Positions 1 to 64,000 of a stretch of DNA of 64,000 bases are shown here, piece by piece. The first letter of the stretch is position 1; every line of letters starts with the position of its first letter. Where the stretch lies: contig OZ253564.1 in the NCBI GenBank assembly GCA_965262915.1, positions 96,001-160,000 of the forward strand. The letters run 5' to 3'. This DNA comes from Candidatus Spongiisociaceae bacterium. GTDB taxonomy: Bacteria; Actinomycetota; Acidimicrobiia; Spongiisociales; Spongiisociaceae. The notes under the pieces were generated by a model, which saw nothing but the letters and a program-made list of their open reading frames with translations, had not been told where the DNA came from and did no database searches. The position numbers and the translations under genes are program-made.

Positions 1-2
1 AC

Positions 3-1061
3 CATCTCGGCTATGTCGACCGGGCGACCCTCCTCAATGGACTGCTGGGCGGCTACTCCCATGGCTACGGCCAGGAGTCCGTCGTAGGCGCTGACCTGGG
101 GCGGGGTTCCGTTGCGTATGGCGCTGAGGAACTCCAGGTGTTCTAGATAGGAAGCCCCGTGGTGGGCTCCGGTGTGGGCTATCCGGCTATCGGCGGCCGT
201 CTCGATCCGGGGTGAGAACCAGGCTCCGCCTCTGGGGCCGGTGAGTACCAGCCCGGACGGGAGGCGCGCCTCCACCTTGCCCCGGTCCCCCACCGCCACC
301 AGTTCCTCCTGGTTCTCGCCCGCCTCGGCGAACATGCACAGGTCCAGCATGGCGCGCTGCCCCCCGTCGTAGTCCACTATCACGTAAGCGTTGTCGAGGA
401 TGTCGGGCCGGCGCCCTCCGTACCGCTCGTCGAGGTGGTTGACCGCCTGGCTGCCCGAGGCGTAGACCCGCACCGGGAGGTCCCCGATGATGAGGTTCAT
501 CAGATCGAAGTGATGGCAGCACTTCTCCACCAGGGTGCCGCCCGAGTTGGCGTTGAAACGATTCCAGTCTCTCACTTTTGCCAGGAACGGGAACCGGTGC
601 TCCCGGATCGCCAGCATCCTGAGGTCACCCACCGTGCCTGCCCGGACCTCGGCGATCAGCCGGGCGATGGCCGGCATGTAGCGGTACTCCATTCCCACCC
701 AGAGAACCGGTTCTCGATCCCGCTGGGCCTCGACCACCCAGCGGCAGTCCTCGACCCGGGTACAGAGGGGTTTCTCGACCAGAACGTGCAGGTCGGTATC
801 CAACAGATCCCGTAGCAGATCTATATGGGTCATGTTGGGGGTTGCGACCACGACCGCATCGCACAGCCCCGAATCGATCAGATGGTGATGGGTGTCGAAA
901 ACCGCCACGTCCTCACCGGTCAGCCCCTCCCTGGCTGCCTCCCGGGAGGGTGGGTGCGGATCGGCCACCGCCGTCACCTTCGTCCCGTCGATGGCCCGGA
1001 TGTTCCCGATGTGCTCGATACCCATCATCCCGGTACCGATCACGCCGTAACGCACCGGCAT
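3..1061 (-). CDS. Gfo/Idh/MocA family oxidoreductase (3' end runs off the window)
   Basis: Manual translation of the minus strand: MPVRYGVIGTGMMGIEHIGNI (Rossmann GxGxxG), ATPNMTH, LVEKPL, GGTLVEKCCHHFDL; not in the ORF track because it is truncated. Confidence 0.85.
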   Translation of the reverse strand, partial: MPVRYGVIGTGMMGIEHIGNIRAIDGTKVTAVADPHPPSREAAREGLTGEDVAVFDTHHHLIDSGLCDAVVVATPNMTHIDLLRDLLDTDLHVLVEKPLCTRVEDCRWVVEAQRDREPVLWVGMEYRYMPAIARLIAEVRAGTVGDLRMLAIREHRFPFLAKVRDWNRFNANSGGTLVEKCCHHFDLMNLIIGDLPVRVYASGSQAVNHLDERYGGRRPDILDNAYVIVDYDGGQRAMLDLCMFAEAGENQEELVAVGDRGKVEARLPSGLVLTGPRGGAWFSPRIETAADSRIAHTGAHHGASYLEHLEFLSAIRNGTPPQVSAYDGLLAVAMGVAAQQSIEEGRPVDIAEM

Positions 1062-1320
1062 CGTCACCACCGGTACCGGGCGGTTCCCCGACCCGGCGGG
1101 TATGCGGCAGGCTTTGCTGGAACTTCCACCTCTCCCGGGTCGACACATGGAGTCTACGAACCCTCACACGGTGCCGCCATCACGCGGTCGAAGGGTCACC
1201 GACCGGCTACCGGGAAGCAGAGAACCGATAGCTCGGAAGTCCCCCTTTCCACCCCATCCTCCCGACGCCGGGCCTCGGTGACCACCTACCCTGAGGTACA
1301 CGTCAGATAAAGGAGTATTC

Positions 1321-3267
1321 ATGACAACCCGACAACCGAGGCGACGCTTCGCCATCCTTGCCGTCCTGGCTCTCGTGGCCGGGATCCTGGTCTCGGTACC
1401 CGTCGTCGGGAGTGCTCAGGACACCGAGGACGCCGGCTTCGTCCTTACGATCCTCCACAACAACGATGGCGAGTCGAAGCTCCTGCCCGACGACGGTTCG
1501 GATCCGGGTGTGGCTCGCTTCGTTGCTCTGATGAAGCAGTTGCAGGCCGCTGCGGCCGGCCAAGCGGTGGTAACGCTTACTTCGGGTGACAACTTCCTGG
1601 CTTCCCAGGAGTTCGGCGTGTCCCTGGCGAGGGAAGGTCCACTCTACGACTCTGTTGCTCTGAGCGGGGTTTACGACGCGATGGCTCTGGGCAACCACGA
1701 CTTCGACATGGGTCCCGAGGTGACCTCCCGGTTCATCAAGGGTTTCGAGCCGGCCATCCCGTTCCTGTCGGCCAACCTGGACTTCTCCGGAGAACCCGGG
1801 TTGCAGGCGCTGGTGGACGAGGGCCTGATCGCCGCCAGCACAGTGATCGAGACCGGAGGAGTGCGGGTCGGCGTGATCGGTGCGGTGACGCCGCTGCTGC
1901 CCAACATCTCCAGTCCTCGCAACGTGGTGGTCTCCCCGGTGCTGCCCGCGGTCCAAGCTGAGGTGACAGCTCTGGAGGCTCAGGGGGTGAATGTTATCGT
2001 CCTGGTCAGCCACCTCCAGGACGTGGCGGAGGAGATCGAACTGGTGGCGAGCCTCTCGGGAGTCGATGTGGTGATCGCCGGCGGCGGCGATGACCTCTTG
2101 CGCAACGAAGGCGACACCTGCCTGCCGGATGAGGAGGCGGTGGCGCCCTATCCGATCATGGTGGAGGACGCTGCGGGGACGATGGTGCCGGTGATCACAG
2201 CTCCGGGTGGCTACCGCTGCATCGGAGTACTCGACGTGAAGTTCGACACGGCCGGGAATGTGGTTGCGACTGACGGCCGCTCGGTGGGGGTGGGTTTCGA
2301 CGTGGAACCCGATCCCGATGTCCAGGCCAACGTGATCGAACCGCTGTCCGCAGCAGTCGGCCTCATCGACGCCGAGGTCATCGGAACCAGCGAAGTGGCA
2401 CTGGACGGCCGCAGACCAGGGATCCGCATCATGGCGACCAACGAGGGGAACCTGATGGCCGACGCTCTGCGTGCCGCCGCCATCAACCTGGCCGACGAGT
2501 TCGGGAGTCCCGTGCCGGATGTGGCGATCCAGAACGGGGGAGGTATCCGCAACAGTTCGCTGATCCCACCAGGCGAGATAACCGTCGGGACCACGTGGGA
2601 CATCGCTCCCTTCCGCAACTTCGTGGTCGTCGGGGAGGTACCGCGCGACGTCTTCCACATCCTGCTGGAACAGGCCGTGGACCGGATACCGGGCGCCGGG
2701 GGCCAGTTCGCCCAGGTGTCGGGGTTCACCCTCACCTACGATCCGGCTGCCCCTGCCAGAGAGATCGCGCGGGACGGAGACTGCTCCCTCGTCGGCAATC
2801 CCGGGGAGCGGGTGAGAGAGGTGGTCCTCGACGACGGCACGGTCATCGTCAGCGATGGCCAGGTTGTACCGGGTGATCCGGTCGCGCTGGCCATCATCGA
2901 CTTCCTGGTAGGTGGTGGGGACTGCTACCCGCTGACGGACATCAGCTTCACCAAGCTCGGTGTCAGCTACCAGCAGGCCCTGGCCAACTACATCTCGACG
3001 GACCTCGGCGGGACCATCACGGCCGAGGACTACCCGGTCGGTGGCGGGGGCAGGATCGTAGCCCTTGAACCCGAACCCGAGACCATCGAGGTGACGGTGC
3101 AGGCGGGTGACACTCTGCGGAAGATCGCCATGACCCATCTGGGGGACGAGAACCGCTGGTCGGAGATCTTCGCACTCAACGAGGGTGTGACCCAGGCGGG
3201 CGGTCGGGCGCTCACCAACCCCGACCTGATTCTCATCGGCTGGGTCCTGCAGATTCCTGCCCCCTAA
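1321..3267 (+). CDS. Secreted 5'-nucleotidase/metallophosphoesterase with C-terminal LysM domain
   Basis: Signal peptide; LHNNDGES, SGDNF, LGNHDFD, NGGGIR motifs; C-terminal VQAGDTLRKIA...NPDLILIGWVLQIP LysM; RBS aaggag. Confidence 0.9.
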   Translation: MTTRQPRRRFAILAVLALVAGILVSVPVVGSAQDTEDAGFVLTILHNNDGESKLLPDDGSDPGVARFVALMKQLQAAAAGQAVVTLTSGDNFLASQEFGVSLAREGPLYDSVALSGVYDAMALGNHDFDMGPEVTSRFIKGFEPAIPFLSANLDFSGEPGLQALVDEGLIAASTVIETGGVRVGVIGAVTPLLPNISSPRNVVVSPVLPAVQAEVTALEAQGVNVIVLVSHLQDVAEEIELVASLSGVDVVIAGGGDDLLRNEGDTCLPDEEAVAPYPIMVEDAAGTMVPVITAPGGYRCIGVLDVKFDTAGNVVATDGRSVGVGFDVEPDPDVQANVIEPLSAAVGLIDAEVIGTSEVALDGRRPGIRIMATNEGNLMADALRAAAINLADEFGSPVPDVAIQNGGGIRNSSLIPPGEITVGTTWDIAPFRNFVVVGEVPRDVFHILLEQAVDRIPGAGGQFAQVSGFTLTYDPAAPAREIARDGDCSLVGNPGERVREVVLDDGTVIVSDGQVVPGDPVALAIIDFLVGGGDCYPLTDISFTKLGVSYQQALANYISTDLGGTITAEDYPVGGGGRIVALEPEPETIEVTVQAGDTLRKIAMTHLGDENRWSEIFALNEGVTQAGGRALTNPDLILIGWVLQIPAP

Positions 3268-3288
3268 CCGCTCCTGCTCCCTCGACAT

Positions 3289-3320
3289 GCGGGTGTCCCG
3301 GCCTCGGCCGGGACACCCGC
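3289..3320 (+). terminator. Stem-loop after the nucleotidase gene
   Basis: Perfect 14-bp stem gcgggtgtcccggc-ctcg-gccgggacacccgc. Confidence 0.65.
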
Positions 3321-3455
3321 GTCCACGGGCCCCTGGAGTGATCGACGCTCCGGTAACACGCGAGGCCTTGAGAGGGTGAGCGGGCGTTCCAGCGGGAGTC
3401 GACCGCACGGCCCATCTACGAGGCCAACCCCGTCCGGTCTTCGGACCACGATCCG

Positions 3456-3953
3456 GTGATCATCGGTCTGCATCTCGGGAAAGGCTCGACCCCGGGGCCG
3501 ACCCCGACCGGCGAGGTTCGAGTGGTCGAGACACCCTTCACCGACCTGGAAGACGCGTCGGACGCCCACCGCCACAACATCGGCCGCGTCTACGGCCTGG
3601 GAATAACAACGGGTAGGGCGCAGACCACGTTCTCGCCCCTCGCCTGCGCGGACCGTGGGCGGATGGCATCCCTCCTGGCCCGGCTCCACAGCGTGCTGAC
3701 CGGAGATACCGCTGCAGTGGTTGCGACACCGTTCACCGACTTGAACGAAGCGTCGAGCACCCTCGGCGACGACATCGGCCTCGTCTACGGACTCGGTATA
3801 ACAAGCGGTACGTCGGATACGACGTTCTCCCCCGATGCTTGCACGACCCGCCAGCAGATGGCGTCGTTGCTGGTGAGGACATACCGGGCGGCAACGATCG
3901 CCGGACGCTCCTCGCACACCTCGGACACTGAAGGGCTGGACACCCCGGAGTAG
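3456..3953 (+). pseudogene. S-layer homology (SLH) repeat protein, probably a fragment
   Basis: Two repeats PFTDL...VYGLGIT.G...TTFSP.AC..R..MASLL.R; no signal peptide or convincing start. Confidence 0.6.
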
Positions 3954-3978
3954 GAGTGGACGGGAACGATCGGTGGCG

Positions 3979-5310
3979 TCACAGCCCGTTGCGGATGATC
4001 ACATCCCGGTACCAGTAGGCCGAGCCCTTCGGTGTGCGGCGCTGGGTGACGTGATCGACATGGACCAGGCCGAAGCGGCGCGAGTAGCCGAAGCTCCACT
4101 CGAAATTGTCCAGCAGGGTCCAGGCGAAGTAACCCCGCAGCGGAACGCCGTCGGCGATCGAGCGGGCGGCTTCGACGAGGTGGCGCTCCAGATACGAGCG
4201 ACGGCCCTGGTCGTCGACCGTCTCGCCGTCCTGGATCGTGTCCGGGTAGGCAGCTCCGTTCTCCGTTACATAAACCGCCTCGACACCGCGGCCGGCCAGC
4301 ATCCGCAGCATCTGGCCGAGACCGGCAGGTGTCACCGGCCAACCCATCTCGGTCACCTCGGCAGGAGGCCTGCTCAACGGTGACGGCCGGTCGCAGTCCC
4401 TGAGGCCCGGATACCCGACCACCTCGGTGCGGTAGTAGTTGAGTCCCACAGCGTCCAGCGGCTGGGCGATGATGCCCAGGTCACCGTCGGCTACGACCGA
4501 GGCCGGCCAGCCGGTCAGCGCCGCCAAGTCGTCCGGATACCGCCCGACGAGCAAGGGGTCCAGGAACCACCGGTTCATCAGACCTTCCTCGAAGGCGGCC
4601 GCGTCCCGGTCCAGCGGATGATCCGAGCGCGGGACGCGGGGTTCGAGGTTGAGAGCGATGCCCACTTCGATGTCGCCGTGCCCGGCTCGTAGCGCCTGCG
4701 ACGCCAACCCGTGCCCGAGTAACTGGTGATGGATCACATCGAGTTCGGCGCCCGAGTTGACCAGCCCGGGAGCGTGCTGACCGGTCCGGTGGCCGAGGTG
4801 GGCCACCACCCAAGGCTCGTTGAGGGTAAACCAGTGCCTGACCCGGTCCCCGAGCCGGGCTTCCACCGCTGCTGCGTAGTCAGCGAACGCATGTGCCGTG
4901 TCCCGGACTCTCCAACCCCCGGCGTCTTCGATGCACTGCGGATGGTCCCAGTGGTACAGAGTGACGAACGGCTCGATACCCGCCTCCAGGAGCCCGTCCA
5001 CCAGCCGGTCGTAGAAGTCCAGACCCGCCTGGTTGGCGGTACCGCTCCCTTCCGGTAACACCCTCGGCCAGGCCACCGAGAAGCGATAGGCGGACAGTCC
5101 CAGCTCCTCCATGATCCGGATGTCGTCCCGCCATCGGTGATAATGATCGCAGGCCACATCACCCGTGTCGCCGTTCATCACCCGCCCGGGAATCCGGCAG
5201 AAACGGTCCCATACGCTCTCCGACCTACCGTCCTCGGCCACTGCGCCCTCGATTTGGTACGAGGAGGTGGCCGCACCCCAAAGGAACCCGTCAGGGAAGC
5301 GGCGGGTCAC
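3979..5310 (-). CDS. GH1 beta-glucosidase
   Basis: FLWGAATSSYQIEG, TLNEP (acid/base), VTENG (nucleophile), DNFEW. Confidence 0.95.
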   Translation of the reverse strand: MTRRFPDGFLWGAATSSYQIEGAVAEDGRSESVWDRFCRIPGRVMNGDTGDVACDHYHRWRDDIRIMEELGLSAYRFSVAWPRVLPEGSGTANQAGLDFYDRLVDGLLEAGIEPFVTLYHWDHPQCIEDAGGWRVRDTAHAFADYAAAVEARLGDRVRHWFTLNEPWVVAHLGHRTGQHAPGLVNSGAELDVIHHQLLGHGLASQALRAGHGDIEVGIALNLEPRVPRSDHPLDRDAAAFEEGLMNRWFLDPLLVGRYPDDLAALTGWPASVVADGDLGIIAQPLDAVGLNYYRTEVVGYPGLRDCDRPSPLSRPPAEVTEMGWPVTPAGLGQMLRMLAGRGVEAVYVTENGAAYPDTIQDGETVDDQGRRSYLERHLVEAARSIADGVPLRGYFAWTLLDNFEWSFGYSRRFGLVHVDHVTQRRTPKGSAYWYRDVIIRNGL

Positions 5311-6890
5311 GAACGAAGCATCGCGCCGTCCAAGCGGCCCAGGGTGAGTTCACCGTTCACCGGGCCCGTAACATTCCTGCTCGTTGCCACCAGTACCTCC
5401 CCTTCGGCCGGCACCGGAACCGGCTCGTCACCGAAGTTGAGGTAGACACAGACGGTCTCGGCATCGGTGAGGCGCCGGTAGGCGAAGATCGTCTCCGGCG
5501 GGCCTTCGATGGCTTCGTAGGAACCGACGCGCAACGCAGGAGAACCCTTTCGCACTGCGAGCAGGCGGCGGGTGAAGTTGATCATGGAGTCCGGATCGTC
5601 CAACTGGGCTTCGACGTTGGTAGCGCCATCGGGATCGACGGTCGCCAGCCACGGCTGCCCGGTCGTGAAGCCCGCCGAGGCCTGCGCATTCCATTGCATC
5701 GGTGTTCGGCAACCGTCCCGCCCCAGGCCCGGTTGCCTCCGACCCCAGGGATCCTGCTGCTCCTCGGGCGGGATGTCGGCTTGCACCATGCCCAACTCGT
5801 CGCCGTAGTACAAGGTCGGGGTACCCCTCAGCGTGAGGAGCATCAAGGTGGCCATGCGGGCGCGGCGGTTCCCGTATCTGGTGGCAATCCGTATCTCGTC
5901 GTGGTTACCGAGTACGTAGTTCGGCCAAGCACCCGGCGGCAGCACCGCCTCCTGGGATTCGACCACCTGCCGTGCCCAGGCAGCGGTCCACTCTCCGTGC
6001 AGCATGCCGAAGTGGTAGGGCATGTGGAGTTCGTCCCCATCCCCGTAATAGGCCGCCCACTCCTGGCCCTCCAAGTGGATCTCCCCTACGGAGAACCTCG
6101 GCCGGTCCGCCGAGAATTCGTCGAGCACCGCCCGCACCGCCCGGAACAGACCGTGTATGTCCGGATGGCCCCGGTCGTAGAGATGGACCAGCCTGTCGTA
6201 CTCGCCCAGGTTCTTGTAACCGTGCTCGGGACGCTCCAGCACCGGGTTGGAGCGGTATTCGGGATCCTTCATGGCGAAGTGGCAGGCGTCCAACCGGAAC
6301 CCGTCGACCCCTCGGCGGAGCCAGAACCGGAGCGTGTCGAGCATGGCTTCCTTCAATGCCGGGTCCCGCCAGTTCAGGTCGGGTTGGCCGGCCAGGAAGC
6401 TGTGCAGGTAGTACTGGCCGGTGTGGTCGTCATACGTCCAGGCCGGGCCGCTGAACACCGAGATCCAGTTGTTGGGCTCGGATCCGTCGGGCGCCGGGTC
6501 CCTCCATACATACCAGTCGCGCTTGGGGTTGTCACGGGAAGAACGAGACTCCACAAACCAGGGGTGCGTGGACGAGGAATGGTTGGGAACCCAGTCGACG
6601 ATCACCCGAAGGCCGAACTCATGTGCCCGCCTTACCAGGGCGTCGAAGTCGTCGAGGCTGCCGAAGATCGGGTCCACATCCACGTAGTCGGCCACGTCGT
6701 ATCCGAAGTCGGCCATCGGCGACCTGTAGAAGGGTGAGATCCAGACCGCGTCCACGCCCAGCGTTCCGGCAAGATAGTCGAGCTTGGAGGTGATTCCCGC
6801 CAGATCACCGATGCCGTCCCCGTTGGCATCCATGAAGCTGCGCGGATAGATCTGGTAGATGACGGCCTCGTGCCACCACTCGTATTGCAT
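5307..6890 (-). CDS. GH13 alpha-glucosidase
   Basis: YQIYPRSF, DWVPNHSS, GFRLDA, LGNHD, RDGCRTPMQW; start moved to MQYEWW after RBS ggaggaag. Confidence 0.92.
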   Translation of the reverse strand: MQYEWWHEAVIYQIYPRSFMDANGDGIGDLAGITSKLDYLAGTLGVDAVWISPFYRSPMADFGYDVADYVDVDPIFGSLDDFDALVRRAHEFGLRVIVDWVPNHSSSTHPWFVESRSSRDNPKRDWYVWRDPAPDGSEPNNWISVFSGPAWTYDDHTGQYYLHSFLAGQPDLNWRDPALKEAMLDTLRFWLRRGVDGFRLDACHFAMKDPEYRSNPVLERPEHGYKNLGEYDRLVHLYDRGHPDIHGLFRAVRAVLDEFSADRPRFSVGEIHLEGQEWAAYYGDGDELHMPYHFGMLHGEWTAAWARQVVESQEAVLPPGAWPNYVLGNHDEIRIATRYGNRRARMATLMLLTLRGTPTLYYGDELGMVQADIPPEEQQDPWGRRQPGLGRDGCRTPMQWNAQASAGFTTGQPWLATVDPDGATNVEAQLDDPDSMINFTRRLLAVRKGSPALRVGSYEAIEGPPETIFAYRRLTDAETVCVYLNFGDEPVPVPAEGEVLVATSRNVTGPVNGELTLGRLDGAMLRS

Positions 6891-6991
6891 TTCTTCCTCC
6901 AGGAGCAGCCGCACGTTACCCAACCGTCCGCGCCTAGCCCCAATCGCCTGCGCTTCGTTCGGACCCGCGAGGCACTCCAGGCGCCACCCTG

Positions 6992-7624
6992 TCACTGGAC
7001 CATATCGACATCGAGGCGGATCGACTCACCGAGACGGTGCATGCCGCCGATACTGACCAAGCGGGCTTCCGCCAGCGTATCCCATGTCCCTCGGAACAGG
7101 GGCGCACCCGTCCCTCCGGCCAGTAGCGGCCCGTAGTACAGCACCACACGGTCGACGAGTCCGGCATCGAGGAACGAGCGGAACAGGAGGGCGCCTCCCT
7201 CGACCATAATCCTCCGCATGCCCAGCGCGCCGAGTCGGGCTAGACCGGTCGCCAGGTCCACACGGTCGCCCGAGACATCGGGCGCCACGAATACTCGCCC
7301 CGGCACCTCCAGTGCGGTGGGAGACAACACGATCGGATCACGCCCGAACAGATGTGCTGCGGGCGGCAACTCTCCCCGCCCGGCCACGATCACCGGGGTC
7401 GGCTGCTCGATGCCTAGCCCACGGCAGGCGTCGAGCCGGACCGTCAGGCGGGGGTCGTCGGCCCTGACGGTACCCGCTCCCACCATCACGGCATCGACCT
7501 CGGCCCTCAGCCGGTGAGCATCCCGGCGAGCCTCCGGTGAGCTGATCCATTGGGAAGTTCCGTCGGCCGCAGCCAGCTGGCCGTCGAGGGTCATGGCCGC
7601 CTTCATGATGACGGTGGGCCGCAT
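6992..7624 (-). CDS. RibD C-terminal (pyrimidine reductase) domain protein
   Basis: KAAMTLDG, SQWISS, GAGTVRADDPRLTVR, VEGG; no deaminase domain; start at MRPTVIM. Confidence 0.85.
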   Translation of the reverse strand: MRPTVIMKAAMTLDGQLAAADGTSQWISSPEARRDAHRLRAEVDAVMVGAGTVRADDPRLTVRLDACRGLGIEQPTPVIVAGRGELPPAAHLFGRDPIVLSPTALEVPGRVFVAPDVSGDRVDLATGLARLGALGMRRIMVEGGALLFRSFLDAGLVDRVVLYYGPLLAGGTGAPLFRGTWDTLAEARLVSIGGMHRLGESIRLDVDMVQ

Positions 7625-7695
7625 GTGGGAAGGGTAGTGGTCCGTGTTCAGTGAGGTTATACACATGTTACAGCTCTCCCAGGTTGGTCTCGCCA

Positions 7696-8298
7696 CTAGC
7701 CACTGGCCATCGACCTCTCGTGTTCCAGGAGCAGCCGTTTGCGTTCGAGGCCCCCGGCGTAGCCGTGCAGGCTGCCGTCGGCGGCGACTACACGATGACA
7801 CGGAAGGACGACGGGAATCGGGTTGGCCCCCAAAGCGCGGCCGGTTGCCCGGGACGCATTCGGATTGCCCACCATGGCGGCTACCTGTCCGTAGGTGCGG
7901 ACCTCGCCCAACGGGATTCGGGCGGTCGCGACCAGCACTCGCTCCTGGAACGGCGTGATGAGGGAATGATCGAGGCGTAGATCGGGCACCTGCCGGCCGG
8001 CAAAATATGCTTCGAGCCAGGAACGAACCGACCCGACCGCTGACGGTAACCGGACTATGCGCGGCGACACCTTCCTGGACACTGACCTCATGATCTCATC
8101 CAGGTCGTCCGTTTCGAATGCCAGGGCCATAAGACCTTGGTGGGTAACCAGAGCTGTCAGGTCACCGATCCGGGAAGGCACCCTGCCGAAGGCGACCTCG
8201 GCCTCTCCTTCACTGAACGCCCGCCGCGCGAAGCGCCTCACAGCATCCTCGGTGGAAACGGACTGGAGGTTCCTGATCCTCTCGGCAACGTCGCTCAT
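7696..8298 (-). CDS. ogt: Methylated-DNA--protein-cysteine S-methyltransferase
   Basis: TYGQVA, ASRATG, active-site PCHRV; ATG overlaps the sigma-factor stop (ATGA). Confidence 0.9.
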   Translation of the reverse strand: MSDVAERIRNLQSVSTEDAVRRFARRAFSEGEAEVAFGRVPSRIGDLTALVTHQGLMALAFETDDLDEIMRSVSRKVSPRIVRLPSAVGSVRSWLEAYFAGRQVPDLRLDHSLITPFQERVLVATARIPLGEVRTYGQVAAMVGNPNASRATGRALGANPIPVVLPCHRVVAADGSLHGYAGGLERKRLLLEHERSMASG

Positions 8299-8753
8299 CT
8301 GTAGTCCTTTCGGAGTGAAGCCAGCCCGGCCCGCACGTTCTGCCGAGCAGCGGGCTCGCTGATCGCCATGACCGTTGCGATATCCGCGTACACAAGATCG
8401 GCGAGATAGCGCAGAGTCACGGCGGCCCGCTGCTTCTCCGGAAGCCCGGCTACCCGGCCCCAGAGTTCCATGTCGCGCATCGCTCGAGGCTGCGACGGTT
8501 GGTCCGGTACGGAGGCGAACGGCCGCTCTCTCGAGTGTTTCCGGAAATGGTCGATGGCCTTGCGGCGGGCAATCGTGAACAGCCAACCTCTCAGATTCCG
8601 GCCATGGCGCAGACCCTCGTACGAGCGGAGGGCGGCCATGAGGGTCTCCTGCAGGCAGTCGTCGGCCGCGACCGGACCCACCATCCCGCACAGGAAACGA
8701 TGGAGCGAACGTATGTGCTCGTCAACGAGCTTCTGGAACGGCGGCAGGTTCAT
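8295..8753 (-). CDS. ECF RNA polymerase sigma factor
   Basis: ADDCLQET, WLFTIARRKAID (region 2), LPEKQRAAVTLRY...YADIA (region 4). Confidence 0.9.
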   Translation of the reverse strand: MNLPPFQKLVDEHIRSLHRFLCGMVGPVAADDCLQETLMAALRSYEGLRHGRNLRGWLFTIARRKAIDHFRKHSRERPFASVPDQPSQPRAMRDMELWGRVAGLPEKQRAAVTLRYLADLVYADIATVMAISEPAARQNVRAGLASLRKDYR

Positions 8754-8877
8754 CTGCCTTCTAAACGGTACAGGGCCACGATCCGTGAGATGGTCCCTTC
8801 TCGAAAGCGCGGCGACCCAGCCCGGTTAGCGAGAAGAGGGTTGACCATTAAGTGCAATATGGATACAGTGTGTTGCA

Positions 8878-9129
8878 ATGGTAACCAAGACAATCGGGTT
8901 TGCGGTCGCGGAGGAGGATTTGTCACGCCTTGATCGTCTCACAGCCAGGTTCGGCAACGGTAATCGCTCGGCGTTCCTCCGAGAGGCCATGCACCAGATG
9001 GAAGTGGTCGACCGCGCCGCGCGCCTCGTGGAGTTCCAGGTATATGGGGCGCGGCAGGCAAATGAAGCAGGCTTGGACGATGACGATCCCGTGACTGTGG
9101 TACGTCGGGTTTTGAAGAACCGCACCTGA
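8878..9129 (+). CDS. CopG/ribbon-helix-helix putative antitoxin
   Basis: TKTIGFAV...LDRL...NRSAFLREAM RHH pattern; directly upstream of a PIN gene. Confidence 0.7.
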   Translation: MVTKTIGFAVAEEDLSRLDRLTARFGNGNRSAFLREAMHQMEVVDRAARLVEFQVYGARQANEAGLDDDDPVTVVRRVLKNRT

Positions 9130-9131
9130 CT

Positions 9132-9629
9132 TTGTTACCTATCGTTGTCGACATAAACATCCTCGTCGGCGCGGTATCGGGCGCCATGAACCCCTTCCAC
9201 TCCTGGCCATCGCCGCCACCCGTGCGTGGAAGCCCGCCAGCCAACGTGATCGGCATTCTCAACGACGCGCGGGAGTTCTCGTTGTTCCTCTCCGAACACA
9301 TACTCGCCAATACCGTCCGAGTACTGGTAGGGGAACCTCCCGATGGCTACGGGTGGGAGATCGAGCGCGTGGAGAACTACCTGGCGCTCCTAGTCGACAT
9401 CGGCACAGCCTCCGGGGGAGGTGTGGTTGAACCGGGAGTTGTCGTGACTGATTGCGATGACTTCGAGGACAACAGGATTCTCGAGTGTGCACTTGCGTGT
9501 GGCACGGTGATGATCGTGAGCGATGACGACGACCTCGTTCGCCTGTCGCCGTGGCGCGGTTGCGTGATCGTGACAGCCGCCGAGTTCGTCAGTCGAACCG
9601 ACGCTATGCGACGTGCCGGCAAGCGCTGA
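9132..9629 (+). CDS. PIN-domain putative toxin
   Basis: IVVDINILV, DFEDNRILECA, IVSDDDDL acidic PIN motifs. Confidence 0.8.
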   Translation: MLPIVVDINILVGAVSGAMNPFHSWPSPPPVRGSPPANVIGILNDAREFSLFLSEHILANTVRVLVGEPPDGYGWEIERVENYLALLVDIGTASGGGVVEPGVVVTDCDDFEDNRILECALACGTVMIVSDDDDLVRLSPWRGCVIVTAAEFVSRTDAMRRAGKR

Positions 9630-9733
9630 GCGTCAGCAAAGCAAAACTCCCCGCACCTCTCTCGGGTTCTCAAGGGCTTCTGTCCTTACCGTTGGTTGCC
9701 CAGGGAACCGTCTGGTCGGCCACGCGTCGCCGC

Positions 9734-11089
9734 TCAACCCCCCTCGTGGCCCGTGAGGGAGGCGCGTGACTGCCGGTCGTCGGGGCCGACCTCGTAGACC
9801 ACGCTCCGCCGTGTGGCTTCGATATCTGAGGAGTCGAGGTGCTCGTGGATCACGACCCGGGAGGCGCCGCAATCGCCGAACTCGTCACAGCTCAGGACCC
9901 CCGTCACTCCCTGGAATCCGGACAGGTTGTCCAGGTACTCGCGCACGCCGGCCCGGTCGATCACAAGCGTCCCGTCTTGGGACCTCACATAGGATGCGGC
10001 ACTGATCGCGTCCAGGAGCAGGACTGTGGCATCGTAGGCGTGACCCCAGAACGTTCCGGTGGGAGATCCCTCCGCTGTGTCCTCGAAGCGAGTCCGGAGG
10101 CCGGCGGCGCTCTGGCCGGTGGTCTGGTTGGTGTTGTCCCCGAAGCGGGTGTCGGGGCCGGAGACGTAGGTACCCTCGCTCTGGGGCAAGCTCAGGAACC
10201 TGTCGTTGAGCAGGCCGTCAGCCGCTGCGAACACCATCTCCGAGAAGGCGGGCATCTCGGATGCCTGCTCCACCAGGAAGCCGCCGGTGGGCCAGAAGAT
10301 CGGGAAGAAGAGGGCGTCGGGCTCGCCTGCGGCAATCTCCGTGAGAACGGGGACCAGATCCTCGTCCTTGCGGTCGACCTCCCACGTACCGGTGATGGCA
10401 CCGCCCTGCTCCTCGAACGCGTTGGAGAAGGCAGAAGCCAGACCCATCGTGTAAGGGCCTCCGTCGTGAACGACAGCCGCGGACATCACCCCTTCCCCGA
10501 AGAGGAAGTGGGCGACTGATTCACCCTGGATGAGATCGTTGTGGGCGGTCCGGTAGTAGCCGGGGAAATGGCTTCCCCCCTCGTTGCCGGCGAGGTCCGA
10601 TGTGAGCGACGGCGCGGTGTTGGATGGCGAGATCAGGACCATGCCCGCCTTCGTGATGAGAGGGGCTGCCTCCGCGGCCGCCGCCGAACAGTTGGTCCCG
10701 ATCACCCCCACCACATCGCCCTCGGCAACTATCAGCGAACCTGTGATCATGCCGCCTTCCGGGGAACACATGTCGTCTAGACCCACCCCGAGATTGACAT
10801 CGTAACCGTGGATGGGACCGTAGTCCTCGACAGCGAACACGATGGCGCGCTCGGCCGAGTTGCCGAACAGCGTGAGATCACCACCGTTCGTGTAGGCGGA
10901 GCGGATCTGTACCGTCTCGTCTCGAGCAACCTCCACGGTGCCGAGTGAACCATCACCCAGGCTGTCCCTTGGCCAGTCCGCACATGCCGCCCCCACCAAA
11001 CCGAAGGCCGCCAGGGCTATCAGCAGCACACGACGGGGCAGGCGCACTCGGTGATCACAGGTATTGATAATCGCTCGCATGGAGCCCAT
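9734..11089 (-). CDS. Branched-chain amino acid ABC substrate-binding lipoprotein (orphan)
   Basis: Lipobox GAAC; VIGTNCS, ISPSNTAP, YYRTAHND, AYDA; start uncertain. Confidence 0.85.
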   Translation of the reverse strand: MGSMRAIINTCDHRVRLPRRVLLIALAAFGLVGAACADWPRDSLGDGSLGTVEVARDETVQIRSAYTNGGDLTLFGNSAERAIVFAVEDYGPIHGYDVNLGVGLDDMCSPEGGMITGSLIVAEGDVVGVIGTNCSAAAAEAAPLITKAGMVLISPSNTAPSLTSDLAGNEGGSHFPGYYRTAHNDLIQGESVAHFLFGEGVMSAAVVHDGGPYTMGLASAFSNAFEEQGGAITGTWEVDRKDEDLVPVLTEIAAGEPDALFFPIFWPTGGFLVEQASEMPAFSEMVFAAADGLLNDRFLSLPQSEGTYVSGPDTRFGDNTNQTTGQSAAGLRTRFEDTAEGSPTGTFWGHAYDATVLLLDAISAASYVRSQDGTLVIDRAGVREYLDNLSGFQGVTGVLSCDEFGDCGASRVVIHEHLDSSDIEATRRSVVYEVGPDDRQSRASLTGHEGG

Positions 11090-11231
11090 CCTATGGCGGG
11101 AAGCCGCCGAGTCGAAGGCATTCGGTCAGCCCGGCCCCCCTGCCCGTTTCGCATGCTCCGGTCAGCTCGCGGGCGCCTTTCGGTCGCCGAGGCGGCTCGG
11201 ATGGGGACAAGGCCGGTAACGAACCTCGCTG

Positions 11232-12407
11232 CTAACCGAGGGATGCCTCGAACTTGGACACGGCTTCGTCCACCTCGTCCGCGCTGATGACCAGCGGTGG
11301 CGCGAAGCGGACGGTGTCCGCCACCACGTTGTTGACCAGCAAGCCGTTGGCCATCGCGGTCTGCGTGACCTCTGCGGCCCGGTCCGACTCGAGCACCGCG
11401 CCGACCAGCAGTCCCCGACCGCGCACGTCGACCACACCGTCCACAGCCTTGAGGCGCTCCACGAACTGCGCCCCTCTCTCCCGGCAGTTGGCCAGTAGAT
11501 CGCGGTTCTCGATCTCGTCGAGGACCGCCAGGGCGGCCGTGGTTATCACCGGCCCGCCTCCGAATGTGGTGGCGTGGTCGCCGTAGTCGAAGGCGGCAGC
11601 CCGCTCCGTGGAGAGGCACGCACCGATCGGGAGCCCGTTGGCGAGGGCCTTAGCCAGCGTGGCGATGTCCGGCTCCACGCCCAACTGCTGCCAGGAGAAC
11701 CAGGACCCGGTGCGGCCGATTCCCGCCTGGACGTCGTCGAAAATGAGCAGCACCTCGCGCTCGTCGCACAGCGCCCGGAGCGCCTGAAGGTATCGCCGGT
11801 TCAGGGGAACCACCCCTCCTTCACCCTGGGTGGTCTCGACCAGCACCCCCGCGGTCCGGGGCCCCACCGCATCGGCCATGGCATCTATGTCCCCTACCGG
11901 TACCTGGACGAACCCCGGTGGAAGCGGGGCGAAGACCTCTTGCTTGTGGGGCTGGCCGGTGGCGGCGAGAGCGGCCAGGGTCCGGCCGTGGAACGAGTCG
12001 AGCAGCGAGACGACCTCGTGGCAATCCGGCCCGCGCCGCTTCTGGCCCCATCTGCGGGCCAGCTTGATGGCCGCCTCGTTGGCGGTGGCGCCGTCGTTGG
12101 CGAAGAACACCCGGTCCAACCCGGACAGGGCCTTCAGACGTTCGGCCAGTTCCACCTGCGGGACCGTGTAGTAGAGGTTGGACGTGTGGACCAGCTTCGT
12201 CATCTGCCGTGCAACCGCCGCAGCCACCGCGGTGTTGGCGTGCCCGACCGACACCACCGCGATTCCGGCTAGGCAGTCCAGGTAGTCCTTCCCGTCCTCG
12301 TCGTAGAGCCTGCAGCCGTCACCGCGGACGAAGGTGACCGGCGCCCTTCCGTAAGTCTGCAGGATGGCGGCGGCCTCCCGCTCGGCGATGGTCGGGGGGG
12401 GCATCAC
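11232..12407 (-). CDS. argD: Acetylornithine aminotransferase
   Basis: SFHGRT, FDDVQAGIGRTG, TLAKALANG; arg operon context. Confidence 0.93.
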   Translation of the reverse strand: MMPPPTIAEREAAAILQTYGRAPVTFVRGDGCRLYDEDGKDYLDCLAGIAVVSVGHANTAVAAAVARQMTKLVHTSNLYYTVPQVELAERLKALSGLDRVFFANDGATANEAAIKLARRWGQKRRGPDCHEVVSLLDSFHGRTLAALAATGQPHKQEVFAPLPPGFVQVPVGDIDAMADAVGPRTAGVLVETTQGEGGVVPLNRRYLQALRALCDEREVLLIFDDVQAGIGRTGSWFSWQQLGVEPDIATLAKALANGLPIGACLSTERAAAFDYGDHATTFGGGPVITTAALAVLDEIENRDLLANCRERGAQFVERLKAVDGVVDVRGRGLLVGAVLESDRAAEVTQTAMANGLLVNNVVADTVRFAPPLVISADEVDEAVSKFEASLG

Positions 12408-13309
12408 AACTTGTCTCCTGGTGTGATCATCGTTCCGATTCCTTCCGGTGTGAATATCTCCAGTAGCACCGCGTGCTGGATCCGTCCGTCCAGTATGTGG
12501 GCCTGGGGAACGCCCATCTCCAATGCCTCGATACAGGATTCCAGCTTGGGAAGCATCCCGGCCGAGATACTACCGCTCCCCAGTATCTCCCGCAGTTCGC
12601 TCACGAACATGGCTTCGATGAGGCTGTCCTCGTCGTCCAGGTTCCGGTACAGACCCTCCACGTCGGTGAGGTATATGAGCTTGCGGGCCCGCAGCGTCCG
12701 GGCCAAAGCGCCTGCGGCGGTGTCGGCGTTGATGTTGTAGACATTCCCGTCCGCGCCACTCGCCAGGGGGGCTACCACAGGCACAGTGCCCCGGTCGAGC
12801 AGCTCCTCGATCTTTTCCGTGTTCACCCGCTCGATGCGGCCCACGAAACCCAAGTCGGGGTGTCGTTGGCGGGCGGTGAACAAGCCACTGCCGAGACTTC
12901 CGAAACCTTCCGCACGAGTATCGTGACTCTTCAGAAGTCGCACGATGTCGGGGTTGATCTCTCCCGCCAGCGTCGCCCTTACGACTCCGAGCGTCGCCTC
13001 GTCCGTCACCCGCAGGCCGTCCACCCACCGCGGCTCCAAACCGGCCCGGGCCATTGCCCGCGTGATATGCGGTCCGCCTCCGTGAACCACGACCGGCCTC
13101 AGCCCCAGTAGCCCGAGCAGGGTGACGTCACGAGCGAAGCTCGAACGCAGATCGTCGTCCACCATCGCCGAACCGCCGTACTTGATCACCACCGTCTTCC
13201 CGGAGAACTCCTGGATGTAGGGCATTGCCTCGGTGAGGACCCTGGCCTTGGCCATGGCAGAGGCGATGCGTGACCGATGCGGCGTCGGGGCGGTGTGACC
13301 GGTCACCAT
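12404..13309 (-). CDS. argB: Acetylglutamate kinase
   Basis: VIKYGGSAM, VVHGGG, NINAD, GIGTMI. Confidence 0.95.
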   Translation of the reverse strand: MVTGHTAPTPHRSRIASAMAKARVLTEAMPYIQEFSGKTVVIKYGGSAMVDDDLRSSFARDVTLLGLLGLRPVVVHGGGPHITRAMARAGLEPRWVDGLRVTDEATLGVVRATLAGEINPDIVRLLKSHDTRAEGFGSLGSGLFTARQRHPDLGFVGRIERVNTEKIEELLDRGTVPVVAPLASGADGNVYNINADTAAGALARTLRARKLIYLTDVEGLYRNLDDEDSLIEAMFVSELREILGSGSISAGMLPKLESCIEALEMGVPQAHILDGRIQHAVLLEIFTPEGIGTMITPGDKL

Positions 13310-14469
13310 CAGATCCGCACCCCCCCGTCCAGGATCGCGTAGTCGGGCGTCATGTCGTTGGTCAGAATCGTCGCCTTGCCGAGACCGAGGCCCACCCTCA
13401 TCTCGATCGTGAAGTCCCCGGTCATCTGCTTCCGGACACCTTCGACGCTGTGGGCGATCGGTACCCCGTGCCAGGCCACCGTCGTCATGCCGTAGCGGAC
13501 GGTGATGTGGTAGGGCGACACCTCGTGGCCGCTTACCCCGGCCGCGGCGACCAACCTTCCCCAGTTGGGATCCCCCTTGTAGAACGAGGTTCTGACCCGC
13601 ACCGAGTCGGCCACGGCCTTGCCGATGTCCCGGGCAGCGGAATCGTCGGACGCACCCACGATACGCAGGGTCACCACCCTGGATGCGCCTTCGGCGTCCC
13701 TCATCATCTGCATTGCGAGCTTCCGGCAGGCTTCGGTGAGATGACCGGTGAACGCGTCGGGGTCGGGTTCGATCTCGCTCGCTCCCGACGCCATTAGCAC
13801 CACCGTGTCGTTGGTCGACTGGCAGCCGTCGATGTTCAGGCTGTTGAAGGTGACGTCCACCGCCTCCCGTAGCGAGGATGCCAGCACTTCGGGATGGACC
13901 ACCGCGTCGGTGGTCAGGTAGGCAAGCATGGTGGCCACGTCGGGGCGCACCATGCCGGAGCCTTTGGCCATGCCGCCGATTGCGTAGCCCTCGGCGGTCA
14001 CGACTGCCTCTTTGGTAACCGTGTCCGTGGTGAGGATGCCCTTGGCAGCTGCCCCACCATCGTTCGGAGCGCTCCCCAGGGCGGGAATCGCCCGCTCCAA
14101 CCCTTGGTAGATCCTGGGAACGGGCAGCAACTTGCCGATCGGCCCGGTGGTTGACAGGAGAACGTTCCCTTTGGCTATCCCCAGCAGGTCGGCAACTCTC
14201 TCGACCACGCGCGCGGCGGCGGCGCCTCCCGCAGCTCCCGTCGCCGCATTGGCACAGCCTGATACCACCACCACCGCCTGCAGGCGACCGTCGGCTACCG
14301 CGTTCCGGCCCATCTCGATCACGGGTGCGGCGGTCGTAGAGGTGGTGAATACCGCGGCGGCCGGTACCGGAGCCCAGGCGGTGATCATCGCCAAGTCGGC
14401 GGCGCCGGATGGCTTCACTCCGCAGGCGAGCCCGGTGGCGACAAACCCCTGGGCTGCGGTAACGCTCAT
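13309..14469 (-). CDS. argJ: Ornithine acetyltransferase / N-acetylglutamate synthase
   Basis: ILTTDT, KGSGM..P..ATML, STNDT, DAEGA, DPNWGR; start MSVTAAQG overlaps the argC stop. Confidence 0.93.
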   Translation of the reverse strand: MSVTAAQGFVATGLACGVKPSGAADLAMITAWAPVPAAAVFTTSTTAAPVIEMGRNAVADGRLQAVVVVSGCANAATGAAGGAAAARVVERVADLLGIAKGNVLLSTTGPIGKLLPVPRIYQGLERAIPALGSAPNDGGAAAKGILTTDTVTKEAVVTAEGYAIGGMAKGSGMVRPDVATMLAYLTTDAVVHPEVLASSLREAVDVTFNSLNIDGCQSTNDTVVLMASGASEIEPDPDAFTGHLTEACRKLAMQMMRDAEGASRVVTLRIVGASDDSAARDIGKAVADSVRVRTSFYKGDPNWGRLVAAAGVSGHEVSPYHITVRYGMTTVAWHGVPIAHSVEGVRKQMTGDFTIEMRVGLGLGKATILTNDMTPDYAILDGGVRI

Positions 14470-15485
14470 GGAAGCCACCCGGCGGCGGTCAGTCCGGCCC
14501 TCTCGGGAAACCCCAGAGCGAGGTTGGCGCACTGGACGGCCTGGCCTGCTGCGCCCTTGCCGAGGTTGTCGATGGCAACGGTGACGATGGCCCGCCCGCT
14601 GTGGTGGTCTTCGGCGGCGTGGATCAGGGCACGGTTGGACCCCACTACCCAGCGAGTCTGCGGGGGCTGCTCCAAGACATCGACAAAGGGCGCTGTCGTA
14701 TAGGCATCACGGAGGGCGTCGCTAATCGAGCCGGGTTCGAGGAGGTCGGCTGAGCAGGTCGAGAGGATTCCTCTCTGCATGGGGACCAGATGGGGTGTGA
14801 ACTGCACGAAGACCGGATCTCCGGATAGGGCCTCGAGTCCCATCTCGATCTCGGGACGGTGGCGATGGGTGGCTATTCCGTAGGCCTTGACGCTCTCGTC
14901 GACCGCACCGAACGTCAGATGAGCCTTCACTCCCCGTCCTGCTCCGGTGACGCCCGACATCGAGTCGACCACTATCGGGCCGCCGATCACCCCGGCGGCT
15001 AGGAGAGGACCCAGACCGAGCAGCGCGGAAGTCGGGTAGCACCCGGGTACGGCCACCTTGCGGGTCCCGGGAAGGGAACTCCCGAACAGTTCCGGGAGCC
15101 CGTAGACCCAGGTGTCCAGTTCGTCGGGAAGCGGGTGCGGGCTGCCGTAGGCGAACTCGTACCTCTCAGGGCTGTCCATCCGGTAGTCGCTTCCCAGATC
15201 GAAGACGGCCACTCCGGCCTCTGCCAACCGATGTCCCGCTTCCCACGAAGAACCATGCGGCAGGGCCAGAAAGGCTGCGTCCATACCCGTGAGACGATCC
15301 ACATCTATAGGCTCCAGAACCCGCTCCGACCCCGGCAGGTGCGGGTGGACCTCACCGAGGGTAGAACCGGCCTGCGTATAGGCGCCCAGATAGGCAGCCT
15401 CGATCGACGGATGCTCGTCGAGGATACGAACCAACTCGCCTCCCGCGTACCCGGAGGCCCCCAGTATCGCGGCGGCTAGTCCCAT
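14466..15485 (-). CDS. argC: N-acetyl-gamma-glutamyl-phosphate reductase
   Basis: GASGYAG, PGCYPT, SGVTGAG, DNLGKGAAGQAVQ. Confidence 0.95.
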   Translation of the reverse strand: MGLAAAILGASGYAGGELVRILDEHPSIEAAYLGAYTQAGSTLGEVHPHLPGSERVLEPIDVDRLTGMDAAFLALPHGSSWEAGHRLAEAGVAVFDLGSDYRMDSPERYEFAYGSPHPLPDELDTWVYGLPELFGSSLPGTRKVAVPGCYPTSALLGLGPLLAAGVIGGPIVVDSMSGVTGAGRGVKAHLTFGAVDESVKAYGIATHRHRPEIEMGLEALSGDPVFVQFTPHLVPMQRGILSTCSADLLEPGSISDALRDAYTTAPFVDVLEQPPQTRWVVGSNRALIHAAEDHHSGRAIVTVAIDNLGKGAAGQAVQCANLALGFPERAGLTAAGWLP

Positions 15486-15488
15486 AGC

Positions 15489-15522
15489 TGCATGATCATA
15501 CGCGAATCTGCATATTCATGCA
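15489..15522. promoter_or_regulatory. Tandem ARG boxes (ArgR operator)
   Basis: tgcatgatcatacg and tgcatattcatgca, 20 bp apart, immediately upstream of argC; match the actinobacterial TGCAT-n4-ATGCA pattern. Confidence 0.85.
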
Positions 15523-15595
15523 AGAACTGGGAGCGAAACTCAATATGAGCCAGCCGGCACCGTCATCGTCACCCCAGAATCAACCGGACCAAGGA

Positions 15596-16564
15596 CTACC
15601 GGCTACCACCCGCCCTATTGACCGCAGCCATGACCGGCTCCCCGGCGAGGCCGGCCACCACCGACTCCGCAACGTGAAGGCCCGCCTTGTTCTGGGCTTC
15701 CACCGTGGAGGCACCCAGGTGGGGGGTCAGAACGATTTCGCGCAACTCGGTCAGGGGTCCGCCGGTCATCGGTTCGTCGGCGTACACATCGAGAGCCGCG
15801 CCGGCCACCTGCCCTTCACGGATCGCTTCGACGAGAGCTACCTCGTCGATGATCCCGCCCCGGGAGGCGTTCACGATCCGGACACCTCGCTTGGCCTTGC
15901 CGAAAGCCTCACTGCCGAGCAGGTTCTCGGTCTCGGGGGTTCTCGGAAGATGGAGGGAGATGAAGTCCGACTCCGCGAGGAGCAAGTCCAGATCCATGAG
16001 CTCCGCGCCGGCCTGGCGGGCCTGCTCAGCGGTGATGTAGGGGTCGTAGGCCAACACTCTCATGCCGAAGGCCAGAGCCCGCTGTGCCACCAAGGAGCCG
16101 ATCCTCCCCATGCCCACCAAGCCGAGGGTCTTGCCGTGGAGTTCCACTCCCCGGAAGGCGGCGCGGTCCCACCTCCCCGATCGTATCGACGCGTCCGCCC
16201 GCGCGATGTTGCGGGCCTGCGAGAGCATCAGCCCGAAGGCGTGCTCGGCAGCCGAGATGCTGTTGGACAGGGGAGCGTTGACCACCAGGATGCCTCGCCG
16301 GGTGGCCTCCTCGAGGTCGATGTTGTCCACCCCCACTCCGGCCCGACCGACCACCCGCAGTCGGGGAGCAGCCTCCATGAGTTGCTGATCGACTTTGGTA
16401 CCGCTTCGTACCACAAGTCCATCGGCCTCGGACAGGAGTTCGATCAAGCGGGCTCGCGGTTCGCCGACCGCCTCCACTACCTCACAGGTCTCCCGCAGGT
16501 GCTCGGCACAACTTGCCGCCAATACCTCGGCTATTACAACTACCGGCCGTCCGTCCGACCCCAT
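15596..16564 (-). CDS. serA: D-3-phosphoglycerate dehydrogenase, short form without ACT domain
   Basis: RAGVGVDNID, AAEH, GMGRIG, TPHLGASTVEAQ. Confidence 0.8.
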   Translation of the reverse strand: MGSDGRPVVVIAEVLAASCAEHLRETCEVVEAVGEPRARLIELLSEADGLVVRSGTKVDQQLMEAAPRLRVVGRAGVGVDNIDLEEATRRGILVVNAPLSNSISAAEHAFGLMLSQARNIARADASIRSGRWDRAAFRGVELHGKTLGLVGMGRIGSLVAQRALAFGMRVLAYDPYITAEQARQAGAELMDLDLLLAESDFISLHLPRTPETENLLGSEAFGKAKRGVRIVNASRGGIIDEVALVEAIREGQVAGAALDVYADEPMTGGPLTELREIVLTPHLGASTVEAQNKAGLHVAESVVAGLAGEPVMAAVNRAGGSR

Positions 16565-16686
16565 GCTCACAACCCCCTTACAGATCGCCAAGATTCTGCC
16601 CCAACCCCGAATTCCCGACAAGCCAGGAGCATGCGCTCGCCTTCTGCGTCGGCTTCTGGGGTAGGTGGATGCCGATCGAAGGTTAC

Positions 16687-17805
16687 TCAGGCGTCCGGGT
16701 TAACCTCGAGGACGAGAGTGTGGACGGGCTCCCAGGAGGCCGAAACCCGGTCTCCGGTCTGGAAGGCCGACTCCTCCTCGTGGGACATGCGCTGGCTGAC
16801 GAGCCGGCCCAAGCCCGGAACGTCGAGATGGAAGAGGCTCACCGCTCCCAGGTAGATGACCTCTTCCACCGTTCCTTGTACCACCGACCCGTCGGGATGG
16901 GCAGGAGCACCCACCGGAGCCAGAGCTATGCGTTCCGGACGGACCGCCGCCCGAACCGTGGTGCCGACATGCACCGAAGCTCCTACCCGAGCCACCACCC
17001 GGCCTTCGCCGACCGACATCACACCGGTGCCGTCCTGCTTCTGCTGGACCGCCATGTCCATGGCGTTTAGGGAACCGATGAACCCGGCCACAAAGGATGA
17101 GTCCGGGTTCTCGTAGATCTCCCGGGGGGTTCCGATCTGCTCGACCCGGCCCAGGTTCATGACCGCGATGCGGTCGGACATGGTGAGGGCTTCCTCCTGG
17201 TCGTGGGTGACGTAGACGAAGGTGGTGCCCAACTCGTGCTGGATGGCCTTCAACTCCAACTGCATCTCCCGGCGCAGCTTCACGTCTAGAGCGCCGAGGG
17301 GCTCGTCGAGAAGCAGCGCCGAAGGCCGGTTGACCAGTGCCCGGGCCAGAGCCACCCGTTGCTGCTGGCCGCCCGACAGCTGCCAGGGCTTGCGTTTCTG
17401 GTAACCGGGTAGCCGGACTATCTCGAGGATCTCGTCCACTCGTCGCACGCGTTCTTTCTTTCTCACGCCGGCGACGCGCAGCCCGAACATCACGTTTTCC
17501 TCGACGTCCATATGCGGGAACAGCGCGTAGTGCTGGAAGACCATGTTGACGTTGCGCTTGCTGGGCAGATGCCCGCTCACGTCCTCGTCCCGCAGCAGCA
17601 CCCGCCCCGTATCGGGAACCTCGAACCCGGCGATCATCCGCAGGCTGGTCGTCTTGCCACACCCGCTCGGTCCCAGCAACGAGAAGAACTCGCCTTCACG
17701 GATGACGATGTCGACATCGTCGACCGCCACCACCTCACCGAAGGTCTTGGTTATGCCCTCGAGGTGGATCCCGACCTCGGACATCAACGAGGAGCTAGCC
17801 GTCAT
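16687..17805 (-). CDS. Polyamine-type (PotA-like) ABC ATP-binding protein
   Basis: GPSGCGKT, LSGGQQQR, LLDEP, C-terminal TOBE-like region. Confidence 0.92.
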   Translation of the reverse strand: MTASSSLMSEVGIHLEGITKTFGEVVAVDDVDIVIREGEFFSLLGPSGCGKTTSLRMIAGFEVPDTGRVLLRDEDVSGHLPSKRNVNMVFQHYALFPHMDVEENVMFGLRVAGVRKKERVRRVDEILEIVRLPGYQKRKPWQLSGGQQQRVALARALVNRPSALLLDEPLGALDVKLRREMQLELKAIQHELGTTFVYVTHDQEEALTMSDRIAVMNLGRVEQIGTPREIYENPDSSFVAGFIGSLNAMDMAVQQKQDGTGVMSVGEGRVVARVGASVHVGTTVRAAVRPERIALAPVGAPAHPDGSVVQGTVEEVIYLGAVSLFHLDVPGLGRLVSQRMSHEEESAFQTGDRVSASWEPVHTLVLEVNPDA

Positions 17806-19553
17806 GATCCCTCTCCTTGGTGCAGCGTGAAGGTTAACGATGATTCCCGTCCCGGTTCGTGGCAGATGCCGTGCATGGCCGCTATCCCGTCCCAGGTCGG
17901 GGTCGTCGCGGGCAGGTCTCCGGTCTGGGGGTTGACATCGAAAGCCGGGAAGGCGCCGCTGGTGACGTGGAGGCGCAACTGGTCACCCGGGCGGATCAGC
18001 GCGGCGGTGGATTGCATGTGGATCTCCACCTCGGCGACACCGTCCTCGTCCCGGCCCTCGGCCAGGTCCTCGGCCGTCATCCGCCTGATCCCGTCGCTGA
18101 TGTTGAGCGACCTGCCGTTGTGGACCAGGCAGAGCCGGGTGACGTAGTCGGCGGAGACCGCTTCGGTGGCGGTCCACAGCCGGGCAGTGACCGGTCCGGC
18201 AAGGGTAGCCTCTCCGGTGAAGGGCTCGGTCGAGTAGACCAGGATCTCGGGCAACCTCTCCAGGAAATGTTGGCTGCGCGGCCCGGCCGGCATGGCGTTC
18301 TCGTCGCAGCAGGTGTGGCCACCGGCGGCGGCCACCGGGATACGGGGAACGAAGTGGTACAGGTCGGCCGGTTCCGGCTCCTCCGGAGGCGTATCGTCGA
18401 GGCGACCGTCGCCGCCCACCGTGTTGGCCGTTCCATCCGAGCGCAGGTACAGGGTGGTCTCGGTACCCGGCGGGGGCCACGAGGCAATGTCGTGCCAGCG
18501 GTTCTCGAACAGTACGTAGTACCGGGCGCGGCTCTCGTTGGCCTCCGGAGCCTCCCCCGAGAGATGCCGGTGGAAGAAGTCGACCTGCACGCGGTCCAGG
18601 TTCACCGTACCTCTGGCCTGCGGTCCGAGGATCAGGTCTCCGATGCACTCGCCGCCCGGGAGGTGGCCCCACGGACCGATGATCAGCCATTGCTCCGGGC
18701 CGTCCGGCCGTGCGGCCAGTTCTCTGTAGGCGACCAGAGCCCCCTCGAGAAATGTGTCGAACCAGGCGCCGATGTGCAGCACGGCACACTGCACCGAGTC
18801 CATTCGGTGGAGGGCGCTGCGTTCCTTCCAGAAGGCGTCGTTGGTCGGGTGTTCCAGCCACTCCCTGTAGAAGTCGGCGTTCTCCAGCGGCTCGAGATCC
18901 GCCGGCGGCGCCGAGCCGAGCCAGGCGCCGGCCTGCGATGGCACGGACCGTATCGCCTTGCCTCGCGCCGTCAACTGGGGGTCGCCCCGGCGGACGCCGA
19001 TCTCCATCAGCAGAGCAGCCGTCCAGTGGGGGACGAACAGGCGCAGGGCGCCCCCTTCGTAGGTCCAGTGGCTGTAGAGATCGGCGGCGGCCACGGTGGG
19101 GGAAATCGCGCCCAGGCTCGGGGGACCCTCGGCGGCCGCCAGGTACTGCACCATGCCGGGATAGCTGGCGCCGTACATCCCGACCCGTCCGTTCGAACCC
19201 TCGAGCCGGGCTGACCACTCGACGGTGTCGTAACCGTCGGCCAACTCGTTGAGGTAGGGGACGAACTCGCCGTCGGAACCGAACCGGCCCCGCACGTCCT
19301 GGACCACGACCACGAAGCCGTGTCTCACGTACCAGCCCGGGTGCAGGTAGTGGCCGTCGTGTACGAAGTCCTTGCCGTAGGGCGTGCGGTGCAACAGCAC
19401 CGGCCACGGACCGTCACCCAGCGGGCGGTATATGTCGCTTCGGAGAGTGACCCCGTCCCGGGTCTCCATCTCGACATTGCGTTCGAGGTCGACCCCGGCC
19501 CAGGTATGGGTCCGCCTTGAGTAGGGCTGTAGCAACGATGCCTTGTCGGACAT
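17802..19553 (-). CDS. CocE/NonD family serine hydrolase
   Basis: RDGVTLRSD, QDVRGRFGSDG, GASYPG nucleophile motif, GPWGH. Confidence 0.92.
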   Translation of the reverse strand: MSDKASLLQPYSRRTHTWAGVDLERNVEMETRDGVTLRSDIYRPLGDGPWPVLLHRTPYGKDFVHDGHYLHPGWYVRHGFVVVVQDVRGRFGSDGEFVPYLNELADGYDTVEWSARLEGSNGRVGMYGASYPGMVQYLAAAEGPPSLGAISPTVAAADLYSHWTYEGGALRLFVPHWTAALLMEIGVRRGDPQLTARGKAIRSVPSQAGAWLGSAPPADLEPLENADFYREWLEHPTNDAFWKERSALHRMDSVQCAVLHIGAWFDTFLEGALVAYRELAARPDGPEQWLIIGPWGHLPGGECIGDLILGPQARGTVNLDRVQVDFFHRHLSGEAPEANESRARYYVLFENRWHDIASWPPPGTETTLYLRSDGTANTVGGDGRLDDTPPEEPEPADLYHFVPRIPVAAAGGHTCCDENAMPAGPRSQHFLERLPEILVYSTEPFTGEATLAGPVTARLWTATEAVSADYVTRLCLVHNGRSLNISDGIRRMTAEDLAEGRDEDGVAEVEIHMQSTAALIRPGDQLRLHVTSGAFPAFDVNPQTGDLPATTPTWDGIAAMHGICHEPGRESSLTFTLHQGEGS

Positions 19554-19583
19554 CAGACCTCCATTCCTCGACCGGCGGTCATC

Positions 19584-20465
19584 TCACTCCGTATCGGTGT
19601 CGGCCACGCCGAGCAGGCCCGCGGTCTGGCTCAGCACCCGGTAACGGCGCTCGAAGACTCGACGCATCACCTCGGCGCCCACCACCACGAGGAGCGAGAC
19701 GGTCACCACGATCACCGAGATGGCGATGACCTGTGGCACGTCCACCGGGTACTGGAGTTGGGCGAGCACGTAGATCGGGAAGGTGGTCGTGGGACCGCTG
19801 ACGAACACCGCCACCGCGAACTCGTTGAACGAGATGATGAACGAGATCACATACGCCGCCACCAGGGCGGGAGCAATGAGGGGCAGGATGATGGTACGGA
19901 AGGTTCTCCACCCGCTGGCCCCCAAGTCCTGGGCGGCCTCCTCGAGGTGGGCGTCGATGCGTTGCAGGCGGGGTATCAGGATCAGGACGATCAGCGGCAT
20001 CAACACCACCACGTGCCCGATAGCCACGGAGGGAAGGGAAAGGGGAAACTCGAGGGCGCCGTTGGTTATGACTTCAACGCTCTTGAAGGTGATCAGCAAC
20101 GCGACGCCGAACACCAGATGGGGTACCACCAGCGGGCTGAGCACCAGGGCCATGATCGGCCCCTTGGCCTTGAACTTGCGCCTGGCCAGAGGGATGGCCA
20201 TCAGGAGGCCCACCACGGTGGCAGCGGTGCTCGACATCAGGGCAATCGTCGCGCTGGTTCGCATGGAGAGCAGGAGGCCGCGGTTGGTGAGGGCCTCCGT
20301 GTACCAGTCGGTGGTGAACCCGGAGAAGGGGAACCCGATCACCGTGCCCTGGTTGAACGAGAAGATGTAGAGCATGGTGATGGGGGCGTAGAGAAAGATG
20401 ATCTCGAAGACGAATAGCCCTATCAGGGCCCGTTTAGCCCACTTGGAGGTGGCGATGTCGATCAT
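19584..20465 (-). CDS. PotC-like ABC permease
   Basis: Hydrophobic helices; LEEAAQDLGAS EAA loop; true start MIDIATSKW overlaps the upstream stop. Confidence 0.9.
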   Translation of the reverse strand: MIDIATSKWAKRALIGLFVFEIIFLYAPITMLYIFSFNQGTVIGFPFSGFTTDWYTEALTNRGLLLSMRTSATIALMSSTAATVVGLLMAIPLARRKFKAKGPIMALVLSPLVVPHLVFGVALLITFKSVEVITNGALEFPLSLPSVAIGHVVVLMPLIVLILIPRLQRIDAHLEEAAQDLGASGWRTFRTIILPLIAPALVAAYVISFIISFNEFAVAVFVSGPTTTFPIYVLAQLQYPVDVPQVIAISVIVVTVSLLVVVGAEVMRRVFERRYRVLSQTAGLLGVADTDTE

Positions 20466-21442
20466 GACTCGGCCAGCTTCCCGAAGCGCACCAGGCGCAT
20501 GAACACCAGCGCTAGGACGAACACCGCCATTACCAGCCACAGGGAGAGTACGGATCCGGTCCGCCAGTCGAGGCCCATGCCGAACAGGTCGTCGATTGCG
20601 CTCCCGAACATGTAACCCCTGGTCCCTCCCACCAGCTTGGGCACCACGAACTCCCCGATGGTCGGGATGAAGACGAAGAAGAAGGACGCCACCACTCCGG
20701 GAAGGCTGAGCGGGAAGGTCACCTTCCAGAAGGCCCGCCACCGGCTCGCCCCCAGGTCGGCGGCGGCCTCCAGCAGCCGGCGGTCCATGCTGATCATCGC
20801 CGCGAACATCGGGAGCATGACGAAGGGGATCCACACGTATCCCAGCACGATCATGACCGGAACCTCCCCGAAGGCGAGGCTCTCGATGGGGTCCCCCACC
20901 TCGCGCAGACCCGACCAGAACAGGAAGGAGTTGATCACCCCCTGCTTGCCCAGCAGCACCTTCCAGGCCATAACCCGCATGAAGAAGTTGGTCATGAAGG
21001 GAGCGATCATCAGGAGCAGCAACGAGTACTTGTACTTGTCGGCGATCATCGCCAGGAAGTAGGAGATCGGGTAGGCAAGGATCACCACGGCTATCGCCAC
21101 GATCAGAGCCATCCGGAACGACTTCCAGAACAGCAGCATGTAGACGCTCTCGCCGGAGAAGAGCAGCCGCCAACTCTCCAGGCTGACCCCCTCCTCCTTG
21201 GTGAAGGTGGCCAGTATCCCGACGCTGTACGCGACAACCAGCGAAACCGGGATCACGAAGAACAGCAACAACCAACCGAGCGGCAACGCCAGCAGGGAGC
21301 GCGTCACCCGATGACGGCGGCGCGCCAGACTGGCCACGCGACCCCCCTTCCCGGAAGTGTCGTTCTCTGATACCACGGCGCTCAATGGTAGGGGTCGGCG
21401 GGTCTCACTGCCTACCGACCCGAGAGGATGCCGGGCAGACAC
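20462..21442 (-). CDS. PotB-like ABC permease
   Basis: LAYPISY, LLEAAADLGAS, PKLVGG; start uncertain. Confidence 0.9.
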   Translation of the reverse strand: MSARHPLGSVGSETRRPLPLSAVVSENDTSGKGGRVASLARRRHRVTRSLLALPLGWLLLFFVIPVSLVVAYSVGILATFTKEEGVSLESWRLLFSGESVYMLLFWKSFRMALIVAIAVVILAYPISYFLAMIADKYKYSLLLLMIAPFMTNFFMRVMAWKVLLGKQGVINSFLFWSGLREVGDPIESLAFGEVPVMIVLGYVWIPFVMLPMFAAMISMDRRLLEAAADLGASRWRAFWKVTFPLSLPGVVASFFFVFIPTIGEFVVPKLVGGTRGYMFGSAIDDLFGMGLDWRTGSVLSLWLVMAVFVLALVFMRLVRFGKLAES

Positions 21443-21529
21443 GTGGTCTCATCGGCTACCGGAACCCGACGGGGCTCTCCGGTCGGAGCCGACTGTCGCC
21501 CGTCGGCAACCCGGCACCCTCCTGACTTG

Positions 21530-21692
21530 GTGGTCTGTCTGCAAAACAATTTGCTGTGCCCTGCTAGCCACCGGCGCCCCTCGCTGCGTTCCGCCTCCTC
21601 GATGTACCGCTGCGGGTACACCTTCGTCGGCGGGCCTTGCGACGAACACCGCTGGCGGCGCATGCCACAACGCCACTTCACAGACAGACCAC
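21530..21692. mobile_element. MITE-like element, family A (long copy)
   Basis: Terminal inverted repeats gtggtctgtctg...cagacagaccac; internal hairpin; homologous to 45148-45242. Confidence 0.7.
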
Positions 21693-21706
21693 AGATTGAC
21701 TGCGGA

Positions 21707-22942
21707 TCAGACTCCGGCCGAGGCCTTGACCTCGATCCACGCGTCGTTCAGCCTGTCGATGTCGGCCATCTTGTCGAGCAGCGAAACCCCGTCCAGTGCG
21801 GCGGGGTTACCCAGTCCCATCACGTCCACCAACAACGGGTTGTCGACGGCGGTGGCCTTCAGGTTGGAGTTCCCGAAGTTGAACTTGTTCGAGATGGTCA
21901 GGGCCGCCTCGACGCTGACCGCCGCGTTCACCCACTCGTGAGCGTGGTAGTACTGATCGGCGCCGGCCATCAGGAAGTAACCGCACGAGAACCCGATGAA
22001 GCCCTCGTCCGGGGTGACGAAGGCGATATCGACGCCTTGTTTGGTCAGCTCGACCCACTGGGTGGGCGCGACGTAGGACGCCACGATGTTGCCCGTAGCC
22101 AGATCCGTCTGGTTGGTGGCCAGATCACTGTACAGAGTAGCAGGCACGACCTTGATCTTCGCCTTCAGGAACTCGACGAGGCGGTCCAGCTCCTCATCGG
22201 TCGGATCGAGCGGGTTGGCCACGTTGTTCTCAGGAAGCTTGCCGGCTACCACGAACCACTCGGCCGAGTCCGTCCAGCTGACCTTCCCCGCCAGGTCCTC
22301 GTCGAAGAGGATGGAGTAGGAGTTCTCCTTGGGCGTGTACAGATCCGCCCGGTAGATCGGGATCGCCAGACCGTACAGCAGAGGAATGGCGTACTGCTTG
22401 CCATCCCGCGAGGTGGCTGCGGTGAGGTTCGGGTTCAGATCCTTGAAGTTCGGGATCAGATCCGTATCCCACGCCTGCACCAGACCCTCGCTCACCGCGG
22501 TGTCGAACACCGCGAAACACGGGTTCCAGATATCCGGCTCGATGGCGCCGAGCTGCAACTCACCCAGAGACGCGAAGCTTCCGGCAGTCGCGGCGAACTG
22601 CGGCTCGGGGAACCTGCCCAGATAGCCGGGCCACTGGGTCGGGACTTCCCGTCCGGGCGGGGCGTAGATGAGGAGGTCGGCGCCGTTCTCCGCCGCCAAC
22701 CCCGCATCACGTGGGCTGAGCGTGGTGGTGGGCGCCTCCTCGATGACGGTCTCGGTGACGGTGATGGTCTCCGTCTCGGTGACGATCGATGTCACCACCA
22801 CCGTTTCAGGGACGGGCGCCGGAGCGGGTTCGTCATCGCCACAGGCGGCCAGCACGGCCGGCATGGCACCCGCGACGACCGCCCCTTTACCGGCTAGCTT
22901 TACGAAGTCCCTCCTGCTGATCGGATCGCGGCCGTCTGACAT
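21707..22942 (-). CDS. PotD/PotF-like substrate-binding lipoprotein with Tat signal
   Basis: SRRDFVK twin-arginine motif, lipobox LAAC, T/E/V-rich linker, YAIPLLYG. Confidence 0.85.
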   Translation of the reverse strand: MSDGRDPISRRDFVKLAGKGAVVAGAMPAVLAACGDDEPAPAPVPETVVVTSIVTETETITVTETVIEEAPTTTLSPRDAGLAAENGADLLIYAPPGREVPTQWPGYLGRFPEPQFAATAGSFASLGELQLGAIEPDIWNPCFAVFDTAVSEGLVQAWDTDLIPNFKDLNPNLTAATSRDGKQYAIPLLYGLAIPIYRADLYTPKENSYSILFDEDLAGKVSWTDSAEWFVVAGKLPENNVANPLDPTDEELDRLVEFLKAKIKVVPATLYSDLATNQTDLATGNIVASYVAPTQWVELTKQGVDIAFVTPDEGFIGFSCGYFLMAGADQYYHAHEWVNAAVSVEAALTISNKFNFGNSNLKATAVDNPLLVDVMGLGNPAALDGVSLLDKMADIDRLNDAWIEVKASAGV

Positions 22943-22973
22943 GGGTACCCTCCTCCTCGGATCGCTTGGTCGA

Positions 22974-24707
22974 TTATCGCCTCAGCGGAGGGTACACGCA
23001 ACTGGTTTTGCACCTTGACGCGGGCCCGGCTAGCTGAGTGACCCGGACGCCTTCGTTTTCACCATAGTGAGCAGCGCATAGTTTTTTGCCGATGAGTTCG
23101 AGTTTTCCTTCGTCGCGCAAGCGTCGCAGTAGGCGGCTGGCCCTCTCAGAAGTGATCTGGCACAGATCGGCCGCTTCACGGCGTGCGATGGAGCCGTGGC
23201 GATCGACAAAAGTCAGCACCATCTGCTCCTGCTGGATTTCGTCGAAACCCCTAACACGTACGTATTCCGCGAGTTCCCCGAAGCGGCGATAGAGGCTAGG
23301 GGCGAGATTGTAGGTACGAGCCTTGGTCCGGCCGCGGGCCTCGACGAGTCCACGGTCGGCGAGACGGTTGAGAACGGCGCGCGCCTCACGTTCGCCGACT
23401 TGAAGAAGCTCGGCCGCCCGAGCGGTCGTGATGCGGCGTTCGATGCGAACCTCTTGAAGAACCAACAGGTCCTCGAGCGAGAACGGTCGACCACGCTGCC
23501 GGGCCTCGCCGATAAAACCGGCGAGTTCTTTGTCGGCGGGCCCCGGCCTGACCCGCACCACCACGCAAGTGGTGTTGCTCCGGCTGTAGTCAGGGGCTGG
23601 CCGTCCCAACTCCAGTTGGCTCTCGAAAGCTCGGTTGATGCCTCGGCCGGTACGCTCGACCAGCCCGGCGCGCTTAAAGGCGTCAGCCAGGGCAGGATTA
23701 CGGGCCCGTGGCGGCGTCGTCAGCAAGTTCGAAATGGTAACTCCCTCTGGAAAGCCGCCGGGGTTGAATACGGTGAGGCCCGCATTGCTGACCTCGACAA
23801 GCGTGGAACCTGACGCGGTGTAGTCGCGGTGTACGAGGGCGTTCGCGATCAGTTCACGAACCGCAACATCGGAGAAACGCGGGAGCGGGAGCCGAAGCAA
23901 CCCTATCTCGATCTCCTCCTCGGGGTTGCGGGCCTTGACCCGGTCATACATCTCGACCATCGCCCGCAGGAGTGGGGTACGACTGATCTCGTTGTTGCGA
24001 ACTTCAAGGCCATCGAGTTCCTGGAATCCGATCTCGTAGGCGGGAAGGTGGCGTCTGATAGCTTCCTCGCTTCCGAACAGCAGGAGGGAACCTACGGTCA
24101 ACTCACCAGCACTACTGAGAAGATCAAGGGCCCCGAGAAGGTCGGGATCGGAAAAGTTTGCGAGAATTCCGTCGCCGCCGGTGCTGGCCAGCTCGCGAAA
24201 CCGAGCCAACTCGGTAGTCGATAGGTCATCGATGCCGACGTCTCTAATCGGGACTTTGGAGAAGTCTTGAGCACCAACGCTACTGACGCGAGCCAGCACC
24301 TCGTGGGGCTCCATCGGTAGACATTGCGGCTTACCCTTAGCATCGATCGTCCGTCGAAGATACTTCCCGCCGCTGGTGGCCACCACGGTTGGAGGCGTAG
24401 GGACACGTATCACGAGTACATCGCCACCATCGGTGGTAGCGACCGCTGCCGAAACGTCGACAGAAGGCCGGGTTCGGCTCAGGATCAGCGCTTCGACTCG
24501 AGTAGGGTCGGTATTGGTACCGTGTCGCGGCTCCGAACCGATCACCCGCCCGCTGTCAGCAACGCCCACAAGTAAATATCCCCCGCTACCGTTGGCAAGG
24601 CACACCACCGCCTCTACGAGTTCGGTATCGTTGGCTTGCTCCTTGAATTCGACCGTTCTGCTCTCACCATCGGTCAGAAGACGTCGAAGCTTCGGCGTAT
24701 CCATCAT
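22974..24707 (-). CDS. AlbA_2 (Schlafen-like) + HATPase_c_4 + winged-HTH protein
   Basis: GESRTVEFK, VCLANGSGGYLLVGVAD, RELIANALVHRDY, RNPALADAF..GLVERTGRGI; C-terminal HTH repeats; atypical codon usage. Confidence 0.85.
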   Translation of the reverse strand: MMDTPKLRRLLTDGESRTVEFKEQANDTELVEAVVCLANGSGGYLLVGVADSGRVIGSEPRHGTNTDPTRVEALILSRTRPSVDVSAAVATTDGGDVLVIRVPTPPTVVATSGGKYLRRTIDAKGKPQCLPMEPHEVLARVSSVGAQDFSKVPIRDVGIDDLSTTELARFRELASTGGDGILANFSDPDLLGALDLLSSAGELTVGSLLLFGSEEAIRRHLPAYEIGFQELDGLEVRNNEISRTPLLRAMVEMYDRVKARNPEEEIEIGLLRLPLPRFSDVAVRELIANALVHRDYTASGSTLVEVSNAGLTVFNPGGFPEGVTISNLLTTPPRARNPALADAFKRAGLVERTGRGINRAFESQLELGRPAPDYSRSNTTCVVVRVRPGPADKELAGFIGEARQRGRPFSLEDLLVLQEVRIERRITTARAAELLQVGEREARAVLNRLADRGLVEARGRTKARTYNLAPSLYRRFGELAEYVRVRGFDEIQQEQMVLTFVDRHGSIARREAADLCQITSERASRLLRRLRDEGKLELIGKKLCAAHYGENEGVRVTQLAGPASRCKTSCVYPPLRR

Positions 24708-24827
24708 ACGATCATACGCATAGTTTTACGTCTTTCTATAGATTTGCGCGTATGCCTTAAATTATGCATTCCACGCAAAGCGCGGACGCGGGCCGTAGTG
24801 GGTTGCGCGGAAACTGCGCCCCTGAGC

Positions 24828-25370
24828 CTACGCTCGGGCGCGTTCTATGCGGAGTTCCACTCCCTGGTTCTTCCAGACGAAATCGCCCGCCCGGCGAAAG
24901 GCTTCCATGCCGTCGGCCGCCACCCGGGCGAAGACATTGGTGAGGCCGACGCCTCCCGTGTCCCCGTAGAACATGGCGATGATCATACGGTCCGGCCAGT
25001 AGGCGATGTTGCCGGCCTCCTGGGCCTTGTACTGGTTCTCCGGACCGAGGTAGGTCCTGATGGGGAACATGAGCTCGTCGCCGGCGAGGCGGGCGTGGTT
25101 GACGGTTCCCGACAGGGGGAGCAGATCATAGATGGCAGACGCGGTTGCCGGCGCCTCGTCGAAGAGCATCGTCGCGCGGATCTGCTCGCCGGCCACCAAG
25201 ATGGCGATGTCACCCTTGCGGTCCTTCGGTCCCTCGATGATGCGGAGCCCGGCCAGGTTGGCCTCGTCCCGCGCCGCTGCGGTGATGATGGTGGGGGGCT
25301 CGGCAACCAACTCGGTCTTGCCCTGCCGGATCAGGGCCCGGATATCCTCGGTGGTCAGTATCTGGCGCAT
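24828..25370 (-). CDS. DUF3830/cyclophilin-like protein with EutQ-like N-terminal module (putative BMC cargo)
   Basis: APATASAIYDLLPL....NHARLAGDEL, GNIAYW, MFYG, NVFARV; N-terminus ILTTEDIR...IITAAARDEA...GLRI; last gene of the BMC operon. Confidence 0.75.
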   Translation of the reverse strand: MRQILTTEDIRALIRQGKTELVAEPPTIITAAARDEANLAGLRIIEGPKDRKGDIAILVAGEQIRATMLFDEAPATASAIYDLLPLSGTVNHARLAGDELMFPIRTYLGPENQYKAQEAGNIAYWPDRMIIAMFYGDTGGVGLTNVFARVAADGMEAFRRAGDFVWKNQGVELRIERARA

Positions 25371-25374
25371 CGGT

Positions 25375-26010
25375 TCATCTCTCTCCGAGAGCCTCGAGCG
25401 CTACCCGGTGCCCGATCTCCACCTCGGCTTCGCTCCCGGCGAGGATCAGGCGGCCGCTGGCGCCATGGAGCCTCACGAGCACCATGCGCAGCGAAGTGTG
25501 CTTCTCGACCTCGTTGGCGGCCAGCGCCACATAGGCGGCCGGCGCCGTCTCCACGACCAGCATCGCATCGCCTTCCCTGAGCCGGTCGCGCACGCCCATC
25601 CGGTTCACCAGCCCGGCTTCCGTGGCGGTCACGTTGTTCACGATGCGGGTGGTCACCGACGAAGGGGCAATTCCCGGCGCCGAGGAACTGCCGATCATCG
25701 CCAGGATGATCGTTCCGGCATGGCGGACTGTGTCGGGGTTGGCCGAGTGGAGCTCGAGCGTCCCGTAGCGTCGCTCGGCGACCAGCATCGAGGAGTCGGT
25801 CTCGGTGTTCTTCAGCGCCGCGTTGGCCAGGGAGAAGACCAACGTCGCCGGCGCCACCTCCACGTACAGCTGTGACATCCCTTCCAATGCCGGACCTCGC
25901 TGCTCGTTCCGGCCCACGTATGCCGCCCAGGTGGGCTGCATCTTGTCGACGTACACATAGGCCCGCAGGGAGTTGCCGCCCCCGCTGCCCGATTGCCCTG
26001 GACTCGTCAC
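25375..26010 (-). CDS. BMC-T shell protein, permuted tandem type (CsoS1D/CcmP-like)
   Basis: LRAYVYVDKMQPTWAAY, YVEVAPA, ERRYGTLELHS, VETAPAAYVALAANEVEK, GRLILAG; GTG start after RBS. Confidence 0.9.
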   Translation of the reverse strand: MTSPGQSGSGGGNSLRAYVYVDKMQPTWAAYVGRNEQRGPALEGMSQLYVEVAPATLVFSLANAALKNTETDSSMLVAERRYGTLELHSANPDTVRHAGTIILAMIGSSSAPGIAPSSVTTRIVNNVTATEAGLVNRMGVRDRLREGDAMLVVETAPAAYVALAANEVEKHTSLRMVLVRLHGASGRLILAGSEAEVEIGHRVALEALGER

Positions 26011-26011
26011 C

Positions 26012-26278
26012 TCAGCCTCCCGGATCGTGGCTTGCTTCGTCGACGATGCCGATGACGGTGGCATCCGTCGGGACCGACGCGGTAGCTTCGGGAACCCTCG
26101 CGGCGCTCCCCTGGGCAACCAGCACCAGGTCACCGGACCCGGCGCCCACAGTGTCCACGGCCACGAACGACGACCCCCGGCCGGCGCCCTCCGGCCGGAC
26201 CACCAGCAACTTGGCCCCTCCTATTCCGCCGGTGCGCACCGTCATGACAGTGGTTCCCGTAACACGGCACAACAACAT
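26012..26278 (-). CDS. BMC-P vertex (pentamer) protein, EutN/CcmL family
   Basis: MLLCRVTGT.V.T, KLLVV, VAVDTVGAG.GDLVLV.QGSAAR, DATVIGIVD. Confidence 0.95.
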   Translation of the reverse strand: MLLCRVTGTTVMTVRTGGIGGAKLLVVRPEGAGRGSSFVAVDTVGAGSGDLVLVAQGSAARVPEATASVPTDATVIGIVDEASHDPGG

Positions 26279-26355
26279 CGATGCCTCCTCGCTCTCGCTC
26301 GGCTAGCTGGTCCCGGCCGGTTCGCGCTCGTGTCGCGCGAGCCGGCTCCGCAGGA

Positions 26356-26634
26356 TCAACCGCCCAGCAGTGCGCTGACCTTGCCCAAGTCCTCGTGGGG
26401 CTTGGGAATGAGATGGGCCGAAACGAGCTCACCGACCTTCTTGGCCGCGGCCGCGCCGACATCCACCGCCGACTTCACCGCGCCGACCTCGCCCTGCACC
26501 ATGATCGTGACGTAGCCGCCGCCGATCACGTCGCGGCCGATGATCTCGACGCGGGCCGCCTTGGCCATCGCGTCGGCCGCCTCGATCGAGCCGACCAGGC
26601 CACGGGTCTCGATCAACCCTAGAGCACCTTCCAT
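26356..26634 (-). CDS. BMC-H hexamer shell protein (PduA/EutM family)
   Basis: ALGLIETRG, EAADAMAKAA, IGGGYVT, GEVGAVKSAV, AHLIPKPH. Confidence 0.97.
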   Translation of the reverse strand: MEGALGLIETRGLVGSIEAADAMAKAARVEIIGRDVIGGGYVTIMVQGEVGAVKSAVDVGAAAAKKVGELVSAHLIPKPHEDLGKVSALLGG

Positions 26635-26728
26635 TATCCGAACCTCCCCGGGAGATTGTTATCTGCTTGTCCGCGAAGCGTTTCGTCGTAGCCCACTGGC
26701 AACGCCGCCCGTCTCACAGACAGTCCAC

Positions 26729-28519
26729 TCAGTTGTCCTCGTACCAGTCGTTGAAGCCACGCCCGATATTGACGTGCACGTTCTTGGTTTCCATGTACTC
26801 GTGTAGCGACTCCAGACCCAGGTCGTGGCCGGTACCGCTCTCCTTGTAGCCACCGAAGGGCGCCTCGCTCGGGTAGACCCCGAAGTGGTTGACCCAGATC
26901 GAGCCGGCCTCCAAGTCCCGCGCCACTCTATGCGCCCTGCCTACATCGGTGGTCCAGATCCCGGCTGCCAATCCGTAACGGACGTCGTTGGCGAGCCGGA
27001 CCGCCTCCTCCTCGCCGGTGAACGGCATCACCACCGCTACCGGACCGAATATCTCCTCCTGCGAGATCCGGAATCCGGGTTCGACGTCCACGAAGCAGGT
27101 GGGCCTCATGAAGTTGCCCCGCGCGAGTTCGGGATCGTCGGGCGGGGTCCCCCCGCCGATGACTGTGGCTCCCTCGGCCCGGCCGATTTCCACGTACTCG
27201 TAGACCCGCTCCATCTGCCGCTCGTTCACCAGGGGCCCCAACTGGGTAGCCCACCGCCACGGAAGCCCGATCCGGATCGACGCCGCCCGAGCGGCGAAGC
27301 GCTCCACGAAGTCATCGTAGACGGACCGCTCCACGAGGATTCTCGAACCGGCGGAGCACACCTGCCCCTGCGCCAGGTAGATACCGAACAGGGCGCCGCT
27401 CACCGCCCGGTCCAGGTCGGCATCGGCAAAGACGATGGACGGCGACTTGCCGCCCAGTTCCAGTGACACCCGCTTGATGGTACCGGCCGACCCGCGCATG
27501 ACCGAACGGCCGACGACCGTCGATCCGGTGAAGGCGATCTTGTCCACTCCCCGGTGCTCGACGAGTGCCTGGCCCGCAACCTCGCCGGCGCCCGGGACCA
27601 CGTTGAAAACCCCGGGAGGCAGCCCGGCTTCCAGGCAGATACGGCCCAGTTCCAGGCAGGAAAGGGGGGCCAGCTCCGGCGGTTTGAGCACCACGGTGTT
27701 GCCAGCCGCCAGGGCCGCGGCGGCCTTGCGACAGGCGATGTGCAGGGGGAAGTTCCAGGGGATGATCATGCCCACCACCCCCATCGGCTCCTTGCGCACG
27801 TAGTCGAGGGAGTCCTGCGGAAGGGCGAGCACCCTACCGTCGATAGCCCGTACCAGGCCCTGGAAGAACCGGAACGGATCCCACGAGGCGGGCAGGTCGA
27901 TCAGGGTGGTCTCCCGTATCGGGCGCCCCACGTCCTGGCTCTCCACCTTGGCCAGGAACTCGTGCTCCCCCTCGATACGCTCCGCGACCTTGAGCAAGAG
28001 GCCGGCACGCTCGGCGGGATCGAGCACCCGCCACCTACGGAACGCCCTCCGGGCGGACCGGACCGCCAGATCCATGTCCTCCGCGGCGGCGGACGCCACC
28101 TCGACGATCGTCTCGTTGGTGGCCGGATCGACCGAACGGTTGGTAGCGCCTCCGGCGGCGTCCCTGAACTCACCGTCGATCAGGAGTTTGGGATGCATGC
28201 GGGCGGGGTCCGGGAGGCCCTCGAAGCGGGGCTTGGCCGCCGTGGCCGCTCTTGGAGGTAACGGTGCATCCCGAGCCGCGGTCACCCGTGGCGGCGGGGG
28301 AGGCGGTGCGGGGATGCTCGGTCGCCGCCTCCGGGCCGGCCCATCGACTGCGGTGGTCCGCGGGGCGGCCAGGCGTGACCCCTCCACCAGCCTCACACCC
28401 AGACGCCGGGCCTCGTCTAAGGCCGCGTCGGTCAGCACCGTCCCCTCGCGCATCATCAACTCGAACTCGCCGATCTCCGCCAGCCCCCGGATGTCCTCGC
28501 TGGTCACGAACCGTCTCAT
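26729..28519 (-). CDS. Non-acylating aldehyde dehydrogenase with EutQ-like N-terminal module and Pro-rich linker
   Basis: PWNFP, FTGST, LELGGKS, GQVCSAGSR, EEIFGPV, PFGGYKESG; about 110-aa N-terminal extension. Confidence 0.93.
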   Translation of the reverse strand: MRRFVTSEDIRGLAEIGEFELMMREGTVLTDAALDEARRLGVRLVEGSRLAAPRTTAVDGPARRRRPSIPAPPPPPPRVTAARDAPLPPRAATAAKPRFEGLPDPARMHPKLLIDGEFRDAAGGATNRSVDPATNETIVEVASAAAEDMDLAVRSARRAFRRWRVLDPAERAGLLLKVAERIEGEHEFLAKVESQDVGRPIRETTLIDLPASWDPFRFFQGLVRAIDGRVLALPQDSLDYVRKEPMGVVGMIIPWNFPLHIACRKAAAALAAGNTVVLKPPELAPLSCLELGRICLEAGLPPGVFNVVPGAGEVAGQALVEHRGVDKIAFTGSTVVGRSVMRGSAGTIKRVSLELGGKSPSIVFADADLDRAVSGALFGIYLAQGQVCSAGSRILVERSVYDDFVERFAARAASIRIGLPWRWATQLGPLVNERQMERVYEYVEIGRAEGATVIGGGTPPDDPELARGNFMRPTCFVDVEPGFRISQEEIFGPVAVVMPFTGEEEAVRLANDVRYGLAAGIWTTDVGRAHRVARDLEAGSIWVNHFGVYPSEAPFGGYKESGTGHDLGLESLHEYMETKNVHVNIGRGFNDWYEDN

Positions 28520-28531
28520 GGCGTCCCCACC

Positions 28532-29347
28532 TCAGACCAGCTCATCGACGATTCCCCGCGCTTCGGACAGGGTAAGGACATGGTAGGAGTCCTGGGCCAC
28601 TCGCTCGCGGAAGTCGGTCACGGTCCAAGGATCGCCTCCGTACTCCCGGTCCTCATCGGTGAGTTCCTTGGGCTCGATCAACGTACCGGGGGTATGGATA
28701 CAGGCCACTTCCTGGGAGGTCATCCCGTCCGGTGCCAGGCCGATCCACATGAGCCCGAGGTCGGGGCGTGCCAGGAAGAAGGGGGGAACTCCCAGATCGA
28801 AGCCGTGCGCGGCCAGGCTTTCGGTCAGGAAGGGGGCCAAGTCGTGGGGGTGCAGATCGGTGTGCAGATAGGTGTGGAAGTGCTCCGTCTCGTGGTCGGC
28901 GAACCACCCGAGTACCTGCTGCCAGTGGTCCGACGCCACGTACGAGCGAATCCCGTCGCGGTCTGCTCCGGTGGCCCTCCTCGGCCCGACATCTTCCAGG
29001 TAGCTCCGTTCTCCCTCGTCGGTCCACACCTCCAGGAAGTCATCGGGGGCGGGAGCGATGACCGAGGAGTCGTCGTAACGCCACACGACGTTCAGCACCG
29101 GCCGGACCTCCGGGTAGATCTTGATCCATCCCCACTCCCCGACGAAGGCGTGGCCCACGTTGCGCACCCGGCGGCCGATCCGGTCCAGGTACTCAACGAA
29201 CAGGAACTCCAGCGAGAGCGGATGGACGGCGGTGGTCACCCTGGCCTCGAAGAAGCTGACCCCCGTATCCTCCAGCAATGCCTGGGCGTCGGCCCACGCA
29301 TCCGAGCGGAAGAAGTCGAGGAGCCCGTCCCGCAGCGTCGTAGGCAT
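28532..29347 (-). CDS. Hypothetical protein with internal two-fold repeat (paralog of 44318-45127)
   Basis: Fills the operon slot; FFRSDAW...TAVHPLSL recurs as YVASDHW...TDLHPHDL; paralog present in the window. Confidence 0.8.
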   Translation of the reverse strand: MPTTLRDGLLDFFRSDAWADAQALLEDTGVSFFEARVTTAVHPLSLEFLFVEYLDRIGRRVRNVGHAFVGEWGWIKIYPEVRPVLNVVWRYDDSSVIAPAPDDFLEVWTDEGERSYLEDVGPRRATGADRDGIRSYVASDHWQQVLGWFADHETEHFHTYLHTDLHPHDLAPFLTESLAAHGFDLGVPPFFLARPDLGLMWIGLAPDGMTSQEVACIHTPGTLIEPKELTDEDREYGGDPWTVTDFRERVAQDSYHVLTLSEARGIVDELV

Positions 29348-29403
29348 CAAGGCCGCCCGGACCTAACCGGACCGGTCCGACACGGCGCCTGCCACCGGAA
29401 CGA

Positions 29404-30462
29404 TCACAGGTGGATCACCTGCTGGGTCTCGGCTGATTCGTAGGCGGCGAAGACGACTTCCATGGTCTTGGCATTGTCGGACGCCACGGTGACCGGAGGG
29501 ATGCCATTGTCCAGGTAGTCGAGGAAGGCCATGTAGCAGCCGACGGTTCCCTCCCTGAGCTCGTCCGCCGGCCAGGGAGCCGAATACCCGACCGTGTGCC
29601 CGCCCGGGGACTTGGTGTCCGTCGGTGGATAGTGCCAGCCCTCGAGACCAGGCTTGTCGGTATAGATCCTGTAAGGGTGCTCGGGCTGGTTGATGAACAC
29701 CGAGCCGAGGGTGCCGTCGATCCGCATCCGCATCACGTACTGGTCGCCGCGGGCCGACACCCAGCACTCATCGATACGGGCGATCACCCCGTTGTCGAAC
29801 TCCATCGTGATCATCGCGAAGTTCTCCCCGGCCAACTCCTGGGTCTGGATCTGGCGGGTCATCGCATGCACCCGTGCCACGTCATCATCGACCAGGTGGC
29901 GGATCACGTCTATGTAATGCACGTCCTGCTCGTACATGAGGAACCGTTCCTGGTCCCGCCGGTAGGTGGGGTCGATGTCGTTGATGAACTCCTCCACCCG
30001 GACGTGGAAGAGGTCACCTATCAGCCCGGCGTCGATCCGCGCCTTGGCGTCGATCACGTCCGGGTACCACCAGAAGTTCTCGGCGATCATGAACTTGATG
30101 TCGCTGTCCTCCACCACCTGGACGAGTTCCGCCACCTCCTCGGGTGAGGCGGCCATCGGCTTCTCGCATATCACATGCACGCCGGCCGCGGCCGCCGCCT
30201 TGGTGACCGCCAAGTGGAGGAAGGGAGGCACGCAGACGGAGACGATGTCCAGGTCGGCCTGGCTGATCATCTCCTCGAACGAGCCGTACACGTCGGGGAT
30301 CCCGAACTCGTCCGCCCGCTCCCGGGCCAGGTCCATGTTGAGGTCGGCTATCGCCACCGTCTCCACGCCTTCCACGCGCTGCTGGACGGGCAGGTGGTAG
30401 ACCGAGGCGGCGAACCCCGCCCCCACACATCCGACCCTGTAATTACCGTCGCGTCCGGCCAC
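29404..30462 (-). CDS. Gfo/Idh/MocA family oxidoreductase
   Basis: VGCVGAG, ICEKPM, EQDVHYID; GTG start after RBS gaggagg. Confidence 0.9.
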   Translation of the reverse strand: MAGRDGNYRVGCVGAGFAASVYHLPVQQRVEGVETVAIADLNMDLARERADEFGIPDVYGSFEEMISQADLDIVSVCVPPFLHLAVTKAAAAAGVHVICEKPMAASPEEVAELVQVVEDSDIKFMIAENFWWYPDVIDAKARIDAGLIGDLFHVRVEEFINDIDPTYRRDQERFLMYEQDVHYIDVIRHLVDDDVARVHAMTRQIQTQELAGENFAMITMEFDNGVIARIDECWVSARGDQYVMRMRIDGTLGSVFINQPEHPYRIYTDKPGLEGWHYPPTDTKSPGGHTVGYSAPWPADELREGTVGCYMAFLDYLDNGIPPVTVASDNAKTMEVVFAAYESAETQQVIHL

Positions 30463-30481
30463 TGCTCCTCCTCGATCCCTG

Positions 30482-30955
30482 CTAGTGGTCTAGATCCATT
30501 TCTGCGTACCTGGCGCTGATGTCGTCCCACGGCACCAGGGTGTCCGCCCACCAGTGGAGGCGGCCCAGGTACACGCTGAGTTCATGGGTGTATGCCAGGT
30601 ACTCCTCCCGGGTCTCTATGTGATCCAGCGCGTCAAGCGAACTCCGGACCAGGTCGACGCTGTCATCCAGCCCATACCAGTTGTGGAGGATGCCCAATTG
30701 AGCATCGCAGAACATCCGCACCACCTGCTTGAGCGTCTCGAGATCCAGCGACGGGTCCCGCCCGGCGTTGCGCAGCACGGCCATGTCGTCGGCGAAGGCC
30801 CGTGTGTTCTCCTCCGCGCAGATGATCATCGGCCAGCCATAGCCCTTGGTGCCCCGCCGGGTGCGCAACCGGCGCACCTCCTCCGGCATCTCGTACCAGA
30901 TGGCGCTGGTAGCGCGGTTGAGCACCGAGATGGTATTCGCAACCCTGTAATCCAT
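30482..30955 (-). CDS. Stand-alone cucumopine synthase/McbB C-terminal helical-bundle-like protein
   Basis: IW...PEEVRRLR, LETLKQ, LDHIETREEY...T..L..Y..RLH.W....PW resemble the Cucumopine_C domain as recalled; no HMM run. Confidence 0.65.
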   Translation of the reverse strand: MDYRVANTISVLNRATSAIWYEMPEEVRRLRTRRGTKGYGWPMIICAEENTRAFADDMAVLRNAGRDPSLDLETLKQVVRMFCDAQLGILHNWYGLDDSVDLVRSSLDALDHIETREEYLAYTHELSVYLGRLHWWADTLVPWDDISARYAEMDLDH

Positions 30956-31026
30956 GAGTCAGACCATCCTATCGGCCGATGTCAGGGCATCGCCAGCCGC
31001 GACACGATCCCTGCCGGCAGCCGGCG

Positions 31027-32073
31027 TCACGCCACTTCCGCAGCGAGGGCCAAGGCGCGGGCCGGGTTGTCGATGACGGTTCCGTAGAGGGTGTCGACGG
31101 ACATGCCCCGATCTCTCAGTGACGGGAGGATGACGTTCATGATGTGGTCCCACCCGGGTCCGCCGAAGCTCGACAGGCGGGCCTTGAGCCCGATGTCGTG
31201 GGCGAACAGCAGCTTGTCGCCCAAGCCGTCCTCCACCATCCACTCCACGGTCGACATCCGGTCGTCGTCGGATACGTAGACACCGTCCGTCGGGCAGGGA
31301 TGGCCCCAGTCGTCCAGCTCGAGGAAGGTGTCGTAAGTAACTATCTCCTCCAGGTAGGGCCGGTCGTCCGTACAAAGGTCCAGGTGTCCGGCGATCACCC
31401 GGCTGGGATGCACCCCGTGCTCGGTGATCAGGAACTCGAGAATGGAGGGCATCAGGCGCTGCTCGTGGAGGGCGTGGATCTGGATGGCGGCTCCGGTGGC
31501 GTGGTGGGTGATGGCGGACGCCTCCAGCACCTTCCACTCGTTGGGTGTAACCGGGTCGGAGGTGCCGATCTCCCCGATGAGCCCGCACCGGATGTCGGTC
31601 CCGTCCGCCCCCGTGGTGATGTCGCCGATCATCCCGTCGGCCAGCTCCCGGGCGGTCATGGAGTCCACGTACCAGGGGTGGGCGTGGTCGACGTAGTACC
31701 CGGTTCCGGAGATGATGTTGATCCCGACGTCGTCGGCGATCTTGCGGAGCCCCCACACGTCCCTGCCGAGACCGAGGTTCGAGGAGTCGACCACGCTCCG
31801 CCCCAGGGCCATCTTGAACCGCCGGATCTCCTGGGCGCTGAGACGCCAGTCGGTGTTGATCAGGTTGTCGCGGCTGCGGTAGGGGAACTCGCGGAGCAGC
31901 GCGGCGTTGTGGGGGGTGACCGGAACGTACGAATCGGAACCCAGGCCCCGGTGGTTTCCCTCCAGGAACCACATCAGGCACGTGAACAGCAGATGCTCGT
32001 GCATCAGGGTCACCCCGAGTTGATCCGGCTCGATGGGACCGTTGACCGTGATGACTTTCCCCAGGTCTTTCAT
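31027..32073 (-). CDS. Phosphotriesterase-family (PHP-like) metallohydrolase, copy 1
   Basis: TLMHEHL, GTGYY, GLIGEIG, IQIH, GHLD, HDIG. Confidence 0.9.
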   Translation of the reverse strand: MKDLGKVITVNGPIEPDQLGVTLMHEHLLFTCLMWFLEGNHRGLGSDSYVPVTPHNAALLREFPYRSRDNLINTDWRLSAQEIRRFKMALGRSVVDSSNLGLGRDVWGLRKIADDVGINIISGTGYYVDHAHPWYVDSMTARELADGMIGDITTGADGTDIRCGLIGEIGTSDPVTPNEWKVLEASAITHHATGAAIQIHALHEQRLMPSILEFLITEHGVHPSRVIAGHLDLCTDDRPYLEEIVTYDTFLELDDWGHPCPTDGVYVSDDDRMSTVEWMVEDGLGDKLLFAHDIGLKARLSSFGGPGWDHIMNVILPSLRDRGMSVDTLYGTVIDNPARALALAAEVA

Positions 32074-32177
32074 GGATCCTCCGTTGTCATGTTCCGCCGA
32101 CAATAGACGCAGCTATTGCACCTCGCATCACGGCCGGTCTGCACCGCCCGATATCGCGAAAGTGGATCCGGACGCGG

Positions 32178-33152
32178 CTACTCAGGACGACCCCCCGGTG
32201 GGGGTGGTTGGCCGGCCATGTCGTAGGGGTCTCCGGCGGTCAGGTCCCACCCGTCGAGCCCGGCCTCAGCTTCTCGAGCCACCTTGTGGATGAGGCGGCC
32301 GGCCTCCGAACCAGCCAGACGGTCGGCGGCGTAGCGGGACACGACGATACTCGTCCGGGCCATGTAGTACGCATGAGGTACCAGGGTGTCCAAAGACCAG
32401 TCGGCATACTCGTATGACCCTGCCTCACGCCACTTCGACGCCATCTCCGGGGTCACCTCGACGAACATCCCCCGGAGATGATCCCGCTGCTCGACGGGGA
32501 GAGCCCCCAACAGATTCCCGAGGTCGTGGGTGCGGGCGGGTCGGCTACCTCCGAGATGGATCAGAGCCTTGAGCGCGGTTTCCATCGCCATCTGGGCGTC
32601 GGCGCATAGACGACACATACGGTTCCTCATCCCGAAGAGGTAGTAACCGGGATCACGGTCCTCCAGAGCACCTGATTCGGTGAGACCCATCACCAGTTGA
32701 TCGTGCACGCCGGATAGTGCCCGGAGGGCGTTGTGGAGGCGGCCGGCAGCCTCTTCCCTGTTGGTGGCAGGCATACCGATCTCCTTCCCCCAGCGCACAC
32801 CGTCCGGTTCCCGGTGATACAACGTGACAGCATCGGCGGTGATGGCACACTCCAGCGAAGTCGACACTTCCGTGGCGCGACGGGTCCACTCCGGCCAGTC
32901 GGTAACATACACGAACACACGGCGACCGGCCGCCTCGTCGGCCAGCCGTCCGAGTTCGTGCGATCTCTCACGCCGGATCGAGTAGTCGAGATCGTCATGG
33001 ATCGCTACCAGGTCGATGTCGCTGTCCGGGCCCGCGTCGCCGCGGGCCACCGACCCGAACACCAGCACCTCCGACACCCCCTCCACCGCGACCGCCTCGG
33101 CTGCTCTCTCGGCGTCCGCCATGCACGGCGGGGATATCAGGGTCGTTGCCAT
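32178..33152 (-). CDS. Fused minimal nucleotidyltransferase (MNT)-HEPN protein
   Basis: FGSVARG...DSDIDL; C-terminal AQMAMETALKAL, RTHDL. Confidence 0.85.
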   Translation of the reverse strand: MATTLISPPCMADAERAAEAVAVEGVSEVLVFGSVARGDAGPDSDIDLVAIHDDLDYSIRRERSHELGRLADEAAGRRVFVYVTDWPEWTRRATEVSTSLECAITADAVTLYHREPDGVRWGKEIGMPATNREEAAGRLHNALRALSGVHDQLVMGLTESGALEDRDPGYYLFGMRNRMCRLCADAQMAMETALKALIHLGGSRPARTHDLGNLLGALPVEQRDHLRGMFVEVTPEMASKWREAGSYEYADWSLDTLVPHAYYMARTSIVVSRYAADRLAGSEAGRLIHKVAREAEAGLDGWDLTAGDPYDMAGQPPPPGGRPE

Positions 33153-33175
33153 GCCCGTGATCCTACCGGCGCCGG

Positions 33176-34315
33176 TCACTCGTAGGCCGGGACCGCACAT
33201 CCCGTGAACACCTCGGTCCCTTCGGTGGTAATGACCAGGACATCCTCGATCGTGTAGGCCCCAACCCCGGGGACGCCCATGATCAGCTCCAGAGTCATCA
33301 CCACGTTGGGGCGCAGAACGACATCAGGTGTCTGGTCCGCCAGCCAGGGCATCTCCACAACCTCTATCCCTATACCGTGGCTGGCGTGGATCAGGTGACG
33401 GGGATCGACCCCGTTGTCCTCGAGAACTTCCCTAATGGTCCGGTCCACCAAGCCGAAGGTCACGCCGGCTCTCATCACACCCAGGGCTGCAGCTCTGGCC
33501 TCGAGCATCCCGTGCCGGACCCTCTTCAATGCGTCGGGCGCCGGTCCGAAATGCGAGGTGCGGGTGAAGTCGGAGCGGTAGCCCTTGTACTTGGCGCCCA
33601 GATCGATCATCACGGAGTCGCCCCGGCCGATCCTTCGCTCCGTCGCGCCGTAGGTCACGCCGCCGAACCGCTCCCCGGAGGACACGATGGGGGAGTAGGC
33701 AACGTTGTGAGCGCCGTGCCCCAACATGGACTCCATCGCGGCCGCGGCCACATCCACCTCCCTCATCCCGTAGATGTTCGGGAGAACATCAACCATCGCC
33801 AGGTCGGCTATCCGGGCCGACCTGCGCACCCGGCTGACCTCCTCGTCGGATTTGACCATGCGCAGTTCGTACACGAGTCGGGTCGCGTCGACGAGTTCCA
33901 CCGCCGGTAGGGTGGCCTCCAGTCTCTTGGAGAGGTTGTGCGGAAGGAAACTACCCTCGACCCCTAAGGTGCGGACACCGCTCGATATGCGTCTTGCGAC
34001 GACAGACGCCGGGTCTTCGGGCTGGTCGTACACGACGTGGTCCAACCAGGTGACCGTATTCATGATCCCGGGACTGGTAACCGCGTAGTAGATGAACTCT
34101 GCGGAGTCCTCGGAGACGTATATGAGCTTTCCGATGCCCTGCGATGTCTCCATGGGCTGGAAGTCGACCAGGTCGATGCCCGTCAGGTACTCGAGGTTGC
34201 TCGGGCTCAGTATGACGAGCGCGTCGATGTCCGCCGCCCGCATGCTCCGGCGCAATTCCCGGATCCTGCGCGTGAAGTCCGCCAACGCGTCCTTGTCCGT
34301 TGGTTCTGCGTACAT
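33176..34315 (-). CDS. M24 family (Xaa-Pro peptidase/creatinase-like) hydrolase
   Basis: YLTG, LRMVKSDEE, IDLGAKYKGYRSDFTRT, HGIG, IEDVL. Confidence 0.88.
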   Translation of the reverse strand: MYAEPTDKDALADFTRRIRELRRSMRAADIDALVILSPSNLEYLTGIDLVDFQPMETSQGIGKLIYVSEDSAEFIYYAVTSPGIMNTVTWLDHVVYDQPEDPASVVARRISSGVRTLGVEGSFLPHNLSKRLEATLPAVELVDATRLVYELRMVKSDEEVSRVRRSARIADLAMVDVLPNIYGMREVDVAAAAMESMLGHGAHNVAYSPIVSSGERFGGVTYGATERRIGRGDSVMIDLGAKYKGYRSDFTRTSHFGPAPDALKRVRHGMLEARAAALGVMRAGVTFGLVDRTIREVLEDNGVDPRHLIHASHGIGIEVVEMPWLADQTPDVVLRPNVVMTLELIMGVPGVGAYTIEDVLVITTEGTEVFTGCAVPAYE

Positions 34316-34485
34316 TCGATACTCCATCCGGGGCACTAGCAGAACGGGGCCTTCCATCCCAGGTGCCCGGCAGTACAGGATACGTCCGATCAATAAGGAT
34401 TGCTTTTGCTTCCGCTCACCGAACCGGACCAGCCCGGGAACGGTGTATATCCTGGCTGACAGGTCAGGAAGAGGGGGAACACCGG

Positions 34486-35460
34486 ATGGCAGGCCAACCG
34501 GCAATCGTCGAGGCCGGGACTCGGGGAGCGCCGGGAGTGACCCTGGGCGCTGTCGCCTTTGCCCACACCTACGACAAGGAGAAGAACCTGGGTCGCTTCG
34601 AGGGCCTCATCGAGACCGCCGCGGGGCGTGGCGTCGATCTTCTTGTCTTTCCGGAGGCGGGGCTGAACGGCGCGGCGTGGAGTGCGGCTGGGGCGTGGGA
34701 GGGACCGCCCGAAGCCCTACGCCATCATTACCAGACCTCGGAGACCATTCCGGGCCCGACGACCGACCGGCTCTGCTCCGTTGCCGGCCGGCACGACATG
34801 ATTCTGGCCGTCCACATGACCGAGCGTCATCGCCATTACGGGAAGGGTAAAGGCGGGTTGTACAGCTCGGCTGTGCTCCTCTCGGGCGAGGGGGTTCTCC
34901 ACGTCCATCGCAAGGTTCACATCGCGGGGCCCGAACGTCACGTCTTCCGCAACGGACGAGAGATCGCCGCTGTGGACACTCCGGTCGGACGCCTGGCCAT
35001 GGCGATCTGCTACGACATCGTCTTCCCCGAGACGGCTCGCGTTGCCGCGGTCGAGGGAGCGGACATCCTGCTGTTCCAGACCGCTTGGTCACAGGCTTTC
35101 GATCCGCCGTTCCTGGACCACGACCCGGCCTTCGCCGGGACATCGAACTACTCGCTCAGCTCCCTGCTGGGGGTCCGGGCGTTCGAGAACCAGATGTGGA
35201 TCGTCGTGTCGAGTGCCGCCGGGCTGGACGAACGTCTCGGTCTGACCTGGTGGGGCGAAGCGAAGATCGTGGGACCCGACGGTGTCACGCGCGTGCAAAC
35301 ACCGCTGGGAGAGGAGGGCATCGCGATCGCGTACGGCTGCGCGGTCGACGAGGAGATCATCCGCTCCCGGACCGAGACGTACTGGGGTGATAGCTTTCTC
35401 TTCGATCGGAGGCCCCGCGCCTACTCGTCCATCGCCGATGAGGACAAGCTCTATCCCTAG
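34486..35460 (+). CDS. Carbon-nitrogen hydrolase (nitrilase/amidase) family
   Basis: Glu-Lys-Cys triad: FPEAG, HRKVH, ICYD; RAFEN. Confidence 0.9.
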   Translation: MAGQPAIVEAGTRGAPGVTLGAVAFAHTYDKEKNLGRFEGLIETAAGRGVDLLVFPEAGLNGAAWSAAGAWEGPPEALRHHYQTSETIPGPTTDRLCSVAGRHDMILAVHMTERHRHYGKGKGGLYSSAVLLSGEGVLHVHRKVHIAGPERHVFRNGREIAAVDTPVGRLAMAICYDIVFPETARVAAVEGADILLFQTAWSQAFDPPFLDHDPAFAGTSNYSLSSLLGVRAFENQMWIVVSSAAGLDERLGLTWWGEAKIVGPDGVTRVQTPLGEEGIAIAYGCAVDEEIIRSRTETYWGDSFLFDRRPRAYSSIADEDKLYP

Positions 35461-35490
35461 TATGGACACACCCAAGACATGGAGGGGCTG

Positions 35491-35676
35491 ATGAAGGTCG
35501 ACCGGATCCTCTGGCTCGTGTCCGATACCGTGCGCGCCGACTATCCCGGCTACGCCGGCGGCCACGTTCACACCCCGAACCTCGACGCCCTGGCAGCCCG
35601 CTCGACGGTGTTCAACCGTCACCTGTGCCGGGTGTCAGGTGCCGGGTGTCGGGTATCAGGTGCCGGGTGCCGTTGA
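35491..35676 (+). pseudogene. Sulfatase N-terminal fragment truncated by a heptamer repeat
   Basis: ILWLVSDTVRAD..GYAG...HTPNLDALAARSTVFNRH, then the frame runs into the repeat and stops before the catalytic CxPxR motif. Confidence 0.75.
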
Positions 35677-35720
35677 CGATCATCAAGGACTGACACCTAG
35701 CACCTGGCACCTAGCACCTG
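35625..35720. repeat. Inverted arrays of 7-bp repeats
   Basis: Seven units like gtgccgg/gtgtcag, a 16-bp spacer, then four reverse-complement units ctgacac/ctagcac/ctggcac. Confidence 0.8.
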
Positions 35721-35835
35721 TTTCCGGATGCCGGTAGTCGGGGGCGAGCACCGAGACGGGTTTTGGTTATGGTGATCACACCAACGTCACGCCTCGCGGC
35801 CCGGGTCGGGAGAGGCGGAAGGAAAGGGGACGACC

Positions 35836-36726
35836 ATGATCATCGATAGCCACGTATGGCTCTCGAAGCCGGAGCACTGGGGCGGGAAGGGCGTGATGGA
35901 CGACGCCATGTACGCGGCCGGGTGGGGCGCCCGCGGTCTGGGTACCAAGACGGGGCTCGTCCAGGGTATGAGCCCTGAGCAGATGATCGAGCGGATGGAC
36001 GAGGCCGGCGTCGACATGGCGGTGTGCCACGCGAGCAAGGTGCCTCACCTGAACTCCGAGGTCCCCCCCTCGTTCGTGGCTGCGGCGGTGGAGAAGTACC
36101 CCGACCGTTACATCGGGCTCGGCAGCGTCGACCTGTTCGGGGGCCTGAGCGCGCTGCGCGAGATGGAGGAGATCGTCGACATGGGCCTGGTGGGTATGAA
36201 GATCTCGCCCGCCAGCAGCTTCGACATGCCTCTCAACGACGTCTCGATCATGCCGATCTACGAGAAGGCGGAAGAACTAGGGATGGTCATTTTCGTGCAT
36301 ACGGGATGGTCCGGGTACTTCCTGCTCAAGAACCAGCATCCCCTCCTCCTCGACGACGTGGCGGTGCGCTTCCCCGATCTGAAGCTGTTGGTGGTCCATG
36401 CCGGGGAGAACTACTACGAGGAAGTGGTGATGATGATGCTGAAGAACCCCAACATGTACGCCAACACCGGTTGGTGGGGATTCCTGCAGCCTCTCGAGAC
36501 CAACATCCGGTTCCTCAAGTACGCCAAGCACTTCATGGTGCTCGACAAAGTGCTGTGGGGAACCGACAACTACGACTGCCGCGACGATGTCCCGTTCGTG
36601 AAGTCCCTGCCCGCTCAGGCGGCCGAACACAACATCGCCCCCGGGCTGCCGGAACTCACCGACGATGACATCGCCGACTACATGGGTAACAACGCGGCCC
36701 GCCTGTTCGGTGTAGGAGAGTGCTGA
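35836..36726 (+). CDS. Amidohydrolase_2 family protein, copy 1
   Basis: IIDSHVW, MDEAGVD, FVHTG, FPDLKLLVVHAG, LWGTD. Confidence 0.88.
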   Translation: MIIDSHVWLSKPEHWGGKGVMDDAMYAAGWGARGLGTKTGLVQGMSPEQMIERMDEAGVDMAVCHASKVPHLNSEVPPSFVAAAVEKYPDRYIGLGSVDLFGGLSALREMEEIVDMGLVGMKISPASSFDMPLNDVSIMPIYEKAEELGMVIFVHTGWSGYFLLKNQHPLLLDDVAVRFPDLKLLVVHAGENYYEEVVMMMLKNPNMYANTGWWGFLQPLETNIRFLKYAKHFMVLDKVLWGTDNYDCRDDVPFVKSLPAQAAEHNIAPGLPELTDDDIADYMGNNAARLFGVGEC

Positions 36727-36815
36727 GAAACCCCCCGCTGGCCCACGGTCGATGACAAGATGCCACGTCAGCGAACGACGGGCCAGCCATTTACCTGTTT
36801 TTCAGCATTCTCCTA
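36713..36815. mobile_element. MITE-like element, family B
   Basis: Terminal inverted repeats taggagagtgctgagaaa...tttttcagcattctccta; ends homologous to 43374-43491. Confidence 0.65.
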
Positions 36816-36856
36816 GGCACCGGCTGACCGCGTCAGAGCCCGTATAACCTCGGAGT

Positions 36857-37792
36857 ATGCGGGCTGTAGTGATGCATTCGGCCGGTTCGCCGGTCGTGAT
36901 CGAGGAGCGGGTCCCACCGAACCCCGGCCCGGGGCTCGTGGTGGAGGTACTGGCGTGCGGGGTGTGCCATACCGATCTCCACCTGCTCGAGAGCGAGCAC
37001 ACCCGCACCCCGCACGTGCTGGGCCATGAGATCGTGGTTGCCGACTCTGGCGGGGAACCGTGCCTCGTCTATGCCAGTTGGGGATGCGGGCAATGCGGAC
37101 ACTGCCGGTCAGGGGACGAGGCGATGTGTCCGAATGTGGAGATCGTCGGGGTACATGCCGATGGTGGCTACGCGCAGGCTCTGGTGATCCCCGACCAGAG
37201 CTATCTCTACCCCATCGGAGACTTGGACCCGGCCATGGCGGCGCCGCTCGCCGACGCGGGGGCTACCTCCTATCGGGCTGTTCGCAGGGCTATGCCGGCG
37301 TCCCGGGCGGTCGTCATCGGGATCGGCGGTCTGGGCCAGTTCGCAATCCAGTGGTTGCGGCTGGCGGATTGTCGCGTGACCGCCGTCGACACGGCACCGG
37401 AGAAGCGCCTCCGAGCGATCGCTCTCGGCGCCGACGAGGCTCTTCCCCCGGAAGCCGACATGGCACCCGCCCCGGTCGTCCTCGACTTCGTCGGCACCGC
37501 GGAATCGTTGGAGTTGGCCAAGTCGGTAGTGGAGCGACAAGGGAGGATCGTGATCGTCGGAGGGGGCGGAGGGACCATCGCGGTCGGCATGGAGACGATC
37601 CCCTACGAGACATGGGTCACCACGTCCATCATGGGATCTCGTCCCGATGTCGCCGCGGTGCTCGACCATGCGCAACGCGGCGACATCGAATGTCACGTCG
37701 AAGAGGTCCCTCTAGAGGATGCCCACTCGGCCCTGGACCGCTTGCGAGCCGGAGCGGTCACCGGTCGTCTGGTGCTGAAACCAACTCGTTGA
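36857..37792 (+). CDS. Zn-dependent alcohol dehydrogenase
   Basis: GVCHTD, LGHE, CGQCGHC...C, GIGGLG. Confidence 0.92.
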   Translation: MRAVVMHSAGSPVVIEERVPPNPGPGLVVEVLACGVCHTDLHLLESEHTRTPHVLGHEIVVADSGGEPCLVYASWGCGQCGHCRSGDEAMCPNVEIVGVHADGGYAQALVIPDQSYLYPIGDLDPAMAAPLADAGATSYRAVRRAMPASRAVVIGIGGLGQFAIQWLRLADCRVTAVDTAPEKRLRAIALGADEALPPEADMAPAPVVLDFVGTAESLELAKSVVERQGRIVIVGGGGGTIAVGMETIPYETWVTTSIMGSRPDVAAVLDHAQRGDIECHVEEVPLEDAHSALDRLRAGAVTGRLVLKPTR

Positions 37793-37913
37793 AGCCCCGA
37801 CGAAGCCATCGTGGCGTCCATCGTCCGAGCCATATCCAGCTCATTTCCTCGGGTCTTGAACCTGTCACGCGCATCCGGCATATCGGGTCGGATAGCGCTG
37901 GAGAGGGTCGTTC

Positions 37914-39125
37914 ATGGTGACTGAATACGACGTGGCGATCATAGGTGGCGGCATTGTGGGCCTTGCGACCGCGGTGGAACTGACGGAGCGGTTTCCTGGT
38001 CGGCAGTTCGCCGTGCTGGAGAAGGAACCGCGGGTCGCCGAGCACCAGTCGGGGCGCAATAGCGGGGTCATCCACTCCGGGCTTTACTACCGCCCCGGGT
38101 CGCTGAGGGCGGCCCTCTGCCGGGAGGGGATCGGTCGCCTGACCCGGTTCTGTGAGGAGCGCGGCGTCGATTACACGCGCAACGGGAAGGTCGTCGTGGC
38201 GACGAGCGAAGGGCAACTGCCGGCGCTCGCCGAACTCGAGCGTCGCGGCCTCGCCAACGGCCTCCGCGGACTGAGGCGTATCGGCCCTGAGGAGCTTCGG
38301 GAGATCGAACCGCACGCTGCCGGTATCGCGGCTCTCCACGTGCCCGAGACCGGGGCCGTCGACTTCGCCGCGGTGTGCCGGGCACTGGCCGGCATCCTCC
38401 GAGAGCGTGGCACGACGATCTCGACCTCGTTTTGTGTCGAAAATATCGATGTCGCCCGATCCCATGTCACGGTCGAGGGATCTCGCCGGTCCGTCACGGC
38501 ACGCGCAATCGTCAATTGTGGCGGGCTCTACAGCGATCACCTGGCAAGGGCGGCAGGCGTCGAGCCGGGGGTTCGCATCGTCCCGTTTCGGGGCGAGTAC
38601 TACGACATCACCGGTCCCAGCGCCGAACTCGTCCTGTCGTCGATCTATCCCGTTCCTGACCCGAAGTTGCCTTTCCTGGGCGTCCATCTCACCCGGTCGG
38701 CCGATGGCTCGGTGCATGCAGGGCCCAACGCGGTGCCCGCCCTAGCCCGTGAGGGATACCGCTGGGCAACGGTGCAACCCCGGGAGCTGTTCGAATGGTT
38801 GACCTACCCCGGTTTCCTGAGGCTGGCAGCCAGGCACTGGCGGTCCGGCGTCGCCGAGATCCTCCGATCGGCGAGCCGGAGTCGCTTTACCCGCTCGGCA
38901 AGGGATCTTGTGCCGGAACTCGATCCGAAAGACCTCCGACGAGGAAGGCCCGGAGTTCGGGCTCAGGCCATCACCCGCTCCGGCGGGCTCCACGACGACT
39001 TCCTCATCCAGTCCGGCGCCCGCTCCGTCCATGTGCTGAACGCCCCATCGCCGGCGGCGACATCGTCGCTGGCCATCGGAGCACGCATCGCCGATCAGGT
39101 ACAACAAGTAATCGGGCTTGCGTGA
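37914..39125 (+). CDS. lhgO: L-2-hydroxyglutarate oxidase-like FAD oxidoreductase
   Basis: GGGIVG, HQSGRNSGVIHSG, IYPVPDP..PFLGVH, GVRAQA, NAPSPAATSSLAIG. Confidence 0.88.
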   Translation: MVTEYDVAIIGGGIVGLATAVELTERFPGRQFAVLEKEPRVAEHQSGRNSGVIHSGLYYRPGSLRAALCREGIGRLTRFCEERGVDYTRNGKVVVATSEGQLPALAELERRGLANGLRGLRRIGPEELREIEPHAAGIAALHVPETGAVDFAAVCRALAGILRERGTTISTSFCVENIDVARSHVTVEGSRRSVTARAIVNCGGLYSDHLARAAGVEPGVRIVPFRGEYYDITGPSAELVLSSIYPVPDPKLPFLGVHLTRSADGSVHAGPNAVPALAREGYRWATVQPRELFEWLTYPGFLRLAARHWRSGVAEILRSASRSRFTRSARDLVPELDPKDLRRGRPGVRAQAITRSGGLHDDFLIQSGARSVHVLNAPSPAATSSLAIGARIADQVQQVIGLA

Positions 39126-39339
39126 CCAGAACCCGTGCGGTAGAGCTGACCGATACCACTGGCAACCCCCACGACGTGTTCTTCCAGTCGGTACCAACTT
39201 GCATCGGATACCGAAACGGTCGGCAGAAACTGAGACACCACTTGCAGCACCTACGTTCGGGAGCGAAATGGCGGTCTGCCACACCGGCAAAGCGCCTCAC
39301 CTGAACTCCCCGAGAAGTGCGTTCGGGGCATGGAGCCGG

Positions 39340-39685
39340 GCGGCTGAGGTCCGCCGCCGACGGCGGGGATAGACCCGGCCCCGGTCGGCCTCGACTACAT
39401 CGCCACTCATGGCGAGCTGGAGCCGGCCGAGTCCGTCGTGGAACGGCGAGGAAAATCGTGATCGTCGGCAGTAGCGGTGGGGCGCTGCCGGCGGGCATCG
39501 AGGCGACCCTTTACGAGGCCTGCGTCACCACCTCCATCATGGGATCCTGCTTCGATGTGGCAACGGTTCCGGACCATGCGCAACGAGGAAATGTCGAATG
39601 CCACATCGAGGAGATCCGCCTCGAAGACACCACCTCGGCTTTCGACCCCTTACGTTCGGGTGCGGTGCTGGTCGGCCGATGGTGA
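39340..39685 (+). pseudogene. Degenerate copy of the alcohol dehydrogenase 3' end
   Basis: IVIVG..GG...YE..VTTSIMGS..DVA.V.DHAQRG..ECH.EE..LED matches the C-terminus of 36857-37792; frameshifted. Confidence 0.8.
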
Positions 39686-39788
39686 GCATCGGCTGATACA
39701 CTCGGCAATCCGTCGCAGACCAACAGAGTTGGCGGGCGAAGCCCGGCGCCCATAGGACTTCGCCGTTTCCCTACCTGTGGAGTAGGCA

Positions 39789-40646
39789 ATGTCAGTAGAC
39801 CAGCAGACCGTCAAGGACTCACCGGCGGGAGGTGGGGCGCCGCCATCACGGACCCTACGGATTTCGGCCCGCACCCTCAAGACACTGGTCGTCCCGGCCG
39901 TAGCCGCCGTGATCTGGGTGGCACTCACAGAACTGACCGATATCCGTGAGGTCTTCCTACCGTCTCCATACCGTATCGGCAAGGTTGCGTGGGCCATTCG
40001 GGAGGAGCTGCTAACCGGGTTTTTAATATCTATGCAGATGATCCTCGGAGGCCTCCTTATCGGTGGCGCGCTGGGGATCATCGCCGGCCTGATATTCGGG
40101 TTGAGCCGGCATGCTCGCGATTTTTTCGAGGGCCCGGTGGACCTGATCCGCCCGGTTCCCCTCTTTGCCCTGATACCTCTCTTCATTCTCTGGTTCGGCA
40201 TAGGTAAGGCTCCGCAGATAGCCCTCGTATCGCTTGGCGTTTTCCTGCTCCTGTCGATCGTCACTATCGAGGCCATTCGTAGCGTCTCACCGGTTTATGT
40301 AAGGGCTGCGCTGACGCTCGGCGCCACCCGGAGGGACGTGTACAAGACGATTGTCGTCCCTGCGATCAGCCCCCACCTGATCGCAGGGATACGGCTTGCC
40401 GCTGCGTACTCATTCGGCCTGGACGTGGCGGCTGAGTACAGCGGCTCTCAAACAGGACTGGGCTACATAATGCTCATCCGCGGTTCCTACCTGGACACTC
40501 CGGGGGTAGTACTGATCGTGATCATCTTCGGGATTCTCGCCATCATCTTCGATCAGATCATCAAGGCCTTTTTCCGGCATGCCACAAGATGGAGCCCACG
40601 CACCCGCCGCACCGGAATAGTGAGTGATATGCTCGGAAAATCGTGA
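39789..40646 (+). CDS. TauC/SsuC-type ABC permease
   Basis: LPSP, IRPVPLFALIPLFILWFG, RAALTLGA, AAEY. Confidence 0.9.
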   Translation: MSVDQQTVKDSPAGGGAPPSRTLRISARTLKTLVVPAVAAVIWVALTELTDIREVFLPSPYRIGKVAWAIREELLTGFLISMQMILGGLLIGGALGIIAGLIFGLSRHARDFFEGPVDLIRPVPLFALIPLFILWFGIGKAPQIALVSLGVFLLLSIVTIEAIRSVSPVYVRAALTLGATRRDVYKTIVVPAISPHLIAGIRLAAAYSFGLDVAAEYSGSQTGLGYIMLIRGSYLDTPGVVLIVIIFGILAIIFDQIIKAFFRHATRWSPRTRRTGIVSDMLGKS

Positions 40647-40683
40647 CGTAGACATGAAACCGAACAAAGAAGGAGGAGACAAG

Positions 40684-41874
40684 ATGCGGTATGCGAGGTG
40701 GACGGCAGTCGCTCTCGTTCTGGCGTTGGTCGCCGTGGCATGCGCCGATGACGAGGAGCCGACGACCACGACAGTAGCGGCGACAGCAGCACCGACAACA
40801 GCGGCGCCGGCCATGTTGAGTGACGGCATCGACGGGGAGATCGTCAAGGTTCGGGTGGCCGAAGGTGTGTCCTACGACGACGAACCGTGGATATGGGCAG
40901 ACGAGTTCGGGATCGACACCGACCTGGGAATCGATATCGAGATCATCAAGTTCACTGACTTCCCCCTCCAGGGACTGATCGGCGGGGATTTCGACATGAT
41001 GTTCTCATGCCAGGTCTGCGTCGCGTCGTCGTGGCAGAACTTCCCGGAGTACCGGGACTTCATGATCACCAACCAGTTCAAGGGCTTCATCCTGGTCGGC
41101 AGACCTGGAATGAAGACGTGGTTTGACTTTGTCGAGGAACTCGGAGGCGATGAGCAGGCGGCCACGGAGGCCTTCATCCAATCTCTCGAAGGCATGACCC
41201 TGCCCGTGTGGGATGCCGGCGACATCGCGCTCGTTGAAGCCATGATGAACCAGGGCGGCCTCACCGCTGACGATCTGAACCGGATCGGCTTCCCCGACCT
41301 GCCCAAGGCGGGGCTGGCGTTCATGGCAGGCGAGGGCGACATCTACTTCGGCACGCTGTCACAGGTGGCCCGGATGGTCTACGACCCGGAGACGGCGAAG
41401 GACTTCGTCGTGGCGGCGCCGTTCAACGCGTTCGGTCCGGGCGGGCTGTGGTTCAGCACCATGGGAACCACCCAGACCTTCCTCGACGCGAATCCGGAAG
41501 CAGCTCTGCGGTCGGTCGCGGCTTTCTATCGCGCCGTGCGTTACCTGCACGAGAAGCCGGACGCCGTCATCCCGCTGGTAGACGACAACGTGGCGATAGC
41601 CACCGGCGGAACTCTGGGAACCACCACCACCCTTGAGATCATGACCAACCTGAACTACTTCCCGACGGCCGAAGACGCCAAGCGCGACTTCTTCACCGCC
41701 GGATCGCCGCTCGACAACGAGACATCGATCGGGTTCCTGTTCGACAGGGGGGTAGCAGCAGGCGAGTACAGCGCTGATGACGACTGGCGTACCTTCCAGG
41801 TCTCGGGTGAGTGGCTCGACAAGCTGCTGGCCCGGCCGGACCTGATGGAATACGTGAACTCACCACTCGACTGA
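40684..41874 (+). CDS. TauA/SsuA/NMT1-like substrate-binding lipoprotein
   Basis: Lipobox VAC, Thr/Ala linker, follows the permease; paralog of 59027-60394. Confidence 0.8.
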   Translation: MRYARWTAVALVLALVAVACADDEEPTTTTVAATAAPTTAAPAMLSDGIDGEIVKVRVAEGVSYDDEPWIWADEFGIDTDLGIDIEIIKFTDFPLQGLIGGDFDMMFSCQVCVASSWQNFPEYRDFMITNQFKGFILVGRPGMKTWFDFVEELGGDEQAATEAFIQSLEGMTLPVWDAGDIALVEAMMNQGGLTADDLNRIGFPDLPKAGLAFMAGEGDIYFGTLSQVARMVYDPETAKDFVVAAPFNAFGPGGLWFSTMGTTQTFLDANPEAALRSVAAFYRAVRYLHEKPDAVIPLVDDNVAIATGGTLGTTTTLEIMTNLNYFPTAEDAKRDFFTAGSPLDNETSIGFLFDRGVAAGEYSADDDWRTFQVSGEWLDKLLARPDLMEYVNSPLD

Positions 41875-41917
41875 GTTAAGGACCCGACCGGCAGCGCAGC
41901 CGGTCGCTTCGACTCGA

Positions 41918-41954
41918 AGGATGGCGTTCGGCTTCGCGGGCCGAGCGCCATCCT
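41918..41954. terminator. Stem-loop between convergent genes
   Basis: aggatggcgttcggc...gccgagcgccatcct followed by atttgt. Confidence 0.6.
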
Positions 41955-42177
41955 ATTTGTATGAAGACATGCGTGCAGACCGACGGAATCGCAGCGGCGG
42001 ACCGATTGCACTGTCTGGTCCAGTTGTGGTGACCGGACACCACCTTGCACACCTTCAAGTTCCCCCGTGTGGTGTTGAACCAACATCGGGATGTCTTCCT
42101 GCATCGCTTTCCCGTTTCAGCCGGTACAGCGGTCGAAACGGCCATGCCCGGACCCATGCGGATGATCTGCTCAGCTG

Positions 42178-43245
42178 TCAGGCAGGTGACTCTGCGGCGA
42201 GAGTCAACACCCGCCGTGGGTTGTCGATCAAGATCTTGTTGATGACGTCACGGGCAACGCCATCCCTGCTCAGCGCGGGGATGATCACGTTCATGATGTG
42301 GTCGTAGCCGGGTCCCCCGAAGCCGGACAGTCTCGACTTGAGCCCGATGTCGTGGGAGAAGAGCAACTGATCTTCATGACCCTCGGAGATCATCCACTCG
42401 ACGGCTCCGACGCGATCACCGTCGGAGACGTATACCCCTTCGGTAGGGCATGGGTGTCCGAACCCGTCGAGTTCGAAGAAGGTGCCGTACTCGGCAACCC
42501 GCTTCATGTAGCGGCGGTCGTGGGTGGTCAGATCCATGTGGCCGGCGATCACTCTGGTGGGATGGACACCCATCTCTTTGATCAGCAGATCCAGGATATC
42601 GGGCATCAGCCTCAGTTCATGTAGCGCGTGAATCTGGATCGCGGCACCCGTAGCGTGGTGGGTGATGGCGGCGGCTCTCAAGACCTTCCACTCAGAGGCA
42701 GGGATCGGATCCGATGTCCCGATCTCCCCGATCAGCCCGCAACGAATATCGGTGCCATCCGCACCCTCGGTTATATCCCGGATCATGCCCTCCGCGAGGT
42801 CATGATCCGTCATCGAATCCACGTACCAGGGCTGGGCATCGTCGACGTAGTACCCGGTACCGGAGATGATGTTCATCCCGACATCATCGGCAATCTTCCT
42901 CAACCCCCATACATCCCTGCCGAGGCCGAGGTCCGAGGAGTCCACAACAGTTCGGCCCAGCGCCATTTTGAATCGCCTGATCTCCATTGCAGTGAGATAC
43001 CAGTCGGTGTTGATCAGGTTGTCTCGGTTGTGGTACGGGAACTGCCGGAGCAAGGCCGCGTTCCGGGCGGTTACCGGCGCGTACGAGTCGGATCCCAGGC
43101 CGCGATGGTTCTCCTCCAGGAACCACATGAGGCACGTGAACAGCAGATGCTCGTGCATGAGGGTGATTCCGAGTTGGTCGGGCTCGATGGGTCCGTTGAC
43201 GGTGATTACCTTGCCTTGGTCTCTCACGGCAACCTCCCTCGCCAT
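42178..43245 (-). CDS. Phosphotriesterase-family metallohydrolase, copy 2 (close paralog of copy 1)
   Basis: Long identical stretches with 31027-32073, e.g. TLMHEHLLFTCLMWFL and GADGTDIRCGLIGEIGTSDP. Confidence 0.9.
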   Translation of the reverse strand: MAREVAVRDQGKVITVNGPIEPDQLGITLMHEHLLFTCLMWFLEENHRGLGSDSYAPVTARNAALLRQFPYHNRDNLINTDWYLTAMEIRRFKMALGRTVVDSSDLGLGRDVWGLRKIADDVGMNIISGTGYYVDDAQPWYVDSMTDHDLAEGMIRDITEGADGTDIRCGLIGEIGTSDPIPASEWKVLRAAAITHHATGAAIQIHALHELRLMPDILDLLIKEMGVHPTRVIAGHMDLTTHDRRYMKRVAEYGTFFELDGFGHPCPTEGVYVSDGDRVGAVEWMISEGHEDQLLFSHDIGLKSRLSGFGGPGYDHIMNVIIPALSRDGVARDVINKILIDNPRRVLTLAAESPA

Positions 43246-43373
43246 ATCCTGCCGACACTAGACCGCGCCATCGGACCTACCAACCTACATACAAACACGC
43301 AGGGGGCGGGCCCGCGGTTTGATGGGGGAGTCTCTCGGAGTCTCCCTCGCGACGGCGACCCGAGGCGACTCCC

Positions 43374-43491
43374 TAGGAGAGCGATGGGAAACCCCCGTGC
43401 AAGAGGGGTTCGCTCGCTAGTCCACAACGCTCAGACGAGGTAGTTTGCCAACCAACGAACCTCGCAAGGCTCGTTTTTCAGCACCCTCCTA
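43374..43491. mobile_element. MITE-like element, family B (second copy)
   Basis: taggagagcgatgggaaacccccg...gtttttcagcaccctccta. Confidence 0.55.
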
Positions 43492-43675
43492 CAGCACTTC
43501 TGCCAGGACCGCTCGGGCCTCGGCCAGGGTTATGGGATGGTAGGGGTCCTTGGCGATGAACTCCCTCATCTGGGTGATGGTGAAGCCGTCGCCGCCATAG
43601 TCCCGCTCGGCGGGGGTCAGTTCCTGCGGTTCCATAATCGCTCCGGGTGGGTGGGTCGCAACGAACTCCATCGAC
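43489..43675 (-). repeat. 187-bp direct repeat: displaced 3' end of the gene at 44318-45127
   Basis: Near-identical to 44318-44504; encodes SMEFVATH...AVLAEVL*. Confidence 0.92.
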
Positions 43676-43718
43676 CGACTATCACTACCGACCACCACTA
43701 GGTACTATCCTAGGCTTC

Positions 43719-43949
43719 ATGGCTTCGACTCCTGTCCCGTCTGGCGATACCACTGATCGTCTCACTAATGCCGAGTGGGATTCGGTCTTCGGCCGTTGCC
43801 TCGATCAGGGCTTCGTCGGCGACTTCGACCCTGCCGAGGAAACCGAGGAGATTCTCGAGGACCCGGTATGGGTGGAACTCTTGGAAGAGGCCGAACGTGA
43901 CATGGCCGACGGTAAGGGCGTGCCCATGCTGAGGACAGCGGAGCATTGA
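43719..43949 (+). CDS. Putative antitoxin (acidic)
   Basis: EETEEILEDPVWVELLEEAERDMADG resembles Phd/YefM C-termini; upstream of a RelE-like gene. Confidence 0.65.
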   Translation: MASTPVPSGDTTDRLTNAEWDSVFGRCLDQGFVGDFDPAEETEEILEDPVWVELLEEAERDMADGKGVPMLRTAEH

Positions 43950-43952
43950 TCC

Positions 43953-44222
43953 TTGCACGAGGTCGTCTGGGCACCACGCGCCCATAAGCAACGAGCAAAG
44001 CTATCTGCTCGATCCCGACGCCTCGCAGATGAACGGATCCGAGAACTAGCATCGGGTCCCGAAAACGTAGGCAAGAAACTGAGAGGGCGCTTACAACACC
44101 TGCGTTCGGCCCGCCTGGGAAGACATGCACGGATCGTCTACGAGATCGATAAGGCCCACCGGACGGTCAAGATCATGGCCATAGACACAAGAGGCGACGT
44201 ATACAAGCGCCTCGGAGGGTGA
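43953..44222 (+). CDS. RelE/ParE family toxin
   Basis: Basic 89 aa; GKKLRGRL..LRSARLG...RIVYEID....V.IMAIDTRGDVYK. Confidence 0.85.
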   Translation: MHEVVWAPRAHKQRAKLSARSRRLADERIRELASGPENVGKKLRGRLQHLRSARLGRHARIVYEIDKAHRTVKIMAIDTRGDVYKRLGG

Positions 44223-44317
44223 CAAGAGCCGCGCCTGCCCTCTCACATCGGAGAGGCAGGGGTCGCCTATCACCCTTAACCCCCGACTATCGAGGCTGAA
44301 GCCCGGCGGCGCCATCC

Positions 44318-45127
44318 CTACAGCACTTCCGCGAGGACCGCTCGGGCCTCGCTCAGGGTTACGGGATGGTAGGGGTCCTTGGCGATGAACTCCCTCATCT
44401 GGGTGATGGTGAAGCCGTCGCCGCCATAGTCCCGCTCGGCGGGGGTCAGTTCCTGCGGTTCCAGGATGGCTCCGGGTGTGTGGGTCGCAACGAACTCCAT
44501 CGACTTGGTGCCCGGAGGGGCGTAACCGATCCACATCGAACCGATATCGGGTCTGGCGAGGTAGTAGGGTTCCACCTCTCCATAACCGGCGTCCTCGATC
44601 ACAGCGTTGCAGCGCTCGGCCAAGTCGTAGGGGTGTATCTCGGTGAGCAGGTAGTCGTGGAAGTGCTCGATGTCGGGATCCCGCATCTTTGCGAGCATCT
44701 GCTTCCAGTGTTCGGAGGCGAAGTACCGGTCGATAACGTCATGATCCGAGTCGGTCATCCGCCGCGGTGCCACATCGTCGAGGTAGGACTGCTCGCCGTC
44801 GTCGTCCAGAAGGACGGTCCTGCCGTCGGGATCCGGCCCGATCAGCGATTCGTCACCGTATGTCCACATCAGGAAGAACGAGGGACGGTCCGCGGTGTAG
44901 TACTTGACTAGGCCCCTGTTGCCCACCACGGCATGGCCCACGTTGACGACGTTCTTCCCGACCGCCGCCAGGTACCGGTCGAAGAGGAACTCCAGGGTCA
45001 CCGGATGGATACTGGTCGCCAGCATCACCTCGTGCAGGGTTATGTCGGACCGGTGCATCAACTCGATGTTCTCCGCCCAGTAGTCGGAACGGAAGAAGGT
45101 GATCAGCTCTTCGACAGTCGATGTCAT
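44318..45127 (-). CDS. Hypothetical protein with internal two-fold repeat (paralog of 28532-29347)
   Basis: FFRSDYW...TSIHPVTLEFLF; YFASEHW...EHFHDYLLTEIHPYDL; LARPD, HTPG. Confidence 0.8.
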   Translation of the reverse strand: MTSTVEELITFFRSDYWAENIELMHRSDITLHEVMLATSIHPVTLEFLFDRYLAAVGKNVVNVGHAVVGNRGLVKYYTADRPSFFLMWTYGDESLIGPDPDGRTVLLDDDGEQSYLDDVAPRRMTDSDHDVIDRYFASEHWKQMLAKMRDPDIEHFHDYLLTEIHPYDLAERCNAVIEDAGYGEVEPYYLARPDIGSMWIGYAPPGTKSMEFVATHTPGAILEPQELTPAERDYGGDGFTITQMREFIAKDPYHPVTLSEARAVLAEVL

Positions 45128-45147
45128 CACAACAACTCCTCGTTTGT

Positions 45148-45242
45148 GTGGTCTGCCTGCAAAATAACTTGGCGTGCTCTGGTTGCCATCGACGCCCCTC
45201 GCTGCCGGCGCATACCACGCCGCCGATTCACAGACGGACCAC
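45148..45242. mobile_element. MITE-like element, family A (internally deleted copy)
   Basis: gtggtctgcctgcaaaa...ttcacagacggaccac; lacks the central hairpin of 21530-21692. Confidence 0.7.
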
Positions 45243-45251
45243 TAGATTCGG

Positions 45252-46469
45252 TCAGTCCCCGGTCATCAACTTGTCCAGGATGGCCGGTCCCGGGTTGACG
45301 AGTTCCTCGCCCGGAATCCGGCCCGACATTACCCCGGGCCACTTCGGTCCGGCGCCCGTTATGCAGCACACCACGAAGTCTCCGGGCTCGATCACACCCT
45401 GATCGAACAACTTCCAGGCTCCGGCGAGGGAGGCGGCCGACGCCGGTTCGGGGCTCACCCCCACCCGGGCCGCCCGACCGACAGCCTCCACGATCGCCTC
45501 GTCCGTGACCTCGACCGCCGTACCCTCCGAGTCACGGATAGCTTGGAGGGCGATCCGCCCACCCGTGTCATCAGCGATCGAGAGCGCCACGGTGTCGGGA
45601 CCGGGGTGGACCGGGACATCGTCCAAGCCCTGGTCTATAGCCTCCACAATCGGGTTGGCACCCGTCGCCTGGACCCCGTGCATGCGGGGAAGGGACTTGG
45701 TGAGTCCGAGGCGGTAGAGCTCCTGGAAGCCCTTCCATGGACCGTAGAGCCCGTCGCCGGCCGCCACCGGGAACAGGTAATGGTCCGGAGCCCTGCTCAG
45801 GGCCAGCACCGCGTCGTACGCCATGGTCTTGTACCCCTCCACTCCGTAAGGTGTCGCGACCGGCATGGGGGTCATGTACGTCGATGGATACCAGCCGTGC
45901 TCCTCGACGAAGGCTTGGAGAGGAGGTTTGCGGTTCATCTCCACGATCACGGTCGCCCCGAACAGGCGCATCCATTCCCTCTGGACCGTAGGGGCCCTCG
46001 GATCGGCCAGCACCACGCAGCGCATTCCGGCTCGGGCCGCGTACGCGGCGGCGCTCATCCCGTGGTTCCCGGTGGTGGAGCACACCACCCGATCGAACCC
46101 GAGCTGGCGCGCCATCGATATTGAAACTGAGTGGAAGCGGTCCTTGAAGGCGTAGGTCGGGTTGACGGTCTCGTTCTGCAGGTAGAGGAAGGGAAGGGGG
46201 TTCTCGTCGGTCCTGGGAACCCGGATCATCGGTGTCCCACCCTCGCCCAGGGTGACTCTCTCCTCACCTGCCCTGAGCGGGAGCAGTTCGGAGTATCGCC
46301 ATACCGACGCCGACCGCCGGGCCCACCTCTCCAGTGACACGACCGAGCGGATCGCCGCCTCCTTGTAAACCACCTCGAGGGCGTCGTGGCACTCGGGACA
46401 ACCCCGGAAGTAGGGGCCCAGGTCGTACTCGGCCCGGCACCTCGTGCAGCGCAGGCCCCGAGCGAACAT
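45252..46469 (-). CDS. Threonine synthase-like fold-type II PLP enzyme
   Basis: CxxC...CxxC, TLGEGGTP, NPTYAFKDR, STTGNHG, EGYKT, EPASAA. Confidence 0.88.
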   Translation of the reverse strand: MFARGLRCTRCRAEYDLGPYFRGCPECHDALEVVYKEAAIRSVVSLERWARRSASVWRYSELLPLRAGEERVTLGEGGTPMIRVPRTDENPLPFLYLQNETVNPTYAFKDRFHSVSISMARQLGFDRVVCSTTGNHGMSAAAYAARAGMRCVVLADPRAPTVQREWMRLFGATVIVEMNRKPPLQAFVEEHGWYPSTYMTPMPVATPYGVEGYKTMAYDAVLALSRAPDHYLFPVAAGDGLYGPWKGFQELYRLGLTKSLPRMHGVQATGANPIVEAIDQGLDDVPVHPGPDTVALSIADDTGGRIALQAIRDSEGTAVEVTDEAIVEAVGRAARVGVSPEPASAASLAGAWKLFDQGVIEPGDFVVCCITGAGPKWPGVMSGRIPGEELVNPGPAILDKLMTGD

Positions 46470-46530
46470 GTCTCAGCCCCCCACCCGGACGGGAGCGGTG
46501 GTCACGGAACGATGGCGGCTATCGGGCCCC

Positions 46531-47481
46531 TCAACCCGCGGCGGTCGCCCACGGCTCGACATTGATTCCGTCGTCGCCGAGGGTCAGCACAGCGTCGGAC
46601 GAGAAGGCGTCGATCGGGGTCTCCTGGCCGGCATACTCTTCCAGCCAGGGGGTGCGGTAGCCGTCCTCCGACCAGAGCACCGGGAAGAAGTTGTCGTCAA
46701 AGGTCTGCTGGCCCGGGGCGAAGTAGCGGCTGTAGGCACGGTGCCGGATGCGGGGATGGTGCGTGGACGTGGCCGGGATCATATGGACGCTGTAGGACCG
46801 CCGTATGTTGCCGGCCCGGGTGTTAGGTCCGCTCCCGTGCCATATCCAACCGGTGTGGAAGGCAGCCGAACCAGCGCCGAAGACCAGGGGAACCAGTTCG
46901 ACCTTCTCGCCCTCGGGCGCGAACTGCTGTACGTAGTCGGTCCATCCATCCATGGTTTCGCGGCTGATCTGGGTGGTGCCCGGCGCCGGTTGCGGCCCCC
47001 ACTTGTGGCTCCCCCGTACGTAGACGAGGGTCCCCCCGTCGGCGTACGTGTCGTCGAGAGCGATCCAGCAGGTCCAGTTCCACACTGGGTCGACCCAGCA
47101 CATGAAGGCCGCATCCTGGTGGATGTCGAACGGCTTTCCGCCCTCCGGCTTGTACATGGCGACATCGGCCCACAGACGCGCACTCGAGGCGCCTTCCAAC
47201 TGGCACGCCAGCTTGCCGAAGGGACCACTGAAGGTGTGCTTGGCCACCACCGGGTCGGCCCGCCACAGGCCGGCCAGCACCCGGTGGGCATCCTCGGGGT
47301 CCCGACCCTTCTGCCAGTAGTACTCGTCCGGCCAATTGACCAGGTCGTGCTGCCCATCGAAGATACGGTCGTACCGCTCCCGGAGTTCCATGACCGCGTC
47401 CATGTCGATCAGGTTCTCCACGATCAGGAACCCGTCGTCACGGTATTGCTGGATCTGCGCGTCCGTGAACTGCTCAATCAT
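46531..47481 (-). CDS. PhyH-family Fe(II)/2-oxoglutarate dioxygenase
   Basis: QYRDDGFL, HQD, TCWIALDD, WHGSGPN; start MIEQFTD after RBS ggagg. Confidence 0.9.
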   Translation of the reverse strand: MIEQFTDAQIQQYRDDGFLIVENLIDMDAVMELRERYDRIFDGQHDLVNWPDEYYWQKGRDPEDAHRVLAGLWRADPVVAKHTFSGPFGKLACQLEGASSARLWADVAMYKPEGGKPFDIHQDAAFMCWVDPVWNWTCWIALDDTYADGGTLVYVRGSHKWGPQPAPGTTQISRETMDGWTDYVQQFAPEGEKVELVPLVFGAGSAAFHTGWIWHGSGPNTRAGNIRRSYSVHMIPATSTHHPRIRHRAYSRYFAPGQQTFDDNFFPVLWSEDGYRTPWLEEYAGQETPIDAFSSDAVLTLGDDGINVEPWATAAG

Positions 47482-47687
47482 TTGCCGACCTCCCGGGACC
47501 GTCGCCGCTCGCGAACTATACCCACCCAACTGCTGATGGGGTATCGACACGGTGCCAAGTCCTTCCAGGGTCAGGGACTCATGCCCGATCCTCACCGGCA
47601 CAACAGAGGCGATTGCCCTGTGGAGGCAAGAACACGCCAGTAATCAAGGCTTCGACACCGAGGACCCGGCAAGGAATAGCCACTCGA

Positions 47688-47955
47688 CTATCCGAACAAG
47701 TCGGAATGGGTGCCGGTTCGCACCAAGGTCAGCAAGTCACCCTCACATCCCCAGATCAGCAACCAGTCCGGTTCAATGTGGCACTCCCAGCAAGAGGACC
47801 AGGTCCCGGACAGGCGATGTTGCCTGTGGCGGAACTCAAGGCGCTGTCCTGCCGACAGCCGCTCCACGACGGCTCATAGTGTGCTCAGATCCTTGTTTCG
47901 CCTGAACAACGGGTTTGAGATCCTTCTCGAATCTACTTGTAGCGCGCAGCCGCAT
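47688..47955 (-). pseudogene. yafQ: YafQ toxin pseudogene
   Basis: MRLRATSRFEKDLK, a frameshift, an in-frame TGA, then HRLSG.W...WECHIEPDWLLIW...LVRTGTHSDLFG*. Confidence 0.85.
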
Positions 47956-47958
47956 GAA

Positions 47959-48216
47959 TTACTCGAACCCGGCTTTGAGTTCCTCCAAACTGGCATGCTC
48001 CGTGAGGCCCTCCCCGTCGCGCGCCTGCCGCAAAGCCTGCAGGGTCTCGGTGTTCGGGATCTTCACTGCAAACGGCAAGCCCTTCTGCAAGGTCACCTGC
48101 TTGTAGAACAGCGTGATCGCCTGCGTTACGGAAAGGCCTAACTGTGAGAACAGTTCCTCCGCCTGCAACTTGAGCTGTGGTTCGATTCGAGCGCGGATAG
48201 TTTCGGTCTTAGCCAT
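47959..48216 (-). CDS. dinJ: RelB/DinJ family antitoxin
   Basis: IRARIEP.LK..AE.LF..LGLS...AI.LF.KQV....GLPF...IPN.ET. Confidence 0.9.
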   Translation of the reverse strand: MAKTETIRARIEPQLKLQAEELFSQLGLSVTQAITLFYKQVTLQKGLPFAVKIPNTETLQALRQARDGEGLTEHASLEELKAGFE

Positions 48217-48246
48217 TCAGGTACTCCGCAAATCGTGATTAGGCAA

Positions 48247-48272
48247 TAATGTACCCCATTTGGGGTACATTA
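48247..48272. promoter_or_regulatory. Palindromic operator upstream of dinJ
   Basis: taatgtaccccatttggggtacatta, a near-perfect palindrome. Confidence 0.7.
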
Positions 48273-48338
48273 GTAGCTATCGTAGATGCATCCCCGGACC
48301 ACTGACCACGAATCGGCATTGGTTGGAAGCGGGCTCAG

Positions 48339-48716
48339 TCAGCTGGCAACCTGGAAGATCAGGAGGGGGTTGCTCTCCGGATCGGTGAGTTCGACGTAGC
48401 GGCCCCACTGCCTCTTCACGAACCCACCTACCTCGATCCCGCGGGCGATGAGGCCGTCGCGGGTGGCGTCGAGGTCGTCCACCTGGAAGGCGGCGCGAAC
48501 CGACCCCCCTACCGACATGGGAAGCTCGGCGGGATGGACCGACCGGTCGAAGATCTCGACTCCCGGACCGCCCGCGTCCATGTAGACGAAGTCCACTCCC
48601 TCATCGTATTCAGGGCCAGCATTGATCTCGACGACTTCCAGACCCAAGTCGTCCCGGTAGAAGGCGAGCATCACCTCGACATCCTCTGCGTAGAGCGCCA
48701 CCGCTCCCAGATTCAC
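48339..48716 (-). CDS. VOC/glyoxalase family protein
   Basis: FYRDDLGL, AFQVDDLD, WGR....DPESN. Confidence 0.85.
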   Translation of the reverse strand: MNLGAVALYAEDVEVMLAFYRDDLGLEVVEINAGPEYDEGVDFVYMDAGGPGVEIFDRSVHPAELPMSVGGSVRAAFQVDDLDATRDGLIARGIEVGGFVKRQWGRYVELTDPESNPLLIFQVAS

Positions 48717-48747
48717 ATCGCCTCCTTCACAAGAAACATCGCCCGGT

Positions 48748-49800
48748 CTATACCGCGAATATCCGTCGAGGGTTCTTCACCAGCATGTCGTCGATCTGAT
48801 CCTCGGTCACCCCCAGCTCGCGCAACTGGGGCACGATCTCCTTGAGGATGTAGGCGTAGCCCTTGCCGCCGTACTCCACGAAGTGGATCTTGAGGCAGTT
48901 GTCGTGGGCGAGCATGAGTTGGTTGCTGTAACCGTCCGCGCACATCCGGGCCAGGGTCTCCACCCGTTCCCGGTCCGAGATCCAGTGGTCGCCATCGAAG
49001 AGCAGGTGCGAGTCGTTCCACGGGGTCCCCCGGAACAGGTCGTAGTCGATCGACACGCCCCGGTCCATTACCGACTCGTGGTACTCGTAATCGGGGCAAC
49101 TGCCATCCATGTGGCTCATGTACACCTTCTCGAGGTTGGCGCCTTCCTCCTCAAGGATGTCGATGTAACGGTGGGCCTCCTTCTTGAACACCATCGGATG
49201 CACGGTGAGGGGAACCCCGGTGGCCGCTTGGGCCCGGCCCCCGGCCCTGAGGACCTTTTCCTCCTGCGGGTGCAGCGGCTCGCACATGCCCAACTCGCCG
49301 ATCACGCCGGCCCGTATGTCGGTCCCCTGGATGCCCACCTCGATGTCGCTTATAAGGATCTCGGCCAGTTCGCCGACCGATGCCGTAGCGTGACCGGGAG
49401 GATGGGACGGGGCGATGTACCACCCGGTTGAGGCGACCACGTTGAGCCCGGTTGCCCGGCTCGCCTCCGCCAGGGCATCCGGCCACCAGCCCGGGATGCG
49501 GCCACTGACATCGATGATGCTCTGCCCACCGGCGTCGGCATAAATCTGCAGCTCGCGTATCGCCACGTCGAGCTCGGTCATGTTCAGGTTGTCCCTGGAG
49601 ATGTAGGGCCGCTCGGCCAGTATCTCGTACGCCTCGCGGGTCACGGGCGCCTCGGCCAGGGCCCTAATCTCGGGAGGCTCGTCAGGACCGGGAGGATCCC
49701 AGAACAGGTCGCCGCTGTCGATGATGATGTGCTCGTGGCTGAGAGTGACCCCCAGGTCCTCGGGCGGGATCTCCCCCAGAACGGTACGGACCATTGCCAT
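48748..49800 (-). CDS. Phosphotriesterase-family metallohydrolase, copy 3
   Basis: TLSHEHI, STGWY, GVIGELG, LTVH, SHMD, AHD; start MAMVRTVLG. Confidence 0.9.
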   Translation of the reverse strand: MAMVRTVLGEIPPEDLGVTLSHEHIIIDSGDLFWDPPGPDEPPEIRALAEAPVTREAYEILAERPYISRDNLNMTELDVAIRELQIYADAGGQSIIDVSGRIPGWWPDALAEASRATGLNVVASTGWYIAPSHPPGHATASVGELAEILISDIEVGIQGTDIRAGVIGELGMCEPLHPQEEKVLRAGGRAQAATGVPLTVHPMVFKKEAHRYIDILEEEGANLEKVYMSHMDGSCPDYEYHESVMDRGVSIDYDLFRGTPWNDSHLLFDGDHWISDRERVETLARMCADGYSNQLMLAHDNCLKIHFVEYGGKGYAYILKEIVPQLRELGVTEDQIDDMLVKNPRRIFAV

Positions 49801-49828
49801 CTTGCCTCCTCTGGAGTCTAGGACCGGA

Positions 49829-50605
49829 TCAGAACTGCGCCCCTGCCCGGTGAAGCGCGTCGATAAGCTCGGCGCGCTGATCCTGGAAGGCGGTGCTGGT
49901 GCGGAGCGACACGCCCCTCGGGTGGGGGAACGGGACATCCGTCTGGTGGAACAGCCGGCCGGGTTCGGTGGACATCACGAAGACCCGCTCGCTCATGTAC
50001 AGGGCTTCCTCCACGTCGTGGGTGACGAACAGCACCGTGGCGCGCGAGTCCTCCCAGATGCGTAGGAACTCGGCTTGGAGACGGGTCTTGGTCATGGCGT
50101 CAAGCGAGGCGAACGGCTCGTCCATCAGCAGGACGTCGGGTTCGGCGGCCAGAGCCCTGGCCACGTCCACCCGCTTGCGCATCCCTCCGGACAGCTGGTA
50201 GGGATAGGCGTCCTCTCTCCCGGTTAGCCCGACCAGGTCGACGAAACTCTGGGCCTTGGCGCGCCGCTCCGTCTTCTCGACTCCCTTGACCCTCAGGCCA
50301 TACTCCACGTTTTGGGCCACCGTGTACCAGGGGAACACCGCATCGTCCTGGAACACCATGCTCCGGTCTGGGCCGGGAGCGGTCACCGGTATGCCGTCCC
50401 GGCTGATGGTGCCGCTGGTGGGGGCCAGCAGCCCGGCCACCAGGTTGAGCAGGGTCGACTTGCCGCATCCGCTCGGGCCGAGCAGCGACACGAAGTCGCC
50501 CTCAGCCATCTGGAAGGAAATGTTGTCGAGAACGTGCAGGTCGTCGAAGTAGATGGACAGATCCTGTATGTCCAGCTTGGCCATGCCGTTGATACTTGCG
50601 TCCAT
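49829..50605 (-). CDS. TauB/SsuB-type ABC ATP-binding protein
   Basis: GPSGCGKS, LSGGMRKR, LMDEPF, VTHD. Confidence 0.92.
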   Translation of the reverse strand: MDASINGMAKLDIQDLSIYFDDLHVLDNISFQMAEGDFVSLLGPSGCGKSTLLNLVAGLLAPTSGTISRDGIPVTAPGPDRSMVFQDDAVFPWYTVAQNVEYGLRVKGVEKTERRAKAQSFVDLVGLTGREDAYPYQLSGGMRKRVDVARALAAEPDVLLMDEPFASLDAMTKTRLQAEFLRIWEDSRATVLFVTHDVEEALYMSERVFVMSTEPGRLFHQTDVPFPHPRGVSLRTSTAFQDQRAELIDALHRAGAQF

Positions 50606-50681
50606 CGTCACCCTTCTCCTCCGGTAAGCAGGCAACCTACCGCCGTCAGGGTGGTCAGCGCAACAGGTGGCATGCTCATTC

Positions 50682-53600
50682 CTATCCTTCTCCCCTCATC
50701 TCCCGGCGGGTGGAGGCCGTAGCATCGGCGTCCACGGCGAGATCGTCGTAGAGGATCACGCCGTAGCGGCGCCGGGCCGCCTCGCGTCCTACCTTGCCAT
50801 TCCTCACGTCGTCGGCGACCCTATCCGGGGACCGTTCCAACGGGTCGCCCCAGCCGCCGCCGCCCGCCTGGACGTGATGGTACCGCTCGCCGACGGCCAG
50901 ACCGTCGCTGAACATGGGCGGGAGGGCCTCCTCGTCGCCGGACAGCCGGAAGACGGTGTTGCTGGAGAACCCGCCCGGCGCGCCGCCCGTCAGGCCGAAG
51001 GGCGGGTGCCGCTGGCGGTCGGAACGGATCAGCAGGGAGGTGGGTACCAGCGGCCGCCACGACTTCTCGAGGCCCAGGCCACCGCGGTGGAGACCCGCGC
51101 CTCCGCTGTCGGGAACCAGACCGTAGCGTTCGATGATGATCGGGAACTCGGCCTCGGCCACCTCGATGGGCACGTTGGCAGCCGTGGCGATGGGGTTGCT
51201 GAGCCCGTCGTTGCCGTCGTTCTCGGGGGTGGCCCCCCAGGTACCCACCAGCAACTCGAAGTAGACGAACGGCTCGCCGTCCTCGTGGTGGCCCCCGAGG
51301 ATCACCACCGTGTTGCCTCCCTCCCCGGCGGCGGGAACCCGGTCGGGAACCAGTTGGGCCAGAGCCCCGTTGATGGCGTCGAAGGCCCGGAACCCGGTGA
51401 CGCCTCTCATCGAGTTGGCGCCCGGATAGACCGCGTGGGTGACGGTCCCCGGCCTGGTCACGATCCGGACCGGGCGGAAAGCCCCCGCGGTGTTGGGGAA
51501 CTCCGAGGCGGCCGCCGACATGACGCAGTGGTAGGCGGTTGCCATGATGAACGAGCGGGTGGCGTTGAGCGAGCCCGCCACCATGGGGTCCGAGTCCGAG
51601 AGGTCAACCTCCACCTCGTCCCCGTCGATGGTCACCGTCACCCTGATGGCCACGTCGCGGCTCTCGATGCCGTCGGAGTCCATGTGGTCGGTGAAGCTGG
51701 CGGTCCCGTCCGGCCAGGTGGAGATCTCCCGGCGCATCAGGACCTCGGTGTAGTCGATGAGCCCGTCCATGAGCTCGGCCAGCCGCTCCATCCCGTATCG
51801 CTCGGCCATGGCCTGGAGTGCCCGCTCGCCTACCGAGCAGGCCGCCACCTGGGCCCCGAGATCCCCGAACAGCATGTGGGGAACCCGCACGTTGGCCCTG
51901 ATCAGCGCGTGCACCTCCTCCACCGGACGGCCCTCCCGGTAGAGGTGCATCCACGGGATGCGGAGGCCGTCCTGGAATACCTCGGTATTGTCCGTGGCGG
52001 AACTCCCCAGGAGCCGCCCACCGATGTCGCCGTGGTGGGCGGTGGCCACGCCGTAGCCGATGAGCGTGTCCTGGAAGTAGACCGGCTTGATGACGAAGAT
52101 GTCCGGCAGGTGCATGCCACCGTCGAAGGGGTCATTCATTATGAAGACGTCGCCCGGTTGCATCCGGTCGCGGAAGCGGGCCAGGAGGGCGTCCACGGCG
52201 GTGGGTACCGCTCCGAGGTGGAAGGGGATGGTCACCGCCTGGGCCACGGTCTGGGCGTCAGGGCCGAGCAGAGCGGCCGAGAAGTCCATGGCGTCGCGTA
52301 CCACGGTCGAGTGGGCGGTCCTGAAGATCGTGGTCGCCATCTCGTCCGCCGCCGAGGCCAGGGCGTTCGCCAGTATCTGGCGGGTCACCACATCGGTGTG
52401 TTCGACCGCGGCCCTGCCGTTCCCCTGGCGGGTCAGGAAGAGGGCGCCCGAGCCGTGGCGGCGTGCGATCCAGCCCGGAGGTATGACGATCGTGGTGTCG
52501 TACTCGTCGATGAGCAGCGGCCCCGCGACTCCGTTCGGACCGACATCGGTCCTCCGCCTCAGAACGGGGGTATCCAGATACCCGTCAGCCAGGGTGAAGA
52601 GGACGGCACGCGAGCCGTCGGCGAGCACGCTCTCCGCGCCACGGTCCGCCATATCCTCGCCCTGCGAAACCCGGGTGGTGCGGGGCCGGGGTCCGAAGGC
52701 GGCGAGACGGACCGCCCGGACCTGGATCGGATCTTCGGGATCCTTGCGAACGCCGTAGATCTGCTCGTGGCGGTCCTCGAATGCCGTGACCAGATCCGCC
52801 AGCGCGGCGCAGGTCATCTCCGTCCCGGGAACGGTCACCTCGATGTCAAAGCTCTGGCCCTTGTAGCGCACATCGGCGGACCGGACCCACTCGGTCACCC
52901 CGCCGGAGATGCTCGATTGCAGTTCCGCCTCCAACTCGTCGAGGAGGCGGGACATGGTGGTGACGACCGCAGGATCGCGGGCATCCAGCTCGCAGAACCG
53001 CACATCGTGGTATTCGGGCCGGGCGTAGAGGAGTCCGGCTGCCGAGAACACCCCGGCATTGGGGGGAACCACCACCGTGTCGATTCCCAACTCGGTCGCC
53101 AGGCTGGCCGCGTGCATGGGACCGGCTCCCCCGAACGCGATCAGCGCGAAGTCCCTCGGGTCCCGGCCCCGCTCCGACGAAACGGCTCGCAGTGCCCTCA
53201 TCATCCGGGCATTGGCCAGATCGTGGACGGCCCGGGCGGCCTCGTCCACCGGGATGTCGAGCGGAGCCGCAACCGATTCCATGGCCCCGCGGGCCAGACC
53301 GGGCGATATCGAGACTGCGTCCCCGGCGAGCGGTCCGGACCTCACGTAGCCGAGCACCACGTTGGCATCGGTGACCGTAGGGACGTCGCCCCCGAGGCCG
53401 TAGCAGGCGGGTCCCGGAACGGCGCCGGCGCTGCGCGGGCCGACCTGGAGACCTCCGGCCGTGTCGACCCAGGCGATGCTCCCGCCGCCGGCGCCCACCT
53501 CAGCGATGTCGATGCTCGGTACCCGCAGCAGCTCCCCGGAGCCTCGCAGCAGTCTGGAACCCACCGACAGGTCGGCGCCCACCTCGTACTCCCTGCTCAG

Positions 53601-54560
53601 GGTCACTTTTCCTTCTTCGATCAGCGACGCCTTGGCGGTGGTTCCACCCATGTCGAACGAGATAGCGTTGTCGATCCCGAGTTCCCGGGCCAGCCCCTGG
53701 GTGGCCACCACCCCGGCCGCCGGACCGGACTCGAGTGCGTACACGGGCCGGCGGGCCGCGTCGGCCGCGGTCATGGCACCACCCGAGGACTGCATGATCA
53801 GGACGGGTGAGTCGACCCCGATCCCTTCCAGACCTTCGACCAGATCCCGCACGTAGGAGCCCATGATCGGGATCACGTAGGCATTGAGAGCGGTGGTGGC
53901 GGAGCGCTCGTACTCGTTCTGCTCCCGCAACACCCCGCTGGAAATCACCACATGGACTCCCGGAAGCTCGCGCCGCAGGATCCGCGCCACCTGTTCCTCG
54001 TGGGCCGGGTACTTGTGGGCGTGCAGCAGGCAGACCGCCACCGCCTCGACCTGTTCCTCCCGCAACCGGGCGGCCACCTCCATCACCTCGGCGTCGTCCA
54101 CCGAGCGGTGGACCGTCCCGTCTGCCAGCATCCGCTCGCCGATCTCGAAGCGAAGACGACGCTCGACTATCGGTGGGGGCTTGCACCAGAACGGGTTGTA
54201 GAGGTGGGGCATCCTGACCCGCCGGAGTTCCAGCACGTCACGGAAACCCTCCGTGGTGACCATCGCCAGGTGGGCGCCCCGCCGCTCGAGGATGGCGTTG
54301 GTCGCCACAGTGGTCCCGTGTACGACCTCCAGTACCGGGCGAAGGAAAGATCCCTGAGCGTCCCCCAGCAACGCGTCGATGGCGACCGTCACCGCCTTGT
54401 CGTACGAAGGCGGGGTTGACAGGACCTTGCGGGTGGTGGTGCGGCCGTCGGGTCCCTCGACGATCACATCGGTAAACGTGCCGCCTACATCTGCGCCTAC
54501 CCGGCTACCCACGCCGGAGCCACCCCTCTTGGAGGGATGCGGTGTTTGCGCCACGCTCAT
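50682..54560 (-). CDS. Fused hydantoinase A/B (5-oxoprolinase-type ATP-dependent lactamase)
   Basis: DVGGTFTD, HGTTVATN, ESGPAAG, DMGGT; B part DFSAAL, NDPFDGGMHLPD, HHGDIGG, GGGGWGDP. Confidence 0.93.
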   Translation of the reverse strand: MSVAQTPHPSKRGGSGVGSRVGADVGGTFTDVIVEGPDGRTTTRKVLSTPPSYDKAVTVAIDALLGDAQGSFLRPVLEVVHGTTVATNAILERRGAHLAMVTTEGFRDVLELRRVRMPHLYNPFWCKPPPIVERRLRFEIGERMLADGTVHRSVDDAEVMEVAARLREEQVEAVAVCLLHAHKYPAHEEQVARILRRELPGVHVVISSGVLREQNEYERSATTALNAYVIPIMGSYVRDLVEGLEGIGVDSPVLIMQSSGGAMTAADAARRPVYALESGPAAGVVATQGLARELGIDNAISFDMGGTTAKASLIEEGKVTLSREYEVGADLSVGSRLLRGSGELLRVPSIDIAEVGAGGGSIAWVDTAGGLQVGPRSAGAVPGPACYGLGGDVPTVTDANVVLGYVRSGPLAGDAVSISPGLARGAMESVAAPLDIPVDEAARAVHDLANARMMRALRAVSSERGRDPRDFALIAFGGAGPMHAASLATELGIDTVVVPPNAGVFSAAGLLYARPEYHDVRFCELDARDPAVVTTMSRLLDELEAELQSSISGGVTEWVRSADVRYKGQSFDIEVTVPGTEMTCAALADLVTAFEDRHEQIYGVRKDPEDPIQVRAVRLAAFGPRPRTTRVSQGEDMADRGAESVLADGSRAVLFTLADGYLDTPVLRRRTDVGPNGVAGPLLIDEYDTTIVIPPGWIARRHGSGALFLTRQGNGRAAVEHTDVVTRQILANALASAADEMATTIFRTAHSTVVRDAMDFSAALLGPDAQTVAQAVTIPFHLGAVPTAVDALLARFRDRMQPGDVFIMNDPFDGGMHLPDIFVIKPVYFQDTLIGYGVATAHHGDIGGRLLGSSATDNTEVFQDGLRIPWMHLYREGRPVEEVHALIRANVRVPHMLFGDLGAQVAACSVGERALQAMAERYGMERLAELMDGLIDYTEVLMRREISTWPDGTASFTDHMDSDGIESRDVAIRVTVTIDGDEVEVDLSDSDPMVAGSLNATRSFIMATAYHCVMSAAASEFPNTAGAFRPVRIVTRPGTVTHAVYPGANSMRGVTGFRAFDAINGALAQLVPDRVPAAGEGGNTVVILGGHHEDGEPFVYFELLVGTWGATPENDGNDGLSNPIATAANVPIEVAEAEFPIIIERYGLVPDSGGAGLHRGGLGLEKSWRPLVPTSLLIRSDRQRHPPFGLTGGAPGGFSSNTVFRLSGDEEALPPMFSDGLAVGERYHHVQAGGGGWGDPLERSPDRVADDVRNGKVGREAARRRYGVILYDDLAVDADATASTRREMRGEG

Positions 54561-55456
54561 CGAGAGCCGAGCATCTCACCGACCATGCTGACCGAGGCGG
54601 CGGCTCTCGGGCTCCAGCGGGTGAAACGCTTGGCGGCGGCGCGTAAGAGGAAGTCGCTCAGCATCGCCAGCGCGGCGAAGATGAAGACGATCACGAGTAT
54701 CCCTGCGTTGTCCAGATACCGGCTCCTGCCGATCATCAGCCATCCCAGACCGACGCCGGCTCCCATGAACTCGGCCGCCACCACAAGACCCCAGGACACC
54801 ACCACCGCCAAGCGGAAACCGGCCATCATGTGGGGCAGGATGGCCGGGACCACCACTGTGCGGTAGATGTGGAAACGCGAGGCTCCGGCGGTCAGGGCGG
54901 CTCTGACGTAGATGTGGGGTACGTTGCGGACGGCCTCGGTGACCTGGATGGTGAGGATCAGGAATACCCCGAAAGCGATCAGGGCGACCCCCGTTGACGG
55001 ATCGGAGCCGAACCACAGCAGGAACAGCGGGAGGAGTGCCAGCAGGGGCGTGGGACGGATTGCGTCCAGGCTGAACTCCAGCAGGTCGCGCATCAACCGG
55101 CTGTATCCGAAGGCAAGACCGATCACCAGACCCGGAGGGGTACCGATCGCCAACCCGAGCAGGACCATGCGGGTGCTGACCCAGGTCGCCTCGTACACGC
55201 CGTCGGCGAAGGGAACCCGCTTACCGGCCAGGTAGTGGAACCCGGTACTGAATACTTCGACCAACCTCTGCGGTGGCGGCAGGTAAGCGGAACCTATCCA
55301 CCCGGCATTGGTGACCACCCACCAGATGACCAGCACTCCGAGGGGGACCAGCAGGGCCCGGACGATAGAACGGAAACGGGTACCACCGAGAACCTTCTGG
55401 TCCCCGATCCGAACCCCTGGGCGGGCCACTGTCGTGCGCCGACGTCTCAGTCTCAT
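54557..55456 (-). CDS. TauC/SsuC-type ABC permease
   Basis: LPPP, RPTPLLALLPLFLLWFG, RAALTAGA, VAAEF. Confidence 0.9.
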   Translation of the reverse strand: MRLRRRRTTVARPGVRIGDQKVLGGTRFRSIVRALLVPLGVLVIWWVVTNAGWIGSAYLPPPQRLVEVFSTGFHYLAGKRVPFADGVYEATWVSTRMVLLGLAIGTPPGLVIGLAFGYSRLMRDLLEFSLDAIRPTPLLALLPLFLLWFGSDPSTGVALIAFGVFLILTIQVTEAVRNVPHIYVRAALTAGASRFHIYRTVVVPAILPHMMAGFRLAVVVSWGLVVAAEFMGAGVGLGWLMIGRSRYLDNAGILVIVFIFAALAMLSDFLLRAAAKRFTRWSPRAAASVSMVGEMLGSR

Positions 55457-55463
55457 CCGTCGC

Positions 55464-56336
55464 TCACCTCGTCCCTAGGACTTCCGCGACAAGACCGCCG
55501 GTGTTGGCCCGCTGCGCCCATCTGATGGTTCGCTTGATCACGGCCCTCAACAGGAAGTCCGAACTGATCGCCAGCAACGCGAAGAGGATCACCATGGCGA
55601 TGATGCGGGCGGAGTCGAGGTTGACCAGTCCGGCCAGCATCAGATAGCCCAGGCCTTGTACGGATCCCATGAACTCGGCCGCTACGTCCAAGCCCCACGC
55701 AGCCATCACGGCCAACCGCAGGCCCGCCAGTATGTGGGGGATGATCGACGGGACCACCACAGTCCGGTAGATGTGAAACCTCGACGCGCCCGCCGTCAGA
55801 GCGGCCTGTACATGGATGTGCAGGACGTTGCGGACCGCCTCGGTGGTCTGGATGGTGAGGGTCAGCATCACGCCCAGGGTCACCAGGGCGATCTGGGGCC
55901 GCATCCCTATGCCGAACCAGAGCAGGAACAGGGGGATCAGGGCGAAGATGGGAACCACGCGCAGGCCATCGAAGGAGAACTCCAACAGATCTCTGGCCCA
56001 TCGGCTGTACCCGAACACCAGACCGAAGCCGAGACCCGCCAATCCACCGACGACGATGCCGGTCACCACCATCTGCAAGGTGATCCAGAAGGCCGCGGGA
56101 ATCAGGTCCGCGATCGCCCACCAAACAGAGAAGAGCTTCTGCGGTGTCGGAAGCAGGATGGGCTTGACCAGACCGAGGTTGGTGATGGCGGTCCAGATCA
56201 CCAACGCCAGGACGGGGAGCAAGAGCGCCCGCACGACCCGGCTGGAGCGCCCGGGCCTTCGTATCCAGGCGAGGGCTCGATCCGGCAGGCCTCCGCGGAG
56301 CGATCGTGCAACTCGGCTCTCGTCCGGTCCGACCAT
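55464..56336 (-). CDS. TauC/SsuC-type ABC permease
   Basis: LPTP, PIFALIPLFLLWFG, QAALTAGA, VAAEF. Confidence 0.9.
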   Translation of the reverse strand: MVGPDESRVARSLRGGLPDRALAWIRRPGRSSRVVRALLLPVLALVIWTAITNLGLVKPILLPTPQKLFSVWWAIADLIPAAFWITLQMVVTGIVVGGLAGLGFGLVFGYSRWARDLLEFSFDGLRVVPIFALIPLFLLWFGIGMRPQIALVTLGVMLTLTIQTTEAVRNVLHIHVQAALTAGASRFHIYRTVVVPSIIPHILAGLRLAVMAAWGLDVAAEFMGSVQGLGYLMLAGLVNLDSARIIAMVILFALLAISSDFLLRAVIKRTIRWAQRANTGGLVAEVLGTR

Positions 56337-56508
56337 TCCGTATCCCTCACCTTGATGTTCCGGCCTGCCCCGCCCCGTGCCGGGGTGGTCGCAGGATACA
56401 CGCCGCGCGCTGGGCGACAGGCGACAGGCGACAGGCAGAACCCGACTGGGCCCGCGTCGCCTCCATCCCTGGCTTACAATGGGCTCAGGCCGTCAAGGAG
56501 GGTGAGCA

Positions 56509-57030
56509 TTGCGGTTTCGAGCCTTACCGGTGTGCTTCGCGGCCGCGGCTCTTCTCTTCGCAGCGTGCGGTGGGGACGGGGACGGCGGTGGAGACGGTGG
56601 CGGTGGCGCGACCGAATCGGAGACCACCGTCTCGACCATCGGACAGTTCGCGGACCGGGCCGACCTGCCCACAGTGGTGTACGACGGGGACACCTGCACC
56701 TACATTGGTCCGGAGACCGTCGATCCCGGGCCGGTACGTATGACGCTGGACAACCGGAGCGGCACCCGGGCGCGCATCGACATCCTTCGCTTCCCGGACG
56801 ACAAGACGTTCGATGATCTGGTGGCCTATGTCGAGAGCGGTCAGGCGGCGGCCAACCAGGACTCCCCGGATTGGGTCGACCAGACCAGGAAGATACGCGC
56901 TCCGGCCAACCAGGTCATGGGCGCCAACCGCACCCTGTTCGACAACACCTACGGTATCCTCTGCTACATAGGGGAAGCGGAACCCTTTGAGGTTCAAGCG
57001 GTAGCCAGCTTCGAGGTAAGCGGGGCCTAA
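56509..57030 (+). CDS. Hypothetical lipoprotein
   Basis: RBS aaggagg, lipobox AAC, Gly-rich linker, coding-like codon usage. Confidence 0.7.
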   Translation: MRFRALPVCFAAAALLFAACGGDGDGGGDGGGGATESETTVSTIGQFADRADLPTVVYDGDTCTYIGPETVDPGPVRMTLDNRSGTRARIDILRFPDDKTFDDLVAYVESGQAAANQDSPDWVDQTRKIRAPANQVMGANRTLFDNTYGILCYIGEAEPFEVQAVASFEVSGA

Positions 57031-57107
57031 TTGCTAGTCGGGAGTCACTAGTTAATAGTCGATATTAATAGTAGTTAGCAGCGTCGTAGTTTACGACTAC
57101 CGACTAC

Positions 57108-58856
57108 CTAGCGCGGTATTACCGGCAGGACTAGGCGGCTCGGGTGTTCCGTGTCGTGGAACACGGTTTGATGCGCTGATTGGAACCCGGTTTCCCGACC
57201 GATTTCGCCTCCCAGGTTGGTGTTGCGGTCGAAGCGGGGGAAGTTACTGCTCGATACCTCGAGCCGGATCCGGTGTCCTGCCTTGAACACCCACGAGACC
57301 TCCCACAGGTCGATGCCGTACTCGTAGACCTCTCCCGGCTCGATCAGGGAGGGGGACTGGCGGCCGTCCCGGCACCGGGCGCGGACGATCCCTTCGGTGA
57401 CGTTGATGGCCCGGCCGTCGGGCAACACGTCCACCAGGGTGGCGGTGAAGTCGGTATCGGGCGCCGTGGAAGCCGCGAACAGCACCGCGGACACCCGGCC
57501 GGTGCATTCGAGATCCGCGGTCAAGACATCGCCGGTGTATGCCAGTACGTCAGGCCGCTCCTCGATCGTGGACCGGTCACGGGGGCCGCTCTGGTCAACG
57601 TAGGCCACTTGGCCACCCATCGTGGGGACGGGGTCCGAGGGGTCGTACGTGTACGTGTCCGGTGGCTGCTCGGTGTTCGGCGGCTCCCGCCCTAGGACCC
57701 CGTCGCCGTGCCGCGTGTTCGCGGACCCAGCTCCGTGAAGGAACATCTCTCGGTATTCGGTGCGGGCCAATGGCCACTCGTACTCCCCGCGCCACACGTT
57801 GTCCCCGCACACGAAGAGCTGGAGGGGCGCCTCGTCGTCCACCCCGGTGGGGATTCCCCTGAGGCGCTGGTCGTACCAGTGGCGGTGCAGGTCGAAGATG
57901 TCGAGCTCGGCGTCGGGCCCGAAGTGGACATCCTGGCCCCAGTCGGCAACCCCGATACGGGTGTGGGTCCAGGGGCCGCACATGATCTTGGTTCTGGCCC
58001 GTGCCTCCGGCTGAGCGTGGGCAGTCCAGTTGACGAAGGCCTCGAACATGTGGCGGACGGTGCAGTCCCACCACCCGGTGAGGAAGTAGGACGGCGCCTC
58101 GATAGTGTCGTAGCGGTCGTTCACGATCCGCTTCCGCCAGTAGGCGTCGTAGGTGTTGTGGTCGAGGAGCTCCTTCCATATCTTCACGTCGTCGTACTCG
58201 TCGAAGGCCGTGTACAGCGGCGTCCGCTCGTACAGGTAGGAGAGGTCACCCGGGAACTCCCCGGCCTTGCCACCCCCTACCCCCATCGTTCCGGCAGGGA
58301 GGCCGGCCAGCATGGCCATCCCCTGAGCGTGGCTGGTGCGACGCCCGATCTGGAGGAAGTGGCTGGCCTGCTGGAGCAGGAAAGCGCCCTGCTGCCAGAA
58401 CAGGTCGAAACCGTCCGGCGTCGCCGCGATCGGCAGGATGCCCTTGAGTCCCTCGGAGGCCAGCGGGGCGGGGTGCATCTGGGTGAAGCCCACGTAGGAG
58501 ATACCGAACATGCCGACGTTCCCGTCGCACCACGGTTGACGGATCAACCACTCGACGGTGTCGTGCCCGTCCTCGTCCTGGACGTAGACCTCCCATACGC
58601 CGTCGGAGTCGTAGCGGCCCCGGCAATCCTGGATGACAATCGCGTACCCGGCCTCCATGAAGCGTTCCCCCCAGCCCACGTAACCGGACGGGCGCGCCCC
58701 GTCGGTCTCCGGATAGCTCTCCTTGCTATAGATGGTCCGGCACAGCAAGACGGGGAAACGATCTCCCGCTGGGGGCAGGTAGACGTCCGCCGACAGCATG
58801 GTTCCGTCCCTCATCGGCGCCCGCACATCGAACATGATCCTCTGTCCCATGGTCAT
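57108..58856 (-). CDS. CocE/NonD family serine hydrolase
   Basis: MRDGTMLSAD, QDCRGRYDSDG, GISYVG, GPWTH, SSNFPRFDRN. Confidence 0.92.
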   Translation of the reverse strand: MTMGQRIMFDVRAPMRDGTMLSADVYLPPAGDRFPVLLCRTIYSKESYPETDGARPSGYVGWGERFMEAGYAIVIQDCRGRYDSDGVWEVYVQDEDGHDTVEWLIRQPWCDGNVGMFGISYVGFTQMHPAPLASEGLKGILPIAATPDGFDLFWQQGAFLLQQASHFLQIGRRTSHAQGMAMLAGLPAGTMGVGGGKAGEFPGDLSYLYERTPLYTAFDEYDDVKIWKELLDHNTYDAYWRKRIVNDRYDTIEAPSYFLTGWWDCTVRHMFEAFVNWTAHAQPEARARTKIMCGPWTHTRIGVADWGQDVHFGPDAELDIFDLHRHWYDQRLRGIPTGVDDEAPLQLFVCGDNVWRGEYEWPLARTEYREMFLHGAGSANTRHGDGVLGREPPNTEQPPDTYTYDPSDPVPTMGGQVAYVDQSGPRDRSTIEERPDVLAYTGDVLTADLECTGRVSAVLFAASTAPDTDFTATLVDVLPDGRAINVTEGIVRARCRDGRQSPSLIEPGEVYEYGIDLWEVSWVFKAGHRIRLEVSSSNFPRFDRNTNLGGEIGRETGFQSAHQTVFHDTEHPSRLVLPVIPR

Positions 58857-59026
58857 CTCCCGTACCTTCTTCTTGTCAAGGCTGATCCGCCGCGCGGAGG
58901 CAACCCGCAGTGGAAAGGTCCAGGCTACCTGTTGACATGACGAACCCCGCTAAGCATCATAAGCCCAAGCGGGCGGAGACCGACGGGCGAAAGGCGCGCG
59001 CGGCCGCCCAACCAAAGGGAGGGAAT

Positions 59027-60394
59027 ATGCGTAATCGTTGGTGGAAGGGAACACTTCTTCTAGCCATCCTGGCGATGTTCGCGGTCGCCTGCGGTGGCGC
59101 CGAGGAGGAAGCCGCTGAGACCACTCAGGCTCCGCAGACAACTGCTACGACGGCCGCCATGGTCGAAGAAGAACCCATGGAAGAAGAACCCATGGAAGAA
59201 GAGGAACCCATGGAAGAAGAGGAACCCATGGAAGAAGAGGAACCCATGGAAGAGGACATGGGTCCCGACCTCAGCCACCTGAGCGCTTCGCCCGATGAGC
59301 CCAAGGGCGGCATAATCAGGATCGGCGCCACCCCCTCTTACGATGACCGGCTCTGGTCGTATGCGGCCGAGATCGGGATGGACACGCGGATCGGCCTCGA
59401 CCTCGAGATCATCCCGTTCGTGAGCATCCCCTACACGCAGCTGCAGACCGACGAGATCGACATGTTGTTCTCGTGCCAGATCTGCTACGGGACCATCATC
59501 GAGGAGTTCCCCGAGTACCGGAACTACCTGATCACCAACCAGTACCAGGGCTTCGTGCTCATCGGTAGGGCCGGCGAGACGGTGGTTTACGAAGAGGCGC
59601 TGGAGCGCTTGGGCGACGAGGACGCCGCCAAGGCCGAACTCGCCGCGTCCATGCGGGGCAAGGAGTTCGTCAAGACGGAGGGCTTCCCCACCACGTTCGA
59701 GCGGGCCCTGCTGGAGAACATCGGTCTGTCCTTCGACCCTGAGGGCCAGCAGGACGTCGATTTCAAGTACTACCCGTCCATGGAGGCGATGAACTTCGGC
59801 TACCTGAGCGGCGAGGCGGACTACTACACGGGCAACCTTTCCGCCCAGGCCCGGATGCTGTACTCCGAAGAACTGGCAGGAGAGTACGTCGTGGCGGCGC
59901 CTCTCGAGCTGTTCGGCGCCTCGGCGATCCTCTACTCGACCGAGGGTGTGCGCGCAGACTGGCTGGAGGAGAACCCGGAGACGGTGCTCCGCTCGCTGGC
60001 GATCTGGTATCGGGCCTCCCGCTACCTCGACGAGTATCCCGACATCGTGGGTAAGTTCGTCGGCGAAGAGGCCAAGGACCAGACCGGTGGCACCAGCCTC
60101 GGAGGTCTCATCACCTCCCGGATCATGACCGAACTCAACTACTTCCCGCTGCTGAACGACGCCAAGGACTACATGTTCACGCCGGGCGAGATCACCTACT
60201 TCGGCAACGTCGTGGCCGATCGTTTCGAGGCGGGACGCGAGGAGGGCTACATCGCCGAAGGCGTGGAGTGGGAGGACTACGAGGTGGAGGAAGTCTGGTT
60301 CAACAGGCTCCTCGAGCGTGAGGACCTGGTCGCCTGGATCAACGCACCGCTTGGCACCGGCGTAGGCCTCGACGGGGACGAACCCCAGGGCTAG
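59027..60394 (+). CDS. TauA/SsuA-like substrate-binding lipoprotein with acidic repeat linker
   Basis: Lipobox VAC; paralog of 40684-41874 (SYDD..W, FSCQ.C, ITNQ..GF.L.GR, LNYFP). Confidence 0.8.
   Translation: MRNRWWKGTLLLAILAMFAVACGGAEEEAAETTQAPQTTATTAAMVEEEPMEEEPMEEEEPMEEEEPMEEEEPMEEDMGPDLSHLSASPDEPKGGIIRIGATPSYDDRLWSYAAEIGMDTRIGLDLEIIPFVSIPYTQLQTDEIDMLFSCQICYGTIIEEFPEYRNYLITNQYQGFVLIGRAGETVVYEEALERLGDEDAAKAELAASMRGKEFVKTEGFPTTFERALLENIGLSFDPEGQQDVDFKYYPSMEAMNFGYLSGEADYYTGNLSAQARMLYSEELAGEYVVAAPLELFGASAILYSTEGVRADWLEENPETVLRSLAIWYRASRYLDEYPDIVGKFVGEEAKDQTGGTSLGGLITSRIMTELNYFPLLNDAKDYMFTPGEITYFGNVVADRFEAGREEGYIAEGVEWEDYEVEEVWFNRLLEREDLVAWINAPLGTGVGLDGDEPQG
59165..59260 (+). repeat. Coding tandem repeat (E)EEEPM, 15/18-bp units
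   Basis: Five gaagaa(gag)gaacccatg-type units plus one partial unit. Confidence 0.9.
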
Positions 60395-60416
60395 ACCTCC
60401 CGAATATTCGCTATCC

Positions 60417-60447
60417 GTGTGGCTCCCGGCCCGTCCGGGAGCCACAC
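60417..60447 (+). terminator. Stem-loop after the substrate-binding protein gene
   Basis: gtgtggctcccgg-cccgt-ccgggagccacac then cgtttc. Confidence 0.65.
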
Positions 60448-60657
60448 CGTTTCGGAGATCTCAGATCAGGCCTCGCCTCAGGGAGGACCAAGCGGTCCGG
60501 ATCTACCGGAGAATCGGCGGGCGGCTCAACGACGGGCAGTACCGGTTCCCGGTTACCTGGCGGTCGTTGATGGAGTTGAATCCGACGGTCACCACGGAAC
60601 GGCGGAGTATCCACGACGAGAACGGTGCATCGGCAACTCATCGGACAGGAGAGCCGG

Positions 60658-60843
60658 ATGAAGCCGGCGGTTGCCGTCCATGGAGCAGAAGAGGGTGGCT
60701 ACCGGGCAGAGGTACCGGCCATACCCGGTTGTGCTACACAGGGGGAGCCCTTCGAAGAGTTGCTGATCAACCTGTACGAAGCAGTCGAGGGTTGCCTATC
60801 CGTTGATGTGGGGGCTCGGGCTTCTGAATCTCCTCGTCCGTAG
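60658..60843 (+). pseudogene. hicB: HicB family antitoxin, orphan and probably decaying
   Basis: AEEGGY.AEVPAIPGCATQGE.FEELL.NLYEAVEGCL; no hicA recognised nearby. Confidence 0.7.
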
Positions 60844-60873
60844 GCGAAGGTGGAGCGAGACAAGCGGGCCTTC

Positions 60874-61983
60874 TCAGTAGCCCCGGGCGTCGACGGGCCA
60901 GACGGCTTCGACCACCCCGTTGCGGACGCCGATGAGGTGGTCGTAGAGGTTGACCGTGGGGTCGCAGTTGACCGGTATCAGGCGGACCTGGCTGCCTAGC
61001 GGAGGGAGGGGGCCTTCGGAAGGGGCCAGCACGCCGTGTTCATCGGCGAACCGCTTGTAGAGCGCCTTGCCCCCCTTCACCAGCGGGAGGCCGTTGCCAA
61101 GGGAGACGGCCTTGAGGCCGGCGTCGACGATCGCTATACCCGGACGCCGGCTCATCACCGTGGCGAGGACGTAGAGGCCCACTTCGAAGTCCCGGAACGG
61201 GCCTCCCAGGCGGTCCCGGTTGGCGAGGTAGTCAGCGTCCATGAACACGTACGTGCCGGGCTGGATCTCGTTGTATACCGCGGAGGCGGCCTCGAGGTCG
61301 TAGGTTCCCGTCCCTCCACCGCTGACCACCTCGCAACGGATACCGTGACGGTCCAGCAGATCCACCGACCCCTGAACCAGGTCGATGTTGCGCTGCGTAG
61401 CGGCTAGCCGCGCGGAGTGATCCCTGACGTGCTGGGCAACTCCGTTGTAGGCCTGTATGCCCGCAAAGCGGACGGACGGAGTCGCTTCCACGCGCTGGGC
61501 CAGTCGGAGCAACGGTTGGCCCGGTGGCACCCCGGCCCGGTACTCGGCCGTGTTCATCTCCACCATCACCCCGAGGGATGAACCGGCCCGGCGAACCGAG
61601 CGGCCCAGGTCGTCGAGATTGCCCGGGTCGTCGACGCACACGGTGATCGTGGCGTCGCGTGCCAGACGGGCGACGCGCCGGAGTTTCCCCGGTCCTACCA
61701 CTTCGTTGGCGACGAGGACCTCACGGATACCTCCCGCCACCATGGCCTCGGCCTCGGAGACCGTCTGCACGCAGACCCCCACCGCACCCCGCTCCAGCTG
61801 CATGAGAGCGATGTTGACGCTCTTGTGGGTCTTGACGTGGGGTCGGAGAGCAACCCCGGCCCCTCGCGCCGCCGCCGCCATCCGATCGAGGTTCCGCTCC
61901 AACGCATCGAGATCGACCACCAAGGCCGGTGTGTCGATGTCAGGCTCGGAAAGGCCCGGGCGAGCCCGGCCTCCTCGGGACAT
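60874..61983 (-). CDS. DSD1/D-threonine aldolase-like fold-type III PLP enzyme
   Basis: TPALVVDLD, LRPHVKTHK, SGGGTGT, EIQPGTYVFMD, DAGLK, EHG, CDPTVN; start MSRGG. Confidence 0.9.
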   Translation of the reverse strand: MSRGGRARPGLSEPDIDTPALVVDLDALERNLDRMAAAARGAGVALRPHVKTHKSVNIALMQLERGAVGVCVQTVSEAEAMVAGGIREVLVANEVVGPGKLRRVARLARDATITVCVDDPGNLDDLGRSVRRAGSSLGVMVEMNTAEYRAGVPPGQPLLRLAQRVEATPSVRFAGIQAYNGVAQHVRDHSARLAATQRNIDLVQGSVDLLDRHGIRCEVVSGGGTGTYDLEAASAVYNEIQPGTYVFMDADYLANRDRLGGPFRDFEVGLYVLATVMSRRPGIAIVDAGLKAVSLGNGLPLVKGGKALYKRFADEHGVLAPSEGPLPPLGSQVRLIPVNCDPTVNLYDHLIGVRNGVVEAVWPVDARGY

Positions 61984-62000
61984 CGAGCCCGGAAGGTCGA

Positions 62001-62891
62001 TCAGTCCTCCCCGACCCCGTAGAGGCGAGCGGCGTTGTCTCCCAGGTAGGCGTCGATGTCCTCGTCGGTGAGGTCCGGAAGCCCGGGAGCGATGTTGAGC
62101 TCTCTGGCCAGCCGCGGGAAGGACTTGATATACGGCACGTCCTCCCGGCAGTCGAAGTTGTCGGTGCCCCACAAGCACTTGTCCAGCACCATGAAGTGCT
62201 TGGCGTACTTGAGGAACCGCACGTTGGTCTCGAGCGGCTGCAGGAACCCCCACCATCCGGTGCCGGCGTACATGTTGGGGTTCTTGAGCATCATCATCAC
62301 GACTTCTTCGTAGTAGTTCTCCCCGGCATGCACGACGATGAGCTTCAGCTCGGGGACGCGCACCGCCACGTCGTCCAGGAGGAGGGGATGCTGGAGGGCC
62401 AGCCGACCGAACCCCGACCAGCCGGTGTGGACCTGGATGATCATCCCCAACTCGGCCGCCTTCTCGTAGATCGGCATGATGCGCTCGTCGTTGAGAGCGA
62501 TGCCGTAGCTGGGCGCCGGGGTCATCTTCATGCCGACGCCACCCATGGCGGTGATCTCCTCCATCTCCCGGAGGGAAGCGACGCCACCGAGCAGATCGAC
62601 GCTGCCCATCGGGATCAGGCGGTCGGGGAACTTGGCGCACTCCGAGATCACCCACTCGGTCGGGACGTGAGTGTTGAGGGCGGGCACCTTCACCGAGTGG
62701 CAGACCGCCATGTCCACCCCCGCCTCGTCCATGATCTCCACCATCTGCTCGGCGTTGGTCCCCTTAGTGAGCCCGGTCTTGGTACCGAGCCCCCGGGCGG
62801 CCCAGCCCGCCTTGTACATGGCGTCGTCCATAACGTCCTGGTCGCCCCAGTGCTCCGGCTTCGACAGCCAGACATGCGTGTCGATGATCAT
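62001..62891 (-). CDS. Amidohydrolase_2 family protein, copy 2
   Basis: Long identical stretches with 35836-36726, e.g. HAGENYYEEVVMMMLKNPNMYA. Confidence 0.88.
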   Translation of the reverse strand: MIIDTHVWLSKPEHWGDQDVMDDAMYKAGWAARGLGTKTGLTKGTNAEQMVEIMDEAGVDMAVCHSVKVPALNTHVPTEWVISECAKFPDRLIPMGSVDLLGGVASLREMEEITAMGGVGMKMTPAPSYGIALNDERIMPIYEKAAELGMIIQVHTGWSGFGRLALQHPLLLDDVAVRVPELKLIVVHAGENYYEEVVMMMLKNPNMYAGTGWWGFLQPLETNVRFLKYAKHFMVLDKCLWGTDNFDCREDVPYIKSFPRLARELNIAPGLPDLTDEDIDAYLGDNAARLYGVGED

Positions 62892-63056
62892 CCCGACCTC
62901 TCCATCCTCGCCCTATGTGCTCTTCGTATCACGGTACACCCGTGACGGGCATCCTTGCCAGCGTCGACGGTGGTCCGGCTACCGTGGAAAGTCGGGTGGG
63001 CCGCCGGGCAGCAACCGGTGTGCACCGCATCGACCACCGACCCGGAGGGAGGCGAC

Positions 63057-64000
63057 ATGAGTGCCATACAGGATGTGCGGGTGGGGGTCTCGGTCATGAT
63101 CGACGTCATGGTGCCGATGCGGGACGGCGTCGCCCTGTCGGCCGACATATACCTCCCGCCCGGCGACGGCCCGTTTCCCACGCTCCTGTGCCGCACCGTC
63201 TACGGGAAGCAGAGCGGAGAGATATGCACCGACCTGGCCTACCTCCAGGAGTGGGTACCGCGCTTCCTCGGCGGCGGCTATGCGGCGGTGATGCAGGACT
63301 GCCGGGGACGTTATGACTCGGGCGGCGACTACGTCCCCTACATCTACGAGGCACCCGACGGGGCCGACACGCTGGCCTGGCTGGCCGCCCAACCTTGGTG
63401 CGACGGCAACATCGGCATGTTCGGGCAGTCCTACGTGGCGTTTACCCAGCTCCAGGCGGCCCTATCGGGCAGTCCTGCTCTCAAGGGCATCCTGCCGGTG
63501 GGTAACCAGGAGGACAACTTCGGCTACTTCCTGATGGACGGGGGTGTGCTCCAGCTGCAGAACTTCGTATGGGGCATCAACAGCGGCCGGCGCACGATGA
63601 ACTGCACCAGCTTCGAGTTCCTCGACGTCGAGGCCCTCTACCGTCACATGCCGCTGCGGGAGGCGGTGTCGGGCATTTTCCGGCCCGCCTACTGGGGTTT
63701 CCTCGACCATCCCACCTTCGACGATTCGTGGCAGACCTACGGCCTCAAGGACAAGTACGGAATGATCGAGGTGCCCGCCCAATTCGTCACCGGCTGGTAC
63801 GACAACCTGTCACGAGAGGTCTTCAAGGCGTACACCGGCCTTAAGCGAGGGGGCGGGTCGGCGGCGGCCCGTGACCTGACCCGCATCATCATCGGCCCGT
63901 GGTCGCACGACCTGGACCGGGCCGACCGCAACGGTGACGTCGACCTCGGGCACGGAGGGGAGTTCGATCTGCCCGGTCTCCATCTCGACTGGTACGACCG
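63057..64000 (+). CDS. CocE/NonD family serine hydrolase (runs off the window)
   Basis: Manual translation: MRDGVALSADIYLP, QDCRGRYDSGG, GQSYVA, TGWYD, IGPWSH. Confidence 0.88.
   Translation, partial: MSAIQDVRVGVSVMIDVMVPMRDGVALSADIYLPPGDGPFPTLLCRTVYGKQSGEICTDLAYLQEWVPRFLGGGYAAVMQDCRGRYDSGGDYVPYIYEAPDGADTLAWLAAQPWCDGNIGMFGQSYVAFTQLQAALSGSPALKGILPVGNQEDNFGYFLMDGGVLQLQNFVWGINSGRRTMNCTSFEFLDVEALYRHMPLREAVSGIFRPAYWGFLDHPTFDDSWQTYGLKDKYGMIEVPAQFVTGWYDNLSREVFKAYTGLKRGGGSAAARDLTRIIIGPWSHDLDRADRNGDVDLGHGGEFDLPGLHLDWYD

Follow-up and report, generated by a model that had tools for sequence, protein, structure and literature searches.

A bacterial microcompartment (BMC) operon of a sponge-associated actinobacterium (Acidimicrobiia) carries, as two genes, confirmed homologues of the two domains of the McbB/KslB/cucumopine-synthase-type enzymes. 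The barrel half (CypL, 180 aa) is encoded at 24828-25370 and the helical-bundle half (CucC, 157 aa) at 30482-30955, both on the minus strand of the window, which is the whole 64,000-nt stretch of DNA analysed. To our knowledge, this two-domain enzyme type has so far been known only as one-piece Pictet-Spenglerases that form alkaloids or opines. The split McbB-like gene pair in the BMC operon suggests a catabolic protein organelle of a type not yet described. The chances seem evenly balanced that CypL and CucC make up a two-polypeptide McbB/KslB-type enzyme serving the BMC, that is, a heteromer which is encapsulated and releases an aldehyde to the AldDH of the operon.

Both intervals given by the initial annotation are exact ORFs with coding-type codon composition (GC3 0.87 vs GC2 0.45 for CypL, and 0.85 vs 0.41 for CucC), and the two genes are indeed separate: they share a strand and are separated by 5.1 kb and six other genes. 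The eight-gene core runs in the order CucC, GFO/IDH/MocA, unk272, AldDH, BMC-H, BMC-P, BMC-T and CypL, all on the minus strand; the genes are closely spaced, with 19 nt separating CucC and GFO and 4 nt separating BMC-T and CypL. The proposed BMC setting was borne out by profile matches of the shell genes. These are the shell hexamer protein BMC-H (26356..26634, 92 aa; PF00936, E 8e-27), the EutN/CcmL-type shell pentamer (vertex) protein BMC-P (26012..26278, 88 aa; PF03319, E 3.5e-24; NCBIfam CcmL and EutN), and the CcmP-like tandem-domain shell protein BMC-T (25375..26010; NCBIfam CcmP, E 2.3e-41). The CcmP match spans residues 54-249 of a long ORF, and for BMC-T the GTG at 26010 is the probable start codon. 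The non-shell members are AldDH (26729..28519, 596 aa; Pfam Aldedh, E 3.1e-170, residues 123-581), the conserved unk272 (28532..29350, 272 aa), and a GFO/IDH/MocA-family NAD(P) oxidoreductase (29404..30462, 352 aa; PF01408, E 4e-27; PF22725 and PF02894) with no terminal extension. A phosphotriesterase-family (PTE) protein is encoded at 31027..32103 (minus strand, 358 aa; PF02126, E 2.7e-63). Downstream ABC importer genes (19584..22942, minus strand; Pfam) comprise an SBP_bac_8 solute-binding protein (21707-22942) and two permeases (within 19584-21442).

The barrel domain of CypL (residues 52-180, 24831..25217) belongs to the DUF3830/cyclophilin-like β-barrels. Its Pfam matches include DUF3830 (E 2.3e-11, 44.3 bits, cut-off 26), Cyclophil_like (E 3.7e-9) and Cyclophil_like2 (E 3.8e-6), and the best sequence-level matches are 2NNZ (E 4.4e-6) and 3KOP (E 1.3e-5). 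The motifs quoted earlier for this half, DLLPLSGTVNHARLAGDELMF, FYGDTGG and EAFRRAGDFVWK, are present in the translation; the barrel carries an NHARLAG loop (91-97), a WPDR motif and the FYGDTGG loop (134-140). The AF2 model of CypL has a pLDDT of 72.4; it is poor, with values under 50, for residues 123-129 and 137-141, just where the active-site loops are presumed to lie. In VIA-align the model matched McbB (3x27_D; Z 11.3, rmsd 3.3, 118 aligned), followed by the DUF3830 structure 3kop (Z 11.1) and KslB (Z 10.4-10.7); whereas ordinary cyclophilins reached Z 8.7 at most. The ten top Foldseek chains were all KslB (best E 6.3e-5).

CucC is a stand-alone Cucumopine_C helical bundle (PF18631, E 4e-13, 50.2 bits, cut-off 27), matched over profile positions 3-138 of 141. 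The suggested resemblance to the C-domain of McbB was also recovered, as the CucC profile A1 matches residues 181-326 of McbB (3X27; E 1.4e-8). The motifs IWYEMPEEVRRLR and LDHIETREEY occur in its translation as quoted. The motif RLHWWADTLVPW is present too, and only the spacing from W to PW, five residues and not four, departs trivially from the earlier description. An NWYG motif (N92-G95) is invariant in CucC, and a genome search found a single CucC copy in the source genome.

McbB from Marinactinospora thermotolerans (PDB 3X27, deposited as 'Cucumopine synthase') is a bacterial Pictet-Spenglerase with the same architecture of barrel plus helical bundle; the CypL model aligns to its residues 1-142 and the CucC profile to 181-326. 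The NHAxxxG loop and the WxxxxPW at the end of the bundle are common to both systems. However, McbB is a single chain forming a homodimer and is biosynthetic (β-carboline); it lacks an N-terminal targeting module and is not encoded in a microcompartment operon. The same two domains as in CypL and CucC are described in PMC12012969 for the kitasetaline Pictet-Spenglerase KslB (PDB 9NS6 and others), also in a single chain. The assumption that McbB-type enzymes are single chains with an N-terminal barrel and a C-terminal bundle holds for McbB; whereas in KslB the order is swapped and the bundle comes first.

The split itself was rejected as an exceptional form, because stand-alone proteins of 130-205 aa account for 118 of the 150 best Cucumopine_C family representatives and are the commonest form. 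The unusual aspect is the microcompartment setting. The same abundance of stand-alone proteins could indicate that CucC acts alone, and that CypL is an independent DUF3830-type protein placed in the same operon by chance. Solved stand-alone DUF3830/cyclophilin-like structures (3KOP, 2NNZ and TM1367) are also in line with this; they are separate barrels with a (F/Y)(F/Y)G.T loop like that of CypL, but have no assigned function, described partner bundle or EutQ-like N-module. Moreover, the CypL and CucC genes are not adjacent, and their distance with six genes between speaks against the pair. Nevertheless, the absence of a complex appears quite improbable, since single-chain fusions exist in both domain orders: among 20 longer family representatives scanned, 11 have the barrel N-terminal and the bundle C-terminal, and one (P0100) shows the reverse. 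These natural fusions argue that the halves work together. Moreover, in KslB one subunit's barrel and its partner's helical domain together form the pocket, according to the sections of PMC12012969 used here.

Strict co-presence and conserved gene order also argue against independent CypL and CucC. CucC is present in 14 of 61 related genomes, the same ones that carry an orthologue of the operon's BMC-H (at least 87% identity). Thirteen of the 14 also encode a full-length CypL orthologue; the exception, G028, is an assembly of 440 contigs with 83% completeness, in which CucC lies on a contig of 3.1 kb. Within the family, the presence or absence of CucC, CypL and BMC-H thus goes together. The CucC orthologues share 89-97% identity across 12 GTDB loci, and 66% in locus L028. 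The claim of one operon is supported by the order CucC-GFO-unk272-AldDH-H-P-T-CypL in each of the 13 loci with sufficient sequence to reveal it (L026 is apparently a duplicate of L015); two additional loci are on contigs of 3.4 and 1.3 kb, too short for order. The core order is fixed down to 66-71% identity, including L028. In eight loci (L015, L016, L019, L021, L022, L023, L026 and L028), genes for a solute-binding protein and a permease follow CypL. Contigs from sponge metatranscriptomes cover parts of the operon, for example a 1532-nt contig (X19, ~93% alike) spanning GFO and most of CucC; this evidence is weak, since transcription is not proven by the presence of a contig in an RNA library.

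The N-terminal 49 aa of CypL (25224..25370) form a module with a predicted role in shell docking or encapsulation. It shares 45% identity over 49 aa with the N-terminus of AldDH (pairwise E 8e-14), and the genome search with CypL detected it in no other protein. CypL residues 1-49 match positions 1-50 of the NCBIfam EutQ model (E 1.4e-5), and the AldDH module matches it at E 0.036. EutQ belongs to the ethanolamine-utilisation microcompartment; passages of PMC12487888 describe its N-terminal H1/H2 region as shell-binding, and its N-terminus as sufficient to target GFP. The CypL match is short, however, and far below the full-length cut-off of the model; in EutQ a cupin acetate kinase lies behind the N-region, whereas here it is followed by a cyclophilin-like barrel or an ALDH. 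The module is missing from the 135-aa relatives P0177 and P0178, and a targeting module was not recognisable in CucC.

In AldDH, the module (residues 1-49, 28373-28519) is followed by a Pro/Ala-rich linker to about residue 110 and then by the ALDH domain with ELGGKS and GQVCSAG motifs. Against NCBIfam it scores highest with BADH, HpaE, StyD and aminobutyraldehyde DH, and none of these matches reaches the model cut-off; judged from its best matches, it is of the conventional hydrolytic ALDH type. Because only CypL and AldDH carry the shared EutQ-like module, they are likely cargo, and the suggested hand-over of an aldehyde to an encapsulated AldDH gains support. They are also the best cargo candidates since PTE and unk272 match their non-BMC paralogues in length and lack added tails.

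As already remarked, McbB Glu97 (KYGPLTE) falls in the FYGDTGG loop of CypL in the profile alignment to 3X27; KslB Glu274 aligns with G140. This position is Gly in the source CypL and most close orthologues, and P0177 (STGG) lacks any acidic residue in its vicinity. For the keto-acid anchors of KslB, Arg256 and Lys264, the aligned residues are A123 and I130; all three KslB residues are reported as essential in the sections of PMC12012969 used here. The chemistry of McbB and KslB is not simply transferable, because these positions differ. The invariant NHARLAG of CypL, in turn, aligns with the Trp-carboxylate loop of KslB (H221-G226, HAVVSG). KslB Phe89, described in the same source as the indole-stacking residue from the partner subunit's helical domain, tentatively corresponds to the invariant W93 in NWYG of CucC. 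Elements of the substrate pocket are thus retained, which supports the enzyme-family reading.

The missing acid at the catalytic position might instead suggest that the pair is a non-catalytic part for ligand binding, assembly or scaffolding, with an acid-less barrel tethered to the shell like EutQ, whose N-module links shell and cargo in the account of PMC12487888. We consider this very doubtful. An alignment of 15 CypL sequences has 52 invariant columns, concentrated in the pocket motifs NHARLAGDELMFP and GNIAYWPDR..FYG.T.GVG.T. Moreover, an acidic residue, Glu or Asp, is still present in the loop of some orthologues (L028, NTEG; L025, DTDG), and Asp137 accompanies Gly139 in the source CypL.

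For CypL and CucC as an enzyme we infer the heteromer, the encapsulation, the direction of the reaction and the aldehyde hand-over. The shared module would bring CypL and AldDH to the shell; CucC would enter by binding the CypL barrel and complete the substrate pocket, like the partner's helical domain in KslB. The enzyme may carry out imine/iminium chemistry in which an amino-acid-like amine reacts with a carbonyl compound. For a catabolic organelle with a hydrolytic ALDH, the simplest interpretation would have the enzyme release an aldehyde from a substrate imported into the cell, an N-heterocyclic or N-substituted derivative of an amino acid. AldDH would oxidise this aldehyde to the acid; PTE, the GFO/IDH/MocA oxidoreductase and unk272 might prepare or finish the substrate. 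We know of no member of the McbB/KslB family that runs in the cleavage direction, and the retro-Pictet-Spengler or ring-opening step suggested by the initial annotation is hypothetical.

The neighbours may offer other sources of the aldehyde. PTE is of the amidohydrolase-fold lactonase or hydrolase type, and is 76% identical to a non-BMC paralogue (42178-43245; aligned 10-356 vs 6-352, no extension). Searches of Pfam and NCBIfam placed unk272 in no known family. It has two β-α-β-β-β-like modules (AF2 model, pLDDT 93.2), and an invariant His/Glu cluster comprises H43, H67, E156, H157, H159, H167 and H219. Foldseek gave only weak VOC/HPPD-type matches (E ~7e-4, TM 0.17). A paralogue of unk272 (46% identical) is encoded at 44318-45130, and the pair of PTE and unk27x recurs elsewhere in the window and in relatives.

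The CypL-CucC pair could accordingly be a cargo or accessory enzyme for cyclisation, isomerisation, or imine hydrolysis or formation, with the aldehyde arising from ring or ester opening by PTE and subsequent GFO/IDH/MocA oxidation, or from an oxygenase-type reaction of unk272. The unconserved KslB residues in CypL, the recurrent gene pair, and the His/Glu cluster of unk272 together with the weak VOC/dioxygenase-type fold matches of that protein favour such a route. Moreover, AldDH scores almost as high against ring-cleavage semialdehyde dehydrogenases (HpaE, E 2.4e-156) as against BADH. This route is nevertheless rather unlikely: PTE, GFO and unk272 have no BMC-specific extension, the paralogues of PTE and unk272 look cytosolic, the N-module is confined to AldDH and CypL, and the fold of unk272 is insecure (best VIA Z 5.1).

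Among known systems, the ARO, ACI, HO and MIC metabolosomes are aldehyde-oxidising and share the BMC-H/P/T shell and a pfam00171 AldDH with this locus; their signature enzymes are unassigned or unusual in the main text of Sutter et al. 2021 (PMC8217296). The terms Acidimicrobi*, cyclophilin and phosphotriesterase are absent from that main text. The ARO type, as described there, likewise has a non-canonical AldDH and occurs in Actinobacteria. However, its AldDH is described as having no detectable encapsulation peptide; its shell has no BMC-T, and its locus carries ring-opening oxygenases.

Two minus-strand open reading frames of the window, 24828-25370 (CypL, 180 aa) and 30482-30955 (CucC, 157 aa), were proposed in the initial annotation to be the separated halves of a Pictet-Spenglerase-like protein, and both coordinate pairs proved to be exact ORFs. 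Their G+C content at the codon positions is typical of real genes (GC3 of 0.87 and 0.85 vs. GC2 of 0.45 and 0.41, respectively) in a window of about 65% G+C. The sequence motifs quoted for the two halves were all found in the translations, one spacing being off by a residue. The Pfam search gave the two expected families: CypL matched DUF3830 (E 2.3e-11) and Cyclophil_like (E 3.7e-9), together with Cyclophil_like2; and CucC matched Cucumopine_C (PF18631, E 4e-13), with the profile covered almost in full. The two genes are distinct ORFs, 5.1 kb apart within one operon, and the observation of a split pair is confirmed.

The operon is arranged on the minus strand with intergenic gaps of 4 to 94 nt. 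It comprises, in order, a phosphotriesterase-family gene (PTE, 31027-32103), CucC, a GFO/IDH/MocA oxidoreductase (GFO, 29404-30462), a 272-aa protein without a family (unk272, 28532-29350), an aldehyde dehydrogenase (AldDH, PF00171, 26729-28519), BMC-H (PF00936, 26356-26634), BMC-P (PF03319, 26012-26278), a CcmP-like BMC-T (25375-26010), and CypL, which starts 4 nt after the BMC-T stop. The three shell genes and the AldDH are clustered in 25375-28519, which is the combination that marks a metabolosome. The best matches of the AldDH are hydrolytic ALDHs (BADH, HpaE, StyD and aminobutyraldehyde DH). It also contains the motifs ELGGKS and GQVCSAG, read here as marks of hydrolytic ALDHs, and by sequence it belongs with the ordinary hydrolytic enzymes. 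No PduL/Pta (phosphotransacylase) family was found in the Pfam scans of selected ORFs across the window, and the canonical metabolosome core of a CoA-acylating AldDH, a phosphotransacylase and an alcohol dehydrogenase was not found at the operon.

The flanks of the operon include a nucleotidyltransferase/HEPN gene and an M24 peptidase upstream, which vary among the relatives, and an ABC importer and an S15 hydrolase downstream. The nucleotidyltransferase/HEPN gene (32178-33200, minus strand), between the M24 peptidase and the PTE, has an MntA/HalB-like N-terminus and is present in some of the related loci only (L015, L016, L017, L024 and L026). The longest ORF of a CN-hydrolase gene (34300-35460, plus strand) shares about 200 nt with the 5' end of the M24 gene (33176-34504, minus strand); as its Pfam domain does not begin until residue 85, translation probably starts further downstream than this ORF suggests. 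A Schlafen/AlbA_2 protein with HATPase_c_4 and HTH domains (22974-24707, minus strand) is encoded between CypL and the ABC importer. It had no match of at least 60% of its length at E <=1e-10 in 12 related loci, and the gene looks like an insertion specific to the window genome.

The loci related to the operon come from Acidimicrobiia, Candidatus Spongiisociaceae or Spongiisocius MAGs. CucC was found in 14 of the 61 related genomes, all in the window's own family (the window's genome and 13 of the 28 others), and in none of 32 genomes that represent eleven further families of the order; a Pfam search with PF18631 over a 401-genome sample of the phylum matched in the window's own genome only. 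A full-length CypL orthologue is encoded in 13 of the 14 CucC-bearing genomes. The exception is genome G028, an assembly of 440 contigs that is 83% complete and has its CucC on a 3.1-kb contig. The BMC-H of the operon (at least 87% identity) is present in the same 14 genomes as CucC. The gene order CucC-GFO-unk272-AldDH-H-P-T-CypL was identical in each of the 13 loci whose length allows it to be read, among them the metagenome contig L028, where CucC and CypL are 66% and 71% identical; L026 apparently duplicates L015, and another two loci lie on contigs of just 3.4 and 1.3 kb. The PTE gene lies directly upstream of CucC, except in locus L024. The operon is a conserved BMC locus of Acidimicrobiia that are associated with sponges. 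There is also a weak hint of its expression in the sponge: metatranscriptome contigs cover portions of the operon (in assembled contigs, 7-10% of the sampled words, the uncovered parts being uninformative), and the CypL gene is covered in one run only (X15), whose RNA label is a guess.

A different microcompartment locus was observed in 8 of the 11 other families of the order (genomes G029-G060). Its BMC-H has an identity of just 46-58%, tandem-domain shell genes lie about 2 kb from it, and the genomes with this locus contain neither CucC nor a full-length CypL.

Two single-chain Pictet-Spenglerases, McbB (PDB 3X27) and KslB (PDB 9NS6), served as structural references. The profile of CucC and its relatives matched residues 181-326 of McbB (E 1.4e-8), so that the predicted resemblance to the McbB C-domain is present; it also matched KslB weakly, in the N-terminal half. 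By sequence alone, CypL found only stand-alone cyclophilin-like proteins (2NNZ, 3KOP and TM1367). Its AlphaFold2 model has a mean pLDDT of 72.4, with values <50 at residues 123-129 and 137-141, and the ten top chains in Foldseek were all KslB. VIA-align of the CypL model gave Z 11.3 against McbB 1-142 (rmsd 3.3, 118 aligned), Z 11.1 against the DUF3830 protein 3KOP, Z 10.4-10.7 against KslB 179-317, and Z <=8.7 against ordinary cyclophilins. The cyclophilin-like barrel (CypL) and the Cucumopine_C helical bundle (CucC) are the two domains of the Pictet-Spenglerase type; whereas McbB and KslB carry both domains on one polypeptide, the window encodes them in two ORFs.

In the profile alignment with 3X27 (SEQRES offset of 21 residues), the catalytic Glu97 of McbB is the E of KYGPLTE, and KslB Glu274 is the E of QYGPTTE. 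The alignment numbering of KslB V223-S225, Y230, R256, K264 and E274 agrees with the KslB paper (PMC12012969). CypL reads FYGDTGG in place of the YGP(L/T)TE loop, as the initial annotation had noticed, with Gly at the Glu position (G140, or G139 if shifted by one residue). The loops of the orthologues from the same operon type are NTEG (L028 and protein representatives P0172 and P0174) and DTDG (L025, P0171 and P0173); others of this operon type have KTEG, PTEG or STGG (P0177). Because these loops differ, the acid at the catalytic position is variable; Asp137 goes with Gly in the CypL clade of the window. The KslB loop HAVVSG (V223-S225), whose backbone binds the amino-acid carboxylate (PMC12012969), aligns with the invariant NHARLAG of CypL (N91-G97). 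The keto-acid anchors of KslB, R256 and K264, are not kept, being A123 and I130 in CypL, and the invariant W93 in the NWYG motif of CucC is a tentative counterpart of KslB Phe89. The fold and the amino-acid-binding part look conserved in these alignments, and the carbonyl partner and catalytic details of McbB and KslB appear not to be.

Whether the two halves act together was examined through the wider family. When 1.84 billion representatives were searched exhaustively with the profile, 201 CucC relatives were returned at E <=1e-3. Stand-alone proteins of 130-205 aa make up 118 of the best 150 of the 201; the remainder comprises 14 shorter ones, one of 206-260 aa, 13 of 261-320 aa and four above 320 aa. 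In 20 longer relatives that were scanned, the cyclophilin-like domain precedes the bundle in 11 and follows it in one (P0100), and three have Cucumopine_C alone (two of them as two matched stretches). Unlike this search, a word-index search found no fused relative among 1399 candidates, which is weak evidence. The fusions in both orders, the strict co-presence and the fixed synteny suggest that CypL and CucC are a functional pair; so does KslB, in which the barrel of one subunit and the helical domain of the other together form the pocket (PMC12012969). In the proposed heteromer, CypL and CucC would physically bind each other; the complex prediction for CypL 50-180 with CucC (scores of 0.03 and 0.27, against a mark of 0.32) counts neither for nor against binding.

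Distant fused relatives were also found on plasmids. The tblastn searches of plasmids with the window CucC and with P0030 gave no match, and that with P0014 gave seven rhizobial records. In the two records inspected, the protein has 284-285 aa (L029, 8548-9405; L030, 8530-9384) and the match is its C-half, which resembles stand-alone Cucumopine_C proteins; Pfam found a weak Cyclophil_like2 match in one of them. The neighbours in these two of the seven records include GntR regulators, Liv-type ABC importers, FAD oxidoreductases and B12-binding-domain genes, and the neighbourhoods look catabolic, not biosynthetic. Since the relatives are mostly stand-alone (118 of the best 150) and these rhizobial settings look catabolic, the Cucumopine_C family may be broader than the name Pictet-Spenglerase implies.

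The first 49 residues of CypL are 45% identical to the first 49 of the AldDH (E 8e-14). In the window genome, the search with CypL found this N-module on CypL and AldDH only, and it is present on the AldDH of every relative with the operon; two 135-aa CypL relatives are without it. The module weakly matched positions 1-50 of the NCBIfam EutQ profile (CypL, E 1.4e-5; the L028 orthologue, 1.1e-5; AldDH, 0.036). In Salmonella, the EutQ N-terminus directs GFP to the compartment, and shell binding resides in its H1/H2 region (PMC12487888). The PTE and unk272 show no extra tails and are as long as their paralogues elsewhere in the window, and the GFO domain spans its whole protein. CypL and AldDH are therefore the best candidates for encapsulated cargo, and both may be carried within the shell. 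This favours CypL with CucC as the most likely signature enzyme, in which the McbB/KslB fold would be made as two polypeptides and the catalytic loop is altered.

The interpretation in the initial annotation, of a heteromer that perhaps opens a ring and hands an aldehyde to the encapsulated AldDH, is partly supported. A putative activity of CypL and CucC would be to condense a keto acid or an aldehyde with Trp or His. A fuller reading, in which we infer both the substrate and the direction of the reaction, seems to us rather unlikely: the operon would represent a new BMC type, in which a two-subunit lyase of the Pictet-Spenglerase fold opens a sponge-derived heterocyclic amino-acid adduct (of the tetrahydro-beta-carboline, spinacine or opine type, in the catabolic direction), and the aldehyde is oxidised in the shell by the co-targeted ALDH. 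If this were true, the released aldehyde would stay in the shell, as the co-targeted ALDH oxidises it; the enzyme would be the first catabolic 'retro' Pictet-Spenglerase; and the module would be the first of the EutQ N-terminal type to serve generally as a tag for cargo in a system other than Eut. The neighbourhood also brought other substrates or routes into consideration (creatine/creatinine, ectoine-like solutes, hydroxyproline peptides and Weimberg-type sugar-acid routes), and none of them fits the conserved eight-gene core.

An aldehyde dehydrogenase without a known aldehyde-producing enzyme is a feature of many of the microcompartment types catalogued so far (PMC8217296). The operon offers a testable candidate for such a producer, whose fold is known only in enzymes that make alkaloids and opines, and its hosts are uncultured sponge symbionts, in which a host metabolite may be processed. 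The experimental handles are the adjacent solute-binding protein, the 49-aa tag on two cargo candidates, and the natural Glu/Asp/Gly series at the catalytic position. The literature search found no work joining microcompartments with cyclophilin-like proteins, DUF3830 or cucumopine; none on bacterial microcompartments, sponges and Acidimicrobiia together; and no mention of DUF3830 or of Spongiisocius. In two papers on sponge Actinobacteriota, microcompartments appeared in the reference lists only. The main text of the BMC catalogue (PMC8217296) is without these terms, and its supplementary locus tables may list this locus type.

The protein unk272 has no Pfam or NCBIfam family and no usable Atlas match. 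Its model is of high confidence (pLDDT 93.2), with two beta-alpha-beta-beta-beta-like modules, and its invariant His and Glu residues form a cluster. Foldseek gave weak VOC/HPPD matches (E ~7e-4, TM ~0.17), and the best Z in a full VIA-align search was 5.1; neither method found a convincing structural relative. A dioxygenase assignment was considered and dropped.

The unk272 type recurs with a PTE-family neighbour, within the BMC operon and also beyond it, a paralogue being located at 44318-45130 (minus strand) in a second, catabolic-looking cluster (42178-58856). This cluster also contains two PTE paralogues (42178-43245, 76% identity; 48748-49938, 32%), a PALP enzyme (45252-46469), a PhyH dioxygenase (46531-47601), a fused hydantoinase A/B of 1292 aa (50682-54560), a glyoxalase-fold protein, two permeases and a second S15 hydrolase. 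Part of the same set, namely PhyH, PALP and an unk272 paralogue, lies together with a class-III aminotransferase directly upstream of the operon in L028.
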